A stretch of 64,000 bases of DNA from a virus. The position numbers were made by a program, and so were the translations under genes. The number at the start of each line of letters is the position of its first letter. Within the stretch, counting starts at the first letter, position 1. The notes beneath the pieces were generated by a model. The model worked only from the letters and a program-made list of their open reading frames with translations. It was not told the origin of the DNA and did not search any database. This document shows positions 1 through 64,000 of the stretch, piece by piece. The stretch covers positions 250,950 through 314,949 of the IMG/VR virus record IMGVR_UViG_3300020202_000061; one strand, given 5' to 3'.

Positions 1-212
1 GAGAGCGGAGATTCCGCCATGGTCAACCTGGAGAAGGCCGGACCCGGCGCGGAATTGATGTTCTCCGCTGGCGGTCAGGGACCGGCTGGAGGCGTCGGCA
101 CGTTCCAGGTCGGATATCCCCAACCTCTTCCAGAGAAGGAACCCGTCCGGTCTGAGGAAACCATCAATCTGAACGCTCCGGCGGTGCCCGCACAGATGCC
201 GAACGAAACCCC

Positions 213-241
213 TTGACATTCCCGAGAGTATCATCTAAATA
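213..241 (+). promoter_or_regulatory. sigma70-like promoter of the phage consensus family; drives the tRNA-Asn pair
   Basis: TTGACA 213-218; 17-nt spacer; TAAATA 236-241; tRNA starts 18 nt downstream. Confidence 0.65.
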
Positions 242-258
242 CCCGTCACCAAACATAT

Positions 259-334
259 TCCCCAGTAGCTCAGTTGGTAGAGCGTTTGACTGTTAATCAA
301 AATGTCGGAGGTTCGAGACCTTCCTGGGGAGCCA
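259..334 (+). tRNA. tRNA-Asn (GTT)
   Basis: 76-nt cloverleaf; acceptor tccccag/ctgggga; anticodon loop ctGTTaa; T-arm ggttcgagacc; encoded CCA. Confidence 0.85.
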
Positions 335-344
335 AATGTCCTAT

Positions 345-420
345 TCCAGACAACGCACCGGGTGTGCGGGCTGGCTGTTAACCAGTATCGAGCTAGGTTC
401 GAGTCCTAGGTCTGGAGCCA
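345..420 (+). tRNA. tRNA-Asn (GTT), second divergent copy
   Basis: acceptor tccagac/gtctgga; D-stem cgca/tgcg; anticodon stem gctgg/ccagt with loop ctGTTaa; T-stem ctagg/cctag; CCA. Confidence 0.75.
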
Positions 421-579
421 AAATCCCATTAGTTCCGCGCTAGGGCCTATTGTCCCATCCCCACTGACAATAACAAGGTCGCAAACAAATCCTGATGATG
501 GATCGGGAGAGGTCGGGTTCGCTCCGACTGCTTGACATCCCTTGATTTGTTACCATTTTCTCTCAGGGGAGAATCCATC

Positions 580-894
580 ATGACAGAAGATTTCAAGTTC
601 GGCTTTGGGCGTTTTCTGAGCGAGCCCGAGATGGTCACGGACCTGATCGACAACAGGTTGACGACTCAGGACAGGGCGGAATTCCGTAAGACTCCGGAAC
701 AGGACCTGATCATACTCCACCACGGCCTGGGCATGTGGATCAGGAACTTCTACGGGCTCTGGCGCGAGGATAACCCTTACACCAAGGTCAACGCTGGGCC
801 TAATTCCGAAGGAATCATTGATGATCCGCTGTTTCCGGATCAGGTCAGCCAGCGCATCATCGAGGCAGCGTGGCGTAAACTCCGCATCGACTAA
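580..894 (+). CDS. hypothetical protein
   Basis: ORF 532..894; ATG 580 preceded by aggggagaatcc RBS. Confidence 0.5.
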   Translation: MTEDFKFGFGRFLSEPEMVTDLIDNRLTTQDRAEFRKTPEQDLIILHHGLGMWIRNFYGLWREDNPYTKVNAGPNSEGIIDDPLFPDQVSQRIIEAAWRKLRID

Positions 895-897
895 TCC

Positions 898-926
898 TTG
901 ACATTTCGAAACCTCAGGATTATGCT
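898..926 (+). promoter_or_regulatory. sigma70-like promoter
   Basis: TTGACA 898-903; 17-nt spacer; TATGCT 921-926. Confidence 0.5.
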
Positions 927-932
927 GGGGTT

Positions 933-1112
933 ATGAGTGATCCAGTTTTCCTTGCTGTGGTAGTGGTCACCTGTATGGTGATGATGAGCCTCGTGCTCTG
1001 GGTGCTGCTGCCCAAGACAATCAATCGGCTGATCCCCATCGCGATCTCGAATCTTGTGTTCCTGATCATGATTGCGAATCCGGTGCTCCGCGCCCTTGAA
1101 GGGAGATTCTGA
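933..1112 (+). CDS. small hydrophobic membrane protein (59 aa)
   Basis: ATG 933 to TGA 1110-1112; hydrophobic MSDPVFLAVVVVTCMVMMSLVLWVLL; stop overlaps next start (ATGA). Confidence 0.4.
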   Translation: MSDPVFLAVVVVTCMVMMSLVLWVLLPKTINRLIPIAISNLVFLIMIANPVLRALEGRF

Positions 1113-1291
1113 TGCGTGAACTGGTTCTGTCCGCACTCAAGAAGATGCCGGTCCGCTCGGGCGATCCGGAGTGGGAAACCTCCCTGGAGGCGATGCCCGA
1201 CAATATCCTGGTGGACCTCCTGATCAAGCGGGCGCATACCGATGGGTATCGCCAGTGTATGATCGACTACCCCGACAACCAGTACATCTGA
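1112..1291 (+). CDS. hypothetical protein (59 aa)
   Basis: ATG 1112 overlapping upstream stop; TGA 1289-1291. Confidence 0.4.
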   Translation: MRELVLSALKKMPVRSGDPEWETSLEAMPDNILVDLLIKRAHTDGYRQCMIDYPDNQYI

Positions 1292-1298
1292 GGCGGTT

Positions 1299-1562
1299 AT
1301 GGCCAAGCAGAAAAAGGAACGCGAACTGACAAAGCTGGAACGCTATCGCTTGGCCATGATCGAGCACAAACGTCGAATCGAATCCGGCTCGGTCACGACC
1401 GAGCACATGAACGAGTTGGTCGTGGTGATCGCCAACTCATTTCGGTTTGGGTCTGGCATCGTCTGGAGCCAATCCAACAAAGTTCTGGAAGAGGTATTCG
1501 GTGAAGTGCCTGCGTGGCACAACCGGGTCGAGGACCATGAGCAGATCGAGGGGCTGGCCTGA
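1299..1562 (+). CDS. hypothetical protein
   Basis: ORF 87 aa; stop overlaps next start. Confidence 0.5.
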   Translation: MAKQKKERELTKLERYRLAMIEHKRRIESGSVTTEHMNELVVVIANSFRFGSGIVWSQSNKVLEEVFGEVPAWHNRVEDHEQIEGLA

Positions 1563-1819
1563 TGGAACTTTACACAATCCTGGACGTGTGGGATCAGGTC
1601 ACCGTGGTTACATCGACCACGGACATCGTCAACTACGTCCGTTATACATCGGCCGATGCTCTGCGGACCAAATACTTCATGGATCGTGAGTTCACCGTGC
1701 CGTTGTCGGTGGAGGCCCTGACCGAGACGTTCCAGAGTCCGACTCGCGGCGTGGTGCCGATCTACGTGCAGAACGTCTCGTATCGTCCCAGCTTCAAGGT
1801 GCAGCGTCATGCCGTATGA
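1562..1819 (+). CDS. hypothetical protein
   Basis: ORF 85 aa; ATGA coupling at both ends. Confidence 0.45.
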   Translation: MELYTILDVWDQVTVVTSTTDIVNYVRYTSADALRTKYFMDREFTVPLSVEALTETFQSPTRGVVPIYVQNVSYRPSFKVQRHAV

Positions 1820-2166
1820 CCCATGGGATCGATTCTATGACTAGACCACAGGATGAGGGATTCGACGAGATCACTGGTGGTCTGGCACCGAGACTTGGTG
1901 TGGTTCTCCCGGCCGATGAGATACCCCTGGGTTCCCAGGTGACCAAGCGCACCGGCCGCGCCCAATACACCCTAGGCGACCGCCTACGCGTGTTCAACGC
2001 GGGTGGTGAGAAGCAGGAGATCGTCGCCCAGGAGGGAACCCGCTTCCTCATCGGCGACCGAGGCGATGCCAATGCGATCCCAGCCAGCACCGAACTCATC
2101 TGGTTGATCGAGGAAGAGGAACTCCTCTTCTGGCTCGAAGCCCGTCAGAACGGAACGCCACAGTGA
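1816..2166 (+). CDS. hypothetical protein
   Basis: ORF 116 aa; coupled to the upstream gene. Confidence 0.45.
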   Translation: MTHGIDSMTRPQDEGFDEITGGLAPRLGVVLPADEIPLGSQVTKRTGRAQYTLGDRLRVFNAGGEKQEIVAQEGTRFLIGDRGDANAIPASTELIWLIEEEELLFWLEARQNGTPQ

Positions 2167-2282
2167 AGCGCCGCCGTAAAACCGATGCCTATATCTGCGA
2201 TATCTGTGGTGTGGGCGGCTGCAAGCTCTGGAGAGAGTATCAGACGTTTGATCCACGCCTGTTCTGTCGAGCATGCTTGTGA
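2163..2282 (+). CDS. small CxxC…CxxC zinc-ribbon-like protein (39 aa, GTG start)
   Basis: GTG 2163 overlapping upstream TGA; CDICGVGGC…CRAC motif. Confidence 0.3.
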   Translation: MKRRRKTDAYICDICGVGGCKLWREYQTFDPRLFCRACL

Positions 2283-2523
2283 GGACCAGGGCAAGGATGC
2301 CTCACTGTTCACCGCAGCGGGACTTCGTCCGAGTGACGTGATCAACATTCCCGGCCACATGACCGATCAGATCGGCTGGCTCGTACCGGCGCTTCCCTCC
2401 GAGGGTGGTTATTGGGGCTACACAAGTTCTCCGGTCGAGTCCATTGCTGCCTGGAAAGCCCTACCTACGTATCCTCGGCGTTGAAATCCCCAGGGTTTCC
2501 ACCCACCTTCGTGTGGGGGAAAC

Positions 2524-3003
2524 ATGCTGGCGCACGTCGATTGGGGTGGACCGAATCAGGAATACCGATACACCTTGTGGAGGATTTGGGACGATTCGCT
2601 CCCAATCGTTCAGTGGATCGGCCTGAATCCGAGCACCGCTGACGAACACCGGGATGACCCGACCATCCGTAAGTGCGTGGGATTCGCTCGCCGCTGGGGA
2701 GCGGGTGCGATTTGCATGACCAATCTGTTTGCGTGGCGCGACACCAAGCCCGCTAACATGATGCGAGTGGCCGATCCTGTGGGACCGGAGAATGACCGGA
2801 TTCTCCAGGAAGTGGCAAAGCATGCCACGATCCGAGTGGCCGCCTGGGGTAATCACGGAGTGCATCTGAATCGAGCGGAGATCGTCACCAAGATGATCCC
2901 CGATCTCAGCATGCTCCGTATCAACGAAGCTACCGGCCAGCCTGGACATCCCCTCTACATACCCTATGAAACGAGTCTGAGTCCGTATGAAATCCGTCGC
3001 TAA
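2524..3003 (+). CDS. DUF1643 family protein
   Basis: GLNPSTAD…D.T…C..FA…NLFAWR pattern typical of DUF1643. Confidence 0.65.
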   Translation: MLAHVDWGGPNQEYRYTLWRIWDDSLPIVQWIGLNPSTADEHRDDPTIRKCVGFARRWGAGAICMTNLFAWRDTKPANMMRVADPVGPENDRILQEVAKHATIRVAAWGNHGVHLNRAEIVTKMIPDLSMLRINEATGQPGHPLYIPYETSLSPYEIRR

Positions 3004-4123
3004 TATCATCCATAAATGGCCCAAGCTGAAAACTGATGGCGAACGCCTGGGAATGCTCCGCGCCATCGCCACGGATAGTGATTTTTGGTTCTGTCTCCAT
3101 CTGAATTCGGAGAATCGTCCGACCAATCCCTATCAGATGGTATTCGGTCCGAATCCCACCTACGGAAGCGGTGTGGTTCACGGAGTGTTTCAGAAACTGG
3201 TTTATGCGTTGGAGCGGCAAGGACTCAAGCAGGAGCGCATGATCCAGGCCGTCCAGGCATTTGCCGGAGCCTGCACCCAAGAGGAATGGGAACTCTTCTA
3301 CATGCCCATCCTCAATCAGATTCGTCCCTCGATCTATGTGCCGCCACATCTGTTTAATCGAGTTGCTCCAGAAGAGTTTCGAATCCGCTGGCCCAGGCTG
3401 ATTCCGATGAAACCAGTCGATGAGAATTGGCGCTATGAGACCGAATACTACGTGGAACCGTTACCCACCGAGGATTACCCCCGTCGAGAGATGTGGGTGA
3501 TCGAGCCGGTGCGGGTATACGGTGTGGACGAGTTCGAGCAGACCGTGGATCGTCCGGAGGTCGTAGCGATCTTCGAGAAACTCCTACTCACGGATGAGAT
3601 CGCGTTTCCGATCCTGTTGGAGGTCTACGCTGATCCCCTGGTGGTGCGTGACGTGCATTTCCCTCGGGTCAATCTCCATCTGGAAGAACGCATGGAACTC
3701 CTGGAGGATATCCGTCATCGCTTGGAAGATACCGTGGAATTCTCCGAGGTTCACAAGGTTGAAACCGCAGCGATGAACGATCAACTCGCGATGTTCTGGG
3801 AGCAGGGTTATCGAGGGATGGTTTTGCGTTCGGCTCGCAGCGATATGTTGGTGCAGCCCACAGACCGGGTTTCGGTTCGAATAGACAACTATACGGAACA
3901 GAACAAAATCCTCGAATCCATTGATGTGCTCGTGCGGAATGGATTATCCCCGCATACGCAAATTGTCAAAGCAGGCTTGAAATCTCCCAACGCCCGTCAA
4001 CTTTATGAGGGCGAGAATATCCCAAGACGGCAAACCGTGCGATTACTGACGTGCGGCACGGACCGACATGGGGATTTCATGTTTCCTGTATTTGACCAAG
4101 TGGAAGAGGACAAAAATGACTGA
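2987..4123 (+). CDS. ATP-dependent DNA ligase (minimal phage type)
   Basis: motif I KLKTDGER (KxDGxR) near the N-terminus; EGYRGMVLRS motif IV-like; about 378 aa, T7-ligase size. Confidence 0.75.
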   Translation: MKSVANIIHKWPKLKTDGERLGMLRAIATDSDFWFCLHLNSENRPTNPYQMVFGPNPTYGSGVVHGVFQKLVYALERQGLKQERMIQAVQAFAGACTQEEWELFYMPILNQIRPSIYVPPHLFNRVAPEEFRIRWPRLIPMKPVDENWRYETEYYVEPLPTEDYPRREMWVIEPVRVYGVDEFEQTVDRPEVVAIFEKLLLTDEIAFPILLEVYADPLVVRDVHFPRVNLHLEERMELLEDIRHRLEDTVEFSEVHKVETAAMNDQLAMFWEQGYRGMVLRSARSDMLVQPTDRVSVRIDNYTEQNKILESIDVLVRNGLSPHTQIVKAGLKSPNARQLYEGENIPRRQTVRLLTCGTDRHGDFMFPVFDQVEEDKND

Positions 4124-4385
4124 TGTAGGTGGCATTGCCAGCGAACGTTTGAAGAGCTTCATCGAGCGCATCGAACGTCTGGAAGAAGAGAAGTCTGGAA
4201 TCTCCGGTGATATCAAGGCGGTCTATGACGAAGCGAAGAGCACAGGCTTCGAGACCAAGATCATGAAGGAGATCATCAAGCGCCGTAAGAAGGATCGCAA
4301 GACTCTTCAGGAAGAAGACGCGCTGCTCGAACTCTACCAGCATGCTCTGGGTATGACCTCCGAGGGGGAAGACCCCGAAGAATAA
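4116..4385 (+). CDS. gapR: GapR-like nucleoid-associated protein (DUF2312)
   Basis: LKSFIERIERLEEEKSGISGDIKAVYDEAKSTGFETKIMKEIIKRRKKDRKTLQEEDALLELYQHALGM closely parallels Caulobacter GapR. Confidence 0.8.
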   Translation: MTDVGGIASERLKSFIERIERLEEEKSGISGDIKAVYDEAKSTGFETKIMKEIIKRRKKDRKTLQEEDALLELYQHALGMTSEGEDPEE

Positions 4386-4747
4386 TGGCTGTTGATCTGG
4401 TCATCTTTACGGGCGACCGAGGGGAGTATCGCCTGTGTAATCGAATCTGGCATGGCGGTCCGGATCGTCCGGACTACGAGTTCATGCAGGAACTCACGTT
4501 GATGCAGGCGATCATCCTCTATCAGACGGGAGTCGCGGACGACTACACACCCGGTAAAGAACTGGAACGAGCAGAACCGGTCAAACCGGCCGATAGAAAG
4601 AAAAACAAACCGCGCTTCCGCGTGAAAGCGCTGATAAGAAAGATCGAGGGGGATCATGACTTGGGAGAAGCGTTGGATGGATGTGGCCGATCTGGTCGCA
4701 TCCTGGAGCAAGGATCGCAGTCGCAAAACCGGGGCTGTGATTGTTGA
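4385..4747 (+). CDS. hypothetical protein
   Basis: ORF 120 aa; 3' end overlaps the dCMP deaminase ORF in another frame. Confidence 0.4.
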   Translation: MAVDLVIFTGDRGEYRLCNRIWHGGPDRPDYEFMQELTLMQAIILYQTGVADDYTPGKELERAEPVKPADRKKNKPRFRVKALIRKIEGDHDLGEALDGCGRSGRILEQGSQSQNRGCDC

Positions 4748-5114
4748 TGATCGTCAAGTCGTCATCGCGGTGGGTTGGAACGGGTTCCCGCGTGGAATTG
4801 ACGACAACGTAGAGCAGCGTCACGAGCGTCCGGCCAAGTATCAGTGGACCGAGCACGCCGAGCGCAATGCCATCTTCAATGCCGCCGCCAAGGGCATTTC
4901 CACTCGTGGAACCACCATGTATCTCACGTGGTATCCCTGCGCGGATTGCGCTCGCTCAGTGATCCAGGCGGGCATCTCCTATTTGGTCAGTGTTGAGCCG
5001 GACTGGAACGACCCGAAGTGGGGTCAGGACTTCGTCATGGTCAAGGACATGCTGTCCGAGGCCGGAGTCAACGTGCGTTTCGTCACGGATCGCACCGCAC
5101 CAATCATGAAGTAA
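4656..5114 (+). CDS. dCMP deaminase (cytidine/deoxycytidylate deaminase zinc-binding family)
   Basis: HAERNAI and PCADCA zinc-ligand motifs. Confidence 0.8.
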   Translation: MTWEKRWMDVADLVASWSKDRSRKTGAVIVDDRQVVIAVGWNGFPRGIDDNVEQRHERPAKYQWTEHAERNAIFNAAAKGISTRGTTMYLTWYPCADCARSVIQAGISYLVSVEPDWNDPKWGQDFVMVKDMLSEAGVNVRFVTDRTAPIMK

Positions 5115-5123
5115 GGAGGAATT

Positions 5124-5321
5124 ATGACCACAGTAGCACATATTCAACTCAGTGACGGTACCGTCATGGAGCGTGTGTCCATCACGAGCCCAGCAGACGC
5201 GGATTTCGGCGACAACATTCAGAACGTGTTCAACGCGGGATGGATTCAGGTCCTCTTGGAGGCCAAGCCGGTATGGGTCCAGGTCCCGACCATTGCACTG
5301 ATCGAGCCCGTTGCGGAGTAG
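5124..5321 (+). CDS. hypothetical protein
   Basis: 65 aa; strong RBS aaggagg. Confidence 0.5.
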   Translation: MTTVAHIQLSDGTVMERVSITSPADADFGDNIQNVFNAGWIQVLLEAKPVWVQVPTIALIEPVAE

Positions 5322-5324
5322 TCC

Positions 5325-5858
5325 ATGACGCTTCTCGTAAACTTGTTTGGCGGCCCAGGATGTGGCAAAAGCACGACCCGCGCTGGAATCTTCCACAAAC
5401 TAAAGCTGCGTGGTTACAACGTAGAGGAAGCGCCTGAGTACGCGAAACAACTCACTTGGGAAAAGCGTGGGATGGCTCTGACCTGTCAGCCCTACGTCCT
5501 GGGCAAGCAGTTGTTTACGATCTACCGCTTGATGGGACAGGTCGAAGCAATCATCACGGATTCTCCGATCATTCTGGGTTCGGTCTATGCACCGCCAGAG
5601 GAATTGCCATCGTTTCATCAGTTTGTGATCGACAAGTTCAACTCGTTTGACTCGATCAATTTCTACATCAATCGCGTGAAACCCTATAACCCGGCCGGTC
5701 GTAACCAGGACCTGGAGGGGGCCAAGCAGATCGATGACGTGGTCTTGAAATACATCCAGGCCCACAATATTCCCTACGAGAATATTGATGGCGACGAAGG
5801 TGGTGCGATTGAGGCCGCCGCACTCGTCGGATATATGTTGGAACGCAGAAGAACCTGA
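5325..5858 (+). CDS. P-loop NTPase, putative nucleotide/(d)NMP kinase
   Basis: Walker A GGPGCGKST at the N-terminus; 177 aa. Confidence 0.6.
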   Translation: MTLLVNLFGGPGCGKSTTRAGIFHKLKLRGYNVEEAPEYAKQLTWEKRGMALTCQPYVLGKQLFTIYRLMGQVEAIITDSPIILGSVYAPPEELPSFHQFVIDKFNSFDSINFYINRVKPYNPAGRNQDLEGAKQIDDVVLKYIQAHNIPYENIDGDEGGAIEAAALVGYMLERRRT

Positions 5859-8752
5859 TGTACATCGATGCCGCACAAATCCAAAAGGATGGGAATCGTA
5901 TCTATGTGAGTGAGAGGGGCAAGGATGGTCAAAGGATCATCAAGTCCCAGATGCCTCCATATGTGCTCTACTATACCGACCCGGATGGCAATTTCACCAG
6001 TATCTACGGGGACAAGCTAAAGCGCGTCCACAATACCTCACGCCGTGCCCACGAGAACGATCTCCAATACTACAGGGATCGCGGGTGCAACATTTTCGAA
6101 TCCGACGTGAAGCCGGTCTTCCGTGTGTTGGAGGAGAAATACGGGCATCTTGATGATTTGCCCAGTTTGAATGTGGGCATCATCGATATCGAGGCCGACA
6201 AGGACCCGAAGAAGGGCTTCACCCGCGTGCGTGATCCCTACGCGATCATCAACGCGTTGACCATCTATAAGAAGCACCTGGACACCTACATCACTCTGAT
6301 TGTGCCACCACCGAATCTCACGGTCGCACAGACCGAATCGATTCTGGCCAATACCGGACATCAAGCAGAGGATGGTAGCTACGTCGAGGGGCCGGGCCGA
6401 GATGAGTTCTCCGATCTCACTGAGGAACATGGATACTTCGTCTGTGAGGATGAGGCCGATCTTCTTCTGACGTTTCTGGAACTGATCGAGGATATCGACG
6501 TGCTGACCGGTTGGAACAGCACGTTCTTCGATATTCCCTATCTGATCCAGCGCATGCGTATCGTGTTGGGCGGAGAATCCATCAACAAACTCGCGATGGA
6601 AGACGGCACGGATCAGCATCCGTATGATCCAACGTCGGAGAGTGTCACCCACATTCAGAGAATGAACCTGTTTCCGACCGTTCCCAAACAGCGCCATGTG
6701 GAACGTTTCGGCACGTTCGAGACCGTCTACGATCTGTGTGGTCGCGTCCATCTGGACTATCTGGAACTCTACCAGAAGTTCCCCCATGAGGAGCTTCACT
6801 CCTATACCCTGGACTTCGTTCTGAAGCATGAGGTCAAGCAGTCCAAGGTTGTCTACGAGGGGAGCCTCGACCAGCTATACCGTCTGAACATTCGTAGATT
6901 CGCCGCCTATAACCGTCAGGATGTTGCCGGGTTGAAGGCGTTGGACGCGAAGAAGAAATACATCGATCTGGCCAACGTCATGGCGCACATGGCCAGTGTG
7001 ACTCTGCGCGAAGTTCTGGGTTCGGTGGTGATCATCGAACAGGCCATCTTGAAGCGTCTGCACAAGGACAAGCTGATCTGTTTCGACAAGATGGAGAAGC
7101 AACACGACCTCCCAATTCCAGGTGCGTTCGTGGTCAACCCAGAGAAGGGTGATTATCGCTGCGTAGCCTCATACGACTTCAACTCGCTGTATCCGACGAC
7201 GATTCGTCTTGTCAATATCAGTCCGGAACAGATCATTGGTCAGTTCGATCTGAACCGTACCATCACGAAGTGGCGCAAACACTTTGTGGATTACGGTGGG
7301 GACACCGGCCGCAAGGATGCCGGAACCAAGGCATGGTCGCATTTCACCGGAGTGCTCGAATACCATGACGTGATCGATGAGACCGAGGAACAACTCACCC
7401 TGGTCTTCGAAGGCACTGGTGAAGAGATCACTCTGACCGGGAAGGAATGGAAAGAGGTCCTCAAGGAGAACAACTGGTCGATCAGCGGATTCGGCACGGT
7501 CTTCGATCTATCCCGAGAGGGTATCGTCACCAAGTGCATGACTGAGTGGTATGCGGACCGCGTGAAGCTCCAGGATCAGAAGAAGAAATACGGCAAGGCC
7601 CAGGAGGGTGTAAACGATCCGGATAGACTGAAGGAGTTGAAGGAGCTTGAAGCCTATTACGACATGCTCCAGCAGGCGAAGAAGCTGTTCCTGAACTCCA
7701 CTTACGGAGCCTACCTGAACTCGTATTTCCGCTTCAATGATCCCCGCTTGGGTGCGTCGGTCACGCTGAGTGGTCGTGTCATGACCAAGCACATGGTGAA
7801 GCAGACCTCCTATGTGATGACCGGGGTCTACGATTTTGATCGCCGCGCCATCATCTATGGTGACACTGACTCCTGCTACGCTACCATGCACTGGTATATG
7901 CAGCAGAATGGTATCGAGATCACCGACCGCAACATGGTGAAGCTCGCGGACGAACTGGGTGAGAAGATCAACGCCAGTATGCCTCCGTTCCTGGAAGGCG
8001 CGTTCCTGATCGACCAGAAGCGTGGTGAGATACTCGAAGCCGGTCGAGAGATCGTCGGTCGCCGTGGTCTGTTTAAGGACAAGAAGAAACGCTACGCTCT
8101 GCACATCATCGACAAGGAAGGCAAAACGGTGGACGATCTCAAGATCGTCGGTATGGAAACGCGCCGCTCAGACACTCCCAAGCATATCCAGGAGTTTCTC
8201 ATCCAGTGCCTTACCCAGACCATCAAGGAGAACAAATCTTATGCGGAGATTCGCCAGATCGTGGATGAATTCCGTGCAGGATTCCGCAAACTTGATCCCT
8301 GGCGCATCGGTTCGCCCGGCCGCGTCAAGAAGCTGGCCACCGCCACGAAGAAACACAACGTCTACAACAGTCGCACCGAGGATGGTGTGGTCGGGCTGGC
8401 CAAGCCAAACTCGCATTTCTACGTGAAGGCGGCACTCAACACGAATACCTTGATGACCCACTACAACGAGACCCGTTGGGACGTGATCCGTGACGGCGAT
8501 AAGGTCGAGGTTCTTTACCTTAGTCCGAACGAATTCGATATGGACGTGGTTGGCATCCGCACGGGTGAAACCTATGTCCCGGAGTGGTTCAAAACCCTCC
8601 CGGTGGACCGCGCCCGAATGGAGCAGAAATTGATCGATCAGAAACTCCACAACGTTCTTGGGGATGTTCTGGAGTGGGATTTTACCCCACAAACAAACTA
8701 TGCATCTGAAGTATTTGAGGAAAACACGGATTTCTACTCCATGGCGGGTTGA
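5858..8752 (+). CDS. family B DNA polymerase
   Basis: exo motif IIDIEADKD; motif B KLFLNSTYGAY (Kx3NSxYG); motif C IIYGDTDS; 964 aa. Confidence 0.9.
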   Translation: MYIDAAQIQKDGNRIYVSERGKDGQRIIKSQMPPYVLYYTDPDGNFTSIYGDKLKRVHNTSRRAHENDLQYYRDRGCNIFESDVKPVFRVLEEKYGHLDDLPSLNVGIIDIEADKDPKKGFTRVRDPYAIINALTIYKKHLDTYITLIVPPPNLTVAQTESILANTGHQAEDGSYVEGPGRDEFSDLTEEHGYFVCEDEADLLLTFLELIEDIDVLTGWNSTFFDIPYLIQRMRIVLGGESINKLAMEDGTDQHPYDPTSESVTHIQRMNLFPTVPKQRHVERFGTFETVYDLCGRVHLDYLELYQKFPHEELHSYTLDFVLKHEVKQSKVVYEGSLDQLYRLNIRRFAAYNRQDVAGLKALDAKKKYIDLANVMAHMASVTLREVLGSVVIIEQAILKRLHKDKLICFDKMEKQHDLPIPGAFVVNPEKGDYRCVASYDFNSLYPTTIRLVNISPEQIIGQFDLNRTITKWRKHFVDYGGDTGRKDAGTKAWSHFTGVLEYHDVIDETEEQLTLVFEGTGEEITLTGKEWKEVLKENNWSISGFGTVFDLSREGIVTKCMTEWYADRVKLQDQKKKYGKAQEGVNDPDRLKELKELEAYYDMLQQAKKLFLNSTYGAYLNSYFRFNDPRLGASVTLSGRVMTKHMVKQTSYVMTGVYDFDRRAIIYGDTDSCYATMHWYMQQNGIEITDRNMVKLADELGEKINASMPPFLEGAFLIDQKRGEILEAGREIVGRRGLFKDKKKRYALHIIDKEGKTVDDLKIVGMETRRSDTPKHIQEFLIQCLTQTIKENKSYAEIRQIVDEFRAGFRKLDPWRIGSPGRVKKLATATKKHNVYNSRTEDGVVGLAKPNSHFYVKAALNTNTLMTHYNETRWDVIRDGDKVEVLYLSPNEFDMDVVGIRTGETYVPEWFKTLPVDRARMEQKLIDQKLHNVLGDVLEWDFTPQTNYASEVFEENTDFYSMAG

Positions 8753-8777
8753 CAATCCTGGGGTTTTCCCCTAAGTG
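8749..8777 (+). promoter_or_regulatory. sigma70-like promoter with GGGGTTTTCCCC dyad spacer
   Basis: TTGACA 8749-8754; 17-nt spacer atcctggggttttcccc; TAAGTG. Confidence 0.45.
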
Positions 8778-8793
8778 AAGTCTGGGGGTTTAG

Positions 8794-9579
8794 GTGAACT
8801 ATCTGTTTTCGTCCATCACAGAGTTTCTGGAGAAGATCGCTCCATTCACGAAATCGATCTCTCACGTCCATCTGGCTAAGATGAAGGATGGTCGTGGAGT
8901 CTTGGCCGCTCCCAGTAGGGATCGTTCGGTCGAGGTTCAAGCCATCACCAAACAACCACTGGAAGACCTCCAGGGAGTGGCGTGTCTGGGCAATCTCCTC
9001 TATTTGAGGCAAATCCTGAAATCCTCCTTTATCAGGGATTCCGAGATCACCCTCTCCTACAGGGATGCCAAGGACAATCGACCGGCCTCGGTCAATACCG
9101 TACAGTTCTCGGTTCCCAAGAAGTCCGCGATCCTCTATCAGGCGACGGACCCATTCATGGGGAATCTGGTGATGCCGGTCAAACAGAAGATCACGGAATG
9201 GCCGGTCAGTTTCATCCTGGAGGGGAAGGCGTTCGAAGAGATAACCGAGATGAGCCAGATTCAGGCTGCGAGTTCGGTCACGGGTGAAATTCTCTTCGAG
9301 TTGATCGCGGACAAATCCGGAGTGATGACAGCGATGTTCGGCAAACGTAACCAATCCAGTCTGGTCCTGACCGATCAGGTGGATCGTGACGATCCGAAGT
9401 CAGGATTCTCGGCGAAATTCATTACGGACCATTTCATCCGCCTCGGTGGGATGACCAATTGGAAGGTCCACAAGGACGGGATGGTGTTCCAGTTCTGTGA
9501 TAAGGCGGTGAAATCCATCTTTGAGACACCAAACCTGGAATACGAAATTATCCTGACTGCAAAGAAGGCGGCCGAATAA
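8794..9579 (+). CDS. hypothetical protein (position after polB suggests a clamp, unproven)
   Basis: ORF 261 aa immediately downstream of polB; GTG start; no motif. Confidence 0.5.
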   Translation: MNYLFSSITEFLEKIAPFTKSISHVHLAKMKDGRGVLAAPSRDRSVEVQAITKQPLEDLQGVACLGNLLYLRQILKSSFIRDSEITLSYRDAKDNRPASVNTVQFSVPKKSAILYQATDPFMGNLVMPVKQKITEWPVSFILEGKAFEEITEMSQIQAASSVTGEILFELIADKSGVMTAMFGKRNQSSLVLTDQVDRDDPKSGFSAKFITDHFIRLGGMTNWKVHKDGMVFQFCDKAVKSIFETPNLEYEIILTAKKAAE

Positions 9580-10232
9580 TGTTGAAGTGGTTTGGAAAAA
9601 AAGAGACCCCTCCGGCACCTGCTCCGACTCCCGTGGTGGAACAGAAAAAGATTTGGTTTCGGGTGGAGTTTCACCGCGCCGAGGATGGCTCGGTCTATCA
9701 CGAGGTTCAGACGGATCGTCGTTTTTTCGAGGATTTGGACCGCAAGTTCAAGGATCAGGACATCGCCTATGATCCTCTCATGGACGAGAAAACCAAGGTG
9801 GCCGTGTTTCTGCACGACTACCTGATGAAGACCATGGAGTATGATCGTCTGGTCCGCAACTTCATGTCGATGATCGGTGAACCCTATTTTCGTGTGTTGG
9901 TCGGACGTAAAACAAAGTCCACCGAGGTCACGGTGGATTCCGATTACAACAAACACCTGATCTACGATCTGGATAAAATTTATGCCAAGAATAAGGCTCC
10001 GTATGATCCGAACGCCGAGGAGCACGTGAAGATTGCGGTCTACCTCTATGACATCGTGAACCAGATCGCTCGTCAACACCTCCCCGAGGACGAGGAGGAA
10101 TTCACCCCTGATGATCCCATGATCAACATTCCTGCCCTGGCCGTACGTGGTGGGCAGGAGGTTAGGACCGTGGTGGACCTTGGCAACATCAATCCCGAAC
10201 AGACCGGAACCATAGTCGATGTCCGACAATAA
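9579..10232 (+). CDS. hypothetical protein with an internal duplicated domain
   Basis: two similar segments YDPLMDEKTKVAVFLHDYLMK and YDPNAEEHVKIAVYLYDIVNQ. Confidence 0.55.
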   Translation: MLKWFGKKETPPAPAPTPVVEQKKIWFRVEFHRAEDGSVYHEVQTDRRFFEDLDRKFKDQDIAYDPLMDEKTKVAVFLHDYLMKTMEYDRLVRNFMSMIGEPYFRVLVGRKTKSTEVTVDSDYNKHLIYDLDKIYAKNKAPYDPNAEEHVKIAVYLYDIVNQIARQHLPEDEEEFTPDDPMINIPALAVRGGQEVRTVVDLGNINPEQTGTIVDVRQ

Positions 10233-10800
10233 GATCGTTTTCATCCGCCATGGCGAATCCATGGGTAATGTGTGGGTGGGCGCTTACAAGAACGAAGCGG
10301 CAAATTTTCTGACCATCCGTGGGGTGAAACAGGTCGAGCTTGCTGCCATCGATCTGATCCGCCGTAACATCCGATTCGATCACGTAGTTACGTCCGGCTT
10401 GACCCGCGCTCGCCAGACCGCAACCACCCTGATGCAGACCATGGACGATTGGCAACGTCATTACGTGGTCGAGCCGCGCCTGAATGAGTGGGTCAAAGTT
10501 GGATACGTTCATGATCCCAGCATTCTGGTTCAGGATCGCAAGGATTTCATCCAGCGCGTGACCGACGCCTACAAGGAGGTGATTGCCCCACTGGACGGGA
10601 ATGTCCTAGTGGTCTCTCACTTCTTTGTGATGGAGGTGCTGTTCGAGCTTCTGGGATTCGGTGAGTACGGGAAAATCATTCACCAGCTTCCGAATGATTG
10701 GATTCCGAACGCTGTCCCCTACGTGTATGAACCGGGTAATTCCTGGCGTGTCCCTCGTCTGACCATGATCCACGCTTATGTGCCAGAGCCCCAGTACTAA
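10219..10800 (+). CDS. histidine phosphatase superfamily protein (phosphoglycerate mutase-like)
   Basis: RHGES catalytic motif at the N-terminus; GLTRARQTA; SHFF. Confidence 0.7.
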   Translation: MSDNKIVFIRHGESMGNVWVGAYKNEAANFLTIRGVKQVELAAIDLIRRNIRFDHVVTSGLTRARQTATTLMQTMDDWQRHYVVEPRLNEWVKVGYVHDPSILVQDRKDFIQRVTDAYKEVIAPLDGNVLVVSHFFVMEVLFELLGFGEYGKIIHQLPNDWIPNAVPYVYEPGNSWRVPRLTMIHAYVPEPQY

Positions 10801-10821
10801 ATATTCACAGAGGAACACGAC

Positions 10822-11007
10822 ATGTTGATCGAAAACAACCAACCCAACAAATTTTCCATCGGCGATTTTGTGCGCGTGAAATACACCGGACAGACCGGAA
10901 AAATCACGGGTTACGTCGATGGGAAGTGGATTGTGCAAGTGCAAAACGGTAGACCCCTCCAAGAGGTCGCCGAGAATCTCGTTCCCACGCAGGTGCTGCT
11001 GGGATGA
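10822..11007 (+). CDS. hypothetical small protein
   Basis: ORF 61 aa. Confidence 0.45.
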   Translation: MLIENNQPNKFSIGDFVRVKYTGQTGKITGYVDGKWIVQVQNGRPLQEVAENLVPTQVLLG

Positions 11008-11192
11008 GTGAGACTTGGCCCGGTTGGATCAGAGCGGTGTGGCCCGCCACAAAGCTTGTTCTCATTCGTAATGAAAATATGAACAAGGAAATCCGCGTCA
11101 GCAACGACCAGATCACTGGTCGAATCGTCATGCACGCTCATTGTCAAGTTACGGAAACTCCGGATTCTCCGGTATCAGTTGTGATCAACTGA
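11004..11192 (+). CDS. hypothetical small protein
   Basis: ORF 62 aa, ATGA-coupled. Confidence 0.4.
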   Translation: MSETWPGWIRAVWPATKLVLIRNENMNKEIRVSNDQITGRIVMHAHCQVTETPDSPVSVVIN

Positions 11193-11264
11193 ACATTTTT
11201 CCCACACTCCGAAAGTTATTTTTACATCGTGATCTAAAAGGTTTCTATGTTTAACGGAAACCCC

Positions 11265-11292
11265 TTGATGTGATCATTAAAGACCTTATGTT
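11265..11292 (+). promoter_or_regulatory. putative promoter of the prkA-yeaH-spoVR operon in an AT-rich intergenic region
   Basis: TTGATG 11265-11270; 16-nt spacer; TATGTT; followed by TATATA. Confidence 0.35.
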
Positions 11293-11370
11293 ACGCTATA
11301 TACTAAGAGGCACCGAGGGTTTCAGATGCCTCTATGGGGATTCCAAATCAACAACGGGGTCGAACAACGA

Positions 11371-13305
11371 ATGTCTAATCTCTTCGCGGATTTCAAGACA
11401 ACTTTCGAAAAAACCAGGAAAACCGAACTCTCTCTCCAGGAATACTTGGACCTGTGCAAACAGGATCGAATGGCTTACGCCTGGGCGGTGGAGAGAATGC
11501 TGGCGGCTATCGGCGAGCCCAAGCTAGTTGACACGTCCGAGGACCCGCGCCATTCCAGAATCTTCCTGAACCGCACCATCAAGGTGTATGACGTGTTCAA
11601 GGATTTCTACGGGATGGAGGCGACCATCGAAAAGATCGTCGCCTTCTTCATGAAGGCCGCTCAAGGTCTGGAAGAGAAGAAGCAGGTTCTCTATCTGATG
11701 GGGCCGGTTGGATCGGCTAAGTCCTCTCTGGCAGAGCGTCTCAAGGCTCTGATGGAGAAGATGCCGATCTACGTGCTCAAGGCGGGTGATCAAATCAGCC
11801 CGGTGTTCGAGAATCCCTTGGGTCTGTTCGATCCGAACGTGTGGAGTGATCGCCTCCAAGAGGAATACGGGATTCCTCGTCGTTATCTGACCGGGTTGAT
11901 GTCGCCTTGGGCGGTAAAGCGCCTGAACGAGGACTTCGACGGGGATATCAGCAAGTTCAGTGTGGTGAAGCTCTACCCGAGCAAGCTCAAGCAGATAGCG
12001 ATCTCCAAGGTCGAACCCGGTGACGAGAACAACCAAGACATTTCGTCTCTGGTCGGTAAGGTTGATATCCGCAAGCTGGCGGAGTTCTCCGCTCGTGATA
12101 CCGATGCCTACAGCTACTCCGGTGGTCTCTGCTTGGCCAACCAGGGCGTGCTGGAGTTCGTCGAGATGTTCAAGGCACCGATCAAGATGCTGCATCCGAT
12201 GCTCACCGCGACCCAGGAGGGCAACTACAACGGCACCGAGGCGATCTCTGGTATTCCGTTCCAGGGTGTGATTCTGGCCCACTCCAACGAATCCGAATGG
12301 GAGTCGTTCAAGAGCAACAAGAACAACGAGGCATTCCTCGACCGCATCAGCATCATCAAGGTCCCTTACTGCCTGCGTGTCACGGACGAGACCAAAATTT
12401 ACCAGAAGCTCTTGCGTGATTCGTCCCTGGACAAGGCTCCATGCACACCCAAGACGCTGGAATTGCTCTCCCAAATGAGCGTGCTTTCCCGTCTGATCTA
12501 TCCGGAGAACTCTTCGATCCATTCGAAGATGAAGGTCTACGATGGTGAGAACATCAAGGAAACCGATCCCTACGCCAAATCTGTTCAGGAATATCGTGAA
12601 CTGGCCGGGGTCAACGAGGGTATGACCGGTCTCAGCACCCGCTGGGCTTTCAAGGTGCTGTCATCGGTGTTCAATTATGATCCGAACGAGATCGGCGCGA
12701 ATCCGGTCCATCTGTTCCGTATCTTGGAGGACAAGATCACTGAGGAACAATTCCCGAAGGAAGTCGAAGAGGACCTTCGTGAACACCTCCAGTGGATCAA
12801 GGCCAAGTACATCGATTTCATCGGCAATGAAATCCAGGTTGCCTACCTGGAGTCCTACACCGAATACGGCCAGAACATGTTCGACCGCTACATCGTCTAT
12901 GCGGATCATTGGATCGAGGATCGGGACTATCGTGATTCCGAGACCGGCGAGATGTACAACCGCGAAACCCTGAATAAGGAACTCGAAAAGATCGAGAAGC
13001 CCTCCGGTATCGCGAATCCCAAGGAATTCCGTAACGAGGTGGTCAACTACTCTCTCCGTTACAAGGCCAACCACGGCAAGTATCCGAGGTGGAACTCCTA
13101 CGAGAAGCTCAAGGAAATCATCGAGAAGAAGATGTTCGCGAACATCTCTGATCTCCTGCCGGTGATCTCGTTCGAGAAGAAATCCTCCGAGGAGCACGAG
13201 AAGAAGCACAAGGATTTTGTGCAGCGCATGAAAGAGAAGGGATACAGCGAGCGCCAGACCCGTATCGTCGTGGACTGGTTCATGAAGGTACAGAAGTCCA
13301 ACTGA
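11371..13305 (+). CDS. prkA: PrkA/YeaG-family serine protein kinase
   Basis: N-terminus LQEYLDLCKQDRMAYAWAVERMLAAIGEP and P-loop YLMGPVGSAKSSLAERLK parallel E. coli YeaG; alternative start 11326. Confidence 0.85.
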   Translation: MSNLFADFKTTFEKTRKTELSLQEYLDLCKQDRMAYAWAVERMLAAIGEPKLVDTSEDPRHSRIFLNRTIKVYDVFKDFYGMEATIEKIVAFFMKAAQGLEEKKQVLYLMGPVGSAKSSLAERLKALMEKMPIYVLKAGDQISPVFENPLGLFDPNVWSDRLQEEYGIPRRYLTGLMSPWAVKRLNEDFDGDISKFSVVKLYPSKLKQIAISKVEPGDENNQDISSLVGKVDIRKLAEFSARDTDAYSYSGGLCLANQGVLEFVEMFKAPIKMLHPMLTATQEGNYNGTEAISGIPFQGVILAHSNESEWESFKSNKNNEAFLDRISIIKVPYCLRVTDETKIYQKLLRDSSLDKAPCTPKTLELLSQMSVLSRLIYPENSSIHSKMKVYDGENIKETDPYAKSVQEYRELAGVNEGMTGLSTRWAFKVLSSVFNYDPNEIGANPVHLFRILEDKITEEQFPKEVEEDLREHLQWIKAKYIDFIGNEIQVAYLESYTEYGQNMFDRYIVYADHWIEDRDYRDSETGEMYNRETLNKELEKIEKPSGIANPKEFRNEVVNYSLRYKANHGKYPRWNSYEKLKEIIEKKMFANISDLLPVISFEKKSSEEHEKKHKDFVQRMKEKGYSERQTRIVVDWFMKVQKSN

Positions 13306-13316
13306 GGGCTATCATA

Positions 13317-14606
13317 GTGACCACGGTCATTGACAGACGTAAGACCGACCGCCAGAAGAACCTCTCCAATAGGCAGAGGTTCATCAAAAGAGCCAAGGAA
13401 GCGATCAAGAAGTCGATCCGTGGAGCCATCCTCAATAAGGATCGCTCGATCAAAGACTCATCCGGCGGTAATGTTCGAATCCCCAACAAAGGGACGACAG
13501 AGCCGAATTTCCGCAATGGAGACGGTGGTCGTAAGATCATCGTTCGTCCGGGTAATCCAGGCACTGTGCCGGGTGACAAGATTCCACGTCCCAGAAAGGA
13601 TCAGACTTCGGGCCGTGGTAACAGTGATCCATCCAAAGACCCCGCTGAGTTGATGGATGAGTTCGAGTTCACGCTGACCCGTGAGGAATTTCTGGACTTC
13701 TTCTTTGAGGACCTGGAATTGCCCAACTTGGTCAAGACCGCCCTCAAAGAGGTGGTCGAGTACAAATGGTCCCGTTCGGGATTTGCCTCGGTCGGTATGC
13801 CGTCGAATCTCGACATTACCCGAACCTTCATCAATTCGATGGGTCGCCATTTCGCTCTGGCCGGAGCCTACCAGAAAAAGATCGACGAACTTCGCGCTAA
13901 TGGTGGATCGGAAGAGGATATCGCGCTCTGGGAGAAGAGGAAGCGGACCATCCCGTTCATGGATGACGTGGACCTGCGCTATCGCCTGTTTGTGAAGCAG
14001 CCCAAGCCGATCACCAAAGCGGTAATGTTCTGTCTGATGGACGTATCTGGCAGTATGGGCGAGTACGAGAAGGACTTGGCCAAGCGTTTCTTCATGCTCC
14101 TCTACATGTTTCTGGAGCGCAAATACGAGTCGGTCACCGTGGTGTTCATCCGTCATACCACCGAAGCCAAAGAGGTGGACGAGCAGGAGTTCTTCTACTC
14201 GAAAGAATCAGGTGGAACCGTGGTCAGCACGGCTCTGGAAATGACTGCTGATCTGATTCAGCGGCGCTTCAACAGTTCAGACTACAACATCTACGTGAGC
14301 CAGTGTTCGGACGGCGACAATGCCTACGATGACAACTCCGTGTGCACCCAGATCATCCGTGAGGATATTCTGCCTTATGTCCAGTATTTTGCGTATGTCC
14401 AGGTCGGACATCAGCGCGATGAGATGGCCAACATGTGGGGTGTGTTTGCGGGTCGTCTTGGGAACACCACGAGCACGAATTCCCTCTACGAGGTTTATAA
14501 GGAGATCGAGAAGAATACCTCCCATTTCAAGGTGAAGAACCTGAATGGTCCTGCCGACATCTACCCGGTGTTTCGCGAACTCTTTGAGAAGGACATCAAG
14601 GTATGA
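13317..14606 (+). CDS. yeaH: YeaH/YhbH family protein (DUF444, UPF0229)
   Basis: VIDRRKTDRQKNLSNRQRF…EFLDFFFEDLELPNL…VMFCLMDVSGSM…FFYSKESGGTVVS…DIYPVFRELF colinear with E. coli YeaH. Confidence 0.85.
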   Translation: MTTVIDRRKTDRQKNLSNRQRFIKRAKEAIKKSIRGAILNKDRSIKDSSGGNVRIPNKGTTEPNFRNGDGGRKIIVRPGNPGTVPGDKIPRPRKDQTSGRGNSDPSKDPAELMDEFEFTLTREEFLDFFFEDLELPNLVKTALKEVVEYKWSRSGFASVGMPSNLDITRTFINSMGRHFALAGAYQKKIDELRANGGSEEDIALWEKRKRTIPFMDDVDLRYRLFVKQPKPITKAVMFCLMDVSGSMGEYEKDLAKRFFMLLYMFLERKYESVTVVFIRHTTEAKEVDEQEFFYSKESGGTVVSTALEMTADLIQRRFNSSDYNIYVSQCSDGDNAYDDNSVCTQIIREDILPYVQYFAYVQVGHQRDEMANMWGVFAGRLGNTTSTNSLYEVYKEIEKNTSHFKVKNLNGPADIYPVFRELFEKDIKV

Positions 14607-16093
14607 GCCTGCTCTGGAATGATAATGAATGGACTTTCCCGCTCATCGACAAGGTCTACAAGGAGATCGAGCAGATCGGCGTGGGTGAGATGGGTCTGGA
14701 CATCTTCCCGAATCAGATCGAGGTCATCAGCAGTGATCAGATGCTGGACGCTTATGCAAGCCATGCCATGCCAGTCATGTATAAGCACTGGTCCTTTGGC
14801 AAGTCGTATTCGGTCAACAAGAAACTCTATGAGAACGGTCAGCAGGGTCTGGCCTACGAGGTCGTAATCAACTCGAATCCCTGCATTGCCTATCTCATGG
14901 AGGACAACACCATGACCATGCAGGCTTTGGTCATGGCCCATGCCAGCATCGGTCACAACAACTTCTTCAAGACTAACTACCTGTTCCAGCAGTGGACCGA
15001 TCCGGATGGGATCATCGACTACCTGATCTTCGCCAAGAATTATGTGGCGAAGTGTGAGGAGCGATACGGTGCCGAACGAGTCGAGGAAGTTCTCGATTCC
15101 TGTCACGCTCTCATGGACCAGGGTATGGACCGCTTTAAGCGAGCCCGCAAACGTTCCCGTCAGGAGGAGAAGCTCCGTGCGGCCGAACGTGAAGCCTATC
15201 ACCAAAGTCGTGTGAGTGAGCTTTGGCCGGACACCTGGAAGTCCGAGACCCCGGCCCAGAAGGAAGAACGCAAGAAGCGGATTCTTCCGGAGCCCGAGGA
15301 CAACATCCTCTACTTCATCGAGAAGAACTCGCCGATCCTGGAGCCGTGGGAACGAGAGATCGTTCGTATCGTCCGTAAGGTATCGCAGTATTTCTGGCCT
15401 CAGATGCAGACCCAGGTCGGTAATGAGGGCTGGGCCACCCATACCCATTACTTCATTATGAATCGTCTCTACGAGAAGGGTCTGATCTCGGACGGTTCTC
15501 TGTTGGAGTTCTTCAAGTCCCACACGGGCGTTATCGCGCAGTATCGCATGCAGCGTCTGAACCCGTACTGCCTGGGATTCAACATTTTCCGCGACATCAA
15601 GCGTATGTGCGAGAAACCCACCGATGAGGATCGTGAATGGTTCCCCGATCTGGTCGGGATGAACTGGCTGGAAGCCGCGAAGGACGCGCGTGAGAACTAC
15701 AAGGATGAGAGCCTGATCCTCCAGTACCTCAGCCCCAAGGTGATCCGCGATCTTAAGCTTTTCTCGATCCTGGATGATTACGGCACGGACTCGATGAACT
15801 ATATCGTCCAGAACATCCACGACCGGGAAGGCTACAAGGAAGTTCGTCGATCCCTCTCTCGCAACTACGACATCAACATGAGAATTCCACAGATTCAGGT
15901 GTCGGATGTCAATGTGGATGGGGATCGCAAACTGATCCTTCGCCATACCCGTCACAACTATGTGCCGCTGGATCAGGCCGATCTCAAGGAAACTCTCCTC
16001 CATGTGAGGCGTCTCTGGGGGTTTGCGGTGCGTCTGGACTTCTACAATCCCGGCGCGGTCAGTCCCACGGATTGGGTAGCGGTGGGTGAATAA
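14603..16093 (+). CDS. spoVR: SpoVR/YcgB family protein
   Basis: 496 aa; conserved SpoVR stretches (MYKHWSFGKSY, GHNNFFK, GWATHTHY). Confidence 0.85.
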   Translation: MSLLWNDNEWTFPLIDKVYKEIEQIGVGEMGLDIFPNQIEVISSDQMLDAYASHAMPVMYKHWSFGKSYSVNKKLYENGQQGLAYEVVINSNPCIAYLMEDNTMTMQALVMAHASIGHNNFFKTNYLFQQWTDPDGIIDYLIFAKNYVAKCEERYGAERVEEVLDSCHALMDQGMDRFKRARKRSRQEEKLRAAEREAYHQSRVSELWPDTWKSETPAQKEERKKRILPEPEDNILYFIEKNSPILEPWEREIVRIVRKVSQYFWPQMQTQVGNEGWATHTHYFIMNRLYEKGLISDGSLLEFFKSHTGVIAQYRMQRLNPYCLGFNIFRDIKRMCEKPTDEDREWFPDLVGMNWLEAAKDARENYKDESLILQYLSPKVIRDLKLFSILDDYGTDSMNYIVQNIHDREGYKEVRRSLSRNYDINMRIPQIQVSDVNVDGDRKLILRHTRHNYVPLDQADLKETLLHVRRLWGFAVRLDFYNPGAVSPTDWVAVGE

Positions 16094-16096
16094 GTT

Positions 16097-16126
16097 TTGA
16101 CAAACCCAAGGGTTTTGGGGTAGAAT
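16097..16126 (+). promoter_or_regulatory. sigma70-like promoter
   Basis: TTGACA 16097-16102; 18-nt spacer aacccaagggttttgggg; TAGAAT. Confidence 0.6.
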
Positions 16127-16133
16127 AGAATTC

Positions 16134-16385
16134 ATGATCTTCGATCTGGAACACGCTCGAAAGGCTCGTAAGAAAGGCTCCGGAAGTCTGCTCAAGGAGT
16201 GGATTCCAACCTCGCCCCAAGTGGTGGAGGATTTCCGAGTCGGCGACAAGGTGAAGTTCCGCGACGGCAAGACCGGCACCATTCTGTGCTTCGGAGCGAG
16301 TTCCATGCGGGGACCATTACTGGCCCTGGTCGCTGTGAATGGTGTCAACTACACCTGTCCGATCTCGGAACTCCGCTCGGCCTAA
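16134..16385 (+). CDS. hypothetical protein
   Basis: ORF 83 aa just downstream of the promoter. Confidence 0.5.
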   Translation: MIFDLEHARKARKKGSGSLLKEWIPTSPQVVEDFRVGDKVKFRDGKTGTILCFGASSMRGPLLALVAVNGVNYTCPISELRSA

Positions 16386-16388
16386 CCC

Positions 16389-16417
16389 TTGACAATTCCA
16401 AGATTGCGGAATAAATA
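16389..16417 (+). promoter_or_regulatory. sigma70-like promoter driving tRNA-Ile/tRNA-Leu
   Basis: TTGACA 16389-16394; 17-nt spacer; TAAATA 16412-16417. Confidence 0.65.
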
Positions 16418-16423
16418 AGCGTT

Positions 16424-16495
16424 GGGCTTGTAGCTCAGTGGTAGAGCAGAGTGTTGATAACGCTAAGGTCGAAGGTTCGATCCCTTCCAGGCCCA
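16424..16495 (+). tRNA. tRNA-Ile (GAT)
   Basis: acceptor gggcttg/caggccc; D-arm tagctcagtggtagagc; anticodon stem (g)agtg/cgct(a) with loop ttGATaa; T-arm gaaggttcgatcccttc. Confidence 0.8.
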
Positions 16496-16509
16496 CCCAA
16501 TCAAAGAAT

Positions 16510-16594
16510 GCCCGTATGGCGAAACGGCTATACGCGGGACACTTAAAACGTCCTCCTGAAAGGGGTGTGGGTTCGAATCCCTCTACGGGCACCA
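16510..16594 (+). tRNA. tRNA-Leu (TAA), class II with long variable arm
   Basis: acceptor gcccgta/tacgggc; Leu-like D-arm tggcgaaacggctatacgc; anticodon loop ctTAAaa; long variable arm; T-arm gggttcgaatccc; CCA. Confidence 0.8.
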
Positions 16595-16611
16595 ATTCCG
16601 AGGAAATTCAT

Positions 16612-16764
16612 ATGTCCGTGTTATTTTGGATCATCGCGATTATTCTGGGTATTTGGGCCTTAGGAACAATTTTCTGCTGGGCGACCATCGCTCAGTTCGA
16701 AAATGCTTCGCAATGGGGCAAATTCTGCAAGTCTCTGACTTGGCCGTTCATGCTGTTTGACTGA
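16612..16764 (+). CDS. small membrane protein (50 aa)
   Basis: ATG 16612 with RBS gaggaaattc; hydrophobic FWIIAIILGIWALGTIFCW. Confidence 0.35.
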   Translation: MSVLFWIIAIILGIWALGTIFCWATIAQFENASQWGKFCKSLTWPFMLFD

Positions 16765-17003
16765 TGCCGTTACCACCGATTCAACGCTATCAAGTCGCTG
16801 GAAATTGGGGTGTAGGTCAGCCCGGTATCTGGTGGTCCTCAGACGCCCTGATCCAGGATATGCAAGCGGCTTGGAATCGCCTACCAGCGGACCCGGTCTA
16901 CGACCGACTCATAGCCAAGTTCACCCATCGCGCCCGCCTAGACGCTCAGAAGCGGCAACAGCCTTCTCGTGGGAGGAGCCGATCTTCGCGTAGAGATCGT
17001 TAG
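16764..17003 (+). CDS. hypothetical protein (overlaps the 3' end of the convergent HNH gene)
   Basis: ORF 79 aa; start overlaps upstream stop; convergent overlap of about 80 nt lowers confidence. Confidence 0.25.
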   Translation: MPLPPIQRYQVAGNWGVGQPGIWWSSDALIQDMQAAWNRLPADPVYDRLIAKFTHRARLDAQKRQQPSRGRSRSSRRDR

Positions 17004-17244
17004 GGTGCATCCCAACGATACATTTATGCCCGTCTGAGATATGGAAGAGTTCCGCATCGTAATGGTGTTGAGGGCATAATGTGATTCCGTTCTCCTTCAC
17101 GTAGCCTCCGTTCGGCATGAGGCTGCGATCCGTAATATGGTGAGCGTCGAGATTCTTGGTTTCCGAACAGAATACGCACCTGTGGCCATCGCGGGCAAAC
17201 ACGGCGTCACGGAACTTCTGGCGGATCAGTTTCTTCTGGTTCAT
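16921..17244 (-). CDS. HNH homing endonuclease
   Basis: CVFCSETKNLDAHHI…NGITLCPQHH HNH zinc-finger motif. Confidence 0.75.
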   Translation of the reverse strand: MNQKKLIRQKFRDAVFARDGHRCVFCSETKNLDAHHITDRSLMPNGGYVKENGITLCPQHHYDAELFHISDGHKCIVGMHPNDLYAKIGSSHEKAVAASERLGGRDG

Positions 17245-17468
17245 AACACGATCCTCAAATCGGATTCACAGCATTCTTTCCAGGTCTTGTAATTGGCGTC
17301 GGGTGAACGTGGAGTTCCCCACCAATCCGGATGGTAAATCCCAAGAAACCGACCATCGATTTCCGAATGCCCGTTGGTGGTATATCCCCAGGATCGGGCG
17401 ATTCGCTCGTAGTCGGCCTCGATCAGTTTCTTCTTGGGCCGAGTAATCTGATGGAGTTCGTGGACCAT
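17241..17468 (-). CDS. hypothetical protein coupled to the HNH endonuclease
   Basis: internal ATG of ORF 17241..17801 (the upstream part would overlap tRNA-Trp); stop overlaps the HNH start (ATGA). Confidence 0.4.
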   Translation of the reverse strand: MVHELHQITRPKKKLIEADYERIARSWGYTTNGHSEIDGRFLGIYHPDWWGTPRSPDANYKTWKECCESDLRIVL

Positions 17469-17470
17469 GT

Positions 17471-17722
17471 CTATCTCCCGTTGATCTTTCCGCTGGTGAA
17501 GTCGTGGAACTGGAAGGTCCAGGCTACCGGGCAAACCCCGATCAGTGGGTGTGCCACACAATTGTGGGTGAACCACCAGAAATGATGCACCAGGAGTGAT
17601 TTCTTCAACAGCTTGAACAAACGGATGCGATAGTGGAATCGTTCTTGTGAGGTCTGGTGAGCAAAATCCATCTGGTCCCCCTTGGTTATTCCCAAGATAT
17701 CCGAGAAACCTCTTGACTTCAA
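17471..17722 (-). CDS. hypothetical protein
   Basis: ORF 83 aa; stop adjacent to the downstream start. Confidence 0.35.
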   Translation of the reverse strand: MKSRGFSDILGITKGDQMDFAHQTSQERFHYRIRLFKLLKKSLLVHHFWWFTHNCVAHPLIGVCPVAWTFQFHDFTSGKINGR

Positions 17723-17741
17723 GCAGGGGATTCGCTAAATA
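17713..17741 (+). promoter_or_regulatory. sigma70-like promoter driving the tRNA-Trp-like gene
   Basis: TTGACT 17713-17718; 17-nt spacer tcaagcaggggattcgc; TAAATA. Confidence 0.6.
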
Positions 17742-17764
17742 TCCCTCACAACGGATTGCTTTGC

Positions 17765-17840
17765 AGGCGTGTAGCTCAATTGGAAGAGCAGCGGCCTCCA
17801 AATCCGAAGGTTGGGGGTTCGAGTCCCTCCTCGCCTGCCA
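17765..17840 (+). tRNA. tRNA-Trp (CCA)-like with weak stems
   Basis: 76 nt ending gCCA; D-arm gctcaattggaagagc; T-arm gggggttcgagtccctc; anticodon loop ctCCAaa, but the anticodon stem has only 3 bp and the acceptor has one T·T mismatch. Confidence 0.5.
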
Positions 17841-17931
17841 AGCAATCCCATCTCGGGCCGCCTGCGTGACCGTTCCAGGAGGTAAGAGGCAAGGTCGTTA
17901 ATATGCCCCGCCCGATCTGAAAGGTTTCCTG

Positions 17932-18138
17932 ATGATTCTTGGTCTGAACACGAGCATTTCTGGAATGCTGGTGGGATTTACTCTGATCGGAATCGCATTG
18001 CTCGTGCCGGGTCCGGCCGGGTTTCATGCTCTCTGCATGATATTGGGAGCGGGTCTGGTTGGGGTTTGTGTCCTCCATTGGCTCGCTCTTGTCTTGGATC
18101 GATTGGTCAAACGCCTTCAAGGGAATCGTCCAAGATGA
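17932..18138 (+). CDS. small membrane protein
   Basis: ORF 68 aa, two hydrophobic helices. Confidence 0.45.
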   Translation: MILGLNTSISGMLVGFTLIGIALLVPGPAGFHALCMILGAGLVGVCVLHWLALVLDRLVKRLQGNRPR

Positions 18139-18392
18139 GTGGGGTTCCCTACTGGTTCAACGAACGTGTGAACAAGCCGATTCTGATCGAGGGGCGTGAA
18201 ACGATCTTGCGCGATGCCTACTGCGTGGGATGCCGCTATCACAGCCCGAACTCGGACGAACTCATCCTGGTCACCGACATGGGCGAGTTTAACACGTCCG
18301 ACCACAAGTTCGAGCTTCCACCCCTGACCAGGAAGAAACCCCGCAATAACCGGGCACCGGTTCGCGGTCCTCGGTCGATTTTGGGGCGCTAA
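18135..18392 (+). CDS. hypothetical protein
   Basis: ATG 18135 overlapping the upstream TGA. Confidence 0.45.
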   Translation: MSGVPYWFNERVNKPILIEGRETILRDAYCVGCRYHSPNSDELILVTDMGEFNTSDHKFELPPLTRKKPRNNRAPVRGPRSILGR

Positions 18393-18405
18393 CCCAAGAA
18401 TCTCC

Positions 18406-18434
18406 TTGACATATCCCGGAGTTTCCTGTAGACT
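18406..18434 (+). promoter_or_regulatory. sigma70-like promoter
   Basis: TTGACA 18406-18411; spacer tatcccggagtttcctg; TAGACT. Confidence 0.6.
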
Positions 18435-18441
18435 TCTGGAC

Positions 18442-18795
18442 ATGGCAGACACCTCCATCCGTAAGAGTTCCCATAAGAACGGCAAGATGCGAACCATTTA
18501 CGTGGGCACGCTGGGCCACTACATCGGCTACGGCTACTCGTGGCGTCCCGATAATGACGGGGGTCTGTTCTCGCGCAATTTCCGATACACCGACGTGGAC
18601 GTGTATATCCGCGTGGGTCGCCCCATTGACGACCTGGGTCGTGTGGCCCAGGAGACGGTCTTTGAAAAGACCGTAGGCACCGCGTTGAAATCGGGTCCCG
18701 CCGACAAGCTCGGCCGCGCCGGTATCCGCGAGGTTATCCAACCGCTCCTGCCGGAAATTATGGCCAAACTCACGGCCGAGGTCGCGGCCCTATGA
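18442..18795 (+). CDS. hypothetical protein
   Basis: ATG 18442 just after the promoter. Confidence 0.5.
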   Translation: MADTSIRKSSHKNGKMRTIYVGTLGHYIGYGYSWRPDNDGGLFSRNFRYTDVDVYIRVGRPIDDLGRVAQETVFEKTVGTALKSGPADKLGRAGIREVIQPLLPEIMAKLTAEVAAL

Positions 18796-19040
18796 GGCTG
18801 GAAATGACCAAGATCGACCGTCATCTTGAAGCCCGCCATGCCCGCCGGTTAGCGGCGGAAGATCGGTATTTGGCTCGCCGGGAACGGCTCGAAGCCAAAG
18901 CCGAACCCATGATCGGCGAACTATGTCGGGAAGGCACGACGGTCTACTATGTGTGGCCCCAGGGTGGTCGCTATCGTGAGTCCGCCAGCGAAACCGAACT
19001 CATCGAGTTTCTGATCCGCCGAGGATATGTGCATGACTGA
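18792..19040 (+). CDS. hypothetical protein
   Basis: ORF 82 aa, coupled. Confidence 0.45.
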   Translation: MRLEMTKIDRHLEARHARRLAAEDRYLARRERLEAKAEPMIGELCREGTTVYYVWPQGGRYRESASETELIEFLIRRGYVHD

Positions 19041-19425
19041 AATCCCTAAGATTGAGGTCGTGCGCGAGCACTATCGTATCCAACGCGAGAAGCAGAAGGC
19101 CGCGAGAGATCGCTATCTGTCCGACCGCTATGAAGCCGTACGAAAGGATCAGGCAGAAATTCGCCGCGATATAGGCGACCAGATTACTTACTACCTGAAT
19201 GAGGCTACCGAGCGCGGTGAGCCCATCACCTATATCATCTATCGGCGCTGGAAAGTTCACATGGATGAGGGCACTACTCTCGCCATGATGAAGATTTTTG
19301 GACCCGAATTGGAAGCAGCCGGATACGAAGTGATGCCGGTCGATGGCGGACTCCGAATTGATTGGCTGATCCAGGTCCAACCGGATCAGGCCGCTGATTG
19401 GGAAAAGGACAAGGTGCTACCATGA
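19027..19425 (+). CDS. hypothetical protein
   Basis: ORF 132 aa. Confidence 0.5.
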   Translation: MCMTEIPKIEVVREHYRIQREKQKAARDRYLSDRYEAVRKDQAEIRRDIGDQITYYLNEATERGEPITYIIYRRWKVHMDEGTTLAMMKIFGPELEAAGYEVMPVDGGLRIDWLIQVQPDQAADWEKDKVLP

Positions 19426-19922
19426 GCAAGCTGCTCGAAGGCAGTCTGGTTACTTGGAATGTGGAACCCCCGGTCCAAGGGCGGGTCATCGAGGTCACCA
19501 TCGATCTGGACGGCGATCTATGGGCAAGCCTGTCGTTCCGAGGCAATGACAAGGACGTGAAGGTTCTGGTCGAAGAAGATGTCCTCCTCCTCGACGGAAC
19601 CCCGACCGATGAAATGCTCTGGGATGGCTCCCTGACCACCAACGTGGGCAAGCGGTTCTACGGCTGGGACGGCGCGACCTACCGGTGCATCGCCCACAAT
19701 GATCGTGGCTACCTGATGGAGCCCGAGATCATCACCGGGAGCAATCCCACCCCTCGGTCCATCACCGAACGCGCCATCGGCGGCACTTTCTTCGAGATCG
19801 CCAAGGACGGCCGGGTCAAGGGCCTGCTTGGTGCACCGAACTGCCTGGAGTCGCGCCCGCTGTCCCGTGAGAATTTCCAGGTCGCCTGCAAGGTCCGGAA
19901 GGACAACGGAGTCACCGCATGA
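19422..19922 (+). CDS. hypothetical protein
   Basis: ATG 19422 overlaps upstream stop. Confidence 0.5.
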   Translation: MSKLLEGSLVTWNVEPPVQGRVIEVTIDLDGDLWASLSFRGNDKDVKVLVEEDVLLLDGTPTDEMLWDGSLTTNVGKRFYGWDGATYRCIAHNDRGYLMEPEIITGSNPTPRSITERAIGGTFFEIAKDGRVKGLLGAPNCLESRPLSRENFQVACKVRKDNGVTA

Positions 19923-20089
19923 GCAAGTACACGTTCCAGGTCGAAAAGACCATCTACCCGTTTGGTCCGAAGGACCCGGTCGAGGAGAAATTCGAGATCG
20001 TCATCGAGGCACGGACGTTGGAGGCCGCCGGTATTCGTGCCTCCAATATCGGGAAGGAACTCGGCCTGATGCTGGTCTACCACGGCTGA
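19919..20089 (+). CDS. hypothetical small protein (56 aa)
   Basis: ATGA-coupled ATG 19919; TGA 20087-20089. Confidence 0.3.
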   Translation: MSKYTFQVEKTIYPFGPKDPVEEKFEIVIEARTLEAAGIRASNIGKELGLMLVYHG

Positions 20090-20093
20090 GCCA

Positions 20094-20243
20094 ATGGTAG
20101 AACGAGGCGACAAGATCACCCTGAAAGAGGCGATTGCGGAAGCGCAACGCGGAACTCTGAAACAGCGAGTCGCCCGACATCGCAAACGCCTGAAACGCAA
20201 GTATGGACTCGGACCCAAGCCGAAACGCTCCAAAACCCCTTGA
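20094..20243 (+). CDS. hypothetical small basic protein (49 aa)
   Basis: ATG 20094; Lys/Arg-rich; 3' end runs into the tRNA promoter. Confidence 0.25.
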   Translation: MVERGDKITLKEAIAEAQRGTLKQRVARHRKRLKRKYGLGPKPKRSKTP

Positions 20244-20268
20244 CATCCTCGGGGTTATCCTCTAAATA
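20240..20268 (+). promoter_or_regulatory. sigma70-like promoter driving the class II tRNA (CGT)
   Basis: TTGACA 20240-20245; spacer tcctcggggttatcctc; TAAATA. Confidence 0.65.
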
Positions 20269-20277
20269 CCCCGTTAT

Positions 20278-20363
20278 GCCGGGATGGCTGAGTGGTCGAA
20301 AGCAGGCGTTTCGTAAGCGTCCGAAGCAATTCCTCGCAGGTTCGAATCCTGTTCCCGGCTCCA
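20278..20363 (+). tRNA. class II (Ser-type scaffold, long variable arm) tRNA with anticodon CGT
   Basis: 86 nt; acceptor gccggga/tcccggc; Ser-like D-arm tggctgagtggtcgaaagc; anticodon stem ggcgt/gcgtc with loop ttCGTaa; variable arm about 15 nt; T-arm gcaggttcgaatcctgt; CCA. Confidence 0.7.
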
Positions 20364-20501
20364 ATCCATGATCATCAGGATCAAATCCCCCATATTGTTG
20401 CGGATTTTCGGTTGGAATAATCCAACCCTGCCGAGCCACGTCACGGCCAGTCATCGGCTGTGGTGGTTCTGGCTGCTCCGGCGTGACAAAAGGAAACGCA
20501 A

Positions 20502-21026
20502 ATGAACGTGATCAAACCACCGCGTCCACTGACAGGGATTGATGAGTTTTTACCCATCTTGTTCCTGGCCGGGACCATCGACATGGGCGATTCCGTGGAT
20601 TGGCAGGCTGATACCGCCACCCGTCTCAAGCAGTATCCGGGCACCATCCTGAATCCGCGTCGTGACGCCTGGGACAAGTCCTGGAACCAGGACATTAACA
20701 ATCCTGAGTTTGCGTATCAGGTCAATTGGGAACTCGATGGTCTGGACATGGCCACGCTGATCCTGATCAACTTCGAACCGGATTCGAAGTCCCCGATCTC
20801 ATTGTTGGAGCTAGGGCTCCACGCGAATGACCGTGGTCTGATCGTGCGCTGCCCCAAGGGCTATTGGCGTAAGGGTAACGTGGACATCGTCTGCGCCCGC
20901 CATCGTGTGCCGGTCTATGAGGACCTGGATCAAGCCGTGGCCGAGATCACGGTGCGTCTGCAAGCCCAACAGAAATCAATTACCAGTTTCTACCACCAGA
21001 TGGCCGTGGACACAGGTCAGGCATAG
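20502..21026 (+). CDS. hypothetical protein (possibly nucleoside 2-deoxyribosyltransferase-like)
   Basis: ORF 174 aa; LAGTIDMG-type N-terminal motif; weak assignment. Confidence 0.45.
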   Translation: MNVIKPPRPLTGIDEFLPILFLAGTIDMGDSVDWQADTATRLKQYPGTILNPRRDAWDKSWNQDINNPEFAYQVNWELDGLDMATLILINFEPDSKSPISLLELGLHANDRGLIVRCPKGYWRKGNVDIVCARHRVPVYEDLDQAVAEITVRLQAQQKSITSFYHQMAVDTGQA

Positions 21027-21991
21027 ACCTCGGCATCGTGATTCGGTGCGGTGTCGAAGATCGACAACTCCGTGATCGTCTTGAGCACGGTCAGACCGAG
21101 GTCCTCTCTCAGGTGATAGAGCATGGTCTTGAGGTTGTCATCGTAGGCCGACTTCGTGATTCCCGCGTGCCTATAGGTGAGGATCAGCGGAGCGTTCTGC
21201 TTGGCACGGTTGACCGACATGAACAGGGCGTAGCGTTCCTGATCTTCATCCTTGAAGGAGAGATCGACAGCCTGTCGGATGATATCCTCCGCTCCGGGCG
21301 TGACGATCTCGATATGGGTTTCCAGATACACACCGGGCTCTCCGCCCACGGGCTTCCCCTCGGTCTCTAACTGCTTGATGATGGGATGCCAGGGTAGAGT
21401 CTCGATCTTTTGTCGAACCACATTGAGCATGGTATGGCGAGTGAGATCGTAGACCAGCTTCGTCATCACATCCATGGCTTCCTGCTGGGTTCCGAACACC
21501 ACCTTCGAACACATCACATCGGCCTTGAACGGGTCATACCCACGAAGCACATGATAGGGCTCGATATCCAGGCATTTCATCTCGTTTCGGAAACAGAAGT
21601 CTCGGAACGCAAATAACACCTCTTCGTGATTCAACACTTCCGAACCCACCGTGATGTGAATCTCGAACGGGATGGGAAACTTGACGGTGCCTTCCTGTGC
21701 CTGTAAACCGCTCCACTTATTCATTTTTGTGCGAAGCATGTCGTCGAGGTCTTGATCGTTGAACCCGAGCGAGTATCCGATGCTGAGTGCGGCCAGGATC
21801 ACATCCGCAACTTCATCCAGGACGTGATGACGTGAGGTCAATCGGTGCAGGGTGTCGGGTGCGCCCTCCAGTGGGAGAATGGCCTGATTGAGTTCACCAG
21901 TTTCGGCCGCCAGCTTGTTACCCTTCTGACCGAGTGTCTTACGGTCGCGCTCGGTGAGAACCTTGATGAAATCCAGAGTTTCCTGACGCAT
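21017..21991 (-). CDS. MazG-like nucleotide pyrophosphohydrolase domain protein with a C-terminal extension of unknown function
   Basis: N-terminal all-alpha MazG-like region (KVLTERDRKTLGQKGNKLAAETGELNQAI…LDEVADVILAAL); 324 aa on the minus strand. Confidence 0.55.
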   Translation of the reverse strand: MRQETLDFIKVLTERDRKTLGQKGNKLAAETGELNQAILPLEGAPDTLHRLTSRHHVLDEVADVILAALSIGYSLGFNDQDLDDMLRTKMNKWSGLQAQEGTVKFPIPFEIHITVGSEVLNHEEVLFAFRDFCFRNEMKCLDIEPYHVLRGYDPFKADVMCSKVVFGTQQEAMDVMTKLVYDLTRHTMLNVVRQKIETLPWHPIIKQLETEGKPVGGEPGVYLETHIEIVTPGAEDIIRQAVDLSFKDEDQERYALFMSVNRAKQNAPLILTYRHAGITKSAYDDNLKTMLYHLREDLGLTVLKTITELSIFDTAPNHDAEVYA

Positions 21992-22041
21992 ATTTGTTTC
22001 CCCTTCTGGAGGAAACTGTTCGAAACTCTCGAAGAGTCAAG

Positions 22042-22070
22042 TTGACGCCTAGGGATTTCATCTGATAGGA
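22042..22070 (+). promoter_or_regulatory. putative sigma70-like promoter
   Basis: TTGACG 22042-22047; spacer cctagggatttcatctg; ATAGGA. Confidence 0.4.
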
Positions 22071-22099
22071 TCGGAATTCAACAATTGGGGGAGGTTCAA

Positions 22100-22276
22100 A
22101 TGGAGCTTCAAGGCGGGGTTCGTGTTCGCACCCGAAACGGTGCGTACCTGATCGAGCAGGGCAACACCACCAGGATAGTCAAGTTGAAACCGGGCGAATC
22201 CGTCGAGGTTGTTCCGGGTTTCACCATCTCGGCTCCGGCCGAGATCGACGTGGTGATCCATGAGGCTCATCAATGA
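22100..22276 (+). CDS. hypothetical small protein
   Basis: ATG 22100 with RBS ggggaggt. Confidence 0.4.
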   Translation: MELQGGVRVRTRNGAYLIEQGNTTRIVKLKPGESVEVVPGFTISAPAEIDVVIHEAHQ

Positions 22277-22500
22277 AACGACCCCAGACGTGGGTCATCC
22301 TGGGTCTGATCGGTGCGATTGCGGTCTACCTCTATCAGAGCCAGAACAGTTACATGCTGGACCCCGACAACATCCGCTATACGCGTGATTCCCGCACTGG
22401 ACTCTGCTACGCCTATGTGGGAACCAGCCTCGGCTTTCAGAAATCCGTGGGACTGACCCAGGTTCCGTGCTCAGTTCTGACGGACCAGAGCAGCCGCTGA
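22273..22500 (+). CDS. small membrane-anchored protein
   Basis: ORF 75 aa; N-terminal TM WVILGLIGAIAVYLY. Confidence 0.45.
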   Translation: MKRPQTWVILGLIGAIAVYLYQSQNSYMLDPDNIRYTRDSRTGLCYAYVGTSLGFQKSVGLTQVPCSVLTDQSSR

Positions 22501-23141
22501 TCGAGTATCTGGCACGGACTTATTGATGGTCCCGTTGGGCTGATGTATCTCAAACACAAAACCTACGGCTGATTCTTCCAGATACTGGATTAACTGGATG
22601 AGGACCTTCTTCACCTGGGGTGTAATCTTACCCTGAATGAACTCCAGATCGAGTTCACCACGAGTCGTATAGATGCCACGAACCCAGCCATGCTCCATGG
22701 CAATACGGTTCCAATCGGTGCCATCCTCGTTGTAGTCGTCATCTCCGTATCCGAATGCCTGAAATGCCGCATCCTCGTGGTGACCAGCCGGAGGAACCCA
22801 ACCGTATGTTCCCTGCGCGGTAATCCAAAACATACCATGGTCCATGACACGATGGATATCCTCGAACCCAGATTGCGCAATCTGACGGTCGTGCCAATCA
22901 ACTCCTCCCAATGCGGCGATGCGCCTTTCGAGTTGAATGATCTTTCGAGTTGAATGATCATTGATTTGTAGTAGTCGATCTTGTTCTGATCGCGTGTTGG
23001 TATGATCTTCTCGATCATCTCACTACGATACGCTCGCAGCGCGTTTTTGATCACGGCTTCATCCTCCCGCCTCAGAATTTCCTGAAAGGTTGGACGATTA
23101 GGCAAAAACTGTTCGGTTAGGTCACGAAGTTCCATGCTCAT
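22471..23141 (-). pseudogene. hypothetical protein gene frameshifted by a 17-bp tandem duplication
   Basis: ORFs 22611..23141 and 22471..22911 lie in frames differing by 2; the offset is exactly accounted for by the 17-nt duplicated unit; deleting one copy gives a continuous product of about 213 aa. Confidence 0.6.
22926..22959. repeat. perfect 17-bp tandem duplication (tttcgagttgaatgatc x2)
   Basis: read directly from the sequence at 22926-22942 and 22943-22959. Confidence 0.9.
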
Positions 23142-23149
23142 ATTTATGC

Positions 23150-23178
23150 TTGAAACCCCAGGGTAAATCCGCTAAGTA
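23150..23178 (+). promoter_or_regulatory. sigma70-like promoter
   Basis: TTGAAA 23150-23155; spacer ccccagggtaaatccgc; TAAGTA. Confidence 0.5.
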
Positions 23179-23185
23179 TTCCCCG

Positions 23186-23506
23186 ATGCGGTATAGCCTT
23201 TTCCTGGACGACGAACGACATCCTCCTGCCGGACGGTGGGAGATCGCCCGTACTGTGGCCCAGGCCATCGAAATCGTCAAACAAAAGGGATTTCCGCAGT
23301 TCGTGAGCTTTGACCACGATCTGGGGTATGATGCCAACCTGGGTCTGCAAAGGACCGGTATGGACTTCGCCCGCTGGCTGGTGGAGCTTGATCTCGAAAC
23401 CAACCGAATGCCGGACGGTTTCCAGTACTACGTTCACTCTCAGAATCCCGTGGGTGTAGAAAACATCCGTGGTCTACTGGATTGCTATCTGAGAGTGCGC
23501 GGATGA
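23186..23506 (+). CDS. hypothetical protein
   Basis: ATG 23186 after the promoter; 106 aa. Confidence 0.5.
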   Translation: MRYSLFLDDERHPPAGRWEIARTVAQAIEIVKQKGFPQFVSFDHDLGYDANLGLQRTGMDFARWLVELDLETNRMPDGFQYYVHSQNPVGVENIRGLLDCYLRVRG

Positions 23507-23519
23507 AAGCGAGGTTATC

Positions 23520-24134
23520 ATGGGTACGCGTCATTCAATTCTGGTTCAGGTGAACGACGATTACAAGGTGGCCAATTACGGTCAATGGGATGGTTATCCG
23601 AGCGGTCAAGGAACGGGTATCCTCCATTTCCTCGCGGAGGAAATGGACCTGGAGAAGTTCACCGAAGCGGTTCGACACTGCACCGAGATCACCCATGAAC
23701 GTCTTGAGGAAATCTGGCTCTCGATGGGTGCTCGCAAAGACGGTGATAGTTACATGATGGGATCGAATGCGAGCGACAAGTTTCAGCTCGAATATCCACA
23801 TCTGCACCGTGACTGTGGTTCCGACATCCTCAAGATGATCCAGGATGCGGGCGGACTCGAACTCAAAATCGACAAGACATTCCCGGCCGATTCCCTGTTC
23901 TGCGAGTGGGCCTACGTGATCGATTTGGACAAGGGCACGTTCGAGGTCTACGAGGGCTTCAACGAAACACCCCTTGACCCGCAGGAGCGATTTGCCACCC
24001 TGGTGGGTCCGCAAGATCGTCGCAGTGAATACCACCCGTGTCGATTCAAGTACGCATGGCCACTCTCGGCCTTGCCCACTCAGGAGGAGTTCCTCGCCAT
24101 TCTGGAACCACCCGAGGAAGAGACAACGGAATAA
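23520..24134 (+). CDS. hypothetical protein
   Basis: ORF 204 aa. Confidence 0.55.
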   Translation: MGTRHSILVQVNDDYKVANYGQWDGYPSGQGTGILHFLAEEMDLEKFTEAVRHCTEITHERLEEIWLSMGARKDGDSYMMGSNASDKFQLEYPHLHRDCGSDILKMIQDAGGLELKIDKTFPADSLFCEWAYVIDLDKGTFEVYEGFNETPLDPQERFATLVGPQDRRSEYHPCRFKYAWPLSALPTQEEFLAILEPPEEETTE

Positions 24135-24137
24135 TCT

Positions 24138-24857
24138 ATGCCTGATCAGGACGTTCCGTATCCGGGCTGGCCCGAGTTCGAGTATGTCTGTGATAGCGCC
24201 AACTCGGGCAGTCACGGACCTGCTTTCTGCGGGCTTGGTCCGGGGCCGGATTGTCCCTGGTGCCAGCGCAAGGTCGTGATGACGCCGGAATGGGAAGCAT
24301 TCATCGCGGACACCCCAAATCGCCATCAGCGTATCGCTGAGGCCGTGCTGGGAAATCCCGAGGTCAAAGCCTCACTCCGTCGTCATTCCCGTTTCAACCG
24401 TGGTGAATCCCAGGAGCGCATGATGAATGCCGCAATCGACAGCACCGATATTCAACCAATCGCCATCGGCACACCATCAACCAACATCACCAAGGCCGAT
24501 CTTCAACGTGAGGAAGCGAAGTTCCAGCAGTTCAAGAAGGATCGCGGCATCAATAACGAGGTCGAGGCGTTGATCGCAAGCATCCAAGAGAGTCATACTG
24601 CGGCGGTGACGTTCGACGACTCCATGAAACCCTCAACCGAGGAACGCATGAATCGCATCCGCAAGAGTCGTGCGGAAATGGCCAGCTATGATCTGGACAT
24701 CGAGGCATTAACCCGACAGATCACCGATGACATCGCCGCTCGTCAGGACAAGGCCGCCGCCATCACCCGAACGGCTCAGAAAGAACTTCGTCGGATGCAA
24801 CGCCGAGTGTTCTGGACCCTTGTTAAGGACACGATCATCCGCTGGTTCCGTCGATGA
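24138..24857 (+). CDS. hypothetical protein
   Basis: ORF 239 aa; Cys cluster CGLGPGPDCPWC. Confidence 0.55.
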   Translation: MPDQDVPYPGWPEFEYVCDSANSGSHGPAFCGLGPGPDCPWCQRKVVMTPEWEAFIADTPNRHQRIAEAVLGNPEVKASLRRHSRFNRGESQERMMNAAIDSTDIQPIAIGTPSTNITKADLQREEAKFQQFKKDRGINNEVEALIASIQESHTAAVTFDDSMKPSTEERMNRIRKSRAEMASYDLDIEALTRQITDDIAARQDKAAAITRTAQKELRRMQRRVFWTLVKDTIIRWFRR

Positions 24858-24961
24858 TCACCGCTAACGATAACCACCGATCTCTGGCGGAAATCCTCAA
24901 TGATATCCACACCAGAAGGCGACGTGAATCTCTGACCCAACGCGTTCTGGGAAGATTCCTC

Positions 24962-24990
24962 TTGATTTTGAGCCGGATCACGCGTAAATA
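24962..24990 (+). promoter_or_regulatory. sigma70-like promoter driving the class II tRNA (TGT)
   Basis: TTGATT 24962-24967; 17-nt spacer; TAAATA 24985-24990. Confidence 0.55.
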
Positions 24991-24998
24991 AGAACTGC

Positions 24999-25084
24999 GC
25001 CAGGATGGCTGAGTGGCCGAAAGCAGAGCCTTTGTAACGCTCCGGGGAAACCCCACGCAGGTTCGAATCCTGTTCCTGGCTCCA
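24999..25084 (+). tRNA. class II (Ser-type scaffold) tRNA with anticodon TGT; paralog of the 20278 gene
   Basis: 86 nt; acceptor gccagga/tcctggc; D-arm tggctgagtggccgaaagc; anticodon stem gagc(c)/(c)gctc with loop ttTGTaa; long variable arm; T-arm gcaggttcgaatcctgt; CCA. Confidence 0.7.
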
Positions 25085-25092
25085 ATATTCCC

Positions 25093-25121
25093 TTGACATA
25101 TCCTAGGGTTTCTGGTAGACT
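25093..25121 (+). promoter_or_regulatory. sigma70-like promoter
   Basis: TTGACA 25093-25098; spacer tatcctagggtttctgg; TAGACT. Confidence 0.6.
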
Positions 25122-25146
25122 CCTCTTGCAATTCAGGAGGATACCG

Positions 25147-25431
25147 ATGGTCACCGAAGCCCAACTCAACGACTTCATCGCGGGTTGCAGCCGGATTTCC
25201 GGCTCGGACTATTCCTTCTCTTTCGACAACTCCAAGGGTTCCAAGTTCGTTCGGATCGTTCGCGAGGGCGGATGCCAGCGTTCGGTCCACTGCTTCATCG
25301 ACCGCCAAACCGGCGACGTGCTCAAGGCGGCGGGCTGGAAGGCCCCGGCCAAGCATGCCCGTGGCAACCTGTTCGACGCCAAGCAGGGCCTGGGCCTGAT
25401 GGGTCCGTATGGCCCGGCCTATCTGAGGTAG
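25147..25431 (+). CDS. hypothetical protein
   Basis: ATG 25147 with RBS aggagg. Confidence 0.5.
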   Translation: MVTEAQLNDFIAGCSRISGSDYSFSFDNSKGSKFVRIVREGGCQRSVHCFIDRQTGDVLKAAGWKAPAKHARGNLFDAKQGLGLMGPYGPAYLR

Positions 25432-25433
25432 CC

Positions 25434-25664
25434 ATGGCCCGAACCCCCACCGATGATCAATTCAACACGGCCATTGCGTGGCTCCAGGCGAACGAAGCCG
25501 ACACCAACGATGGTTACGATGAGAAGGCCGCCTGCGAGGCAGTCGCGGCGTGGCTCGACGAGTACCGGTTCAACCAGATGCTCCGGGAGAAGGCCCGCGA
25601 ATTGGGCGTTCCCGTGTCGGCGGTCCGGAAGCGGATCAAGGAAATGGAAAAGGCGAAAGGATAA
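25434..25664 (+). CDS. hypothetical protein
   Basis: ATG 25434; 76 aa. Confidence 0.45.
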   Translation: MARTPTDDQFNTAIAWLQANEADTNDGYDEKAACEAVAAWLDEYRFNQMLREKARELGVPVSAVRKRIKEMEKAKG

Positions 25665-25668
25665 AGCC

Positions 25669-25839
25669 ATGTACCGGCATGAACCCGAACGCCACTACCT
25701 GAGCCAGTCCCTGGGTCTGTGGTGGGTCCGCAAAGGCGACATCAATCCGGCTCTGGAAGGGCCGTTCATGGACGCGGCGGATGCCCGCGAGCAGACGGAC
25801 GAGCCCGGTCGGGTTCTGATCAACCAGGGACCGCGCTGA
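25669..25839 (+). CDS. hypothetical small protein
   Basis: ATG 25669; 56 aa. Confidence 0.4.
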   Translation: MYRHEPERHYLSQSLGLWWVRKGDINPALEGPFMDAADAREQTDEPGRVLINQGPR

Positions 25840-26240
25840 TGCTGACCTGGGTCAAGAACGGCGACACCATGGAGGGCACTTTCGAGGGCCGACTCCGGTT
25901 CACTGTCCAGAAAGAGGGCAAAATCTGGACAATGTGGCGCTGGCGTTACCTGCCGGGCGGGTCAGATCGTCCAGATGGCGCTGTGTTCCAGGCCAAGGAA
26001 AAGGTCAACTCCCAGCAGGACGGCATCGAGTACGCGAATGTCTTGCACAAGAACGCCTATGGGCCGGAACGCGACAAGCAAGAGAAGGCCAAGGTGGAAT
26101 TCTACGACCAGTGGGATCGGCTGCACACGGCGATCCAGAGCATGCTCTGTGCGAACGTCGAGAACATGACGGCGCGGGCTGAGAAGCTCGAACAGGAGCG
26201 GCAGGCCATGGTCAAGGTGATCAATACGAGGAAGTCATGA
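25839..26240 (+). CDS. hypothetical protein
   Basis: ATG 25839 overlapping upstream TGA; 133 aa. Confidence 0.5.
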   Translation: MLTWVKNGDTMEGTFEGRLRFTVQKEGKIWTMWRWRYLPGGSDRPDGAVFQAKEKVNSQQDGIEYANVLHKNAYGPERDKQEKAKVEFYDQWDRLHTAIQSMLCANVENMTARAEKLEQERQAMVKVINTRKS

Positions 26241-26512
26241 AGGCTGGTATGCTCAGGAATACTGCAACCGGACGGTTCCATCCGATCCTGTTCCACCCCG
26301 CGCCGTTCCCTGGCCAGACCGGTGATCTGCCCATCGGCAGCGTCATGCGTTATCGATCCATCGGTCATCACACCGAGGGGTTTTCGACCTTGGATGAGGC
26401 ACTGGCCCACGTCAAGACGACCTACCCCGGCTATACCCTGCTGGAGGGTATCGACGAGTGGGACGGCCAGGATGTTCCGGCCTCAACCATATTCCTTCCG
26501 GTGCTCACATGA
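26237..26512 (+). CDS. hypothetical protein
   Basis: ORF 91 aa. Confidence 0.45.
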   Translation: MKAGMLRNTATGRFHPILFHPAPFPGQTGDLPIGSVMRYRSIGHHTEGFSTLDEALAHVKTTYPGYTLLEGIDEWDGQDVPASTIFLPVLT

Positions 26513-26835
26513 CTGGCATTCTGGTGATGGACCCCAAGTTCCCCCTGGGACAGCTTGTCTGGACCAGAGCGGTGAACGAGCGAATCGCGAACATCGCAGA
26601 GTTCGCCGCGTTCGTCCTGGTGGCGTTGCAACGTCACGCCCACGCGGATTGGGGCGACATGGACGCCGAGGACAAGCAGAGCAACGACGAAGCTCTGGCG
26701 GCTGGAGATTTGCGCATTTTCAGCAGCTACAAGCTGCCGGAATCGCTGGCCGCCGAAAGCCCGGACAAACAGGTCTGGGTGATCACCGAGGCCGACCACA
26801 GCGTGACCACCGTGCTGTTTCCCTCGGATTACTGA
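26509..26835 (+). CDS. hypothetical protein
   Basis: ATG 26509 (ATGA overlap). Confidence 0.5.
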   Translation: MTGILVMDPKFPLGQLVWTRAVNERIANIAEFAAFVLVALQRHAHADWGDMDAEDKQSNDEALAAGDLRIFSSYKLPESLAAESPDKQVWVITEADHSVTTVLFPSDY

Positions 26836-26836
26836 C

Positions 26837-27097
26837 GTGAACCATCTGACCGAACGCGATCTGGAAGTGCTTGGCGAACTGGAGGCGGCTTGTCGCAACT
26901 ACCAGCAGGTGACCGGTGAGGATTGGGTTCAGCCGATAGACTGCGGAGGTACGAACAGTTCCCACCACTCCTACACCCTGTCCAAGCTGGTCCGGAAGGG
27001 GCTGGCCGAGCGCCGCCGCCGGGGTGGCTACTCCAGAGGGTCCTGGTCCTACCGGATCAACGATGCAGGTCGTCAACGATTGCAGGAGGTAAAGTGA
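26837..27097 (+). CDS. hypothetical protein
   Basis: ORF 86 aa. Confidence 0.45.
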   Translation: MNHLTERDLEVLGELEAACRNYQQVTGEDWVQPIDCGGTNSSHHSYTLSKLVRKGLAERRRRGGYSRGSWSYRINDAGRQRLQEVK

Positions 27098-27540
27098 CCA
27101 AGTTTCCGTTTCAGTTCGATGACGGCGGCCGAGCCGCCGCCGGATATAAGGGGCAGACCGGTGACTGCGTGACCCGGTCCATCGCCATCGTCACGGGCCT
27201 GCCCTATCAGGAGGTCTACGATCTGGTGAACGAGCACGCCCAGGGCGAGCGCCGTGGCCGTCGCAAGAAGGGCGTCTCCCGCGCCCGCACGGGTGTCTAC
27301 AAGCGCACCATCCACAAGGTGATGGAACGCTTGGGCTTCATCTGGAAACCCACCATGGCCATCGGGACTGGCTGCACCATGCACCTGCGCCGGGATGAGC
27401 TTCCCGCGCATTCGCGCATGATCGTCTCCGTGAGCCGTCATCTGACCGCTGTGATCGACGGCGTCATCCACGACACCCATGATCCGAGCCGTGACGGCAC
27501 TCGTTGCGTCTACGGGTACTGGTTCAAAACGGAGGCATGA
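27094..27540 (+). CDS. hypothetical protein
   Basis: GTG 27094 after RBS aggaggt; 148 aa. Confidence 0.5.
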   Translation: MTKFPFQFDDGGRAAAGYKGQTGDCVTRSIAIVTGLPYQEVYDLVNEHAQGERRGRRKKGVSRARTGVYKRTIHKVMERLGFIWKPTMAIGTGCTMHLRRDELPAHSRMIVSVSRHLTAVIDGVIHDTHDPSRDGTRCVYGYWFKTEA

Positions 27541-27719
27541 TGGATTGGGTTCACATGGTGGTGGTCGAGGACCAATGGGGTCTGGTTCAGGCCACCCGCC
27601 GAGTCTGGCGGAGTGAGTTCCTGGCCCAGGCTTATGCCGACACCTGTGCACCCTCCCGCAAACCCCGTGTGGTTCAGGCATTTGCGGATTCGGTAAAACC
27701 CGAGTTCATCCAGGATTAG
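27540..27719 (+). CDS. hypothetical small protein
   Basis: ATG 27540 overlaps upstream stop. Confidence 0.4.
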   Translation: MDWVHMVVVEDQWGLVQATRRVWRSEFLAQAYADTCAPSRKPRVVQAFADSVKPEFIQD

Positions 27720-27771
27720 CTTGAAATCCCCGTAGCCCTGCCTAGATTCCCTCTGAACCTAAGGGGGAAAT

Positions 27772-27939
27772 ATGGATATCAACGATATTGGTCGTCGCGT
27801 TCGTTCAACCGCGATAAATGACCGCTACGGGGAAGTCGTTTCGATCTCACATCGTGGCCACGTCTATAAGGTCCAATACGAGGATCAACCCACCAATTCT
27901 CCCATCGCTCAAGAAGAGCACGAATTCGAATTCGTCTAA
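27772..27939 (+). CDS. hypothetical small protein (55 aa)
   Basis: ATG 27772 with strong RBS aagggggaaat. Confidence 0.45.
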   Translation: MDINDIGRRVRSTAINDRYGEVVSISHRGHVYKVQYEDQPTNSPIAQEEHEFEFV

Positions 27940-27955
27940 ACCCAGGGAGAATCCA

Positions 27956-28903
27956 TTGTATATCGATAATCGCGTTCGCGATCCCGAGATCAGCTTTGCC
28001 TTGAACATCAACGGGGAACCCCAGACCGTCCTTACCCTGGGTGTGGACCAGGGTAAGTTCCACGTGGAAATCCCCGAAGGGGTCGAGGCCACTGAGGCGG
28101 CCAAGAATTTCCTAACCGTGCTGACGGAGATTTATCCGGCGTGGCAGACAGAGCGTCAGCCCAAGGTCAAGACCACGGACTTTCACGATCCTTGGTATGT
28201 GGGGAACGACAGTGGAATGCCTGCGAGTGCATTCTTCCTGGACGCTGAGGACACAGTGAAGGTGATTCACCAACCGGTGAAGATTAGTGACCTTCCCAGT
28301 TTGCCCAAGGGTAATGAACTGTTCTACGTGCATTATAATCCAAATACGGATACCCTCTCCAAGGTTCCCACAAAGAGCCGTGAAGTTGATTTTGCTCCAG
28401 AAGAAATCAGCGATCCGGAGCAATCCCCGATTTGGTTTAATTCAACCCTGTTTGACACCACTAATTTTCAGGCGTCGGATCGAGGGGCTCAACAAACCAA
28501 AATGCTGGAGGACGCCGTCAAGGTCTATGCTCTTCATCGTCCGGCCACACTCGAACAACAAGCCGATATCGAATATTTCACGAATATCGATATCAAGCTG
28601 GAATATGGCAACGCCATCTTCGGCAAGGAATCGGTTCGTTTACCCAGCATGGACGAAGACGGAGGCGAACTCTTCTCGGATGGTGCAAAAATTGGCACCT
28701 GGGAAAAGATAACACCGGATTTCGAGTTGGAAATTCAACCGATCACTCCGGTCGTGCGCTCGGTGGAGAAACCCGTGATGACCTCTGGCCATTACATGCG
28801 ACCGGAGAGCGCCAAGCGCCTAGATAGTATCATGAGCCGTTATGAGGCGGCCAACCCCAAGCCCGAGGTCACCATGACCTCCGGCACATACGAGAAGGAA
28901 TAA
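27956..28903 (+). CDS. hypothetical protein
   Basis: in-frame TTG 27956 after gggagaatcc within ORF 27818..28903; start uncertain. Confidence 0.5.
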   Translation: MYIDNRVRDPEISFALNINGEPQTVLTLGVDQGKFHVEIPEGVEATEAAKNFLTVLTEIYPAWQTERQPKVKTTDFHDPWYVGNDSGMPASAFFLDAEDTVKVIHQPVKISDLPSLPKGNELFYVHYNPNTDTLSKVPTKSREVDFAPEEISDPEQSPIWFNSTLFDTTNFQASDRGAQQTKMLEDAVKVYALHRPATLEQQADIEYFTNIDIKLEYGNAIFGKESVRLPSMDEDGGELFSDGAKIGTWEKITPDFELEIQPITPVVRSVEKPVMTSGHYMRPESAKRLDSIMSRYEAANPKPEVTMTSGTYEKE

Positions 28904-28909
28904 ATCCCA

Positions 28910-29599
28910 ATGTGGGCAATTGAAATCATGAAGGCCGATCAGGGCCTGGATCGTTGGATCGCTATGGTCGAGGATTCTGGTGTGGCAAACCGCGCCAACC
29001 TGTATATCTTGAAGAATCCGTTCGCGTTCGAAACCCGACTCGAAGCCATGCTGGCGAGCGCCGTGATATACGGATCGGACAATGCTATTCTGGGCGAGGA
29101 CATGCACCTGGAACTGGTCTCGCTGATTGACGAAGCCGAGTTGCCGCCGGAATTCGATGAGGACGAACTCGGCCTCAGTGACGCGGTTCTGCATGACCTC
29201 GACGAGGATACCATCAGTTATACCGAGTGGTGCCAGGAACACGGCATCACCATGGCCCAGGGCCGCACGCCGGTCACGACCAACCTGACCCCGATTGTGG
29301 AACTCGCGAAGTCCACCGCTGAGGTCCTGGAAGGAATCGCGAATACCCTGGAATCAATGCGCCTGACCGTGGCCGAGATGAAAGCGAACGAACTCAAGAA
29401 ATTGTTCGTCACAGATACCGGTTCAATGACTCCGGAGCGTGCACGTGATGTTGTGAGTGTGTTCGCGGCCGAAGGACTGACTGTCACGGATACCAAGAAG
29501 GCTCAGGAGTTCCTGAATCAGGCTCGATCCAACGGAGGTTTTCTGGACCCGGTCGAGTCGCCCTCCGACACTCCATTCATGTCGAGCGGAACCTATTAG
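28910..29599 (+). CDS. hypothetical acidic protein
   Basis: ORF 229 aa. Confidence 0.55.
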   Translation: MWAIEIMKADQGLDRWIAMVEDSGVANRANLYILKNPFAFETRLEAMLASAVIYGSDNAILGEDMHLELVSLIDEAELPPEFDEDELGLSDAVLHDLDEDTISYTEWCQEHGITMAQGRTPVTTNLTPIVELAKSTAEVLEGIANTLESMRLTVAEMKANELKKLFVTDTGSMTPERARDVVSVFAAEGLTVTDTKKAQEFLNQARSNGGFLDPVESPSDTPFMSSGTY

Positions 29600-29610
29600 T
29601 CGGAAACTTC

Positions 29611-29639
29611 TTGACACCCGAGGGGTATTCACCTAAATA
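29611..29639 (+). promoter_or_regulatory. sigma70-like promoter driving the tRNA-Ser cluster
   Basis: TTGACA 29611-29616; spacer cccgaggggtattcacc; TAAATA. Confidence 0.65.
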
Positions 29640-29649
29640 CCCCTCACTC

Positions 29650-29737
29650 GGAGAGTAAACCCCTGAGGTTGGGGTGCCGCCTGGAAAGCGGTCAGGACCT
29701 GAAAGGGTCTACGGTTCGAGTCCGTTGCTCTCCTCCA
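29650..29737 (+). tRNA. tRNA-Ser (GGA), class II
   Basis: acceptor ggagagt/gctctcc; anticodon stem gccgc/gcggt with loop ctGGAaa; long variable arm; T-arm acggttcgagtccgt; CCA. Confidence 0.8.
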
Positions 29738-29745
29738 AGCCTTTT

Positions 29746-29836
29746 GGAAGATTGGCAGAGTCTGGTAATGCGCCCGCCTCGAAAGCGGTGGCCTACCTCA
29801 TGGGTAGCGGGGGTTCAACTCCCTCATCTTCCGCCA
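29746..29836 (+). tRNA. tRNA-Ser (CGA), class II
   Basis: acceptor ggaagat/atcttcc; D-arm tggcagagtctggtaatgc; anticodon loop ctCGAaa; long variable arm (ctacc/gggtag stem); T-arm gggggttcaactccc; CCA. Confidence 0.8.
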
Positions 29837-29930
29837 GCATGGCCGTTCCTGGAACCCTTGAAGTTCCGATTGGTGGCCGTCAAACCGCTCGGGAGCGGGC
29901 TGAATCTGAAAAGGACCAGCGAACACCCAT

Positions 29931-30022
29931 GGAGGGTTGACAGAAAGGCTATTGTGCCGGTCTTGAAAACCGTGGCTGACCTCAGAAGGGTCATGGGAGT
30001 TCGAATCTCTCACCCTCCGCCA
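29931..30022 (+). tRNA. tRNA-Ser (TGA), class II
   Basis: acceptor ggagggt/accctcc; anticodon loop ctTGAaa; long variable arm; T-arm gggagttcgaatctctc; CCA. Confidence 0.8.
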
Positions 30023-30023
30023 A

Positions 30024-30428
30024 ATGGATCAATTCTCTATCGGCTGGCTCGCTGGAATTATTGACGGTGAAGGCACTGTCACAATTGACAAAGAATCCAA
30101 TCGTTATCGCCGACCAGTCATAAGCGTATCATCTACAGACATCGAGATTTTGAACCGTATTCAGGGAATGATCGGTGGCAGTATAACTGTGAAAAATCGT
30201 GAACGAGCGCCACATCACAAACTAGCATATATGTGGAAGATGCATGGTTCTCAAAAAGTGATTGAGGTTTTGAAAATCATTGCTCCGCATATGAGTTGTC
30301 CGAAGAAAAAGAATCGAGCAAATTTCATCCTTGAGAATTACCGAACGCTAACACCTCGTAATGGAAAATATACCGAACAAATGAGAATAGATCGTCTCCA
30401 ATTTGAAGAACAGTTTTTTCATGTCTGA
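30024..30428 (+). CDS. LAGLIDADG homing endonuclease (single-motif)
   Basis: LAGIIDGEG motif at residues 9-17; ATG only 1 nt after the CCA of tRNA-Ser(TGA); AT-rich codon usage unlike its flanks. Confidence 0.8.
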   Translation: MDQFSIGWLAGIIDGEGTVTIDKESNRYRRPVISVSSTDIEILNRIQGMIGGSITVKNRERAPHHKLAYMWKMHGSQKVIEVLKIIAPHMSCPKKKNRANFILENYRTLTPRNGKYTEQMRIDRLQFEEQFFHV

Positions 30429-30789
30429 GTTAGGAGATCAGATAATTGCTGGCATCATTAGTGGTGTGATTACCGTTATTATATTAGGTCTTTCGAATTA
30501 TCTATTTGCCACGAAGATTCATATCTACGATTGGTTATATCCATTCCCACTCGAATTCCAATTACTACAATCAATGACGTGGGATAAAATGACTCTTCCG
30601 GCCGGGCAAATCATTCGCCTTCGTCTTACTGCATGGGAATTACGCTCGATACCTCCTGATGAATGGATTGACTTTTTACTATGGGACCCATATCTAAACC
30701 AATACAACCATCATCCTGATCTACGACATCCGGCAACATATTTCAAAACGGGATCGTTGATGAAAAGGATTGATTGGAGATTTTGTTAA
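30403..30789 (+). CDS. hypothetical membrane-anchored protein
   Basis: ORF 128 aa; TM IIAGIISGVITVIILGLSNYLF; AT-rich. Confidence 0.45.
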   Translation: MKNSFFMSELGDQIIAGIISGVITVIILGLSNYLFATKIHIYDWLYPFPLEFQLLQSMTWDKMTLPAGQIIRLRLTAWELRSIPPDEWIDFLLWDPYLNQYNHHPDLRHPATYFKTGSLMKRIDWRFC

Positions 30790-30890
30790 TGCCAATCATC
30801 GTTGAAACTATAATCATCGGAATCATCGTGTTTGTGATCGGTTCGCTCATTCTGAGTGGAATCCAAGCCCTGTTCAAGAAAAAGCAATGA
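30789..30890 (+). CDS. small membrane peptide (33 aa)
   Basis: TAATG-coupled ATG 30789; MPIIVETIIIGIIVFVIGSLILSG. Confidence 0.3.
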   Translation: MPIIVETIIIGIIVFVIGSLILSGIQALFKKKQ

Positions 30891-31060
30891 CCTCGGTGAT
30901 CCTCTTCCTGGGTCTGATCGGGATCATTTACTCGGCCGCGACTCTCATCGACCAACCCTATCGCACGTGGTGGGGGAATCTCGTTCTGTTTGGTGTGCTC
31001 ATGGGATCGCTCTGTGCGATTATCTACGGGATTTCTGGTTCGCAAAATATTCCGCATTGA
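30887..31060 (+). CDS. small membrane protein (57 aa)
   Basis: ATGA-coupled ATG 30887; two hydrophobic segments. Confidence 0.3.
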   Translation: MTSVILFLGLIGIIYSAATLIDQPYRTWWGNLVLFGVLMGSLCAIIYGISGSQNIPH

Positions 31061-31063
31061 TCA

Positions 31064-31092
31064 TTGACACCGGGTAACCCTGGGATTACATT
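31064..31092 (+). promoter_or_regulatory. sigma70-like promoter with GGGTAACCC dyad spacer
   Basis: TTGACA 31064-31069; spacer ccgggtaaccctgggat; TACATT. Confidence 0.5.
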
Positions 31093-31124
31093 TGAGACCG
31101 TAGTGTAATCCGTGGGGGAATCTA

Positions 31125-32900
31125 ATGGGTGGTTTGCTATTTCTGGCATTTGGGCTCGTTGCCCTTCTTTTGATCGGAGCATTCGCTCCGAATTTCATTC
31201 ACAAAATCCTTACCAGCAAAGAATCGGAGCCGAGCAAGCTCCTGGTTCAGGCTCCGCGTGTCATCGCGTGGGGTGTGATGGTGGTGTGGGTTCTCAGTCT
31301 CTCGTTCGTGCACGTACCGATTGGTCAAGTCGGTATGTTGAACCTGATCTGGGGTGCCGAGCGTGAGCAGGGCGCGATCCTCGCTCGTAGTGGAAGTCAG
31401 CGTGGTCCGCAGACCGATCTTCTCGGACCCGGAACCAAATTCATCCCGTTCGTGCACGTGCTGTATGACGTGGAGACGGCCGATCAGTTCGTGGTGCCGG
31501 ATGGCTTCTACGGCCTATTGACGGCCAAGGATGGCGCTCCGATGCCAGCGGGTCAGTATGTGGCTCCGGCCTGGAAGGAAGGCACAGAGAGCGAAATGCT
31601 CGACGCCGCCACGTTCCTCACCAAGGGCGGGATCAAGGGTCCGCAACTCTACGTGCTGACGCCGGGTATCTACCCGCTGAACACCTACCTGTGGGACGCT
31701 CGCACCGAGGCTGCTTCCGATACCAATTCCGGAACAAGGGCCACAATCATCCCGGCTGGTTCCGTGGGTGTGGTGAAGTCGAACGTGACCGATCCCGGTA
31801 TCGTCTGCAAGCAGGTCGAGGAAAAGGTGGACACAACCGTGGCCCACGATTCGAACGCGCTCTCCGCGCTACTCGTTCCGAAGGGTTGCACCGGTATCTG
31901 GAATGAAGTGCTGACGCCGGGTGCGTATTACCTGAACCGTCTCGCCTATCAGGTGACCATCGTCGATACGCGTGTTCAAACTCTCCAGTACGCTGGTGGT
32001 TACGACTCGCGCAAGATCGAACTGAATGTCGGCCTGGACGGCAAGATCGAGCAAGCCGAGTCCGCGTCCAAGATCAGCACGCCCGAAGGTGCAGCGGATT
32101 CCGCGATCAACGTGAAGGTTGGTTCCTGGGTGGTTCATCAGGACCTCAGGATGGTGATCCAGGTCAGTCCGGAAAACGCCCCCATCGTGGTGGGTGCGGT
32201 CGGTGGACTCAAGCAGATCGAGGATTCCATCGTGACCCCGGCGGTGCAGTCGGTCGTGCGTGACGTGATGGGCGGCCTGCTGTTGTTCCCGAGCGAAACC
32301 GTCGCACGTCAGGTTGAGATCAACGATCTGATCGTGAACCGCGAATTCATCCAGAGCGTGATCGAGGATCGTATCCGCGCCGAGGGGGCCAAGGCGGGTT
32401 TGTCCGTGCGTGAGGTTCGTCTGGCCAATCCGGACATTCCGCCCGAAATGCTTCTCGGCAACAAGCGTGAGCAGCTTGCCCAGCAGATGAAGCAGGCGTT
32501 CGAGCAGGAAGAAGTTACGCAGACCCAGCGTATCAAGGTGGAGCAGGCCAAGGCCACTGCCGATCAGCAGGAATCCCTGGTGACCGCGCAGATCGGCGTG
32601 GAAGTCTCCAAGCTGACCATCAACAAGCGCACCAACGAGGGTCAGGCCGAACAGGCTTACCTGGAAGCGCTCGCTGCGGGTCAGAAGGCCCAGGCTTTGG
32701 TCCTGGGCGAAGAGAACGTGCTGATCCTGAATATGGTCGATAAGGTCCTGGCTAGTCTCGGAAAGAACCCGGAAATCCTGGGCTCGATCAAGCTGCCCTC
32801 GACCATGGTCATGGGAGGCGGTTCGTTTGAGGGGGTGGCGGCAATCGTGAAGGACGCGCTCGGGGGAGCGCCTCGTTCCGAAGCGAAGCTGCCACAGTAA
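31125..32900 (+). CDS. SPFH (band 7) / flotillin-like membrane protein
   Basis: N-terminal TM; SPFH-like core; C-terminal coiled coil with flotillin-like EA-rich repeats (QAKATADQQESLVTAQIGVEVSKL…QAEQAYLEALAAGQKAQALVLG). Confidence 0.6.
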   Translation: MGGLLFLAFGLVALLLIGAFAPNFIHKILTSKESEPSKLLVQAPRVIAWGVMVVWVLSLSFVHVPIGQVGMLNLIWGAEREQGAILARSGSQRGPQTDLLGPGTKFIPFVHVLYDVETADQFVVPDGFYGLLTAKDGAPMPAGQYVAPAWKEGTESEMLDAATFLTKGGIKGPQLYVLTPGIYPLNTYLWDARTEAASDTNSGTRATIIPAGSVGVVKSNVTDPGIVCKQVEEKVDTTVAHDSNALSALLVPKGCTGIWNEVLTPGAYYLNRLAYQVTIVDTRVQTLQYAGGYDSRKIELNVGLDGKIEQAESASKISTPEGAADSAINVKVGSWVVHQDLRMVIQVSPENAPIVVGAVGGLKQIEDSIVTPAVQSVVRDVMGGLLLFPSETVARQVEINDLIVNREFIQSVIEDRIRAEGAKAGLSVREVRLANPDIPPEMLLGNKREQLAQQMKQAFEQEEVTQTQRIKVEQAKATADQQESLVTAQIGVEVSKLTINKRTNEGQAEQAYLEALAAGQKAQALVLGEENVLILNMVDKVLASLGKNPEILGSIKLPSTMVMGGGSFEGVAAIVKDALGGAPRSEAKLPQ

Positions 32901-32955
32901 GGGGGAGAGCCAGGGCGGACTGGGGGAGTCCGCTCTGGTTCCTTTAGAGGGAAAC

Positions 32956-33210
32956 ATGTTGAAATCCAGCCGTATTCGAATCTCATACGAGACCACCAAG
33001 GGCTATTCCGGTCGTTGGTCGCTGGATTCCAAGAATATTCGTGCAGACATTTCCGAGCCCGGTGTTGAGGCCGCACTCCAGGCTCTGGTCGAAATCACCA
33101 GGATTTTGTCCGTCGCAGGTCGAGGCACAGAGGCCGTGTCCAAGGTTAATCAAACCCATATCGAAACCAGCAACATCATTGCTTCCTATCGAAAGGCAAC
33201 ATCATCATGA
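32956..33210 (+). CDS. hypothetical protein
   Basis: ORF 84 aa. Confidence 0.4.
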   Translation: MLKSSRIRISYETTKGYSGRWSLDSKNIRADISEPGVEAALQALVEITRILSVAGRGTEAVSKVNQTHIETSNIIASYRKATSS

Positions 33211-33440
33211 TCATGACCATTCTGGTTTGCGCTGCTGGCCTTGTGGCGGCCGATTGCCAATCGAACACTGCCAAGCGGATGTTTCCCGGCGTCGAAGTGA
33301 AAAATGAGTTAGAGTGCATGTTCGCCGGAATCCAGTATGCGGCGAGCCTCCCGGCCGTGCAGGAACTCGTCAAGGATCGAGAATACTACGTGAAGGTTCA
33401 GTGCACAGAAACAACCATAGGCATCGAAAATCATGGATGA
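33207..33440 (+). CDS. putative lipoprotein
   Basis: signal peptide with lipobox-like LVAADC. Confidence 0.45.
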   Translation: MIMTILVCAAGLVAADCQSNTAKRMFPGVEVKNELECMFAGIQYAASLPAVQELVKDREYYVKVQCTETTIGIENHG

Positions 33441-33621
33441 CGCATTCGGTCCACTGTTCCTACTCGGGATGATATTCACCCTAGGCGGGGCCACCCTCGG
33501 GAAGGTCGTGCTCGGATTTTCGTGGTGGGGTGGATTTGGTATTCTGGTGGCACTCTTGGTGTTCATCGGAATGATCATCGTATTCTTGTACACCACCGCG
33601 AATAAGTCCGAAACCGATTGA
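33433..33621 (+). CDS. small membrane protein
   Basis: ORF 62 aa, two TM helices. Confidence 0.45.
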   Translation: MDDAFGPLFLLGMIFTLGGATLGKVVLGFSWWGGFGILVALLVFIGMIIVFLYTTANKSETD

Positions 33622-34403
33622 TGTTCTACGTGATCCAGAGGAATCTTCTGAATGAGGCGGACTTTGCCCGTCTGGTCGAGGCGGTAACCCGCTATGATCT
33701 GGATCATTGTTTTGTCGATATCATCCCGTTCACGAGCAGCCTCCAGGAGGAGATCGAACCGAAGCAGCCCTGCATGATCTTCGGTTCGACTACGTTGGCC
33801 AGGATCGCATCCGAGCGCGATTGGACTCCGGGATCATTCCTGAATGAGAATCATGACGCACGTGTTTGGATTCCCGCTTATGGACCACATGCGTTGAACG
33901 CGGATGCGATCTTCTGCACATTCGGTGATGTCCCGGAACAATGGGACCCCTTCTTCATCCGTCCCTGCTTGGACTCGAAGAGCTTTACCGGAGAAGTATT
34001 GGACCGTAAGGAATTCGCGGAATGGCAGGACAAGGTTTTGCGTAGTGGAGCGACCATCGACGGGAATACCCCGGTAATGATCGCTGAGCCCACTCAGATC
34101 AATGCGGAGTACCGTTTCTTCATCGTAGATGGTCAGGTCATTACCGGGTCCATCTACAAGCTCGACGGCCGAGCCATGACGCTACCCTGGAACCGCAACA
34201 CCACTGTTCCGCTCGACACGGATGTCACAGAGTTTGCGAGGGAGCGAGCCGCCCAATGGAGTCCAGCCCGTGGATATGTGCTGGACATCGCACGTACGCC
34301 CATGGGGTTGAAGGTGATCGAGATCAACAACCTGAACAGTGCGGGATTCTACAAGTCAGATATCAGTCTGATCCTGCAAGCCATCGAGGTCATGGAATGG
34401 TGA
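33618..34403 (+). CDS. ATP-grasp fold protein
   Basis: EYRFFIVDGQVI…YVLDIARTPMGLKVIEINNLNSAGFY pattern typical of the ATP-grasp C-terminal domain. Confidence 0.6.
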   Translation: MMFYVIQRNLLNEADFARLVEAVTRYDLDHCFVDIIPFTSSLQEEIEPKQPCMIFGSTTLARIASERDWTPGSFLNENHDARVWIPAYGPHALNADAIFCTFGDVPEQWDPFFIRPCLDSKSFTGEVLDRKEFAEWQDKVLRSGATIDGNTPVMIAEPTQINAEYRFFIVDGQVITGSIYKLDGRAMTLPWNRNTTVPLDTDVTEFARERAAQWSPARGYVLDIARTPMGLKVIEINNLNSAGFYKSDISLILQAIEVMEW

Positions 34404-34993
34404 AGAAGATTGATCGATCCTGGACGTTCAACGGACGTTATCACGATGAGACCTACCATATCACCGTGAAGAAACTTCCGGAAGAACTCGATCAGAAGCA
34501 CCTGAAAGGGTTGCTCACGCTCTATGTGCATCGTCTGCGTGAGTTCTATGGAGACGGTACCTATCCGGTGAGTTCGAAAATTGGCTATGGTTTGCGAGAC
34601 CTCGGTCTGGTCGAGCAGGCCGGGAATGCATGGAATTCGTATCTGGTCTGGTCCCCACAGGTTAAGAGGTTCATGGAGGCACGTCAGCGGAAGTGCACGC
34701 ATGAATGGAGGCGTTGTCACATTCCGAGTGTCTACCTCAGGGAAATATACTGCAAACACTGCGGGAAGAACTTGCCCGAGAACAAGCGGACCATCAACCC
34801 GTATGAGGTTCGCGACCTCCTGGGCGAGCACTACAATCACACCTTCAAGAGAGCAGTGGATGTGCTCTGGAACGATCCACTGCCGTTGCGTGAGCGCAAG
34901 GCCAAGCTTCAAGAGTGGGCCACTCAGGTAAAGCAGAAGAACGAATCCTACAAGCACAGCAAGCACGAATCTCGTGCCGAATACGGAGCCTGA
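34397..34993 (+). CDS. hypothetical protein with Cys/His-rich zinc-ribbon-like segment
   Basis: ATG 34397 overlapping upstream stop; CTHEWRRCH…CKHCGKN. Confidence 0.5.
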   Translation: MVKKIDRSWTFNGRYHDETYHITVKKLPEELDQKHLKGLLTLYVHRLREFYGDGTYPVSSKIGYGLRDLGLVEQAGNAWNSYLVWSPQVKRFMEARQRKCTHEWRRCHIPSVYLREIYCKHCGKNLPENKRTINPYEVRDLLGEHYNHTFKRAVDVLWNDPLPLRERKAKLQEWATQVKQKNESYKHSKHESRAEYGA

Positions 34994-34995
34994 TC

Positions 34996-35319
34996 ATGGA
35001 CAACAGAATGACCTGGGAAGAGATAGGCGAAATCTTCGGGGGTAAGCTCATCCCGATGGATGTGGCCAAACTCATCTACGAGGATAAGCACGATCTCACA
35101 TCAGAGCAACTCCGCGATAAGCTCAAGGGGATCGCTGCGACTCGTGAACACTTCCAGAGCTACACGGACTGGGACTATCTGACCTCATTGGCCGAGAGCA
35201 TCGGCAAGAACCGGGCGGGGGAGTTCAACAAGTACGACACGGGTCGTCTCCTGGAGATCGCGCGTCGAATCAATCCTCAGCACTTTGTCGTGCCCAAGAA
35301 AGAAGGGATGCGCTGCTAG
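34996..35319 (+). CDS. hypothetical protein
   Basis: ATG 34996; 107 aa. Confidence 0.5.
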   Translation: MDNRMTWEEIGEIFGGKLIPMDVAKLIYEDKHDLTSEQLRDKLKGIAATREHFQSYTDWDYLTSLAESIGKNRAGEFNKYDTGRLLEIARRINPQHFVVPKKEGMRC

Positions 35320-35714
35320 ACCACCCAGGTCTGGCTGGGGGTGTGGAAGTCGCGCTTGCGGATGACCGTCTTGGCGATGATCTTCAAACGGCGGTCACGG
35401 CGATCCACATCCAGGACGAATGGCACATTCAGGTCGTTCCGGGTGTCCTTGAACACGCCCTGAGCGCCCGGCTCCAATAGAGCGATCTGACGCCCGTGCT
35501 GGGCGATCTCCTGCTGGAATAGATGGATGATCTCCTGAACGCCTATAGGAGCCTTGTTGCGGGCGTCCCCAAGGCGTTCCTTCCAATGCCGGGACATAAC
35601 CAGCCCCAAGCCCACAGCCTGCCACAGGCGATCCAGATAGCGCTCCAACTGAGTCAGCCCGGACGCACCGAGGTTGCTCATTGGATTATCTTCGAGGAGA
35701 GCCAGCAATCGCAT
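35316..35714 (-). CDS. hypothetical protein
   Basis: ORF 132 aa, convergent with the upstream + strand genes. Confidence 0.5.
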   Translation of the reverse strand: MRLLALLEDNPMSNLGASGLTQLERYLDRLWQAVGLGLVMSRHWKERLGDARNKAPIGVQEIIHLFQQEIAQHGRQIALLEPGAQGVFKDTRNDLNVPFVLDVDRRDRRLKIIAKTVIRKRDFHTPSQTWVV

Positions 35715-35948
35715 GGAAATATTTAGGCCCCCTGAAGAGGAGGGCTTCAGGGGGCCTTATGGCCGTCAGCGGAAAGCTTCAGGCAGGTTCTGGGTTCTTC
35801 CTGACCGACCACCATCAACCCAGAAGGTTGGCCCGGACATCGCACACGGCCAGGAGGGCAAACTCACAGCGCGGCGATAGGATACTTATAGCAAATTCCG
35901 AGATGGTCGTCAAGACAATAATATCCTTAAATATCGGGGAGGTGAATT

Positions 35949-36695
35949 ATGGAGAAAACCCGCTACCGTACCGTGTTTGTTCGGGATACACACCTCGGAA
36001 CCCGTGGGTGCAAAGCGGTGGAATTGGGAAATTTTCTCAGTCGGGTTCAGTGCGACACCCTCTATCTGATCGGCGACATAATCGATTTCTGGAAGTTTCG
36101 TTCCGGGTGGTATTGGCCGAAGGCTCATTCCGAGGTGATTCGTTGTCTCCTGCGTATGCGGATGGACGGAACCCGCCTGATTTACATACCGGGTAATCAT
36201 GACGATCTCCTCCGTCATCTCGACGGAGTTGAGTTCGGCGGATTACGAATTGATGAATCCGTCATTCATGAGTGTCTGGACGGTCGTCGTCTCTGGATCA
36301 CCCACGGAGATCAGTTCGATCCGGTGGTCCGGAACTATCCCTGGCTTGGCATCCTCGGTACGCAACTTCTCGATTTGCTGATCCAGTTCAGTCAATGGCT
36401 GCGCAAGAACAAGCTGATTCCAAAGCTAGGCAAGTTCTCCCTGGCCAATTACGTCGCCGACAAGGGCAAGACCAATACCCGAGTGATCGACAATTTCGAA
36501 CGGGCCATTACCGCCGCGACCAAACGCAAACGCCTGGATGGTGTGGTGTGTGGTCATACCCATCAACCGAAAATTCTTGAAATTAACGAGGTTGTTTACT
36601 ACAATGATGGTGATTGGGTGGAGTCGAATACTGCGCTGGTCGAGCACGTCGATGGGCGTTTCGAATTAACATGCCCGAATGGAAGGAACGCCTGA
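35949..36695 (+). CDS. LpxH-like calcineurin-type metallophosphoesterase
   Basis: SDTHLG…LYLIGDIIDFW…IYIPGNHDD…GHTH metallophosphoesterase motifs in the LpxH arrangement. Confidence 0.7.
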   Translation: MEKTRYRTVFVRDTHLGTRGCKAVELGNFLSRVQCDTLYLIGDIIDFWKFRSGWYWPKAHSEVIRCLLRMRMDGTRLIYIPGNHDDLLRHLDGVEFGGLRIDESVIHECLDGRRLWITHGDQFDPVVRNYPWLGILGTQLLDLLIQFSQWLRKNKLIPKLGKFSLANYVADKGKTNTRVIDNFERAITAATKRKRLDGVVCGHTHQPKILEINEVVYYNDGDWVESNTALVEHVDGRFELTCPNGRNA

Positions 36696-36696
36696 C

Positions 36697-36810
36697 ATGG
36701 TATCGCTAATTTGTGTGATATTGTTTGCGTGGTGGCTGTGTGATCTCGGCCTTCGAATTCTGGAGCATCGTCGCCAGAACAAATTCTGGGAAACTCGTAG
36801 ATCATGGTGA
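36697..36810 (+). CDS. small membrane peptide (37 aa)
   Basis: ATG 36697; hydrophobic; ATGGTGA overlap with the GT4 gene. Confidence 0.3.
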   Translation: MVSLICVILFAWWLCDLGLRILEHRRQNKFWETRRSW

Positions 36811-37796
36811 AGATCGCCATCGTCACCGACGCGTGGGCTCCGCAGATCAACGGGGTTGTCCGCACGCTCCAGGCCACGGTTGAGCACCTGCGAGCGCGAG
36901 ATCATCAAGTCATGGTGATTGAGCCCTCCACATTCCACCAGATCGGTATGCCCACCTACAACGAGATCGCGATCTCATTGTTTCCGGCCGAACAAGTGCA
37001 TCGTCGCCTGGACCAGTTCGAACCTGATCGGATTCACATCGCCACCGAAGGCACGCTGGGTTGGGCTGCACGCGAATATTGTGGACTTGCGGGAATCTCC
37101 TTCACGACGAGTTTCCACACGAACTTTCCCGACTACGCGTGGCATCGTATCCGATTCCCCCGAGCAATTTCCTGGGCGATCCTCCGTGCGTTCCATTCGA
37201 TGGCCCGCAAGGTCCTGGTGAACACTCCGGCTATGGTGGAGGAACTCCATCGTAACGGGATCACCAACACCGCGATGTGGTCACGTGGATCGGATTTCAT
37301 CGGTTACCGCAATCTTCCAGCGGACTTCGAGGTTCTCGCCCTGCCAGCACCCAGGTTTGTTTATGTGGGACGCGTGAGCGTGGAAAAGAACATCGAAGCA
37401 TTCCTCGACGCGAAACTCCCCGGCACCAAGGTGGTGGTCGGGGATGGACCGGCCCGAGAGAAGCTCCAACAGAAATACCCCACGGTGCATTTCCTTGGCT
37501 ACCGCACTGGTCTTGATCTGGCTGGGGCCATCAAGGCGTGCGAGGTCATGGTGTTTCCGAGCCGCACCGACACGTTCGGTTTGGTCATGATCGAGGCCAT
37601 GAGCCTGGGGGTGCCCGTGGCGGCTTATCCCGTGATCGGACCCAAGGATGTGGTCGATCATGGAGTGACCGGGTTCCTCAATGAGGACCTCCGTCTGGCC
37701 GCCCTAAACTGTCTCTGGATGAAGCGTCCGATCCAGTATCCAGAACGTTTCACCTGGGAAACCGCTACGGATCAGTTCGAGGCGGCTTTGGCGTAA
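36804..37796 (+). CDS. glycosyltransferase family 4 (GT-B, group 1)
   Basis: C-terminal FPSRTDTFGLVMIEAMSLGVPVAA (EX7E motif); N-terminal VTDAWAPQINGV. Confidence 0.8.
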   Translation: MVKIAIVTDAWAPQINGVVRTLQATVEHLRARDHQVMVIEPSTFHQIGMPTYNEIAISLFPAEQVHRRLDQFEPDRIHIATEGTLGWAAREYCGLAGISFTTSFHTNFPDYAWHRIRFPRAISWAILRAFHSMARKVLVNTPAMVEELHRNGITNTAMWSRGSDFIGYRNLPADFEVLALPAPRFVYVGRVSVEKNIEAFLDAKLPGTKVVVGDGPAREKLQQKYPTVHFLGYRTGLDLAGAIKACEVMVFPSRTDTFGLVMIEAMSLGVPVAAYPVIGPKDVVDHGVTGFLNEDLRLAALNCLWMKRPIQYPERFTWETATDQFEAALA

Positions 37797-37830
37797 ATAT
37801 TGGAAACCACTCGGTATTCCTGTAAAATGC

Positions 37831-37859
37831 TTGACATTTTCGACATTTTCGAGTATAAT
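37831..37859 (+). promoter_or_regulatory. consensus sigma70 promoter (TTGACA-17-TATAAT) for peptide deformylase
   Basis: TTGACA 37831-37836; TATAAT 37854-37859. Confidence 0.7.
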
Positions 37860-37865
37860 CCTCCG

Positions 37866-38297
37866 ATGCCGTTGAAGCTGATCCCGGACACCGATCCCGT
37901 ATTGCATGAGAAGGCCGAACCCGTTCAGAACGTGAACGAGGAAGTCGAGCCCGTGCTGATGGAAATGATCGCGATCATGGTCCGCGCCGGGGGCGTCGGT
38001 TTGGCCGCGCCCCAGGTCGGAATCAAGAAGCGTTTCTTCATCATCGCCTACGGCGGTCTGACCAACGTCTACATCAATCCGGAGATCGTCAAGTCGGAGC
38101 CCAAAACCGTCAATATGGTGGAGGGTTGCCTGAGTTATCCCGGTCAGAATCGTGAAATTGTTCGTCACGAGCGCATCCGCGTGGCCTACACCACGATCAC
38201 TGGAGAGCACAAGTCTCACTACGTGAATGGGATGATGGCCCGCATCTTCCAGCACGAACTCGATCACCTTGATGGAATTGTTTTCTTGGAACGATAA
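37866..38297 (+). CDS. def: peptide deformylase
   Basis: motif 1 GVGLAAPQVG, motif 2 EGCLS, motif 3 HELDHLDG. Confidence 0.85.
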   Translation: MPLKLIPDTDPVLHEKAEPVQNVNEEVEPVLMEMIAIMVRAGGVGLAAPQVGIKKRFFIIAYGGLTNVYINPEIVKSEPKTVNMVEGCLSYPGQNREIVRHERIRVAYTTITGEHKSHYVNGMMARIFQHELDHLDGIVFLER

Positions 38298-38302
38298 AAC
38301 TC

Positions 38303-38331
38303 TTGACAACCTAGGGGTCTGAGAGTATCTC
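38303..38331 (+). promoter_or_regulatory. sigma70-like promoter
   Basis: TTGACA 38303-38308; spacer acctaggggtctgagag; TATCTC. Confidence 0.5.
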
Positions 38332-38337
38332 GGGGTT

Positions 38338-39219
38338 ATGAGAAGAGCACAAGGCGGTCAATTCGTCTACGAGGGTGGGCAAGTCATCGGCTTGGAGTTC
38401 GGCGCGGATTACGTGGCCGAACACGAATGCGGGATCGAGGACCTACAGCACGAATTCGGTATCCCACTGAGACCGACCTGGACCGAATTCGGAATCGAGG
38501 CTCGTCGTATCACCAATGTCCCGGAACGTCTGTCCTTGCTGGACTGGGACGCGAGGGGGACGATGCATCGAGGCATCATCTTCGACGACTACCGCTCCTA
38601 CAAGCATCGCCTGGACAAGGCTCAGATCGATTCCCTGCAACTGTCCGACCCCAAGGACAACTGGTGGAGGAACTCGCCTCCGCCGGAATCCCGATTGATC
38701 ACGGCTTGGAAACGAAATTCGTTTGGATTTCTCGTTCATACCGAAACGCTAGGTCGGGACATCCTCGCAATCAGTGATCTCTACGACGCGTTCCTGACCA
38801 TGGACCTTGCCATGTGGGCCAGTGGTAACCAACTCAGCGGCTCCATGCTCCGTGGGGGTCTGGTCCTGGCCATCGTGAGTCGAGTGCCCGAGAAGTTTCG
38901 CGAACACCTAAAGGATCAGGATCAGAACCAACTCGCCCTGGATGAGGCCGCGCACCTGACCGGTCTGGTCCAACGTGTGAATGAGGCCCGAGGGCAGCGT
39001 CAATGGCCGGATTGGTCACCATTCGCCCATTTCTCACTACGCCCTGCATGGGTTGCGCAGAAGCAATCCGCACTGAACGGAGCCGAAACCACCTACCCGG
39101 TGTGTTTCTGGTTGAATCCGCTCGATCAGAAAAACCAGAAGGCCGGATACTACACAGTGGAGCAACTCGATGAGTGGCTTGCCGGTCGTGGTCCGGTCTA
39201 CAGAGAGGTCACCCAGTGA
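38338..39219 (+). CDS. hypothetical protein
   Basis: ORF 293 aa. Confidence 0.55.
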   Translation: MRRAQGGQFVYEGGQVIGLEFGADYVAEHECGIEDLQHEFGIPLRPTWTEFGIEARRITNVPERLSLLDWDARGTMHRGIIFDDYRSYKHRLDKAQIDSLQLSDPKDNWWRNSPPPESRLITAWKRNSFGFLVHTETLGRDILAISDLYDAFLTMDLAMWASGNQLSGSMLRGGLVLAIVSRVPEKFREHLKDQDQNQLALDEAAHLTGLVQRVNEARGQRQWPDWSPFAHFSLRPAWVAQKQSALNGAETTYPVCFWLNPLDQKNQKAGYYTVEQLDEWLAGRGPVYREVTQ

Positions 39220-39683
39220 AGGTTGAAGTCATCCACGAGGACAAGTTTTGGATCGAGCTACCCACCCGTGACGGTAATGTCCGAGTGGATGCCATGGCTC
39301 TGTTCGAGGACCTACCGAATGTTCCGGCCGGTCAGAAGCGTCAGGAGTGGACCACGAAGAACTTCCTCGATGACGAGCAACTGTACGCGTTGGATCAGAA
39401 TGGTATTATCGAGTGGTCTGAATATTCCTGCACGTGTCGTCGTGGCCTCTGGTTCGACATGTTCCTGCGGGACCTCGGCAATGCCCTGCGCGAGAAGCGC
39501 AACCTCCACACTCATGATGGGGGGCCGAACGATTTCACCAACGCCGTGCACTGTCTGATCGTGAGCATGATCGAGCGCGGTGTGGATGAGAAGGAACCCT
39601 GGTTCGGACAGGACTTCCTGCACGTGCAGAAGCTGCTCGAATCCATGGGTCGCCCCTGTAAGGTTGAGGAGCGCACCGAGTGA
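39216..39683 (+). CDS. hypothetical protein
   Basis: GTG 39216 overlapping upstream TGA. Confidence 0.5.
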   Translation: MKVEVIHEDKFWIELPTRDGNVRVDAMALFEDLPNVPAGQKRQEWTTKNFLDDEQLYALDQNGIIEWSEYSCTCRRGLWFDMFLRDLGNALREKRNLHTHDGGPNDFTNAVHCLIVSMIERGVDEKEPWFGQDFLHVQKLLESMGRPCKVEERTE

Positions 39684-39937
39684 AGTTCTACGATCCCATC
39701 CGAGAGAAGCCCAAGGTGTCTGAGTGGCATCGCGTGTTTGCGTGGTTGCCCATCCGCATCCAGGATTATTGGGTCTGGATGGAAACCTACGAGCAACGTC
39801 TGTGTTCGTTCAGGAAACCCGATCATTACTCCACCACGTATTGGTGGGAATTCCGCACCGTCGTGAAACCCTACGCGACCAGCCAGCCGAGGGTAATCGT
39901 CACGTCTGGTCCTTCCCAGGAATGCAGTGATTTCTGA
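39680..39937 (+). CDS. hypothetical protein
   Basis: ORF 85 aa, GTG start. Confidence 0.4.
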   Translation: MKFYDPIREKPKVSEWHRVFAWLPIRIQDYWVWMETYEQRLCSFRKPDHYSTTYWWEFRTVVKPYATSQPRVIVTSGPSQECSDF

Positions 39938-40275
39938 TGCTGGTAAACCTGATCGATGCGCGGTCGAATCGCTACGATGTCCATTGTGATGCGGAGCTTC
40001 GACCATCCTGGTTGGACAACGGATTGCCCGGCGCAACGCAATTCCCGGTGATCCGACCGAACACGGACATGGCCAAGCCCATGTTGTCTCTGCACATGCC
40101 CAACACCTGCTTGATCGAGATCATCAACCTCTGCCAGACCCTGGGATTTCCGGTCACCGCATATCTCTATGATCGGGGAACTCAGACCCGAATCCAGACC
40201 GAATACAAGCAGGTCGAAACCCTTCTGGAGCAGACAACCACAGAGAAAATCAACGCTCCAGAAAAAACCTCTTGA
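39937..40275 (+). CDS. hypothetical protein
   Basis: ORF 112 aa. Confidence 0.45.
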   Translation: MLVNLIDARSNRYDVHCDAELRPSWLDNGLPGATQFPVIRPNTDMAKPMLSLHMPNTCLIEIINLCQTLGFPVTAYLYDRGTQTRIQTEYKQVETLLEQTTTEKINAPEKTS

Positions 40276-40300
40276 CTTCCCGAACGGTTTCCCCTAAATA
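40272..40300 (+). promoter_or_regulatory. sigma70-like promoter of the main tRNA operon
   Basis: TTGACT 40272-40277; spacer tcccgaacggtttcccc; TAAATA 40295-40300. Confidence 0.65.
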
Positions 40301-40304
40301 CCCA

Positions 40305-40542
40305 TCACAAGCGGTGCCCAGCGGAGATGGTTGGGAGTAATTAAATGGTGAGTAATCATCAGCCGCTTCAACTTTTGAGGAACGAGTTACCACAATGACC
40401 CTGATTCGACGCAAACGAAAGATTAGCGCCTAATCACTCCGTCAGTCCACGGAGTGGTTCTAGGCTCCGTGGGTAATGGTACTCTCCCTAACTCCCACCT
40501 AAATCTGAGATAGGACGCCCCCACAAGGGGTTGTTGCTGTTT
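40305..40542 (+). ncRNA. structured leader of about 240 nt upstream of the tRNA cluster (function unknown)
   Basis: lies between promoter and first tRNA; mutually exclusive hairpins actccgt/acggagt versus ccacggag/ctccgtgg; long-range aagcgg/ccgctt pairing; cccc-acaa-gggg hairpin. Confidence 0.35.
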
Positions 40543-40619
40543 GTTCCCGTAGCTCAACTGGATAGAGCACCAGACTACGAATCTGGCGGTTGGGGGTTCG
40601 ACTCCCTCCGGGAACGCCA
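40543..40619 (+). tRNA. tRNA-Arg (ACG)
   Basis: acceptor gttcccg/cgggaac; D-arm tagctcaactggatagagc; anticodon stem ccaga/tctgg with loop ctACGaa; T-arm gggggttcgactccctc; CCA. Confidence 0.85.
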
Positions 40620-40638
40620 CAGCACCTATCGACCACAT

Positions 40639-40715
40639 GATCCTGTAGCTCATCGGACAAGAGCGCCGTCGTGCGAAGGCGGAGGTAGTGGGTTCGATTC
40701 CCACCTGGATCGCCA
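40639..40715 (+). tRNA. tRNA-Arg (GCG)
   Basis: acceptor gatcctg/ctggatc (one T·T mismatch); anticodon stem ccgtc/ggcgg with loop gtGCGaa; T-arm gtgggttcgattcccac; CCA. Confidence 0.7.
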
Positions 40716-40725
40716 AGTAAACCGA

Positions 40726-40798
40726 GACCCAGTAGCTCAATGGAGAGAGCACCGTCGTTCGAAGGCGGGAGATAGAGGTTCAAGTCCTCTTTGGGTCG
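40726..40798 (+). tRNA. tRNA-Arg (TCG)
   Basis: acceptor gacccag/ttgggtc; anticodon stem ccgtc/ggcgg with loop gtTCGaa; T-arm agaggttcaagtcctct; no encoded CCA. Confidence 0.75.
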
Positions 40799-40834
40799 CT
40801 AACGAGGAATAGTCCCGTGTACAACATCAAGGAG

Positions 40835-41032
40835 ATGGTCAAAGACAAACGCGTGAAGTTCGATTTCTACAGGGCCGGAGAACTCTGGTACATCACGGAG
40901 TGTGGCTTCCGCTTTCCGGTTCCGATCAGCGACACCGGAGATGCGGTGTTCAAGTCGGAGGATAAGGCGATCTTGTTCATGCGTTGGATCAGAAAGCACG
41001 TCGCGTCGTGTGAGGAAGGCGCGAAAGGGTAA
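40835..41032 (+). CDS. hypothetical protein embedded in the tRNA cluster
   Basis: ATG 40835 preceded by RBS aaggag within ORF 40817..41032; 65 aa. Confidence 0.45.
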   Translation: MVKDKRVKFDFYRAGELWYITECGFRFPVPISDTGDAVFKSEDKAILFMRWIRKHVASCEEGAKG

Positions 41033-41039
41033 TTGGAGT

Positions 41040-41114
41040 GGGCCGGTAGCTCAGAGGCAGAGCAGCATCCTCTTAAGTTGACGGTCGTGGGTTCGATTCC
41101 CACCCGGCCCTCCA
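41040..41114 (+). tRNA. tRNA-Lys (CTT)-like
   Basis: perfect acceptor gggccgg/ccggccc; D-arm tagctcagaggcagagc; T-arm gtgggttcgattcccac; CCA; anticodon loop ctCTTaa but anticodon stem only 3 of 5 bp (gcatc/gttga). Confidence 0.6.
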
Positions 41115-41119
41115 AATTC

Positions 41120-41195
41120 GCCAGATTACAGTTTAGTGGTAGAACACGCGGCCGATAACCGTGGAGCGGGGGTTCGATTCCCTCATCTGGCACCA
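41120..41195 (+). tRNA. tRNA with anticodon GAT (Ile-type) and atypical features
   Basis: 76 nt; acceptor gccagat/atctggc; CCA; anticodon stem cgcgg/ccgtg with loop ccGATaa (C33); 2-nt insertion before D-stem gttt/gaac. Confidence 0.6.
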
Positions 41196-41196
41196 A

Positions 41197-41279
41197 GGGC
41201 ACGGAGCTTTAGAGCCGACAGGAAAGGCAAGAGACTCTTACTCTCCCAGCATGGGGTTCGACTCCTCCCGTGCCCGCCA
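41197..41279 (+). tRNA. non-canonical 83-nt tRNA-like gene (8-bp acceptor, 4-bp T-stem, expanded D region) with Lys-type anticodon loop ctCTTac
   Basis: acceptor gggcacgg/ccgtgccc (8 bp); disc g + CCA; T-arm ggggttcgactcctc; D region 24 nt with hairpin gcc-gacaggaaa-ggc; anticodon stem gaga/tctc. Confidence 0.5.
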
Positions 41280-41280
41280 A

Positions 41281-41355
41281 GGTGGATTCTGTCTAATGGT
41301 AGGACGCGCGCCTGATGAGCGTGAAGTAGAGGTTCGATTCCTCTATCCACCACCA
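41281..41355 (+). tRNA. tRNA with anticodon GAT (G37)
   Basis: acceptor ggtggat/atccacc; CCA; anticodon stem cgcgc/gcgtg with loop ctGATga; T-arm agaggttcgattcctct. Confidence 0.65.
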
Positions 41356-41356
41356 A

Positions 41357-41432
41357 GGACCTGTAGCTGAGAGGTTTAGCGGCTGGCTTTTACCCAGCGT
41401 CAACGGGAGTTCGATTCTCTCCAGGTCCACCC
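41357..41432 (+). tRNA. tRNA-Lys (TTT)
   Basis: acceptor ggacctg/caggtcc; anticodon stem gctgg/ccagc with loop ctTTTac; T-arm gggagttcgattctctc. Confidence 0.75.
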
Positions 41433-41446
41433 AGTTTCCCAGTAAT

Positions 41447-41530
41447 GGGCCGCGAGAGTATAGCAGTACAGGAATCTGCACCGGGCTTTTAATCCGGCCT
41501 CAAGGGGTTCGACTCCTCCGTGGCTCGCCA
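41447..41530 (+). tRNA. non-canonical 84-nt tRNA-like gene (8/4 architecture, expanded D region) with anticodon loop ctTTTaa; paralog of the 41197 gene
   Basis: acceptor gggccgcg/cgtggctc (8 bp, two G·U); g + CCA; identical T-arm ggggttcgactcctc; D hairpin gcag-tacaggaat-ctgc; anticodon stem ccggg/tccgg. Confidence 0.5.
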
Positions 41531-41534
41531 ATTG

Positions 41535-41578
41535 AAAAACCCCCGAAGTTTCCCATCTTGGAAACACGGGGGTTTTCT
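41535..41578 (+). terminator. rho-independent terminator closing the tRNA operon
   Basis: aaaaaCCCCCG…(nested hairpin gtttcc/ggaaac)…CGGGGGTTTTct. Confidence 0.6.
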
Positions 41579-41579
41579 C

Positions 41580-41903
41580 ATGACCTGGAAAACATTTTGG
41601 ATTTGCATGACCGTTTGTGTCTGCGGCGTGCTCGGAGTGACTGCGTGGACTATAAGGGCAGAGCGTTCTGACCCGGTGGAGCAGAACGTGAAATGCCTCA
41701 ACGTAATGGATCAACTCGACTCACTCGCCCAACAGGGTCAGCGAAAGATCGTCATGTTCCAGATCGGCAAACCCATGACCGACGTGGAGATGATCGTGGG
41801 CGATCCCGAGGAGGGCGACTGGACCCGCGTAATCGTGCACCAGGATGCGTCCGCGTGTATTGTCGAGTCGGGGAGGGGTTTGCTTTTGCCAACCCCAGAA
41901 TAA
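41580..41903 (+). CDS. hypothetical membrane-anchored protein
   Basis: ATG 41580 immediately after the terminator T-tract; TM TFWICMTVCVCGVLGVTAW; start uncertain. Confidence 0.4.
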   Translation: MTWKTFWICMTVCVCGVLGVTAWTIRAERSDPVEQNVKCLNVMDQLDSLAQQGQRKIVMFQIGKPMTDVEMIVGDPEEGDWTRVIVHQDASACIVESGRGLLLPTPE

Positions 41904-41907
41904 AGCC

Positions 41908-41936
41908 TTGACAGAACTCCGGGGAATCCCCATAAT
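41908..41936 (+). promoter_or_regulatory. sigma70-like promoter driving tRNA-Arg (CCG)
   Basis: TTGACA 41908-41913; spacer gaactccggggaatccc; CATAAT. Confidence 0.6.
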
Positions 41937-41942
41937 TCAGGC

Positions 41943-42020
41943 GTCCTCGTAGCTCAATTGGATCAGAGCGTTACTTTCCGAAGGTAGAGGTTGTGGGTTC
42001 GAGCCCCGCCGAGGACGCCA
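41943..42020 (+). tRNA. tRNA-Arg (CCG)
   Basis: acceptor gtcctcg/cgaggac; D-arm tagctcaattggatcagagc; anticodon stem ttact/ggtag with loop ttCCGaa; T-arm gtgggttcgagccccgc; CCA. Confidence 0.8.
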
Positions 42021-42021
42021 A

Positions 42022-42345
42022 ATGATCAAGTTGATTCTCACCTGCGGCGCATGCCCCGAACAGTATGACGCATTCCTGGGCGAAGAGCGCGTAGGTTACC
42101 TCCGTCTGCGCCATGGCCGTTTCTACGTGGAATGCCCGGACTCGGGCGGTCTGCGCGTGTATGAGGCCACACCCAAGGGCGATGGCCTCTTCGACTCGGA
42201 CGAGCGCGACTATTATCTGGCCCACGCCGTGGCCGCCATCGAGGGCTGGATTGCCAGCGGCAAACCGACCCAGATCGGACAGCCCCCGCGCCCGAACGTG
42301 CAGTATGAGATCGTGGGTGTTGCTGAGGAATGGGGCATCTATTGA
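42022..42345 (+). CDS. hypothetical protein
   Basis: ATG 2 nt after the tRNA CCA; 107 aa. Confidence 0.5.
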   Translation: MIKLILTCGACPEQYDAFLGEERVGYLRLRHGRFYVECPDSGGLRVYEATPKGDGLFDSDERDYYLAHAVAAIEGWIASGKPTQIGQPPRPNVQYEIVGVAEEWGIY

Positions 42346-42572
42346 TGACCTGGGCAAATCGACTTGGTATTCCAACCGCAGTGATTCTGTTCCTGTTAGC
42401 GCAGTGGGCCAACTACGATTACCTGCACGATGTACCGGTCTCGCATTGGGGCGCGATCAACGGGTGGTTCGTCCTGATTTACACGACCATCGCATTTCCT
42501 GGATTTGGGTATCTAATGCTCGGTCTGCTTGGACACTGCATTGACCTTTACCTACAAAGGAAATCCAAATGA
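42345..42572 (+). CDS. small membrane protein
   Basis: ATGA-coupled; two TM helices. Confidence 0.45.
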   Translation: MTWANRLGIPTAVILFLLAQWANYDYLHDVPVSHWGAINGWFVLIYTTIAFPGFGYLMLGLLGHCIDLYLQRKSK

Positions 42573-42805
42573 TGTGGTTCCGTGATAGCCTCTCAGCCAT
42601 CGGGTTTGGTGCTGGTCTGGGTCTGAGCATCATCATGGTTTCTCTGATCTACCCGCAGATTCCACAGGGATCACCGGATGAGATTCGTCCCCAACTGGTT
42701 CTGACCATGGTCGCTCTCGCCGTGGGTCCGGCTATCGTCCTGAGCATCACCGGATGGTTTTTGGGCTGGATCGGGGACAAGCTCCTGGGTCTATTCACGC
42801 GATGA
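42569..42805 (+). CDS. small membrane protein
   Basis: ORF 78 aa, two TM helices. Confidence 0.45.
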   Translation: MMWFRDSLSAIGFGAGLGLSIIMVSLIYPQIPQGSPDEIRPQLVLTMVALAVGPAIVLSITGWFLGWIGDKLLGLFTR

Positions 42806-43365
42806 GAATCTACACGATCAAAGAGGTTCCAGTCACCCAGGAGCACGGAAACTGGCATCGAGTTTTCCATATCAGTTTCAACGAGGTCTCGATCCCCAAT
42901 TATGGTGAATTCGACGACTGGCTTCGTCGTGTTGTCGCGGCCAAGCGTGATGGCGGCATCATAGGTCCGATGGATTACTACTATGTGCTGCTGGCCCACT
43001 ATCAGGGTTGGGTTTCCTGCAATGGATATTCGGGATCATTAGGTGATAGCGGACCTCGCTTGACCCATTACGAACTTCGCTGTCACCAACCACTGGCTGA
43101 GTTGTTCCTCCAGGTCTACTCACTTCCACAGGAAGAGTATGATCGGAATATCAAATACCTCAGGGATCGAGAGAATCGTGGTCGTGGATATTTTGACACC
43201 AACGAGGAGGTATTCTCATACGGTGATGTGGAGAAACTCGTGGCCGCCCATCGTGGGGAAATCCGAACCCTGGAGGAACAGCGTGCGGATTACGAAGCGG
43301 CCGAGAAGATTCGCCGCAAAAACGCTCGAAAACCCCGCAAAAAATCCCGTAGACAATCCCGATAA
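42802..43365 (+). CDS. hypothetical protein with basic C-terminal tail
   Basis: ATG 42802; 187 aa; KIRRKNARKPRKKSRRQSR tail. Confidence 0.5.
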   Translation: MRIYTIKEVPVTQEHGNWHRVFHISFNEVSIPNYGEFDDWLRRVVAAKRDGGIIGPMDYYYVLLAHYQGWVSCNGYSGSLGDSGPRLTHYELRCHQPLAELFLQVYSLPQEEYDRNIKYLRDRENRGRGYFDTNEEVFSYGDVEKLVAAHRGEIRTLEEQRADYEAAEKIRRKNARKPRKKSRRQSR

Positions 43366-43384
43366 TCTGTGTTAGGATCGGGAA

Positions 43385-43687
43385 ATGATCCAGGCAGAGG
43401 ACCTCATCCAGGAAGGATATTGGCGGAAGCACTACCATACGTTGGTGGATGACTTCTACGGCCGAGTTGCCCATTCCAACGACACTTTGGGCCGCATCAA
43501 GAAGCAGGCCCGCGAGGACGGCATCGATCCACGTCCGTTGCTGGCTCCGCTGCTCACGGAGAACACTCAGTTCGATATCGAGTGCAAGGCCCGCGCTCTG
43601 CGGGTTGTCCAGATCGGCGCAGATGCGCTGACCCAGCTTGGTTTCACCCTGGAACAGGTGCGAGAGGCATACAAGTCATGGGCATGA
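43385..43687 (+). CDS. hypothetical protein
   Basis: ORF 100 aa. Confidence 0.45.
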   Translation: MIQAEDLIQEGYWRKHYHTLVDDFYGRVAHSNDTLGRIKKQAREDGIDPRPLLAPLLTENTQFDIECKARALRVVQIGADALTQLGFTLEQVREAYKSWA

Positions 43688-43872
43688 GTTCAGCCGAAAT
43701 GGATTGGCAACCCATCGAGACTGCACCCGAAGGGGTGCTGCTCTGGACCAAGATCGGTGACGCGATAGGTGTGCGTAACGAGCAGCACCTGATCCGCCAG
43801 GGCAATCTCTGGTTCATCCCGGACAGGTCGATGTACGTCTACTATACCCCAACGCACTGGAAAATCAGATGA
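43678..43872 (+). CDS. hypothetical small protein (DUF551-like WxPIETAP segment)
   Basis: ATG 43678; DWQPIETAPEGVLLWTK. Confidence 0.4.
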   Translation: MGMSSAEMDWQPIETAPEGVLLWTKIGDAIGVRNEQHLIRQGNLWFIPDRSMYVYYTPTHWKIR

Positions 43873-44270
43873 GCGTGGAACTCGACTTCCTGATCCATCG
43901 TATGCCGGGCGTGCCTCCGAAGGGTCTCTGGCTGTGCCACGAGAACATGTACGTGGGCACCACCTACAACGCATTCGTCAAGTCATGCGACACCGACGCT
44001 CTGCCCAAACAGGTGATCCCGGAGCCGATCTGTTGCCACTTCGACCGGATCAAGGACGGACCAAACGAGTCCGAATACTGCTACGGCAAGCAGGGCGAGT
44101 CCAACTACGGCGGTCCGCTTTACTGGACTTGTGCCAAGGACATCCTGAACCTCGCCCGAATGCATGTCGAGGACATCAAGGACAACACCCGAATTCAGGC
44201 TGCGCTGGCCTATCTCAAGGTTCTCGCCGACAAGGACCCGGATTGGCGTGTCGTTCTGTGGTGGCACTGA
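43869..44270 (+). CDS. hypothetical protein
   Basis: ORF 133 aa. Confidence 0.5.
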   Translation: MSVELDFLIHRMPGVPPKGLWLCHENMYVGTTYNAFVKSCDTDALPKQVIPEPICCHFDRIKDGPNESEYCYGKQGESNYGGPLYWTCAKDILNLARMHVEDIKDNTRIQAALAYLKVLADKDPDWRVVLWWH

Positions 44271-44280
44271 GAGGACCCCA

Positions 44281-44745
44281 ATGACACTCGAAGATGGCTA
44301 TGTGCCGGTAGCGAAGTTCGGTAAGGATCACTGGTCCACCCTGGCCTATGCCGAAACCGTCATGGTGGACTGCGGCGGCTTCCAGGTCGGTCTCGATCCG
44401 CACATGCGCCAGGGACGCCGCCATTACCGGGTGATGCGGGAGCAGTGCATCCGTCCGAAACGAATGGGTCGGGTCAGCCCGGACATGGCCATGATCATGG
44501 ACATGAAATATTCGACCCGTCTCAACGACGGCACCATGGTCGAGAGTCATGACGATTGGCACTGTGTGCAGGACATGGCTGAGGCCGGATACTTCCGAGT
44601 CGGTGCCGAACCCGCCACAGCAGATCGTGTGGAACCCGGCGTGATCCTGCACCTTTCTCCCCTGGGTCGCACTGTGGCCGATGCTCTTCGTCAGCACAAG
44701 GCGAACGGCGGCACCTTCTCCACCTTCGTTCCCCCAACCGTCTGA
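44281..44745 (+). CDS. hypothetical protein
   Basis: ATG 44281; 154 aa. Confidence 0.5.
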   Translation: MTLEDGYVPVAKFGKDHWSTLAYAETVMVDCGGFQVGLDPHMRQGRRHYRVMREQCIRPKRMGRVSPDMAMIMDMKYSTRLNDGTMVESHDDWHCVQDMAEAGYFRVGAEPATADRVEPGVILHLSPLGRTVADALRQHKANGGTFSTFVPPTV

Positions 44746-44751
44746 GGTTCT

Positions 44752-45753
44752 ATGGGTCAGTATCACATGCCGGTCAGTTTGACCGCGAAAGAATTCCTCT
44801 ACAGCCACGAACTGGATTGCGGGCTGAAAGCCTGGGAGATCATCGCCAACGGCGAATCGATCTGTGCCGCCGTAGCCGGATTGATCGCGGTGAATCCCGG
44901 CAATGCCCCGGCCGATCTCTCCAACAACCTCTATGTCGGGCGTTGGGCCGGTCATCGGCTGCTCTGCGTCGGAGACTACGCGGAGAATTCGGACGCCGCC
45001 AACATCCCCAACTATGATGGGCCGCCCCTGGGCGATCTCTACGGGATGTGCGACACGGACAATCTTTTGCCCAAGCCCACCCGGAAGGGCGACGGGCGTG
45101 ACCCGAATATGTTCTACAACATCACGCCCCAATTGCGCGGGCTGATCGAGCAAGCGTGTTCGGTTCGCTTCGTTCCGCACGATTGGTCCCTCAAGAACAC
45201 TGAGACCGGCGAGATCACCACCAACACCAGTTTCACCCGTGTGCAGGTGAAATCACGGGCACGCCGTGGTGAGGATGAATTCGGTCACTATGATCTGCTC
45301 GGCATCGAGGACAAGAACACTCTGGACTACTATAAGCGGGTGATGCCGAACTTCGCCGACTCACCCTGGGATCGAGCGCCCGGTGATGGCTCCAGCCATG
45401 GCATCGGTGATGACGAGATCGACCAGGGTCAGACCCGCGTGTTCGCGAACCTCGACACCCACGAGTTCATTGATCCCATCGCGTTCGGTGAGGTCGCCAC
45501 ATTGGCCGGGATTATGCGCGGCGATTGGGGCTCCGCCAGTGCGTTGCTCGGCATGTTGTTCGAACCAGACCGGCGCGGGGGTGGCGATCTCTACTCGGAG
45601 TCCCGCCTGATCGGTCACTGGCGGAACGGTCGGCTGATCGCGTCGAGCGAATACGAGTCCAAGGATTTTCCCTCGACCGATTTCATCCGGAAGAACTGGA
45701 CAAATCTCTCCAAGGACGCGGTCAAATTCATCGCCAAAGAGAAGAAATCCTGA
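44752..45753 (+). CDS. hypothetical protein
   Basis: ORF 333 aa. Confidence 0.55.
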   Translation: MGQYHMPVSLTAKEFLYSHELDCGLKAWEIIANGESICAAVAGLIAVNPGNAPADLSNNLYVGRWAGHRLLCVGDYAENSDAANIPNYDGPPLGDLYGMCDTDNLLPKPTRKGDGRDPNMFYNITPQLRGLIEQACSVRFVPHDWSLKNTETGEITTNTSFTRVQVKSRARRGEDEFGHYDLLGIEDKNTLDYYKRVMPNFADSPWDRAPGDGSSHGIGDDEIDQGQTRVFANLDTHEFIDPIAFGEVATLAGIMRGDWGSASALLGMLFEPDRRGGGDLYSESRLIGHWRNGRLIASSEYESKDFPSTDFIRKNWTNLSKDAVKFIAKEKKS

Positions 45754-45777
45754 GGACCACACTCGACTTCTTTTGAA

Positions 45778-45978
45778 ATGAGTCGGAAAGATAAACAACG
45801 AGAGACATTCAAAGCCGCATACGGCTATCTGTTCCTGCCGTCCAACGCAGCCAACCAACGAGCCTGGATCGCGGTGAAAGAGGTTCCGGAACCAGAACGG
45901 TCTAATCTGATCTCCGCGATGATGGCAGCGTGTTACGCCAAACTCGACATCAAGAAATCAAAACTCAAAGAGACCTAA
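45778..45978 (+). CDS. hypothetical small protein
   Basis: ORF 66 aa. Confidence 0.4.
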   Translation: MSRKDKQRETFKAAYGYLFLPSNAANQRAWIAVKEVPEPERSNLISAMMAACYAKLDIKKSKLKET

Positions 45979-46007
45979 TCTGACCGGAATCCCCGCCTAT
46001 ATACCGG

Positions 46008-46508
46008 GTGGGGGTGGCGTGGATGAGGGACGATCAGCGCAGTAAAATTTACACCTGGGAATGGGCCGTCGTTCCGCATTGGGATACGACAAAGGTTTTC
46101 TATAAGAACGCGCAGGAAATAGTAAATTTAATCTGGCTGGAAGAGGGATTCAAATATCCTCCGACGATCACGACGCTTCGTCCGAACGCCACGGCGACCG
46201 CAGCGAAAGCAGTTCGAGAGGGCAACACGTTAACGATTCAGATCAAGAGGAAGCGGCGTACCCGCGCGTTCATCCTGATTCACGAAATCGCCCACCACAT
46301 GCTGGAGAAGTCCAAGTGGGTGGATACCGAACCCGACCACGGACCGAAATTCGTGGGAATCTACATGAAATTGCTGCGGAAATACCTCAATATCCCCCTG
46401 ATTCATCTGATGGTTCGGGCTCATCAACACGGGGTTCGTTACAATCTCCGCGCCAAACCCACCGTGGGGCGGTTAGAACGCGCCAGAGACCGCAAGAAGG
46501 CGGCCTAG
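46008..46508 (+). CDS. HExxH motif protein (putative zinc metallopeptidase-like)
   Basis: ILIHEIAHHMLE HExxH signature. Confidence 0.5.
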   Translation: MGVAWMRDDQRSKIYTWEWAVVPHWDTTKVFYKNAQEIVNLIWLEEGFKYPPTITTLRPNATATAAKAVREGNTLTIQIKRKRRTRAFILIHEIAHHMLEKSKWVDTEPDHGPKFVGIYMKLLRKYLNIPLIHLMVRAHQHGVRYNLRAKPTVGRLERARDRKKAA

Positions 46509-46927
46509 AGCTTCCACCCATTCAGGGTGGCCAAATAGGTCAGGAGGCGCTGGCGGTCAGAATTCCCCGCTATGGGGATATCCTGGTGGAATCGGTCGGG
46601 CCGTGCGTATCCGAGCATGACCATGAGGTCCTTGAACCCGGTCTGAACCTGGATGTTGCCGTGGACACCCATTTGGTGGGCCATGCGGACCAACCCCATG
46701 AAGGTGCGGGTGCGCTCGTATTCGGTCTCCCTGGGAAGGCGACGGTGTTCCAGGTCCCAGTAAGCCTGTCGGGCGTCGGGTTTAGCCATGATGAGGCGGA
46801 ATTTCGGACGGATTTGGCGGAAGGTCAACGCGACCGGACCCGGCACAGGAATCTTGCGGGCGATGGTTTGTCGAACACGACCGGGAACTTCCGCATCAGG
46901 GCGGCTATAAATCTCAAACAGATTCAT
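46505..46927 (-). CDS. hypothetical protein downstream of the amidoligase
   Basis: ORF 140 aa; TGATG-coupled to the amidoligase gene. Confidence 0.5.
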   Translation of the reverse strand: MNLFEIYSRPDAEVPGRVRQTIARKIPVPGPVALTFRQIRPKFRLIMAKPDARQAYWDLEHRRLPRETEYERTRTFMGLVRMAHQMGVHGNIQVQTGFKDLMVMLGYARPDRFHQDIPIAGNSDRQRLLTYLATLNGWKL

Positions 46928-48372
46928 TCTGCTGCTTTCGGATAGAATTGCTTGGCACGGTAGAGTTGCTCGAAATGCTTGCGGCCGGTCTCGACCGCGA
47001 CCTTATAGAGCTTGGTCAGAAACTCCTTGCGATAGACCTCGGGAGTGGTGGCCACGTACATCATCACGATCAGTTGTAGACAAGTGTCCTCGATCTCGGA
47101 CCAACGATCCTCGTAGTCGGAGTTGCCTGCGGCACGAAACTCGATGTAGCCCTGATCTAGTTTGGTCAGGTTGACCCGGAAGTATTTCTGTTTGGGTACG
47201 GCACGACGAAACAATTCGATCACCTTTTGGATGTCCTGCTGGTTCAGTCTGATCCGACCACCAAGATTCGAGAGCACGCGCATAAGCTCGGCTTTGTTCC
47301 GGGCGAAGTTCTGCACCATTTGGTAATAGGTCTGTGCGGCCATTACCCCGCTGTTCACGGCGTGACCCTCACCCTTATTGAATTGGAGACGGTCGTAATT
47401 CTGTGCGATGTAGGCGTCTCCCATCAGGAACAACAGCTTCACGTAATCCACATCAGCACCAGCCTTGCCAATGTTGATGTGCAAACCCGTAGCCTGATTC
47501 GTCTCGGCTTGAGTTCCAGGAATGTGCCGACCGATGTTCTGGATGAACAGGAGCACCTTGTGCAAGGCTTTCAAACCTTCTGCCGCAGGCTTAATCGGTG
47601 AGACCACCTCGACACCGACCATGCCTTGTTCCCATAGCTCGTTGATGTCCAGTGAGTTGTCCATGGTAACGGCCCAGGTCGAGTAGTTGTGGGTCTTCGT
47701 CTTGGTATCGCCCCGCATCAACCGCACCACCACGGGTTCACCCAGATACTCCTCAAGCGCCTCGGCGATTACCTGATAGAGAACCTCGATCTGAACATGA
47801 CTGTCATTGGGATCGAAATTCTGATCCTCCTCACCGATCATGAACTGCCTGTAGCTCTCATCATCGAGGTTCTTATAGGCGACCATCCCCACACGATCAC
47901 CTTTCGCGATAAGACGTTTGATCTTGCGCAGGGCAGTTTCATCCTCGATGTCGAAACCCTCATCCGGCCACACACGAAGAGCCGTGATCAAGCCGTAGGG
48001 TTTGAACTTCTTGACCAACGCCCCAAACATATCCCGGAACTTGGTCTGTCCGGCCTCGGGGAAATTGGCCTGAAATAGACGGTCCATGCGCTCGCGGACG
48101 ATCTCTTGATTGTCCTGTCCCAGACCTTCCGCACCGAGCGGGGTGAAACTCTTCAACAGATCGTACCACCGGAGGTCTCCCAGCTTCTTCACGTACCAGA
48201 AACGATCCTTGCTGCGACTGGAATTCTTCTTGTAGAGACCGGCCATTCTCTTGGCCGCGTTCAACACGTAGAACTCCGTCTCGAATCCCATCGTCATGTT
48301 GGGATCGGCCAGAGCCTGATTGATTAGGGCTTGCCGGACCTTGGCCCCCTCGAAGAGAATCGGGTTTGTCAT
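46924..48372 (-). CDS. putative amidoligase (glutamine synthetase/GCS2-like carboxylate-amine ligase family)
   Basis: N-terminal MTMGFETEFYVL (G-x-E-x-E start typical of the family); 482 aa; assignment by pattern only. Confidence 0.55.
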   Translation of the reverse strand: MTNPILFEGAKVRQALINQALADPNMTMGFETEFYVLNAAKRMAGLYKKNSSRSKDRFWYVKKLGDLRWYDLLKSFTPLGAEGLGQDNQEIVRERMDRLFQANFPEAGQTKFRDMFGALVKKFKPYGLITALRVWPDEGFDIEDETALRKIKRLIAKGDRVGMVAYKNLDDESYRQFMIGEEDQNFDPNDSHVQIEVLYQVIAEALEEYLGEPVVVRLMRGDTKTKTHNYSTWAVTMDNSLDINELWEQGMVGVEVVSPIKPAAEGLKALHKVLLFIQNIGRHIPGTQAETNQATGLHINIGKAGADVDYVKLLFLMGDAYIAQNYDRLQFNKGEGHAVNSGVMAAQTYYQMVQNFARNKAELMRVLSNLGGRIRLNQQDIQKVIELFRRAVPKQKYFRVNLTKLDQGYIEFRAAGNSDYEDRWSEIEDTCLQLIVMMYVATTPEVYRKEFLTKLYKVAVETGRKHFEQLYRAKQFYPKAAE

Positions 48373-48399
48373 TGAACATATTTAGGATTTCCCTACATA
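48372..48399 (+). promoter_or_regulatory. weak putative promoter upstream of the ArfB-like gene
   Basis: TTGAAC 48372-48377; 16-17 nt spacer; TACATA. Confidence 0.3.
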
Positions 48400-48405
48400 G
48401 GAACC

Positions 48406-48837
48406 ATGACTAGAGAACCCGTATTCTCGTTGACCCGAAAGGATTTTCGCCTGGAATGGTTTAGTGGCACCGGACCGGGCGGTCAAAACCGCAACAAGGT
48501 TCAGGCGTGTTGCCGAATCACCCATATCGCCACGGGTATCCAGGCGACCTGCCAGGAACACCGTGAACGCTCCAAAAACCAAAAAGCCGCGTTCAAGGTC
48601 CTGGTTGAGCGTCTGATGCCGTGGATCGAGGAACAGGTCAACGGGAAACGTCCCGATTATAACCCCCAGACCGATACGATTCGCACCTATCACGTCGCGG
48701 ATAATCGTGTGAAGGATCACGATTCGGGTTATCGTCAGACCTGGGATGAGGTCGAACGCGATCTATCCAAGATGATTGAGGCTCGCCTTCAACAAAAAGT
48801 CCGCACCGAACTTGAAAAACAACAGGACGAATCCTAA
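48406..48837 (+). CDS. arfB: ArfB-like peptidyl-tRNA hydrolase (class I release-factor GGQ domain protein)
   Basis: GGQ motif in SGTGPGGQNRNKVQ; about 140 aa with basic C-terminal tail, as in ArfB/YaeJ. Confidence 0.8.
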   Translation: MTREPVFSLTRKDFRLEWFSGTGPGGQNRNKVQACCRITHIATGIQATCQEHRERSKNQKAAFKVLVERLMPWIEEQVNGKRPDYNPQTDTIRTYHVADNRVKDHDSGYRQTWDEVERDLSKMIEARLQQKVRTELEKQQDES

Positions 48838-48867
48838 TATTCATGGGGATACGTGAGGTGGGGAAAC

Positions 48868-49200
48868 ATGAAGCTGACTCGTCGAGGCACCCGAGCGGGG
48901 ACCAAGCCGGAAACTGAAAGGCCGGAAGAGCCTACGGTTTCGGTTCACAAGCATGCGTCGATGACACTGTCGATTCCGGGCGAGCAGATCGTCAACCTCC
49001 TCAAGGAGGTCCTTCTCGAACACCTTCCCGAAGGTGTGATGCCACCTGTCGCTCTTAGCGATGTGAACCTGGAATTCCATATCGAGGATTCCGAGGGGAA
49101 TCAGACCTGCGGCACCCTGGATACGTTGGAGTTCTCCTACCACATCTACGAGAACACCAAGGGTGAGGTCGTGTTCAAGTTTCCGTTGGTGAAGAAATGA
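48868..49200 (+). CDS. hypothetical protein
   Basis: ATG 48868 with RBS gaggtgggg. Confidence 0.45.
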   Translation: MKLTRRGTRAGTKPETERPEEPTVSVHKHASMTLSIPGEQIVNLLKEVLLEHLPEGVMPPVALSDVNLEFHIEDSEGNQTCGTLDTLEFSYHIYENTKGEVVFKFPLVKK

Positions 49201-49415
49201 CCTTCACCGTCACACTGATTGATTTATGGTGGGTTCTGCCCACGTTGGTGACCCTGATCTCTTGGGGTGTAGCCATTTGGTTCTATAACGACGAAATGAA
49301 GGGAGCCCGTTTTACTCTCCCCTGGTTCGTCAATCCAATCTTTTGGTTCGGTGCTCTTATTGCCTCGGTCCTGAGCCTGGGTTCGTGGATCATTTATCTC
49401 CTGGTGCATTCATGA
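49197..49415 (+). CDS. small membrane protein, paralog 1 of 3
   Basis: WVLPTLVTLISWGVAIWF; 72 aa. Confidence 0.45.
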   Translation: MTFTVTLIDLWWVLPTLVTLISWGVAIWFYNDEMKGARFTLPWFVNPIFWFGALIASVLSLGSWIIYLLVHS

Positions 49416-49618
49416 CGAATACTCCCGCGATCCTCGATTATGTTTGGGTGATTCCCACCCTGATCACCATCAGCATGTGGGCCTGGGTTATTTTGACTCC
49501 GGCCGAAGAAACGAAGAGCGATGTGATGTGGCTTCCCGATCCTATGCCGTTGGTTCGTGGTGCAGTCGCAGCAATCGTCAGTCTCGCGGTATGGCTGATC
49601 TACTTCATCATTTTCTGA
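49412..49618 (+). CDS. small membrane protein, paralog 2 of 3
   Basis: VWVIPTLITISMWAWVIL; ATGA-coupled. Confidence 0.45.
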   Translation: MTNTPAILDYVWVIPTLITISMWAWVILTPAEETKSDVMWLPDPMPLVRGAVAAIVSLAVWLIYFIIF

Positions 49619-49794
49619 TGTCATCCATTGTATTCCCGATTGTTCTGACCGTGCTCCTCTGGCTTTGGGCCTGGACACAACCCCGATTGGACATGCAGTC
49701 ACTCGTCTCCATGGTGATAGCAATCAACGGGACCATTGGTATCTGGGTGATCTATTTCGTCACCCTCGGCATTTACCATCTGAGCATTACATGA
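49618..49794 (+). CDS. small membrane protein, paralog 3 of 3
   Basis: ATG 49618; FPIVLTVLLWLWAW. Confidence 0.35.
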   Translation: MSSIVFPIVLTVLLWLWAWTQPRLDMQSLVSMVIAINGTIGIWVIYFVTLGIYHLSIT

Positions 49795-50030
49795 ACCACA
49801 TCTTCAACATGAATGATGTATTTCGGGTCGCTCGGGCCTGGGCCGATATGGATGGAAAACTCCAAGAATTCGATACTGAACGCGACCGGTTCCATGCGGA
49901 ATTCGTGGATTTTCTAACCGATGATCTTCAAATGCCGGTCTATGATGAGTACACCGATAAGGCTCAGGAATTGCTGGAAAAAGCCTACGGTCCCGAATCC
50001 ATTCGGTTGATCGAAGTGATCATGCACTAA
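49791..50030 (+). CDS. hypothetical protein
   Basis: ATG 49791; 79 aa. Confidence 0.4.
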   Translation: MNHIFNMNDVFRVARAWADMDGKLQEFDTERDRFHAEFVDFLTDDLQMPVYDEYTDKAQELLEKAYGPESIRLIEVIMH

Positions 50031-50033
50031 TCC

Positions 50034-50062
50034 TTGACATTTCCTGGAGTTTCCAGTATAAA
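50034..50062 (+). promoter_or_regulatory. sigma70-like promoter
   Basis: TTGACA 50034-50039; spacer tttcctggagtttccag; TATAAA. Confidence 0.6.
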
Positions 50063-50084
50063 TGGGGTTCAGATAGGAGCCCCG

Positions 50085-50273
50085 ATGAAGACCACGGACA
50101 TTGAAAGCCTGACCAACTCTGTGCTCCAGGCTATCGAGAAGGAGTTCCGAAAGAACGACATGGGTGGTGCTTTCCACCGCCAGTCGGCGATACTCCGGAC
50201 GATGATCCGTGCCAATGTCTCCATCGTCGTGGCCGACCACAAGGCCCATACCCGGAAACAGGTGAAGAAATGA
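50085..50273 (+). CDS. hypothetical small protein
   Basis: ATG 50085 with RBS aggag. Confidence 0.45.
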   Translation: MKTTDIESLTNSVLQAIEKEFRKNDMGGAFHRQSAILRTMIRANVSIVVADHKAHTRKQVKK

Positions 50274-50509
50274 GCGGCGAGAACCGCGTAGCCCTGCTCC
50301 GGGCGGTCGGCGGCGATCCCAGCGCCGTTGTGGTGCGGACACCCGAGGCGGCGCTCCAGGTCCTACTCCGGGCCAAGGTCACCGTGACGTTCGGGAGCGA
50401 GTCCATCACGACCACGGCCGGTGACGAAGTGTTTTACGACCAGTTCGGTTGGGATGTCACGTCGGCGCTGGAAGCGCTGGCCCAACAGGTGGCCAATCGG
50501 AGGACCTAG
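50270..50509 (+). CDS. hypothetical protein
   Basis: ORF 79 aa. Confidence 0.4.
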   Translation: MSGENRVALLRAVGGDPSAVVVRTPEAALQVLLRAKVTVTFGSESITTTAGDEVFYDQFGWDVTSALEALAQQVANRRT

Positions 50510-50510
50510 G

Positions 50511-50681
50511 ATGACACCGGTTCGTGAACTGCAACAGCAGTGTCGGCTGTTCCACGCCGATATGGAGCAGCGCAAGGCTGAGGTTTGCCGCGAGCGCCGC
50601 ACCATGACGGTCGGCGTGTTCATCATCACGGCGCTCCTGCTCGGGGCGTTCGGGGCCAAACTACTGACGGGGTTATTCTGA
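50511..50681 (+). CDS. small membrane-anchored protein
   Basis: ATG 50511; C-terminal TM VGVFIITALLLGAFGAKLL. Confidence 0.35.
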   Translation: MTPVRELQQQCRLFHADMEQRKAEVCRERRTMTVGVFIITALLLGAFGAKLLTGLF

Positions 50682-51199
50682 TGCTTGGTCTGTTCTATCC
50701 CACTGCGTTGGCGAATCTCTTCCGGGGTTCCACCTTGGACCCGGACCTGCCCGCGCCGAAACCCGTCCCGAGTCCGCAGCCACTGACCTATGAACGGGCG
50801 GAACCCGCCGTGACCTACGCTCGCCACAGCTTCAAGCCGAAGAGCCTGGAGCAGCATCGCGAGGAATTTCGCACAGCGTTTCAAACCGTTCTGACCCGCG
50901 TGGAGTCGGAACTGCGCTCACACCCCCACGAGCAGCCCAACCAGATCATGGTGATTCCCGGTGTCCCGGCGCGGCTCAAGGGATCGAGTCGCAAGACCAG
51001 CACGCCGGTCGGGGTTCTTCGGGATTTCCGCCACGGTCCGACCGACATGGTCCAATTCACCCGCACCATCAATGGGGTGGAGAAGATCGTCTCGGTTCCA
51101 CTGGAACGCCTGGATCAGGCCCAGGCGAAGCTGGTCGCACACATTGCGCGGCTTGCACCAACACCGGTCGCCGAACCCCTTCCCATCGCAGCGGAGTAG
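50681..51199 (+). CDS. hypothetical protein
   Basis: ATG 50681; 172 aa. Confidence 0.5.
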   Translation: MLGLFYPTALANLFRGSTLDPDLPAPKPVPSPQPLTYERAEPAVTYARHSFKPKSLEQHREEFRTAFQTVLTRVESELRSHPHEQPNQIMVIPGVPARLKGSSRKTSTPVGVLRDFRHGPTDMVQFTRTINGVEKIVSVPLERLDQAQAKLVAHIARLAPTPVAEPLPIAAE

Positions 51200-51202
51200 A
51201 CC

Positions 51203-51583
51203 ATGAGCGGGATCACCATCAGCGTCGAGTTGACCCCGTACAAGGTCAATCAGACCAAGAAGTTCATCAAGAAGCGGTTCGGTCTGATCGCCACGGATGA
51301 ACTCCTCACGGCGTTCCTCCAACAGCATCCGGATTTGGCCGTGGTCATTCATGAGTCGATTGATCCCACGCGTATGGACACGTACGACCGTGACAATTTC
51401 GTGGATGGGCTGACCCAGCATATCCTCGGTAAGGGTCGGTATTGGCCGTCCAACTCCGACATCTTCAAAGGCGTCGATCCGAAGGATTTCATCCAGGAAA
51501 TCTTCGTCATGGGCGAGGCCAAAGGCTGGAAGGTCGCCAAGTTGAAGGTGAAGAAGAAGGTCAAGAAAAAGGCGAAGAAGTGA
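51203..51583 (+). CDS. hypothetical protein with lysine-rich C-terminus
   Basis: ORF 126 aa; KLKVKKKVKKKAKK tail. Confidence 0.5.
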   Translation: MSGITISVELTPYKVNQTKKFIKKRFGLIATDELLTAFLQQHPDLAVVIHESIDPTRMDTYDRDNFVDGLTQHILGKGRYWPSNSDIFKGVDPKDFIQEIFVMGEAKGWKVAKLKVKKKVKKKAKK

Positions 51584-51873
51584 GCGAGGACAAGCACGAA
51601 CACGGCAACGTTCACTTTGCCTGGGCTCTAGGTGGGACGGGCGAGCGCGTGCACTACCGACTGGAGAGTGAAGGACGCAAGGGGCCTATCCGTGAACTCA
51701 CTCTCCAGCAGGCCGAATCCTTTATGTTGAATCCGGACCGGGATTACACCCCGAAGGATGGTGTGCTGAACCTAGAGAAATGGGTCGCCGCGAAGAAACT
51801 CCTGACCGAGACCATGTTCAAGCTGGAAAAGACCAAGCCCGGCACCATTGTCAGACCCGCCGCAAATCCCTAG
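51580..51873 (+). CDS. hypothetical protein
   Basis: GTG 51580 overlapping upstream TGA. Confidence 0.45.
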   Translation: MSEDKHEHGNVHFAWALGGTGERVHYRLESEGRKGPIRELTLQQAESFMLNPDRDYTPKDGVLNLEKWVAAKKLLTETMFKLEKTKPGTIVRPAANP

Positions 51874-51882
51874 ATTATCCCT

Positions 51883-52830
51883 ATGAATTTGGATAGGGCC
51901 GTTATCGCACTCCAGAAGGCCACGGGGTGGCCGGACATTTTCAGGACCAGATATGACGAGGTCTGCTTGCGTTTCAATATGCATCAGGCCATGTCGATCA
52001 CGGGCCTGGAAATCCGCAATTTTCCCGAGCGTATGAATTACTACTTGAATTTCCCCGGTTTGGAGGAGATTCCGTTGAGTTTCCTCGTCATGGAAGTGCC
52101 GACCAATAACAGCACGGTTCTGCATCGCACCCTGGCCGGACAATTCCACTCCTACCAGGGATTGCCATCGAAGGTTGTGATGAGCCCAATGGTGGACCCC
52201 ACTGGCGTGTCCAAATATCTCACCATGCAGGAATGGCACTGGAACGGGGTGCTCCACAACACCGAGGGGCCAGCCAGAATCACCTATCAGGGTTATCATT
52301 GTGACGAAACCCACCCGACCACACTAGACCCGATCAAGCCCTCGCAGGTGGTTCAGTTTTGGGATTCTGCGATTCTTGGTTGGTTCATCAACGGCACGAG
52401 AAAGGTGTGGCCGTTCCCGGCCACGGTTCAGCTAGAGGCGGGATGGTCCCTGCGCGAACGCGAGTCACCCTACTCGATGATCCGCCAAGAAGGGGTGAGA
52501 TCGTACTGGTGCCAGTCCGGCATGTTTCTGTTCCAGCGCGATCCCGACGACAAGGACACCAACACGGAATTCCTGGTCTCCAAGTTGCTCATCCATCAGC
52601 ACCAGGAGGAGATCGAGCAGGGCCGAATGATTCGCACTGGTCCCTGCATGTTCGAGTGGAACTTCAACGGGACCAACTACAGCGGAATCGAGAAGGAAGA
52701 AGCCTGCGTGAGGATGATGCGCTGGTTCGAGCAGGACATGCTCTCGCGTATCGATCCGTGGGGTCCGTTCTTCCAATCCCAACAGGACAAAATGATCCTG
52801 CTATCGAAGATCAAGGAGTTCGGATTTTGA
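51883..52830 (+). CDS. hypothetical protein, member 1 of a five-gene tandem paralog array
   Basis: 315 aa; WHWNGVLHNTEGPARITY repeat. Confidence 0.55.
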   Translation: MNLDRAVIALQKATGWPDIFRTRYDEVCLRFNMHQAMSITGLEIRNFPERMNYYLNFPGLEEIPLSFLVMEVPTNNSTVLHRTLAGQFHSYQGLPSKVVMSPMVDPTGVSKYLTMQEWHWNGVLHNTEGPARITYQGYHCDETHPTTLDPIKPSQVVQFWDSAILGWFINGTRKVWPFPATVQLEAGWSLRERESPYSMIRQEGVRSYWCQSGMFLFQRDPDDKDTNTEFLVSKLLIHQHQEEIEQGRMIRTGPCMFEWNFNGTNYSGIEKEEACVRMMRWFEQDMLSRIDPWGPFFQSQQDKMILLSKIKEFGF

Positions 52831-53621
52831 TCAAGAACTGGACGGACTTCGCGTCCTGCTATCCTCTAATGAAGGCTCTGGTCGATCTCATGCCGGGTGG
52901 GGAGAAGATCGCGGAAATGAGCTACGAGCCCATCCAGAACGATACCTCGTTCCGAGTAGATCGGCACTCCTATCTGGATGCGGAAAAGCTTCCAGAGGAA
53001 CTCCGCAAATACGCACCCAAGCAGGTGTTCTGGTGGAGGGACGGCCTTCGTCATCGAGCCCATGCACGACACGAGACGTTCCACGGCTCTGTGCTGCTCG
53101 CCTACGGCAACATCGCGATTGAACCGGCTCCACATCGGTCCTGGAGCACAGGCTCTTCCTGGGCCGCCAATTCGCCCATATTCAGCTACCCTCGTAGTCA
53201 GCCTTCATGGAAGGATGTTCCGGACGATTACCTGCATCGCGAAGATGGGTTTCCGGCACTAATCGGACTATTTGGGTATCATGGCAAGTTCAACCCCCTG
53301 ACCCAACTCCCCTATGGGGATGTGCGCAAGCGCACGATCACCTGCACCCATCTGACCGGTTCCTGGTGCCGCCACGGTCGTCCCTATCGCGCATTTGGAC
53401 CCTGTGGTATGATCATCCACTCCTACCGGGAATTCTGGGAGGACGGTAAGCGATCCAATTGCAGGCATTCCAGCGTGGACACGTATTGGCGTCCGACTCC
53501 GGAGAAGGACCTGGACGAGTTCAAAGCGTTCCGGGCTCGAATCCGAAAGACCGATCCCTACCAGAACATTTATTTCCTGGATTCGGTGAATCGCACGGAG
53601 TACGTGACCAGATTTGCTTGA
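52827..53621 (+). CDS. hypothetical protein, member 2 of the array
   Basis: TTG 52827 overlapping upstream TGA; FWWRDGLRHRAH repeat variant; start uncertain. Confidence 0.45.
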   Translation: MIKNWTDFASCYPLMKALVDLMPGGEKIAEMSYEPIQNDTSFRVDRHSYLDAEKLPEELRKYAPKQVFWWRDGLRHRAHARHETFHGSVLLAYGNIAIEPAPHRSWSTGSSWAANSPIFSYPRSQPSWKDVPDDYLHREDGFPALIGLFGYHGKFNPLTQLPYGDVRKRTITCTHLTGSWCRHGRPYRAFGPCGMIIHSYREFWEDGKRSNCRHSSVDTYWRPTPEKDLDEFKAFRARIRKTDPYQNIYFLDSVNRTEYVTRFA

Positions 53622-53646
53622 CAAAACTCAGTGAAATCCTTAAGAT
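53618..53646 (+). promoter_or_regulatory. sigma70-like promoter
   Basis: TTGACA 53618-53623; 17-nt spacer; TAAGAT. Confidence 0.55.
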
Positions 53647-53652
53647 ATTAGG

Positions 53653-54552
53653 ATGTTCACGAGCATTCTCGACTATATCCGTTCGGACCTCTACCACACG
53701 CTGGCGTACCGGCACCCGCGCAGTCAGGTCCGGCATGATCCGCTCGCTCTGTTCCAGAGTATCGATGGTGTGAGCCTCGGCAAGCACTTCTGGGGTGATC
53801 GCGAGATCGAGACGAACCTTGCCAAGACCAAGCCGGGTTCGTTCACCACGTTCGATCATTTCTGGTTCATTCCGGATCGCGCCAACTACCAGAACTACAT
53901 CCTCGGCCTCGCCCAGAACGAGATCGAAATCGCCGCTGATGATATCCCCGATCTGATCGGGTTCGAAAGCGAATTTGGTTGTCGTCAGCATCAGATCGAC
54001 GGGCTCATCAATACCCAACTGGATGGTTCTCCCTCGGTGGAAATGCACAACCTCTACCTCTACTGGGGCTATTGGGATGGGGAGATCGATCACAAAGAGA
54101 AGCGTCGGAAGAAATTCGTCTGCCACCGTGAGAATGGCCCGGCTCGGGTCTATATGAGCAAGCTCAAGAAGTGGCACAAGGATGGCAAACGGTATCGGGT
54201 CGGGAGTCAATCCACGATCACCTGCGACCGGTTCCATGCCTTGTGGATGCACAAGGGTGAACTGATCGAGGGGCAACACCAGGAACGGCCCCAATCCGTG
54301 TGTGTGACCGACTTTCGAGAATGGGAAAGCGTGAAGTCGAAGAAGAGAGGGCTTGAGGTTCAACAGACCGCCAAGATCGATTACATCTGGCGGATGAACC
54401 AACGGACCTATCACACGAAGGTTCTCGAACCGATCTACAAAGAACTATCCCGCCGGGGATTGGATTTCAACCTGCTCGCCACGGGTTCGGTCTACGGATC
54501 ATCTGTCGCTCGCATGGCGTTCTATTCGGAGTTGTCCAAGCATGTCGGGTAG
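53653..54552 (+). CDS. hypothetical protein, member 3 of the array
   Basis: 299 aa; YWGYWDGEIDH…HRENGPARVY repeat. Confidence 0.55.
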   Translation: MFTSILDYIRSDLYHTLAYRHPRSQVRHDPLALFQSIDGVSLGKHFWGDREIETNLAKTKPGSFTTFDHFWFIPDRANYQNYILGLAQNEIEIAADDIPDLIGFESEFGCRQHQIDGLINTQLDGSPSVEMHNLYLYWGYWDGEIDHKEKRRKKFVCHRENGPARVYMSKLKKWHKDGKRYRVGSQSTITCDRFHALWMHKGELIEGQHQERPQSVCVTDFREWESVKSKKRGLEVQQTAKIDYIWRMNQRTYHTKVLEPIYKELSRRGLDFNLLATGSVYGSSVARMAFYSELSKHVG

Positions 54553-55411
54553 TATCGTAGAGTATCTGGCCCAGGCCGACATCTACTACTTGTTGTTCCA
54601 CGAGGCGGCCTCGCGTGGTCAATCCGTGCCTTTGGGCAAGACCTTTCCGATCTACTCGGTGAAGGTCAGTAAGGGTAAGGTGGCGGATTTCGACTACACC
54701 GATTTCATGGGAATCGAACGGGCAGACTTCAATCCAACTCTGGCCTCGTTGGTTCCGGAGCATGATCTACCCGACCTCATCCTGGTGCAGAGCCGTCCGG
54801 AGTACCACTTCAACAAGGACGGACTCCTGCACGGTCCTCATGGTGGTGGACAGAGCAATCCCTCGCTCAAGATTCGCAGCATGATCCTGTTGTGGGGCTC
54901 GATTTCCTCCGCAATCACCGGAACAATGGAACGGATCAACAAGGCCAAACCCAGAGGAACCGAAACCACACCAAACCGCTACATTCAGGTACGCCGAGTT
55001 AATGCTCCGGCTATCGTTCGTATGGATCACGTCCGATTCTGGCACAATTGTGCTGAGGTCCAGTGGATCAACTGCGGCAAACTCATGTGCCATTGGGTCC
55101 ACAAGGAACGACTCCTCCGAGACAACGGTGGTCCCCACACGACTCTACTGGAGGAGATCAGGATTCTCCCTCAGAACGAAGGGGAGGGATTGGTCCTCAA
55201 CGATCACACCGTTACCATTGACGTTGTCGATCATACCTGGAACACCATGGGTGGCAAAAACATCGCTCAAAAAACAGTGCAGCGGGTTCTCGACGCCAAA
55301 AACATCCGCTATGAAGAGTTCTCAAAGGACCAATTCTTCAAAAGCCAACAGGAGTTCATGATCTTCCTCCAAGGCATGCAGGACGAACTCGCTCGGGATC
55401 GAATCGTATAA
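54542..55411 (+). CDS. hypothetical protein, member 4 of the array
   Basis: 289 aa; FNKDGLLHGPHGG repeat variant. Confidence 0.55.
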   Translation: MSGSIVEYLAQADIYYLLFHEAASRGQSVPLGKTFPIYSVKVSKGKVADFDYTDFMGIERADFNPTLASLVPEHDLPDLILVQSRPEYHFNKDGLLHGPHGGGQSNPSLKIRSMILLWGSISSAITGTMERINKAKPRGTETTPNRYIQVRRVNAPAIVRMDHVRFWHNCAEVQWINCGKLMCHWVHKERLLRDNGGPHTTLLEEIRILPQNEGEGLVLNDHTVTIDVVDHTWNTMGGKNIAQKTVQRVLDAKNIRYEEFSKDQFFKSQQEFMIFLQGMQDELARDRIV

Positions 55412-56001
55412 TGACGAATTCACATCCCGCTCATGACCTGGATTGGTACGTCTGCAATCTCAAAGGTCTCCAGACCGAGGTCTATGCCGGAATCAAATGC
55501 ACGTCCAACGCGAACCTCGATATAAAAACGAACAACCCCGAAAGGGGGAGTGTGGCAGAGATTACCTACCGCGATCTGATCCTACACTTCTACCGTGAGA
55601 ACGAACACATCAAGGCGATCCTCCGTGGTGGCCGACATCGCTTCGAGCATGGCCAACTCCATGATGGGGTCCGACCGGCTGTAGAAATCGAATACATCGA
55701 ACTGGTCTGGCAGAACGAGTTGGGCGAAAAGTTCCGCAAATTCGGTCCGGTCAGTGTAAGCATTTGGGATTATCGCGCCAATTGGTCCAACGGCACTTTT
55801 CTGATGGACCAATCCTCCATGGTGAAGGAACAGTTCCTCAACTATGATAATCGTGAAATTTTTCACGAAGCAGTAGATGCCTGGAAGAAACAGAGTAAGA
55901 TCAAGGCGGATCATTTCTCGTTCGACTACATCACGGACGGTATCCACAAACTGTCTATAAGCGCGGAACTCTTCAGGTCGCAAGATACCATTAGCAAATA
56001 A
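55411..56001 (+). CDS. hypothetical protein, member 5 of the array
   Basis: 196 aa; RGGRHRFEHGQLHDGVRPAVEIEY repeat variant. Confidence 0.5.
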   Translation: MTNSHPAHDLDWYVCNLKGLQTEVYAGIKCTSNANLDIKTNNPERGSVAEITYRDLILHFYRENEHIKAILRGGRHRFEHGQLHDGVRPAVEIEYIELVWQNELGEKFRKFGPVSVSIWDYRANWSNGTFLMDQSSMVKEQFLNYDNREIFHEAVDAWKKQSKIKADHFSFDYITDGIHKLSISAELFRSQDTISK

Positions 56002-56026
56002 ATACGGGGGAACAGGAGAATCCCCC

Positions 56027-56653
56027 ATGGTATTGAGCGCAACATCCGCAGCCACCCTTACTCAAAACGTCATCAACGTCCAGGAGAACCGTCTCCTCGT
56101 GGACGAGATCGGTGGTGCCGAGTCTGCCATCCGCAACGCTGCGCGGCGTCAGCATTATAAGGTTGCTTACAACGCGACGAAAATCGGCAATCCGCCACTG
56201 GATGATCTCGATCAGGGTCTGACGGTGGTTCAGGAGGAGTTCTACGACGCCTTCAAGAATGCCGGATACATTGTGCGGCGCGACGAAGATTCTGGATATT
56301 GGCTCCTACGGTGGGCCGTGTCCGGGGCTGAGGAACTGGTGCGGCTCTATTCGGTGCGTACGATTGTGTCGCCCGGCACCAACGAGTCTCAGACGCTCAC
56401 CGCAATCGACGCGTTCTTCACCACCCAGATTGCCCCGAAAGCGACCGTACGCTCACTCTTGGTCAATCCGATGGGATCGGGTGGAAACATCGACGAGACC
56501 CAGTTCGGGGCGACCGCGAGCACCTTCTACGAGTACGTGGCTATTGTCCAGCAAGGTACCGATCTGGACCATGCTGCGGCCCTGAAGTCTTACTTGGTGA
56601 ATTCGGCGATTGGGTTTGCCACGAACAATGTGGCCGTCTACAAGATCGCTTAA
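56027..56653 (+). CDS. hypothetical protein
   Basis: ORF 208 aa. Confidence 0.55.
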   Translation: MVLSATSAATLTQNVINVQENRLLVDEIGGAESAIRNAARRQHYKVAYNATKIGNPPLDDLDQGLTVVQEEFYDAFKNAGYIVRRDEDSGYWLLRWAVSGAEELVRLYSVRTIVSPGTNESQTLTAIDAFFTTQIAPKATVRSLLVNPMGSGGNIDETQFGATASTFYEYVAIVQQGTDLDHAAALKSYLVNSAIGFATNNVAVYKIA

Positions 56654-57066
56654 CGCTTCAGATTGAATTTTTCGCGAACGTCGTTAGCGAGCCTTGCCAG
56701 TTTTTCCTTGATCGTCTTGGGGTCGCCTTCGGACTCAACGATGATCTTGGCCTTGGCCAAGTATTCTACCGTGGCCTGAGCACCTAACTGGCATATCTTG
56801 GCGATGTCGTAGAAGTTCACCGCGATCAATGAGGCTTCCCGACCCAAGTGCACGGGGGTTTCCGGATAAGCGCTGAGGAAATCTCGATTCACACAGTTCT
56901 TGGAGAAATCCTCCGGGACCTCAACCATTTGATACTTGTACTCGGTGACTAAGACCTTCTTGGTCCCGGCGCAACCCGTGGCCAGAAATAGAACAGTGAT
57001 GATCAACAACATCCAAAGCAAAATCTTGAATGCTCTCTTCGAGTTGTAAGGAGAAACTTTGATCAT
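56650..57066 (-). CDS. putative outer-membrane spanin (lipoprotein)
   Basis: signal peptide plus lipobox LATGC; follows the i-spanin-like gene with ATGA overlap. Confidence 0.5.
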   Translation of the reverse strand: MIKVSPYNSKRAFKILLWMLLIITVLFLATGCAGTKKVLVTEYKYQMVEVPEDFSKNCVNRDFLSAYPETPVHLGREASLIAVNFYDIAKICQLGAQATVEYLAKAKIIVESEGDPKTIKEKLARLANDVREKFNLKR

Positions 57067-57533
57067 GGCTGAACCTCCGGCTTCAATTCGGGCTGTAGGG
57101 TCGGTACCGGGGCTGGCGTCACCGGAATGTTGAGTTCGAGTTTGCGGATGTCCTCCAGAGTCTTCTGCAAGACTTCGGGAATCTCACCATCCTTCAGTTG
57201 ACCCTCTTTGATCTGCTCAGTCAGATTACGGACGTTGCGGAGGAGCTTCTCCTGCTTCTGCATGAAATCCTGGATCGCCTGCTCACGCGCCTGCATGACC
57301 TCTTCCATCGTCTCCAGATGCTCCTGCTGCTGTTTCAGATGGTTTTCGACCTGCTCCTGAAATACCTTGTTCACAGCTTCGGTTTCGATAGACTTCTTCC
57401 ACCACATATATCCGAGGAACAAACCTAGGGCGACGACGCCAACCAGAAGGAGCTTTCCACCAATTCCCTTCAGGAATCCGAAGAACGGAAACATCGCAAG
57501 TAATTTGGCACCCAAAAAGGCAAACGGGAGCAT
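57063..57533 (-). CDS. putative inner-membrane spanin
   Basis: N-terminal TM LLLVGVVALGLFLGYMWW, long coiled coil, Pro-rich C-terminus; coupled to the downstream lipoprotein. Confidence 0.55.
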   Translation of the reverse strand: MLPFAFLGAKLLAMFPFFGFLKGIGGKLLLVGVVALGLFLGYMWWKKSIETEAVNKVFQEQVENHLKQQQEHLETMEEVMQAREQAIQDFMQKQEKLLRNVRNLTEQIKEGQLKDGEIPEVLQKTLEDIRKLELNIPVTPAPVPTLQPELKPEVQP

Positions 57534-57598
57534 GGTTGAAAATCCTCAATCGTATACTCATTTATTTAGGGGAACCCGAGGATTTCATAAATATTAAC

Positions 57599-58405
57599 AT
57601 GAGAGTCATCGTCTGCGGTGGTAGGGATTTTGAGGACGTAGAATTCGTCATCCACTACCTAAACCACGTCCACAACTGGAATCCGATCACCTGTGTGATT
57701 GCCGGAGCCGCTCGGGGTGTGGACACGTTTGCGGAGCTTTGGGCGGACGAGATGGGTATTCCCAAGGAGGTATATCCGGCTGACTGGGACAAACACGGGA
57801 AGTCTGCGGGACCCATCCGTAATCAGGAAATGCTCGACAAGTCCAATCCGGATATGATCATGGCCTTCCCTGGTGGTCGTGGAACCGCCCACATGTTCAA
57901 GATTGCCGAGGCCCATGGAGGTGTCGATCTATGGCAGTCCAAGCAGATTCTCTTCCGTAAGCGCGATCCCAAATACGGGTTCATGTCGAATTTTGCCGAG
58001 GGGTTTGAATTCGTCGATCAGGATGGTCTGATTTGGTCCACCAGCGAGCACCACTATCAGGCTCAAAAAGCCACAAACGAGGAGGATCGCAGCCGGGTCC
58101 AGATGGCCCGTACCGCATTCGATTCGAAGCAGATTGGTGGTTCTATTACCCTGCGTCCGGACTGGGACGAGGTCAAGATAGACTGCATGCGTCAAACCCT
58201 GGCTCTGAAGTTCGCTGAAGGTTCGAAGGCGGCCGATCGCCTCATGGACACCCAGGCGGCCTATCTCGTAGAGGATACGCCCTGGGGCGATCAATTCTGG
58301 GGGAAAACCTATGGTGTCGGAGAGAGTCATCTGGGAAAACTCTTGATGGAACGTCGTGAATCCCTTATTCTGGGGACTCCTGTGAGGATTTGGTATCCCG
58401 AGTGA
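57599..58405 (+). CDS. SLOG (DUF2493) – NADAR (YbiA-like, DUF1768) fusion protein
   Basis: N-terminal VIVCGGRDFEDV…AGAARGVDTFAELWADE…GPIRNQEM (DUF2493/SLOG); C-terminal FMSNFAEGFEF…WSTSEHHYQAQKA…DWDEVKIDCMRQTLALKF (NADAR). Confidence 0.75.
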   Translation: MRVIVCGGRDFEDVEFVIHYLNHVHNWNPITCVIAGAARGVDTFAELWADEMGIPKEVYPADWDKHGKSAGPIRNQEMLDKSNPDMIMAFPGGRGTAHMFKIAEAHGGVDLWQSKQILFRKRDPKYGFMSNFAEGFEFVDQDGLIWSTSEHHYQAQKATNEEDRSRVQMARTAFDSKQIGGSITLRPDWDEVKIDCMRQTLALKFAEGSKAADRLMDTQAAYLVEDTPWGDQFWGKTYGVGESHLGKLLMERRESLILGTPVRIWYPE

Positions 58406-58638
58406 CTTATCCACAACTTACACCACTAAACGGCACGAAAACGCATCCGCTGAGCAAGCATGCGCTTGAAGTGATTGAACGTTTGCGCCTAGGCCCATTG
58501 CCACGCACAGAAATCAATCCGGGCGTATGGAACCGTTTACTTCGCGAGCCGGATTTGGTAGAGGAAGTGTGGTTGCCGAGCCCGTACAAAACGGTTCGTG
58601 GCAACGTCCTTTTCCTCAAGCTTAAAGAGGCATCCTGA
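58390..58638 (+). CDS. hypothetical protein
   Basis: ORF 82 aa; start uncertain. Confidence 0.35.
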   Translation: MVSRVTYPQLTPLNGTKTHPLSKHALEVIERLRLGPLPRTEINPGVWNRLLREPDLVEEVWLPSPYKTVRGNVLFLKLKEAS

Positions 58639-58823
58639 TGAAACAGGTCTCCATCCGAATCGGTGGACTGTTGAGGTGTTGCACCACCACAATACGGGAG
58701 GACGCGGAGACCCGCGTGAGTAAACCGCAGGAGGGAGAACGTCTCACCTGCAAATATTGCAACAATGAAGATATCATCTTTCATAAAGGAGCCTGGGAGT
58801 GGGTTCGTGAAAAAGCTCACTGA
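58638..58823 (+). CDS. small zinc-ribbon-like protein
   Basis: 61 aa with CC…C and CKYC pairs. Confidence 0.4.
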   Translation: MKQVSIRIGGLLRCCTTTIREDAETRVSKPQEGERLTCKYCNNEDIIFHKGAWEWVREKAH

Positions 58824-59073
58824 CAAACAGGCTATTCGAGTGGCTTTGAGTTTGGCCATCGACTACGAAGAATCCCTGATCGATTCCTACAGTAGTGTGT
58901 CCGATTCGGCCGAGAAAGAAGATGTTGTGGGTCGTGCACAGAAACGAATCGACGCGTTCAAGCGTGTCCTACAACGCTACTACGGGGTGAAGTATCAACA
59001 CCCCATGTTGAAGGACGTGGGCAAACCAATACCAGTGTTGACATTTTTGAAGGGAAAACAAGACAATGAGTAA
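58765..59073 (+). CDS. hypothetical protein
   Basis: ORF 102 aa; true start probably internal. Confidence 0.35.
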   Translation: MKISSFIKEPGSGFVKKLTDKQAIRVALSLAIDYEESLIDSYSSVSDSAEKEDVVGRAQKRIDAFKRVLQRYYGVKYQHPMLKDVGKPIPVLTFLKGKQDNE

Positions 59074-59266
59074 GGTTGTGAGTCCGATCTGCATGTCTCG
59101 CGACAAATACGGCAACTACTGTCTCACCGGCACTGCTCTTGATGATGAGTTCCACAAAGACATCACCAAGGAAGAGGCAAGGAAGATTCTGAGCGACCGC
59201 AAGTGCCCACCTGATCTACTTGAAGAGATCATGTCCCAGACAGGCGCTGGCGTGGTGATGTGTTAG
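59066..59266 (+). CDS. hypothetical small protein
   Basis: ORF 66 aa. Confidence 0.4.
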   Translation: MSKVVSPICMSRDKYGNYCLTGTALDDEFHKDITKEEARKILSDRKCPPDLLEEIMSQTGAGVVMC

Positions 59267-59679
59267 CGGCGAAGTGATTTCCGCGTCAGATAATTGATCA
59301 CCGAATCGGTCAGCGCTTCCATGCGATCCTGGAGGCGCTGGATCGACCGCTTCACCTCGATGATCTGGCTCTCGACGTTCTTGATCTGCACCCGCACGGT
59401 GCCATCCAGGGTCTCCTGAAGCACTGCAAGCTTCTGTTCGAGGTCGGCGAGTTCCCTCTGGACCTCCTCAATCTCTTGCTCAGTCTTGGGATCAGCATGC
59501 TGAACGGGGTCCTTTTCCTTCTCCCCATCCACACGATTCTCGATCCACATACGAGCGACCTGAACCACACCAAGAACCACGGTGGTGACCGCACCCAAAA
59601 CGGATGCGACTAGGCCAAAAGCTCCGGCCCAGGATAAAGGTTTGAAAACCTCTACAATATCAACCAACAAGTCCATCAT
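59263..59679 (-). CDS. membrane-anchored coiled-coil protein
   Basis: 138 aa; N-terminal TM then coiled coil. Confidence 0.45.
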   Translation of the reverse strand: MMDLLVDIVEVFKPLSWAGAFGLVASVLGAVTTVVLGVVQVARMWIENRVDGEKEKDPVQHADPKTEQEIEEVQRELADLEQKLAVLQETLDGTVRVQIKNVESQIIEVKRSIQRLQDRMEALTDSVINYLTRKSLRR

Positions 59680-60214
59680 GACGGAATTCTGCCTTTAGGC
59701 GATACAGGTCTTTAAGAACCGTGTACTCGGCTGTTACATCTCGAATGATCCCCACGGTGCCCAGGTACTCCCCGTTTCTGATCGGGTAATAATTGATATG
59801 CAGGGTATGACCCCGATCCAGGGTCACCTCAAATTCTCCTTCTTCTCCTTTCGTGGCCAGGGTCCAGTGATCCTTCACGAACTCTCGCCACCGACGCCCA
59901 AAGATGAGTTCACCCTGCTCGGGCAACTTCATCTGAGTTGATTCCTTCGGGGTAAATCCTAGAAGCGTGCAGGCAGAGGGGTTGACAAACTCGATACGGC
60001 CATTGGGGTCCGTCTTGAACAGACCGATATTGATCCGCTCGGCTATGATTCGCAGAGATTCTTGTGCCTCGAACAAAGGCTTTTCATATGCTTCCATCGC
60101 CAAAGGTCCAAAATCGTTATGACCAGCATATTTATGCCATGCACGATCCGTGAGGCGTTCCACCGGGAACAACACGACGTTTTTGACGAGCGCAACATTT
60201 TCCCTGGTGTACAT
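59660..60214 (-). CDS. PAS domain protein
   Basis: GLFKTDPNGRIEFVNPSACTLLGFTPKE… single PAS fold; 184 aa. Confidence 0.6.
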   Translation of the reverse strand: MYTRENVALVKNVVLFPVERLTDRAWHKYAGHNDFGPLAMEAYEKPLFEAQESLRIIAERINIGLFKTDPNGRIEFVNPSACTLLGFTPKESTQMKLPEQGELIFGRRWREFVKDHWTLATKGEEGEFEVTLDRGHTLHINYYPIRNGEYLGTVGIIRDVTAEYTVLKDLYRLKAEFRHDGLVG

Positions 60215-60321
60215 GAGAGTTTTCCTCCGGGGTTATTTACGACCTCGAAGGATTAGACAACCCGTGTGGGTTGTAAATTTTGGATTAAATTACAACGTGT
60301 TATAACAAAAGTGTTAGGCTA

Positions 60322-60726
60322 TTATTCTGAAAAGTAAAAAGCTTCCGGACCGTAAAGGACCCAGTTGCAAACCATCAACACGTTGACCACGACCATCGCC
60401 CATAGCAGCCAACGGCCCCAGTTGTTTTTGAACAATTTGAATCGTTCATGGACCGCGACCAAAGCCAGAACCACACCTGCGCCCCCGGCTGAGAAAATTC
60501 TCCACCTGGAATGACCGTCCTCGGCGAGTTGCACGGGATCGGAGAAGTAGAGCAGGGCAATCCACCCAAGCAGTCCCACGACGAACATCGTGAGAAGGCT
60601 CCATCCCTTGGCCCCGCTCAGATCGAGTGAGACCTCTTTGGACTCGGTGATCGAATTCAGCGTGCCGGGGAACGACACAAGGAGTCCGCAGAAGAACGCC
60701 AGGAGAAGAATCAGTTGAGTGCTCAT
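60322..60726 (-). CDS. integral membrane protein (4 TM)
   Basis: ORF 134 aa, four hydrophobic helices. Confidence 0.5.
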   Translation of the reverse strand: MSTQLILLLAFFCGLLVSFPGTLNSITESKEVSLDLSGAKGWSLLTMFVVGLLGWIALLYFSDPVQLAEDGHSRWRIFSAGGAGVVLALVAVHERFKLFKNNWGRWLLWAMVVVNVLMVCNWVLYGPEAFYFSE

Positions 60727-61139
60727 GAAAATTTGATCCTCATGCGCAGGGCGATGATGACGATAGCAGAGTAGGGACTGCGACTGGCCAACACCTTGTA
60801 GTACCGGTACGGGTCATCCTGGCGCAGAGCCGCGCCCCACCACGGACGATCCTTCGGAACAACCGATTGCCAGAGTTCAGCCAGATGCCACCCCTCGGGG
60901 ATCACCTTCTGGGCATCCTCGAAATCGCTGAGGTAACGAGGTGCCTTGTAGACGAACTCCTGCTGGGTCAGTTTCCAGTAGATGGCCTGCTCAATATCAC
61001 GGAGTTCTTGATCGTCCAGAAGGATCGGAGGATTCTTCTTGGGGTCCTCCGGGATCAACGCGTGGCGCTCCAGCTTCTGGAGGATATCCTCCAGTGGGCC
61101 GTCCATGAGGGGTTCGAGTTGGTCCTCGTTGTAGGCCAT
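60723..61139 (-). CDS. hypothetical protein
   Basis: ATG at 61137-61139 (complement) inside ORF 60723..61235; start overlaps the upstream stop. Confidence 0.45.
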   Translation of the reverse strand: MAYNEDQLEPLMDGPLEDILQKLERHALIPEDPKKNPPILLDDQELRDIEQAIYWKLTQQEFVYKAPRYLSDFEDAQKVIPEGWHLAELWQSVVPKDRPWWGAALRQDDPYRYYKVLASRSPYSAIVIIALRMRIKFS

Positions 61140-61825
61140 CACTTGACTTCTTTGGTGTTGTCGAACACACCCAGATGGATGTTGAAATCCGCTCCCGTAT
61201 TGAACAGGATCAGCGTGTGATGGGGATTGCGCCAAACCGTCTGGGGCAGATGACGACTACAATGGAGTTCGCACTGGTAGGTGGGTTCGTCCTCCATTTC
61301 CTCTCGGGTGTCGGCGAAGCTGACCTCATAGGAGGTGACCGACCAGAAGTAGTTGCGGCAATCCACCAACGGGAACGTGCGGTAGCCCTCCTCGTAGCCG
61401 AACAGCTTGTGGATGTCCTGTTCCATCTTGAAGTAGTCACTAAGATGGGCGTTGGCTCGATCATGAGCACGCTGTTCATCCTGAGCCTTCAAGATAGCTT
61501 GATGATCCGGATTGATCGCCCATAGCGGAGGATCATCATTCGGAACCGCCTGGATGACCTCGGCCTTCTCCACCATGGAATGCCACGACAGGAGGTCCGT
61601 GACCTGTCCAGATCGACCCTTCAACGAGTGGTTCTCACAGATGAAATCCACCGGGTGACCCAGCACGGTCATCCACTGAAACTCCACATAGGAGTTACCC
61701 TGGTTGTTCGCGTTGAACGCGGCCAACACGATCAGATTCTCCATGCGCCGAACCCCTGTGTTCAGGGTACGATGCAGACGAAGAACATCACCCTTTCGGG
61801 GATCAAGACGTGGGTCACGCGTCAC
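61139..61825 (-). CDS. hypothetical protein
   Basis: ORF 228 aa, GTG start. Confidence 0.5.
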   Translation of the reverse strand: MTRDPRLDPRKGDVLRLHRTLNTGVRRMENLIVLAAFNANNQGNSYVEFQWMTVLGHPVDFICENHSLKGRSGQVTDLLSWHSMVEKAEVIQAVPNDDPPLWAINPDHQAILKAQDEQRAHDRANAHLSDYFKMEQDIHKLFGYEEGYRTFPLVDCRNYFWSVTSYEVSFADTREEMEDEPTYQCELHCSRHLPQTVWRNPHHTLILFNTGADFNIHLGVFDNTKEVK

Positions 61826-62424
61826 TGAATTACCTTTTTCAGGTCGATGGTGATGGAACGCTCACCCATGTTCCACTTCCCGGCCGTAGCCAGGGTAGCG
61901 GTATCGGCGAGAACACGACGAAGGACGAAGGACTGCTCCTGCGCGGCCTGTTCCAGAGTCTGGTAGCGTTTCAGAGCCATGCGGGTATCGCGGTTCTTCT
62001 TCACACCAACACGAACATCGAAGTTCTTCGCCAGAGCCTCGCGAATGTGGTTCAGCTTGGTCTCGTAGTCGTGCGGACCGATGTTGAGGCCGAAGTAGAA
62101 CTCTTTGAATCCACGATCACGTTCGTGGTTCTTCTTTGCCTGCTCTTTCTTGCGCTTCTCCTCCTCATACTTGAACTTGCCGTAGTCGAGGAGCTTGATC
62201 ACGGGCGGCTTTGCGTCCTTGTCCAGCATGATCAGATCGAGACCCGAGTTGACGCGAAGCCAGTGCGCTTCGGACTGGGTCAGGATTCGACTTTTTTGAT
62301 CATCCGGAATTCCCTCTCGCGAATCGATCAATCGGACCTGTTCGGGAAGAATTCGGGTGTCCTGGATAAGACGTTCATCCTTCTGACGCTGCGGACGGGC
62401 AGAGTTCAAATCTTGTGGTCGCAA
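61822..62424 (-). CDS. infC: translation initiation factor IF-3 homolog
   Basis: colinear with bacterial IF3: ARPQRQKDERLIQD…VRLIDSREG (N-domain) and PPVIKLLDYGKFKYEEEKRKKEQAKK…FGLNIGPHDYETKLNHIREALAKNFDVRV (C-domain). Confidence 0.8.
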   Translation of the reverse strand: MRPQDLNSARPQRQKDERLIQDTRILPEQVRLIDSREGIPDDQKSRILTQSEAHWLRVNSGLDLIMLDKDAKPPVIKLLDYGKFKYEEEKRKKEQAKKNHERDRGFKEFYFGLNIGPHDYETKLNHIREALAKNFDVRVGVKKNRDTRMALKRYQTLEQAAQEQSFVLRRVLADTATLATAGKWNMGERSITIDLKKVIQ

Positions 62425-62427
62425 AAC

Positions 62428-62763
62428 TTATTCACCTTCCAGTTGGGGTTGATAGAAATCCGGGAATAACACGAAGTTGGAACCGGATTGAATCACACAA
62501 TATGTGGATTCCGTATCGTAGACCACGAGGGTCCACTTCCTGGTATCCGCATTTGCATAGAAAAATTTGCGAATCCCTTGTATATCATCGTCATAACGAT
62601 GGACCAAGGTTTCACCCTCCTGGAGGAGACTCCATTCGATTTGCTCAATATCGGGCGAACACGTGCGATAGTCGCTGGCCCACACAGGAGCCATCACAAC
62701 GCCGACCAAGCCCAGAGCCAAAAGAAGATTCTTCAATAGCAGCGGTAGATGGAAATCTCTCAT
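62428..62763 (-). CDS. secreted hypothetical protein
   Basis: signal peptide LLLALGLVGVVMAPVWA. Confidence 0.45.
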   Translation of the reverse strand: MRDFHLPLLLKNLLLALGLVGVVMAPVWASDYRTCSPDIEQIEWSLLQEGETLVHRYDDDIQGIRKFFYANADTRKWTLVVYDTESTYCVIQSGSNFVLFPDFYQPQLEGE

Positions 62764-62794
62764 GGATTAAAGGTAAAACTCCAGAGATTCCATG

Positions 62795-63043
62795 TCAAGT
62801 GGAGATTTTCGGGAATTTGCCCTCACGGACCGCCGCCTGAAGCTTGTCGAAACCCCCAACATGTTCACCATTCCAGAATACCTGCGGAACATAGCGCTCC
62901 GTAGGCATCTTCTGAAAGAACTCGGCTCGTGCTGCTTTGTCCTTCATGATGTCCTTGTATTCGTAGGGCCACTGATTCTGCTCGATCAGAGCCTTAGCCT
63001 GGACGCAGTATGGGCAATTATCCTTACCGTAGATTAGAAACAT
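62795..63043 (-). CDS. glutaredoxin (NrdH/Grx-like)
   Basis: CPYC active site at residues 10-13; 82 aa. Confidence 0.7.
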   Translation of the reverse strand: MFLIYGKDNCPYCVQAKALIEQNQWPYEYKDIMKDKAARAEFFQKMPTERYVPQVFWNGEHVGGFDKLQAAVREGKFPKIST

Positions 63044-63824
63044 CGGGCTTTCCTAGACGATCAAGAGCCTCACCAGGGCTTCCGAGATTACCGGACTGGT
63101 CAGGCTGGGGTTGCGCAGGTTTGGCTTCCGGAGAGGCTTGATCCCGCGTCAGGGCCTCATCTTGAGGCTCCTCTAGGGTCTGCGCCTGGAAGTTCTGAAT
63201 GGTCTTCTCCGTTTCCTGGTTGGCGAGTTCCTCGGCCTTGCGCTGGGCCATCTGGTTGCGCTCGCGGTTCCTGGAACGGAAATACATCTGAAGAGTCTTC
63301 TCGGTGTACGGAAACTTATCGTCGGTGTGAGGGAAGGTCAGAGTGAAATCGTCCACCTGGAAATTCCCCAACATGCTCGCGCCTGTGAGAATCTCATGGA
63401 TATCCTTGAGGTTGATCTTCTCGCGATCCATCTCGACATAGACGATGGAAGTGTTCGGGATCGTGTCGGAATCACCGTAATCCACGTTGAGCACACCATT
63501 GCAGTGCTCGCAGTAGTTCTTGTAGGGGATCACCGCTTCGGGCACGCCCTTGATGAAGAACGCCAGCACGATATTATCGGTGTTGGGATCACCCGGCACA
63601 TACTCGTCCACGCTCATCCTGGGCAGTAGAATCCCTTCGAGATCGTTCTTGGTCAGACCCTCAGTGAGAACACGATCCACCCAGGCATTGCCGGAGCGAA
63701 ACGCGATCATGTGGGATTCCTTCAGAAATGCTGGAAGACGGTCGAACTCTCTCCTCGCATCTTCACGCGATTCATACGGACTGCTCGTGTAGGAATCACC
63801 ATCCTGAGCGATAATCTTCCACAT
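63024..63824 (-). CDS. hypothetical protein
   Basis: ORF 266 aa. Confidence 0.5.
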   Translation of the reverse strand: MWKIIAQDGDSYTSSPYESREDARREFDRLPAFLKESHMIAFRSGNAWVDRVLTEGLTKNDLEGILLPRMSVDEYVPGDPNTDNIVLAFFIKGVPEAVIPYKNYCEHCNGVLNVDYGDSDTIPNTSIVYVEMDREKINLKDIHEILTGASMLGNFQVDDFTLTFPHTDDKFPYTEKTLQMYFRSRNRERNQMAQRKAEELANQETEKTIQNFQAQTLEEPQDEALTRDQASPEAKPAQPQPDQSGNLGSPGEALDRLGKPDVSNLR

Positions 63825-64000
63825 TACTGGGTTTCCATCTCTTCGTCGGAGAGTTGATCCGAACGTTCCTTATTGCGCTGTTCGATCTGGTCCAGATAAC
63901 GCTTGAGAATCTTGAAGCGGATAATGATGCCTTCCCTGGTCTTCTTCTTGGAAACCTTGTTCTGGGCCTCCTTGTCGTTGACCACACGGAGAGCACCACG
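63824..64000 (-). CDS. hypothetical protein, 5'-truncated by the window edge
   Basis: open frame ending …DQLSDEEMETQ with TAA at 63824-63826 overlapping the next start (TAATG). Confidence 0.35.
   Translation of the reverse strand, partial: RGALRVVNDKEAQNKVSKKKTREGIIIRFKILKRYLDQIEQRNKERSDQLSDEEMETQ

What the first reader, a model, noticed from the sequence alone, without database searches (positions are those of the whole stretch)
20278..20363. Class II Ser-scaffold tRNA carrying a Thr anticodon (CGT), with its own promoter
The gene has a serine-type D-arm (tggctgagtggtcgaaagc) and a long variable arm, but its anticodon loop reads ttCGTaa. It also carries the acceptor features used by ThrRS (G1-C72, C2-G71, G35, U36). 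A paralog at 24999-25084 reads ttTGTaa, with compensatory changes at three anticodon-stem pairs (28:42 G·T to A-T, 29:41 C-G to G-C, 30:40 G-C to C-G). That covariation argues both are functional and that the anticodon register is correct. Ser-type bodies reading ACG/ACA resemble engineered or allo-tRNAs and could cause Thr-to-Ser ambiguity or some other recoding during infection. Each gene has a private consensus promoter.
Basis: seen in the sequence. Interest (0 to 1): 0.85.

Follow-up and report, generated by a model that had tools for sequence, protein, structure and literature searches.

The report
Long-armed threonine tRNAs of a phage
Two genuine tRNA genes in a giant phage read threonine codons but carry the long extra arm normally found only in serine, leucine and tyrosine tRNAs; they belong to a large family of such tRNAs in phages and some bacteria that I could not find described, and they most likely insert threonine, not serine.

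Summary
ARAGORN and Rfam/Infernal both call window 20278-20363 (anticodon CGT) and 24999-25084 (TGT) as 86-nt tRNAs in the stated register, each with a 14-nt variable arm.

They are not one-off oddities. The same type of tRNA-Thr occurs in about 100 GenBank T5-like phages, in Aeromonas T4-like phages, in at least 98 IMG/VR phage contigs, and on chromosomal contigs of Eremiobacterota.

Across 99 distinct members, the acceptor end (G1-C72 96%, C2-G71 99%, N73 mostly U) matches ordinary short-armed phage tRNA-Thr. It differs from tRNA-Ser (G2-C71, A3-U70, G73), tRNA-Leu and tRNA-Tyr (A73). The extra arm has a 3-4 bp stem with a 3' tail, like tRNA-Tyr and unlike tRNA-Ser. Only the D arm is Ser-like.

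In T5 relatives the long-armed gene sits exactly where T5 has its short-armed tRNA-Thr(UGU). In phage Bas33 it is the only tRNA-Thr.

Best reading: these are working tRNA-Thr isoacceptors charged by ThrRS. Thr-to-Ser recoding is unlikely. The extra arm may protect against tRNA-cleaving host defences, but that is untested.

Each gene does have its own promoter, TTGAC(A/T)-N17-TAAATA, a type used by this phage's tRNA genes.

The parts
20240..20268 (+). Promoter-like site TTGACA-N17-TAAATA, ending 9 nt before the tRNA 5' end
   Evidence: one of 7 TTGAC[AT]-N17-TAAATA sites, all on the + strand, 6 of them ending 6-24 nt upstream of a tRNA. The site is conserved in relative L195. Promoter activity is inferred, not shown.
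20278..20363 (+). Class II tRNA-Thr(CGU), 86 nt, encoded CCA, U73
   Evidence: ARAGORN. Rfam tRNA 51.8 bits. The ortholog in L195 is 81/86 identical with compensatory changes.
20312..20314 (+). Anticodon CGT (positions 34-36), reads ACG
   Evidence: ARAGORN and Infernal agree on the register. Sequence read.
20322..20335 (+). Variable arm C-GAA-GCAA-UUC-CUC: 3-bp stem, GNRA tetraloop, 3-nt 3' tail
   Evidence: Parsed. The same architecture is found in 99 family members, with 61 distinct complementary stems.
24962..24990 (+). Promoter-like site TTGATT-N17-TAAATA, ending 8 nt before the tRNA 5' end
24999..25084 (+). Class II tRNA-Thr(UGU), 86 nt, encoded CCA, U73, C31.C39 mismatch
   Evidence: ARAGORN. 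Rfam tRNA 49.5 bits. A non-standard 31:39 pair occurs in 16 of 90 family members.
25033..25035 (+). Anticodon TGT, reads ACA (and ACG by wobble)
25043..25056 (+). Variable arm C-GGGG-AAA-CCCC-AC: 4-bp stem, triloop, 2-nt 3' tail
   Evidence: RNAfold forms this hairpin in the minimum-free-energy structure.

Best explanation
Both genes are working threonine tRNAs of an unusual structural type, with a long (class II) variable arm. The phage supplies them to read ACG and ACA codons during infection.

Shown:
- They fold as 7/5 cloverleaves with a 3-bp D stem, a G15-C48 Levitt pair and a short variable hairpin.
- They belong to a large family with strong covariation.
- The family's acceptor end is indistinguishable from that of ordinary tRNA-Thr.
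- They sit behind the tRNA-type promoter of this phage.

Inferred:
- Host ThrRS charges them with threonine through G1-C72, C2-G71, G35 and U36. SerRS, LeuRS and TyrRS do not charge them, because their determinants are absent.
- They keep ACG/ACA decoding going when host tRNA-Thr(UGU/CGU) is scarce or destroyed, for example by anticodon-stem nucleases such as PARIS AriB.

Speculative (about 0.3): the extra arm itself, which emerges next to the 40|41 cleavage site, is what protects against such nucleases.
For: 1. Real tRNAs in the stated register.

2. Large family:
- 72-115 GenBank phage records, mostly T5-like, annotated tRNA-Thr.
- 13 IMG/VR loci found with a D-arm pattern.
- Class II Thr(CGU) examples in L061, L063, L075, L191 and L195.
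- Bacterial contigs, of which the two whose flanking genes were checked (Eremiobacterota L018 and L024) sit among housekeeping genes; L024 lies beside a Tyr-Gly-Thr(GGU) tRNA cluster.

3. Acceptor signature in 99 distinct class II Thr: 1:72 G-C 96%, 2:71 C-G 99%, N73 U 80 / A 15 / C 4. In 39 class I Thr from the same loci: 97%, 92%, U 31 / A 6 / C 2. By contrast, Ser has G2-C71 96%, A3-U70 83% and G73 79%; Leu has A73 100% and A15-U48 100%; Tyr has A73 97%. The search patterns did not constrain the acceptor stem.

4. Covariation on 90 distinct cores: 94.2% of cells paired against 67.4% in shuffles, and 542 double-change cells against 173. Pair 2:71 is invariant and 1:72 is 89/90, while pairs 3-7 vary freely. 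The Levitt pair covaries between G15-C48 and A15-U48.

5. Variable arm geometry: a 3-bp stem in 64 of 99 members and 3-4 unpaired 3' nt. This matches Tyr, not Ser, which has 5-6 bp and 1 nt.

6. Same-locus exchange: T5 has a 75-nt class I Thr(UGU) directly after the T5.060/T5.059 ORF pair. Phages ende and Bas33 have the 87-nt class II gene there, with identical upstream sequence.

7. Bas33 (HildyBeyeler, MZ501074.1) has this gene as its only tRNA-Thr and lacks tRNA-Lys(UUU). PMC12409363 reports that AriB cleaves E. coli tRNA-Thr(UGU), and that supplying T5 tRNA-Lys(UUU) alone rescues Bas33 from PARIS. So the Bas33 class II tRNA-Thr must decode ACA acceptably under attack. This is my inference, not the paper's statement.

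8. Ortholog in L195: 94% identical against 70-77% in the flanks, with compensatory changes.

9. ThrRS identity rests on acceptor-stem pairs and anticodon nucleotides, with a weak role for N73. Bacterial tRNA-Ser conserves G1-C72 and G2-C71 (PMC9976931).
Against: - No aminoacylation, expression or decoding data exist for these two genes or, directly, for any family member.
- The D arm is closest to tRNA-Ser D arms, and SerRS is reported to read overall tertiary shape rather than specific bases (PMC9976931). Some serylation therefore cannot be excluded.
- It is unknown whether ThrRS, a class II synthetase, tolerates a long variable arm.
- The UGU gene has a C31.C39 mismatch.
- The host is unknown, so the host ThrRS rules are assumed to be like those of E. 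coli and Thermus.
- The Bas33 argument is indirect, and one laboratory stock of Bas33 carries a deletion that reaches this gene.
- The anti-defence role of the arm rests only on context. The window carries Asn(GUU), Lys(UUU), Thr(UGU) and Thr(CGU), which is the AriB target set. UAAUC at positions 36-40 is kept in 53 of 91 class II Thr(UGU) against 2 of 10 class I, but that sample is small and non-independent.
Confidence: 0.75

Rival explanations
1. One reading: SerRS charges these tRNAs through the long arm. They then insert serine at ACG/ACA, giving deliberate Thr-to-Ser ambiguity or recoding during infection.
For: - Class II body with a Ser-like D arm, 1-3 edits from phage tRNA-Ser D arms.
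- SerRS ignores the anticodon and reads the variable arm and tertiary shape (PMC9976931).
- A single A36U change turns a Ser UGA or CGA anticodon into UGU or CGU, a plausible origin (my inference).
Against: - The family has C2-G71 (99%), never A3-U70, and essentially never G73. These are the opposite of tRNA-Ser and identical to class I tRNA-Thr.
- The variable stem is 3-4 bp with a 2-4 nt 3' tail, against 5-6 bp and 1 nt in Ser.
- It replaces the class I Thr(UGU) at the same T5-type locus and is the only tRNA-Thr of Bas33.
- It occurs on chromosomal contigs of bacteria.
- ACG plus ACA are about 37% of Thr codons in the window, so the proteome cost would be high.
- ThrRS has a known editing activity against Ser-tRNA-Thr (established knowledge, not tested here).
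Confidence: 0.08
2. The tRNAs are made but do not serve mainly in decoding. Instead they act as decoys or inhibitors that soak up a tRNA-targeting defence nuclease or toxin.
For: - PMC12409363 raises the possibility that over-expressed viral tRNAs inhibit AriB.
- The window carries the full AriB target set.
- Many family members keep the UAAUC target motif.
Against: - Anticodon, U33, A37, T loop, CCA and the ThrRS acceptor pairs are conserved as in decoding tRNAs.
- It is the only tRNA-Thr in a full phage tRNA complement.
- It is chromosomal in some bacteria.
Confidence: 0.07
3. They are ordinary tRNA-Thr and the long arm has no adaptive role. It would be a neutral structural variant spread among phages by gene exchange.
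For: - Class I and class II forms are exchangeable at one locus.
- Long arms also occur sporadically in phage tRNAs of many other isotypes, including Cys, Trp, Ile, Pro and Gln, not only in known nuclease targets.
- Streptomyces has both type I and type II tRNA-Leu charged by one LeuRS (PMC6614811, seen). This shows that arm type can change without an identity change.
Against: - The arm is maintained with compensatory changes (61 distinct stems, often GNRA-capped) across very distant phages and bacteria. This argues for selection on the hairpin itself.
Confidence: 0.35
4. LeuRS or TyrRS charges them, because class II bodies with short arms are typical of tRNA-Leu and tRNA-Tyr.
For: - The variable arm geometry equals that of tRNA-Tyr.
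- G1-C72 and C2-G71 also occur in many tRNA-Leu.
Against: - The window genes have U73 and G15-C48. All 42 Leu have A73 and A15-U48, and 28 of 29 Tyr have A73.
- The anticodon is not GUA.
- A73 is crucial for E. coli LeuRS (PMC9976931).
Confidence: 0.02

Closest known systems
Ordinary (class I) bacterial and phage tRNA-Thr, e.g. phage T5 tRNA-Thr(UGU) T5t03
   Same: - Thr anticodons, U33, A37.
- G1-C72 and C2-G71.
- 3:70 is C-G or U-A; N73 is U, A or C in the same proportions.
- Same genomic slot in T5-type phages.
   Different: - A 14-nt (family range 11-20 nt) hairpin variable arm instead of 4-5 nt.
- A 3-bp D stem with unpaired 13:22, and a longer D loop with 20a/20b.
Bacterial and phage tRNA-Ser
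   Same: - Class II architecture.
- D arm sequence.
- C11-G24 and G15-C48.
   Different: - Acceptor stem: C2-G71 against G2-C71; no A3-U70.
- U/A73 against G73.
- Variable stem 3-4 bp with a 2-4 nt 3' tail, against 5-6 bp with 1 nt.
- Anticodon.
Bacterial tRNA-Tyr
   Same: Variable arm geometry: about 3 bp, with 3-4 unpaired nt on the 3' side.
   Different: - A73, G2-C71 and the GUA anticodon in Tyr.
- Different D arm.
allo-tRNAs (8/4 and 9/3 tRNAs; Mukai et al., PMC5389517)
   Same: - Long-armed tRNAs carrying unexpected anticodons.
- Found in phages and soil bacteria such as Acidobacteria.
   Different: - allo-tRNAs have 8/4 or 9/3 acceptor/T stems and Ser or Ala identity elements.
- These genes are 7/5 with Thr acceptor elements.
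Nematode nev-tRNAs (class II tRNAs with Gly or Ile anticodons, charged with Leu); recalled from memory, not checked here
   Same: A class II body combined with an anticodon of a class I family.
   Different: - nev-tRNAs keep the identity of their scaffold (Leu) and therefore mistranslate.
- Here the acceptor identity matches the anticodon.
AriB-resistant tRNAs of phage T5 (PMC12409363)
   Same: - Phage-encoded Lys(UUU), Thr(UGU) and Asn(GUU) isoacceptors that replace host tRNAs cut by a defence nuclease.
- The window carries the same set plus Thr(CGU).
   Different: - T5's own tRNA-Thr is class I and escapes by base changes near 39-41.
- The class II form, and any role of the arm, is not discussed in that paper (0 occurrences of 'variable').

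Membership tests
tRNA (Rfam RF00005) | Cloverleaf scoring above the curated gathering threshold | tested here: met
   51.8 and 49.5 bits against 29. Also called by ARAGORN.
tRNA-Thr (ThrRS substrate) | Anticodon NGU with G35 and U36 | tested here: met
   CGU and UGU in a register agreed by two tools.
tRNA-Thr (ThrRS substrate) | Acceptor pairs G1-C72 and C2-G71 | tested here: met
   Read from the sequence. In the family they are 96% and 99%, the same as class I Thr.
tRNA-Thr (ThrRS substrate) | Short (4-5 nt) variable loop, as in all described tRNA-Thr | tested here: not met
   14-nt hairpin arm.
tRNA-Thr (ThrRS substrate) | Charged with threonine by ThrRS | not testable with these tools
   Only indirect support: locus replacement and the Bas33/PARIS rescue.
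tRNA-Ser (SerRS substrate) | Long variable arm of Ser type (5-7 bp stem, 0-1 unpaired 3' nt) | tested here: not met
   3 and 4 bp stems with 3 and 2 unpaired 3' nt. Phage Ser have 5-6 bp and 1 nt.
tRNA-Ser (SerRS substrate) | G2-C71 (with A3-U70) and G73 | tested here: not met
   C2-G71, C3-G70 and U73.
tRNA-Ser (SerRS substrate) | Ser-type D arm (3-bp stem, 20a/20b) | tested here: met
   1-3 edits from phage tRNA-Ser D arms.
allo-tRNA | 8/4 or 9/3 acceptor/T-stem configuration | tested here: not met
   7/5 by Infernal, RNAfold and family covariation.
tRNA-Leu | A73 and an A15-U48 Levitt pair | tested here: not met
   U73 and G15-C48.
Bacterial tRNA-Tyr | A73 and the GUA anticodon | tested here: not met
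   U73 with CGU or UGU anticodons. Only the arm geometry matches.
Class II tRNA-Thr family delineated here | NGU anticodon, G1-C72/C2-G71, U/A73, 11-20 nt hairpin variable arm with a 3' tail, 7/5 stems | tested here: met
   Both genes fit all features. Their nearest relatives are L195, L022, L088 and L194.

The most novel reading that the evidence does not exclude
[quoted passage not shown] By placing a hairpin beside the 3' strand of the anticodon stem, phage tRNA-Thr keeps its ThrRS identity but becomes a poor substrate for host anticodon-stem nucleases such as PARIS AriB, which cuts between positions 40 and 41. The same device is seen in some phage tRNA-Asn, tRNA-Lys and other tRNAs. This would be a way of escaping tRNA-targeting immunity that does not require changing the target sequence. 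It would also mean that tRNA class is evolutionarily plastic under immune pressure.
Probability: 0.3. Interest if true: 0.8.

Novelty: new variant of a known kind. Interest (0 to 1): 0.6.

Why it matters
Textbook tRNA biology reserves the long variable arm for Leu, Ser, bacterial Tyr and Sec. Here a long-armed tRNA-Thr turns out to be common in phage tRNA arrays and present on bacterial chromosomes of at least one phylum. It keeps the threonine acceptor signature.

None of the nine literature searches found it described. The genes are simply labelled tRNA-Thr in GenBank.

Three questions become directly testable:
- Can ThrRS accommodate a class II tRNA?
- How does SerRS reject a class II tRNA that has a Ser-like D arm?
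- Does the arm protect phage tRNAs from defence nucleases? Bas33 with PARIS offers a ready experimental system.

For genome annotation, it warns against calling such genes chimeric or recoding tRNAs from the scaffold alone.

Tried and rejected
- Megablast of window 19000-26500 against GenBank phages found no match. The window is a distant jumbo-phage relative, with PolB only about 33% identical to its best hits.
- A protein-based search for relatives with ORF 24138-24857 in IMG/VR found none.
- The relaxed D-arm pattern GARTGGYYGAANGNNNNNNNNYTNGTAA gave 35 new loci, none of them a tRNA.
- Three of the long 'Thr(cgt)' calls from the TTCGTAA scan (L066, L068, L069) have atypical acceptor ends. 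They were left out of the covariation set.
- Alternative anticodon registers (Ser NGA, or Tyr GUA by a one-base shift) were considered and rejected. Both tools agree on the register, and the shifted stems do not pair.
- PHROGs and Pfam scans of neighbouring ORFs gave only unknown-function families and a MazG-like protein. No aaRS lies near the genes.
- The class II tRNA-Thr was searched in 5,426 complete E. coli genomes and not found, so it is not host-derived in enterobacteria.
- Literature searches for a description of long-armed tRNA-Thr and three reviews or papers gave nothing.
- The extra Rfam-only tRNA at 41121-41190 was checked as a possible class I Thr. It reads GAU (Ile) with C33.
- Single-sequence RNAfold z-scores are weak (-1.0 and -1.7), as is usual for tRNAs, and were not used as evidence.

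Full report

Yes. ARAGORN finds 17 tRNA genes in the window. They include tRNA-Thr(cgt) at 20278-20363 and tRNA-Thr(tgt) at 24999-25084, each 86 nt with an encoded CCA.

Rfam's tRNA covariance model scores them at 51.8 and 49.5 bits against a gathering score of 29. It uses the same anticodon register and places a 12-13 nt insertion in the variable region.

Reading the sequence directly gives:
- Acceptor stems GCCGGGA/UCCCGGC and GCCAGGA/UCCUGGC, so G1-C72 and C2-G71.
- Discriminator U73.
- D arm UGGCUGAGUGG(U/C)CGAAAGCA, with a 3-bp stem and G13.A22.
- Levitt pair G15-C48.
- Anticodon loops UUCGUAA and UUUGUAA.
- Variable regions C-GAA-GCAA-UUC-CUC and C-GGGG-AAA-CCCC-AC.

The two genes are 69/86 identical. 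They also include a compensated 4:69 pair and a fully re-paired variable stem. The UGU gene has a C31.C39 mismatch. A non-standard 31:39 pair is seen in 16 of 90 family members.

**2. Genomic setting**

The window is from a jumbo-type phage with no close sequenced relative:
- No megablast hit.
- Family B DNA polymerase about 33% identical to Sinorhizobium phage Phosso, Ralstonia RsoM2USA, Salicola SCTP-2 and the E. coli 121Q group.
- A PrkA/DUF444/SpoVR trio at 11326-16093.

Genes next to the two tRNAs have no known function, apart from a MazG-like ORF.

A promoter scan shows 16 plus-strand TTGA[CT][AT]-N16-18-TAnnn[TA] sites, against 3.2 +/- 1.7 in shuffles and one on the minus strand. Seven of them have the -10 hexamer TAAATA. 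Six of those end 6-24 nt before a tRNA 5' end (Asn 259, Ile 16423, Trp 17765, Thr 20278, Thr 24999, Ser 29650). Sites before protein genes have TAGACT, TAGAAT or TATAAT.

So each Thr gene does have its own promoter, of the class this phage uses for tRNA units. Activity is inferred. The window holds no other tRNA-Thr. The one Rfam-only tRNA (41121-41190) reads GAU.

**3. These tRNAs belong to a large family**

A sensitive BLAST of the CGU gene against GenBank phages found full-length 72% matches in 72 records. Nearly all are T5-like Demerecviridae, and the match is annotated tRNA-Thr. ARAGORN calls it an 87-nt tRNA-Thr(tgt). Searching with that gene finds 115 records, including Aeromonas T4-like phages PX29 and Ah1.

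Pattern scans extended the family:
- A D-arm-plus-anticodon pattern found 13 IMG/VR loci and 8 loci in bacterial MAGs.
It yielded 98 further long tRNA-Thr(tgt).
- The CGT version yielded true class II Thr(CGU) in L061, L063 and L075.
- The metagenome scan added L191/L193, L192, L194 and L195.

Two Eremiobacterota loci are chromosomal. L024 holds CysRS, an ECF sigma factor and a PIN-TRAM protein, with the tRNA lying beside a Tyr-Gly-Thr(GGU) cluster. L018 holds a Rieske oxygenase, an amine oxidase and a hydrolase. The 'Legionella' locus L023 is really T4-like phage DNA.

No copy exists in 5,426 complete E. coli genomes.

**4. A close relative confirms selection**

L195 is an 8.3-kb metagenome contig. 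It is collinear with window 17141-24316 at 70-77% nucleotide identity.

Its tRNA-Thr(CGU) is 81/86 identical to the window gene. Four of the five changes are the compensated pairs 6:67 and 7:66. The TTGACA-N17-TAAATA promoter is also kept.

**5. What identity do they carry?**

I parsed all distinct tRNAs ARAGORN found in the fetched loci and compared identity positions.

| Group | n | 1:72 | 2:71 | 3:70 | N73 | 15:48 |
|---|---|---|---|---|---|---|
| Class II Thr | 99 | G-C 96% | C-G 99% | C-G or U-A | U 80, A 15, C 4 | G-C 75, A-U 21 |
| Class I Thr | 39 | G-C 97% | C-G 92% | C-G or U-A | U 31, A 6, C 2 | G-C 17, A-U 12 |
| Ser | 71 | G-C 85% | G-C 96% | A-U 83% | G 79% | G-C 41, A-U 16 |
| Leu | 42 | G-C 50% | mixed | mixed | A 100% | A-U 100% |
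| Tyr | 29 | G-C 69% | G-C 83% | G-C 72% | A 97% | mixed |

The long-armed Thr tRNAs therefore carry the acceptor signature of tRNA-Thr and none of the others. The search patterns did not touch the acceptor stem.

A formal pair count was made on 90 distinct 60-nt cores:
- 94.2% of cells are paired, against 67.4% in shuffles.
- There are 542 double-change cells, against 173.
- Pair 2:71 is invariant and 1:72 is 89/90, while pairs 3-7 vary freely. That pattern is expected for identity elements.
- 13:22 is unpaired in 82 of 90, the class II type of D stem.

The Levitt pair switches between G15-C48 and A15-U48 in step.

According to the identity review PMC9976931:
- Threonine identity rests on acceptor-stem pairs and anticodon nucleotides, with little role for N73.
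- Bacterial tRNA-Ser conserves G1-C72 and G2-C71, and SerRS reads the variable arm and overall shape.
- E. coli LeuRS needs A73.

**6. What kind of body is it?**

It is a mosaic.
- The D arm is closest to tRNA-Ser. For the window genes it is 1-3 edits from phage tRNA-Ser D arms. The family mean minimal distance is 4.3 to Ser, 5.3 to Tyr, 5.7 to class I Thr and 7.0 to Leu.
- The variable arm is not Ser-like. It has a 3-bp stem in 64 of 99 members (2-4 bp in 96%), usually a tetraloop (often GNRA), one unpaired 5' nt and 3-4 unpaired 3' nt. This matches tRNA-Tyr (3 bp, 3-4 nt). tRNA-Ser has 5-6 bp and one 3' nt.
- Sixty-one distinct complementary stems show that the hairpin is selected.
- The stems are 7/5, so these are not allo-tRNAs (PMC5389517).

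**7. Functional evidence from T5-type phages**

Phage T5 has a 75-nt class I tRNA-Thr(UGU), T5t03, immediately after the ORF pair T5.060/T5.059. Phages ende and Bas33 have the 87-nt class II gene in exactly that slot, after the homologous 252/165-nt ORF pair and with the same upstream sequence. In Bas33 (phage HildyBeyeler, MZ501074.1) it is the only tRNA-Thr in a complement of 27 annotated tRNA genes, and Lys(UUU) is absent.

PMC12409363 reports three relevant results:
- The PARIS nuclease AriB cleaves E. coli tRNA-Lys(UUU), Thr(UGU), Asn(GUU) and, weakly, Thr(CGU) between positions 40 and 41.
- Bas33 and Bas34 encode either Thr(UGU) or Lys(UUU) but not both.
- Supplying T5 tRNA-Lys(UUU) alone rescues Bas33.

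By inference, the Bas33 class II tRNA-Thr supports ACA decoding while the host tRNA is being cut. It does so although its positions 36-41 (UAAUCA) are identical to the E. coli target. The paper does not mention the arm.

The window phage carries Asn(GUU) twice, Lys(UUU), Lys(CUU), Thr(UGU) and Thr(CGU). Its two Thr genes have UAAGCG and UAACGC at positions 36-41.

**8. Load on the proteome**

In a crude ORF set from the window, Thr codons are ACC 49%, ACG 27%, ACU 14% and ACA 10%. The two tRNAs would therefore serve about 37% of Thr codons. That makes a serine-inserting role costly.

**9. Verdict**

The most likely account (0.75) is that these are working tRNA-Thr isoacceptors of a long-armed structural type. 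They would be transcribed from tRNA-type promoters, charged by host ThrRS, and used to secure ACG/ACA decoding during infection.

Why the arm exists is open:
- A shield against anticodon-stem nucleases is attractive (about 0.3). UAAUC is kept at positions 36-40 in 53 of 91 class II Thr(UGU), against 2 of 10 phage class I. Long arms also appear on phage Asn(GUU) and Lys tRNAs.
- Long arms also occur on Cys, Trp, Ile, Pro and Gln tRNAs. A neutral or different role is therefore equally possible.
- Thr-to-Ser mistranslation is not excluded, but it conflicts with every identity feature that could be examined (0.08).

**10. Novelty**

The genes are new members of a family whose sequences are already public and annotated as tRNA-Thr. 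I found no paper that describes a class II tRNA-Thr. The evidence is nine full-text searches, two reviews and the allo-tRNA paper. Absence from the searchable library is not proof of absence.

I rate it a new variant of a known kind, with moderate to high interest for tRNA and phage-defence specialists.

Noticed in passing
window 29650-29737: RNAfold folds tRNA-Ser(GGA), which has U73, with an 8-bp acceptor stem, a 5-bp D stem, a 6-bp variable stem and a 4-bp T stem. This is an '8/4' tRNA-Ser of the kind reported for phages in PMC5389517. It is the gene in this window that actually resembles allo-tRNAs.
   Followed up: partly
window 213-241, 16389-16417, 17713-17741, 20240-20268, 24962-24990, 29611-29639, 40272-40300: A tRNA-specific promoter class, TTGAC(A/T)-N17-TAAATA, often followed by (C/T)CC. 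All seven sites are on the + strand. Six end 6-24 nt before a tRNA 5' end. Protein genes use TAGACT, TAGAAT or TATAAT as the -10 hexamer.
   Followed up: partly
window 41121-41190: Rfam finds a tRNA (41.4 bits) that ARAGORN misses. Its anticodon loop is CCGAUAA, which reads GAU (Ile) with C instead of U at position 33. It may be a degenerate extra tRNA-Ile copy.
   Followed up: partly
L005 97-179, L016 6595-6677, L011 3228-3309, L190 9551-9636 and other loci listed: Long variable arms also occur on phage tRNAs of other normally short-armed families: Asn(GUU) 10, Ile(UAU) 7, Cys 5, Trp 4, Lys 4, Met 3, Pro 2, Gln 2. Each keeps its own discriminator base. T5-like phages carry long-armed Asn(GUU) as well as Thr(UGU), and both are targets of the PARIS nuclease AriB.
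   Followed up: partly
L195 (FRDC01000556.1) 1-8314: This metagenome contig is collinear with window 17141-24316 at 70-77% identity. It is the only relative of this phage found, and it keeps tRNA-Thr(CGU), tRNA-Trp and the tRNA promoter.
   Followed up: yes
L024 7236-7699; L018 5871-5952; L019; L025: Long-armed tRNA-Thr(UGU) genes were found in Eremiobacterota and Acidobacteriaceae MAG contigs. Flanking genes were checked only for L018 and L024, and both are housekeeping or metabolic. In L024 the gene sits divergently next to a Tyr-Gly-Thr(GGU) cluster. Whether it is the only UGU isoacceptor of these bacteria could not be checked.
   Followed up: partly
window 11326-16093: A PrkA kinase, a DUF444 (YeaH-like) protein and SpoVR are encoded in a row on the phage.
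   Followed up: no
L023 (contig labelled Legionella MAG), 802-2721 and 5103-5458: The contig encodes T4 gp32-like and gp59-like proteins and a permuted tmRNA-like gene. It is phage DNA binned into a bacterial MAG.
   Followed up: no
L009 14-88; L008 9365-9440: In other phage arrays, ARAGORN reports a tRNA with a four-base anticodon (tcta) and a CUA (amber-reading) tRNA. These are possible frameshift or stop suppressors.
   Followed up: no

What the first reader, a model, noticed from the sequence alone, without database searches (positions are those of the whole stretch)
22471..23141. Perfect 17-bp tandem duplication frameshifts a minus-strand gene
The unit tttcgagttgaatgatc occurs twice back to back (22926-22942 and 22943-22959). 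The two flanking minus-strand ORFs are in frames offset by exactly what 17 nt produces. Removing one copy restores a single 213-aa ORF. This is either a recent inactivating slippage event, an assembly error, or a phase-variable switch.
Basis: seen in the sequence. Interest (0 to 1): 0.6.

Follow-up and report, generated by a model that had tools for sequence, protein, structure and literature searches.

The report
Frameshifting 17-bp duplication in phage gene
A real 17-base tandem duplication has broken one small gene of unknown function in an uncultivated freshwater giant phage; related phages keep the gene whole, so this is an ordinary recent gene knock-out, although the gene itself varies unusually fast between phages.

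Summary
TTTCGAGTTGAATGATC occurs twice back to back at 22926-22942 and 22943-22959. It is the only perfect tandem duplication with a period of 10 or more in the 64 kb. It splits a minus-strand gene into a 176-aa 5' ORF and a 146-aa 3' ORF. Removing one copy restores one ORF of 217 aa, not 213.

It is not an assembly artefact. Three public contigs from two assemblers (MEGAHIT k141 at 401 kb and 5.4 kb; Logan at 0.9 kb) are 100% identical to the window and carry both copies.

It is derived. Three related phage lineages carry one intact gene of 217-240 aa at the same syntenic position, with no repeat there, and they align without a gap across the junction.

I found no slippery site, no stimulatory structure, no copy-number variant and no intact near-identical allele. 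Programmed recoding and phase variation are therefore unsupported.

The most likely reading is a recent slippage-type duplication that abolishes the full-length protein. The 146-aa ORF still holds the complete conserved C-terminal domain, which exists as a stand-alone protein in distant relatives, so truncation rather than complete loss cannot be excluded.

The protein family has no Pfam, PHROG, PADLOC, PDB or fold match. In relatives the gene is a sharply bounded hypervariable cassette: 35% identity inside flanks that are 86-100% identical.

The parts
22926..22942 (-). Copy 1 (in + strand order) of the 17-nt unit. On the coding (-) strand the unit reads GATCATTCAACTCGAAA.
22943..22959 (-). 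Copy 2 of the 17-nt unit, identical to copy 1. On the coding strand this copy comes first and encodes ...M-I-I-Q-L-E(R).
22471..23141 (-). The disrupted gene as a whole. With one copy removed it is a 217-aa ORF with an N-terminal helical bundle (about residues 1-95) and a conserved C-terminal alpha/beta domain (about residues 96-217). The domain carries the motifs FWI, G-H-H-E/D-D and H-G-W-V/I-R.
22611..23141 (-). 5' ORF as it now stands: 176 aa, made of 67 native residues (MSM...IIQLER) followed by 109 out-of-frame residues. It has the conserved ATG start and the conserved divergent upstream region.
22471..22911 (-). 3' ORF: 146 aa, TTG start, equal to residues 72-217 of the restored protein. 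It contains the whole conserved C-terminal domain. This is the only part that public gene callers annotate (P0001, P0018).
22953..22962 (.). A 10-bp perfect palindrome AATGATCATT (contains GATC) that straddles the outer edge of the duplication. It may be relevant to how the duplication arose.
   Evidence: read from the sequence; hairpin seen
23142..23185 (.). A 44-bp divergent intergenic region between the disrupted gene and the cREC_REC gene. It is conserved in relatives (about 84% nt identity to L006), so the gene's expression signals look intact.
23186..23506 (+). Divergent neighbour, a cREC_REC (PF20274) protein of 106 aa. It is the syntenic anchor in all relatives.
22273..22500 (+). Convergent small gene (75 aa, hydrophobic N-terminal stretch). 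Its 3' end overlaps the 3' end of the disrupted gene by 30 nt. The overlap is conserved in relatives.

Best explanation
This is a genuine, lineage-specific 17-bp tandem duplication, of the kind produced by replication slippage or a template switch at 1-nt microhomology. It lies inside a single-copy accessory gene of an uncultivated freshwater jumbo phage (contig about 400 kb). The insert adds 5 codons plus 2 nt after codon 67. Ribosomes that start at the conserved ATG (23141) therefore make 67 native residues, then 109 out-of-frame residues, and stop at 22611-22613. The conserved C-terminal domain is no longer joined to the N-terminal helical module, so the full-length 217-aa protein cannot be made by standard decoding. 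The gene is a young pseudogene, carried by every assembly of this phage that could be read. Shown: the duplication, its presence in several assemblies, the frame arithmetic, the intact ancestral state in relatives, and the absence of recoding signals. Inferred: the slippage origin, the loss of function, and that the loss is tolerated because the gene is a fast-evolving, dispensable accessory gene.
For: The duplication is perfect and unique in the window. Removing one copy gives a 217-aa ORF. That ORF matches P0003 (217 aa, 53% identity) over residues 1-217 of both proteins. It is colinear across the junction with P0019: YYKSMIIQLERRIAALGGVDWHD against YYKDAMLRIEKRLRALGGANWHD. Intact orthologues sit at the same syntenic position, between a divergent cREC_REC gene and a convergent small gene, a 58-aa gene, a MazG-like gene and Nuc_deoxyri_tr2. 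These are L006-L009 from four samples, L012 on a 409-kb contig, and L004/L005. None has a tandem repeat at the site. Contigs L001 (401,308 bp), L002 and L003 are 100% identical to the window and all carry both copies. A fourth contig of 50-200 kb and a JGI/IMG contig of 347,504 bp carry the same 146-aa gene call; I could not read their DNA. All other syntenic genes in the roughly 10-kb neighbourhood align as single full-length matches, so this is an isolated lesion and not poor sequence quality. No X XXY YYZ heptamer lies in the overlap. There is no significant RNA structure (z = -1.55). The TTG start of the 3' ORF has a Shine-Dalgarno score at background level: -3.4, against a gene median of -5.6 and a background median of -3.1.
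Against: The 146-aa ORF keeps the entire conserved domain with no further lesions. Natural stand-alone versions of this domain (100-193 aa) exist, so some function could survive. No expression or read-level data were available. All contigs of this lineage are identical, so the age of the event and any relaxation of selection cannot be measured. The independence of the samples behind the ENA, Logan and JGI assemblies could not be verified.
Confidence: 0.75

Rival explanations
1. Functional truncation. The duplication removes the hypervariable N-terminal helical module, and the conserved C-terminal domain is still made from an internal start (TTG 22911, or ATG 22845). The gene would be converted into the short stand-alone form seen in distant relatives.
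For: The 146-aa ORF (residues 72-217) contains the full conserved domain, which models confidently on its own (pLDDT 89). Ten or more relatives of 100-193 aa consist of this domain with only about 30 residues ahead of the FWI motif, as in the 146-aa ORF. No second lesion is present. Gene callers pick this ORF.
Against: The TTG has an SD score no better than random positions. The GAGGA upstream of ATG 22845 is about 13 nt away, which is too far. Ribosomes translating the 176-aa frame run straight through both candidate starts, and that frame ends 300 nt downstream of the TTG, so termination-reinitiation coupling is not available.
Confidence: 0.15
2. Reversible ON/OFF switch. The two-copy state is the OFF phase, and precise loss of one copy by slipped mispairing regenerates the ON allele at a useful frequency.
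For: Perfect tandem duplications can revert precisely by slippage (my own knowledge, from classical T4 rII work). Removing one copy restores a flawless ORF. The gene is hypervariable, as arms-race genes often are.
Against: There are only two copies of a 17-nt unit, not a multi-copy short-unit tract. The relatives have no repeat at the site. All three readable assemblies have two copies. No intact near-identical 217-aa protein exists among about 15 billion proteins. Pattern scans allowing a gap of 0-30 nt (covering one or two copies) found nothing in the viral, metagenome or genome collections.
Confidence: 0.05
3. Assembly or sequencing artefact. The true genome has one copy.
For: Only that metagenome assemblies can contain errors, and that the samples behind the different assemblies may overlap.
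Against: The same two-copy sequence appears in MEGAHIT k141 contigs from two ENA assembly records and in a Logan contig. The same split gene call appears on a JGI/IMG contig. The 35-nt repeat is shorter than k=141 and contains no repeated 31-mer, so a de Bruijn graph has no cycle there and copy number is fixed by the reads (my inference).
Confidence: 0.02
4. Recoding. A programmed -1 frameshift, or a 17-nt ribosomal hop from a codon in the first copy to the identical codon in the second (GAA to GAA), yields a near-native full-length protein.
For: The C-frame is open from 23019 (the nearest upstream stop in that frame is at 23020-23022), so any -1 shift between there and 22613 would fuse the two parts. 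A tandem duplication automatically provides matched take-off and landing codons 17 nt apart (read from the sequence).
Against: There is no slippery heptamer. No stop codon follows a potential take-off codon. There is no significant structure. The two-ORF arrangement is absent from all relatives, so it cannot be a conserved programmed event.
Confidence: 0.02

Closest known systems
Streisinger-type duplication frameshift mutations (classical phage T4 rII and lysozyme frameshifts)
   Same: A perfect short tandem duplication whose length is not a multiple of 3, inside a phage coding sequence. It arises at minimal microhomology, shifts the frame, and can in principle revert precisely.
   Different: This one was found in a natural metagenomic population of an uncultivated jumbo phage, and every readable assembly of that phage carries it. 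It was not found in a laboratory mutant. The affected gene is of unknown function.
Phase-variable contingency loci driven by simple sequence repeats (for example in Haemophilus or Neisseria genes and some phage or prophage genes)
   Same: A repeat inside a coding region whose copy number determines the reading frame.
   Different: Contingency loci have many copies of 1-8-nt units, are polymorphic between isolates and are conserved as tracts. Here there are two copies of a 17-mer, no polymorphism was seen, and the relatives have no tract.
Phage T4 gene 60 translational bypass and programmed -1 frameshifts (for example tail chaperone G/GT)
   Same: Two ORFs in different frames that together encode one protein. 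Matched codons lie on either side of the inserted segment.
   Different: None of the stimulatory elements is present (slippery site, stop at take-off, hairpin), and the arrangement is not conserved in relatives.
Hypervariable accessory-gene hot spots in phage genomes (diversity islands that often hold anti-defence or host-interaction genes)
   Same: Between near-identical relatives the orthologous ORF is replaced by a 35%-identical allele with sharp boundaries, while the flanks stay about 90-95% identical at the nucleotide level. The gene is small, uncharacterised and transcribed against the flow of its neighbours.
   Different: No functional link to defence or counter-defence was shown. There is no match to PADLOC, Pfam or PHROGs, and the alleles remain homologous rather than unrelated.

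Membership tests
Frameshift pseudogene created by tandem duplication | Perfect head-to-tail duplication whose length is not a multiple of 3, inside a coding region | tested here: met
   17 nt x 2, 100% identical, at 22926-22959
Frameshift pseudogene created by tandem duplication | Removing one copy restores an ORF colinear with intact homologues | tested here: met
   The 217-aa ORF aligns 1-217 to 1-217 with P0003 and is colinear across the junction
Frameshift pseudogene created by tandem duplication | Orthologues at the syntenic locus are single intact genes without the repeat | tested here: met
   L004/L005, L006-L009 and L012; no repeat at the site
Frameshift pseudogene created by tandem duplication | The lesion is in the DNA, not an assembly error | tested here: met
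   Three contigs from two assemblers carry it. Read-level confirmation was not possible.
Frameshift pseudogene created by tandem duplication | Loss of the functional product | not testable with these tools
   Needs expression or proteomic data. The C-terminal domain ORF remains intact.
Phase-variable contingency locus | Tract of many copies of a short (1-8 nt) unit | tested here: not met
   Two copies of a 17-nt unit
Phase-variable contingency locus | Copy-number polymorphism between isolates or assemblies | tested here: not met
   All three readable contigs have two copies. No one-copy allele was found in the protein or DNA collections. Minor variants within samples were not testable.
Phase-variable contingency locus | Repeat tract conserved in orthologues | tested here: not met
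   No tandem repeat at the site in L004, L006 or L012
Programmed -1 ribosomal frameshift | Slippery heptamer X XXY YYZ in the zero frame within the ORF overlap | tested here: not met
   None between 23019 and 22613
Programmed -1 ribosomal frameshift | Downstream stimulatory hairpin or pseudoknot | tested here: inconclusive
   MFE -25.2 kcal/mol, z = -1.55, with 13 of 200 shuffles at least as stable. Pseudoknots were not assessed.
Programmed -1 ribosomal frameshift | Two-frame arrangement conserved in relatives | tested here: not met
   Relatives have one continuous ORF
T4 gene 60-type translational bypass | Matched take-off and landing codons | tested here: met
   Met trivially: each codon of one copy recurs 17 nt downstream
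T4 gene 60-type translational bypass | Stop codon immediately after the take-off codon, plus a take-off hairpin | tested here: not met
   The zero frame stays open to 22613, and there is no significant structure
Any curated protein family (Pfam, PHROGs, PADLOC, PDB) | Significant profile or fold match | tested here: not met

The most novel reading that the evidence does not exclude
The knocked-out gene belongs to an undescribed family of sharply bounded, hypervariable cassette genes in freshwater jumbo phages. The cassette has a variable N-terminal helical module and a conserved GHHED/HGWxR domain. Such a gene could be engaged in a host-phage arms race, for instance as a counter-defence protein or as a protein sensed by a host defence. 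On this reading the 17-bp duplication is an adaptive escape or loss allele that swept this lineage, not neutral decay. It might also be reversible by precise loss of one copy.
Probability: 0.12. Interest if true: 0.55.

Novelty: new member of a known kind. Interest (0 to 1): 0.25.

Why it matters
As a mutation it is ordinary: a textbook duplication frameshift. It matters mainly for annotation. The locus should be labelled as one disrupted gene, not as a 146-aa 'hypothetical protein' beside an empty gap, which is how public gene calls currently treat it.

The side result is more interesting. The gene is an uncharacterised, sharply delimited diversity hot spot in a group of 350-410-kb freshwater phages. 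One lineage has lost the full-length form. Genes with this pattern are good candidates for host-interaction or counter-defence functions. The natural knock-out shows the full-length protein is dispensable for persistence of the phage in the sampled environments.

Tried and rejected
- **GenBank phages:** a megablast of 21000-25000 found no match, and a tblastn of the restored protein also found none.
- **Related loci:** The search for related loci with the two-sequence alignment found no confirmed relatives in IMG/VR or in JGI metagenome contigs. The MazG-like neighbour as an anchor in IMG/VR found nothing.
- **Allele pattern scans:** exact-pattern scans that would detect one- or two-copy alleles returned 0 hits in viral contigs, metagenome contigs and genome contigs. 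The pattern was validated on the window.
- **Contig look-ups:** P0018 (JGI 347.5-kb contig) and the 176-aa frameshifted ORF are not on record.
- **Profile search:** a search of the 5.8-billion-protein set added no new members.
- **Target-site-duplication footprint of an excised mobile element:** considered and set aside. There are no element remnants, and 17 bp is atypical for such a footprint.
- **Junction scar of a recombinational cassette swap:** considered because the duplication lies in the most divergent segment. The two copies are identical, however, and the protein stays colinear with P0019 through the site, so a simple duplication is the more economical reading.
- **Literature:** a search on the sample accessions only established that the relative GCA_900143125.1 is a freshwater metagenome.

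Full report
**1. The observation**

The + strand reads ...gcgcc TTTCGAGTTGAATGATC TTTCGAGTTGAATGATC attg..., with the two copies at 22926-22942 and 22943-22959. Tandem Repeats Finder reports 22925-22959, period 17, 2.1 copies, 100% matches. The extra base is a 1-nt microhomology. An exhaustive scan for perfect tandem duplications with a period of 10-60 found only this one in the 64 kb. By my calculation the chance expectation for period 17 is about 4e-6.

The minus strand carries two ORFs:
- 22611..23141: 176 aa, ATG start.
- 22471..22911: 146 aa, TTG start.

The second ORF starts at offset 230 from the ATG. 230 mod 3 = 2 = 17 mod 3.

At the protein level the first 67 residues (…YYKSMIIQLER) are native. 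The next 109 residues are out of frame. The 146-aa ORF equals residues 72-217 of the restored protein.

**2. It is real, not an assembly artefact**

The 146-aa product (P0001) is on record on four contigs. Three of them could be read:
- L001: ENA ERZ27257313, MEGAHIT k141, 401,308 bp.
- L002: ENA ERZ27257319, 5,372 bp.
- L003: Logan assembly of SRR7004196, 926 bp.

All three are 100% identical to the window over 10,441, 5,372 and 926 bp, and all carry both copies. A JGI/IMG contig of 347,504 bp carries the same 146-aa call (P0018), but its DNA could not be fetched.

The 35-nt repeat fits inside a 141-mer and contains no repeated 31-mer. De Bruijn assemblers therefore have no graph cycle there and cannot change the copy number (my inference).

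One caveat remains. I could not establish whether the ENA, Logan and JGI assemblies derive from fully independent samples.

**3. It is derived: relatives have one intact gene**

An exhaustive HMMER search of 1.84 billion representatives with the restored protein gave 17 hits:
- P0003: 217 aa, 53% identity, aligned 1-217 to 1-217.
- P0002: 240 aa.
- P0004: 220 aa.
- More than ten shorter proteins (100-193 aa) that match only residues ~95-217.

P0019 is a cluster-mate of P0003. It is encoded intact in four samples (L006-L009), including a freshwater metagenome, GCA_900143125.1. P0004 lies on a 409,210-bp contig (L012). P0002 lies on L004/L005.

In all of these the gene occupies the same position as in the window:
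- It is divergent from a cREC_REC gene.
- It is convergent with, and overlaps by 24-30 nt, a small gene of about 80 aa.
- A 58-aa gene, a MazG-like gene of about 325 aa and a Nuc_deoxyri_tr2 gene follow.

Across the junction the restored sequence YYKSMIIQLERRIAALGGVDWHD matches YYKDAMLRIEKRLRALGGANWHD without a gap. No relative has a tandem repeat at the site. All other syntenic genes in the ~10-kb neighbourhood match their orthologues as single full-length alignments, so the lesion is isolated.

**4. Other ways to read through it**

- *Programmed -1 frameshift.* A -1 shift anywhere between 23019 and 22613 would fuse the two parts. That interval holds no X XXY YYZ heptamer and no homopolymer run of 5 or more. 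The surrounding RNA is not unusually structured (z = -1.55).
- *Ribosomal hop.* A 17-nt hop between identical codons is formally possible in any tandem duplication. The T4 gene 60 hallmarks are absent: no stop after the take-off codon and no take-off hairpin.
- *Internal initiation.* The TTG at 22911 has an anti-SD pairing energy of -3.4 kcal/mol. The background median is -3.1 and the median of 30 gene starts is -5.6. The upstream frame is translated straight across it.
- *A one-copy allele.* No intact near-identical 217-aa protein exists in the 15-billion-protein collection. DNA pattern scans allowing a gap of 0-30 nt, which covers one or two copies, found nothing in IMG/VR, JGI metagenome contigs or GTDB genomes. 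The pattern was validated on the window.

**5. What the gene is**

The window comes from an uncultivated jumbo phage. The evidence is the 401-kb contig, 17 tRNA genes all on the + strand, and a family-B DNA polymerase that is at most 34% identical to those of jumbo myoviruses such as Sinorhizobium phage Phosso, Ralstonia phage RsoM2USA and Escherichia phage 121Q.

The restored protein models as two parts:
- An N-terminal helical bundle. The duplication lies in helix 52-72 (pLDDT 80).
- A compact alpha/beta C-terminal domain (pLDDT 89, pTM 0.83).

The invariant or nearly invariant residues are G114, H116, F124, A142, G146, W147, R149 and E192. They define the motifs G-H-H-E/D-D and H-G-W-V/I-R.

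No library recognises the protein:
- Pfam.
- PHROGs.
- PADLOC.
- PDB sequence profiles.

The function is unknown. The conserved histidine and acidic cluster hints at metal or ligand binding. That is my inference only.

**6. Context: a hypervariable cassette**

L012 and L006 are close relatives. Their flanking proteins are 86-100% identical, yet the orthologues of this gene are only 35% identical. Sliding-window nucleotide identity is ~90-95% on both sides. It drops to 30-60% exactly within the ORF. Only the first ~20 nt and the last ~30 nt stay conserved; the last ~30 nt overlap the convergent gene.

Among the four alleles the N-terminal part is 18-42% identical and the C-terminal part 44-64%. 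In the window the duplication lies inside the most divergent segment. The gene therefore behaves as a diversity hot spot, and losing it in one lineage fits a dispensable, conflict-type accessory gene. This last step is inference.

**7. Verdict**

The finding is a real, lineage-specific duplication frameshift. It most likely inactivates the full-length gene (confidence 0.75). The rivals and their confidences are:
- Truncation to a still-functional C-terminal domain: 0.15.
- Reversible switch: 0.05.
- Assembly or sequencing artefact: 0.02.
- Recoding: 0.02.

As a kind of event it is well known. Interest is low to moderate, raised slightly by the undescribed protein family and its cassette-like hypervariability.

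Noticed in passing
L012:5001-5663 versus L006:3090-3743 (orthologues of window 22471-23141): Sharply bounded hypervariable cassette. Nucleotide identity between two otherwise ~90-95% identical jumbo-phage contigs falls to 30-60% exactly within this one ORF. The proteins are 35% identical while the flanking proteins are 86-100% identical.
   Followed up: partly
window 259-42020: ARAGORN tRNA genes, all on the + strand and scattered in small clusters (2 Asn, 2 Ile, Leu, Trp, 2 Thr, 3 Ser, 4 Arg, 2 Lys). Rfam adds a further tRNA-like match at 41121-41190 that ARAGORN does not call.
   Followed up: no
window 21017-21991 (-): MazG-like protein of 324 aa. Its first 116 residues are 100% identical in three phage lineages whose neighbouring genes are only 50-85% identical, so its N-terminal half is unusually constrained.
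   Followed up: no
window 23186-23506 (+): The cREC_REC (PF20274) gene is called in public annotation as 83 aa from a GTG start (L001 4406-4657). Relatives have 108 aa, and the Pfam match covers residues 4-99 of the 106-aa ATG-started ORF. The true start is probably the ATG at 23186, which leaves only 44 bp to the divergent disrupted gene.
   Followed up: partly
window 22471-22500: A 30-nt convergent 3'-3' overlap between the disrupted gene and a small + strand gene (22273-22500, 75 aa, hydrophobic N-terminal stretch). The overlap is conserved in relatives (24-30 nt), and it coincides with the conserved C-terminal peptide ...RSAAALVRQN.
   Followed up: no
window 22953-22962: A perfect 10-bp palindrome AATGATCATT (contains a GATC site) sits exactly at one edge of the duplication. 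After the duplication it can pair with the GATCAT of the other copy in a short hairpin. It may be relevant to the mutational mechanism.
   Followed up: no
window 20502-25431: The neighbourhood combines Nuc_deoxyri_tr2, MazG-like, cREC_REC and DUF7717 genes with two interspersed tRNA-Thr genes (20278-20363 and 24999-25084). This suggests a nucleotide-metabolism or nucleotide-signalling accessory region.
   Followed up: no
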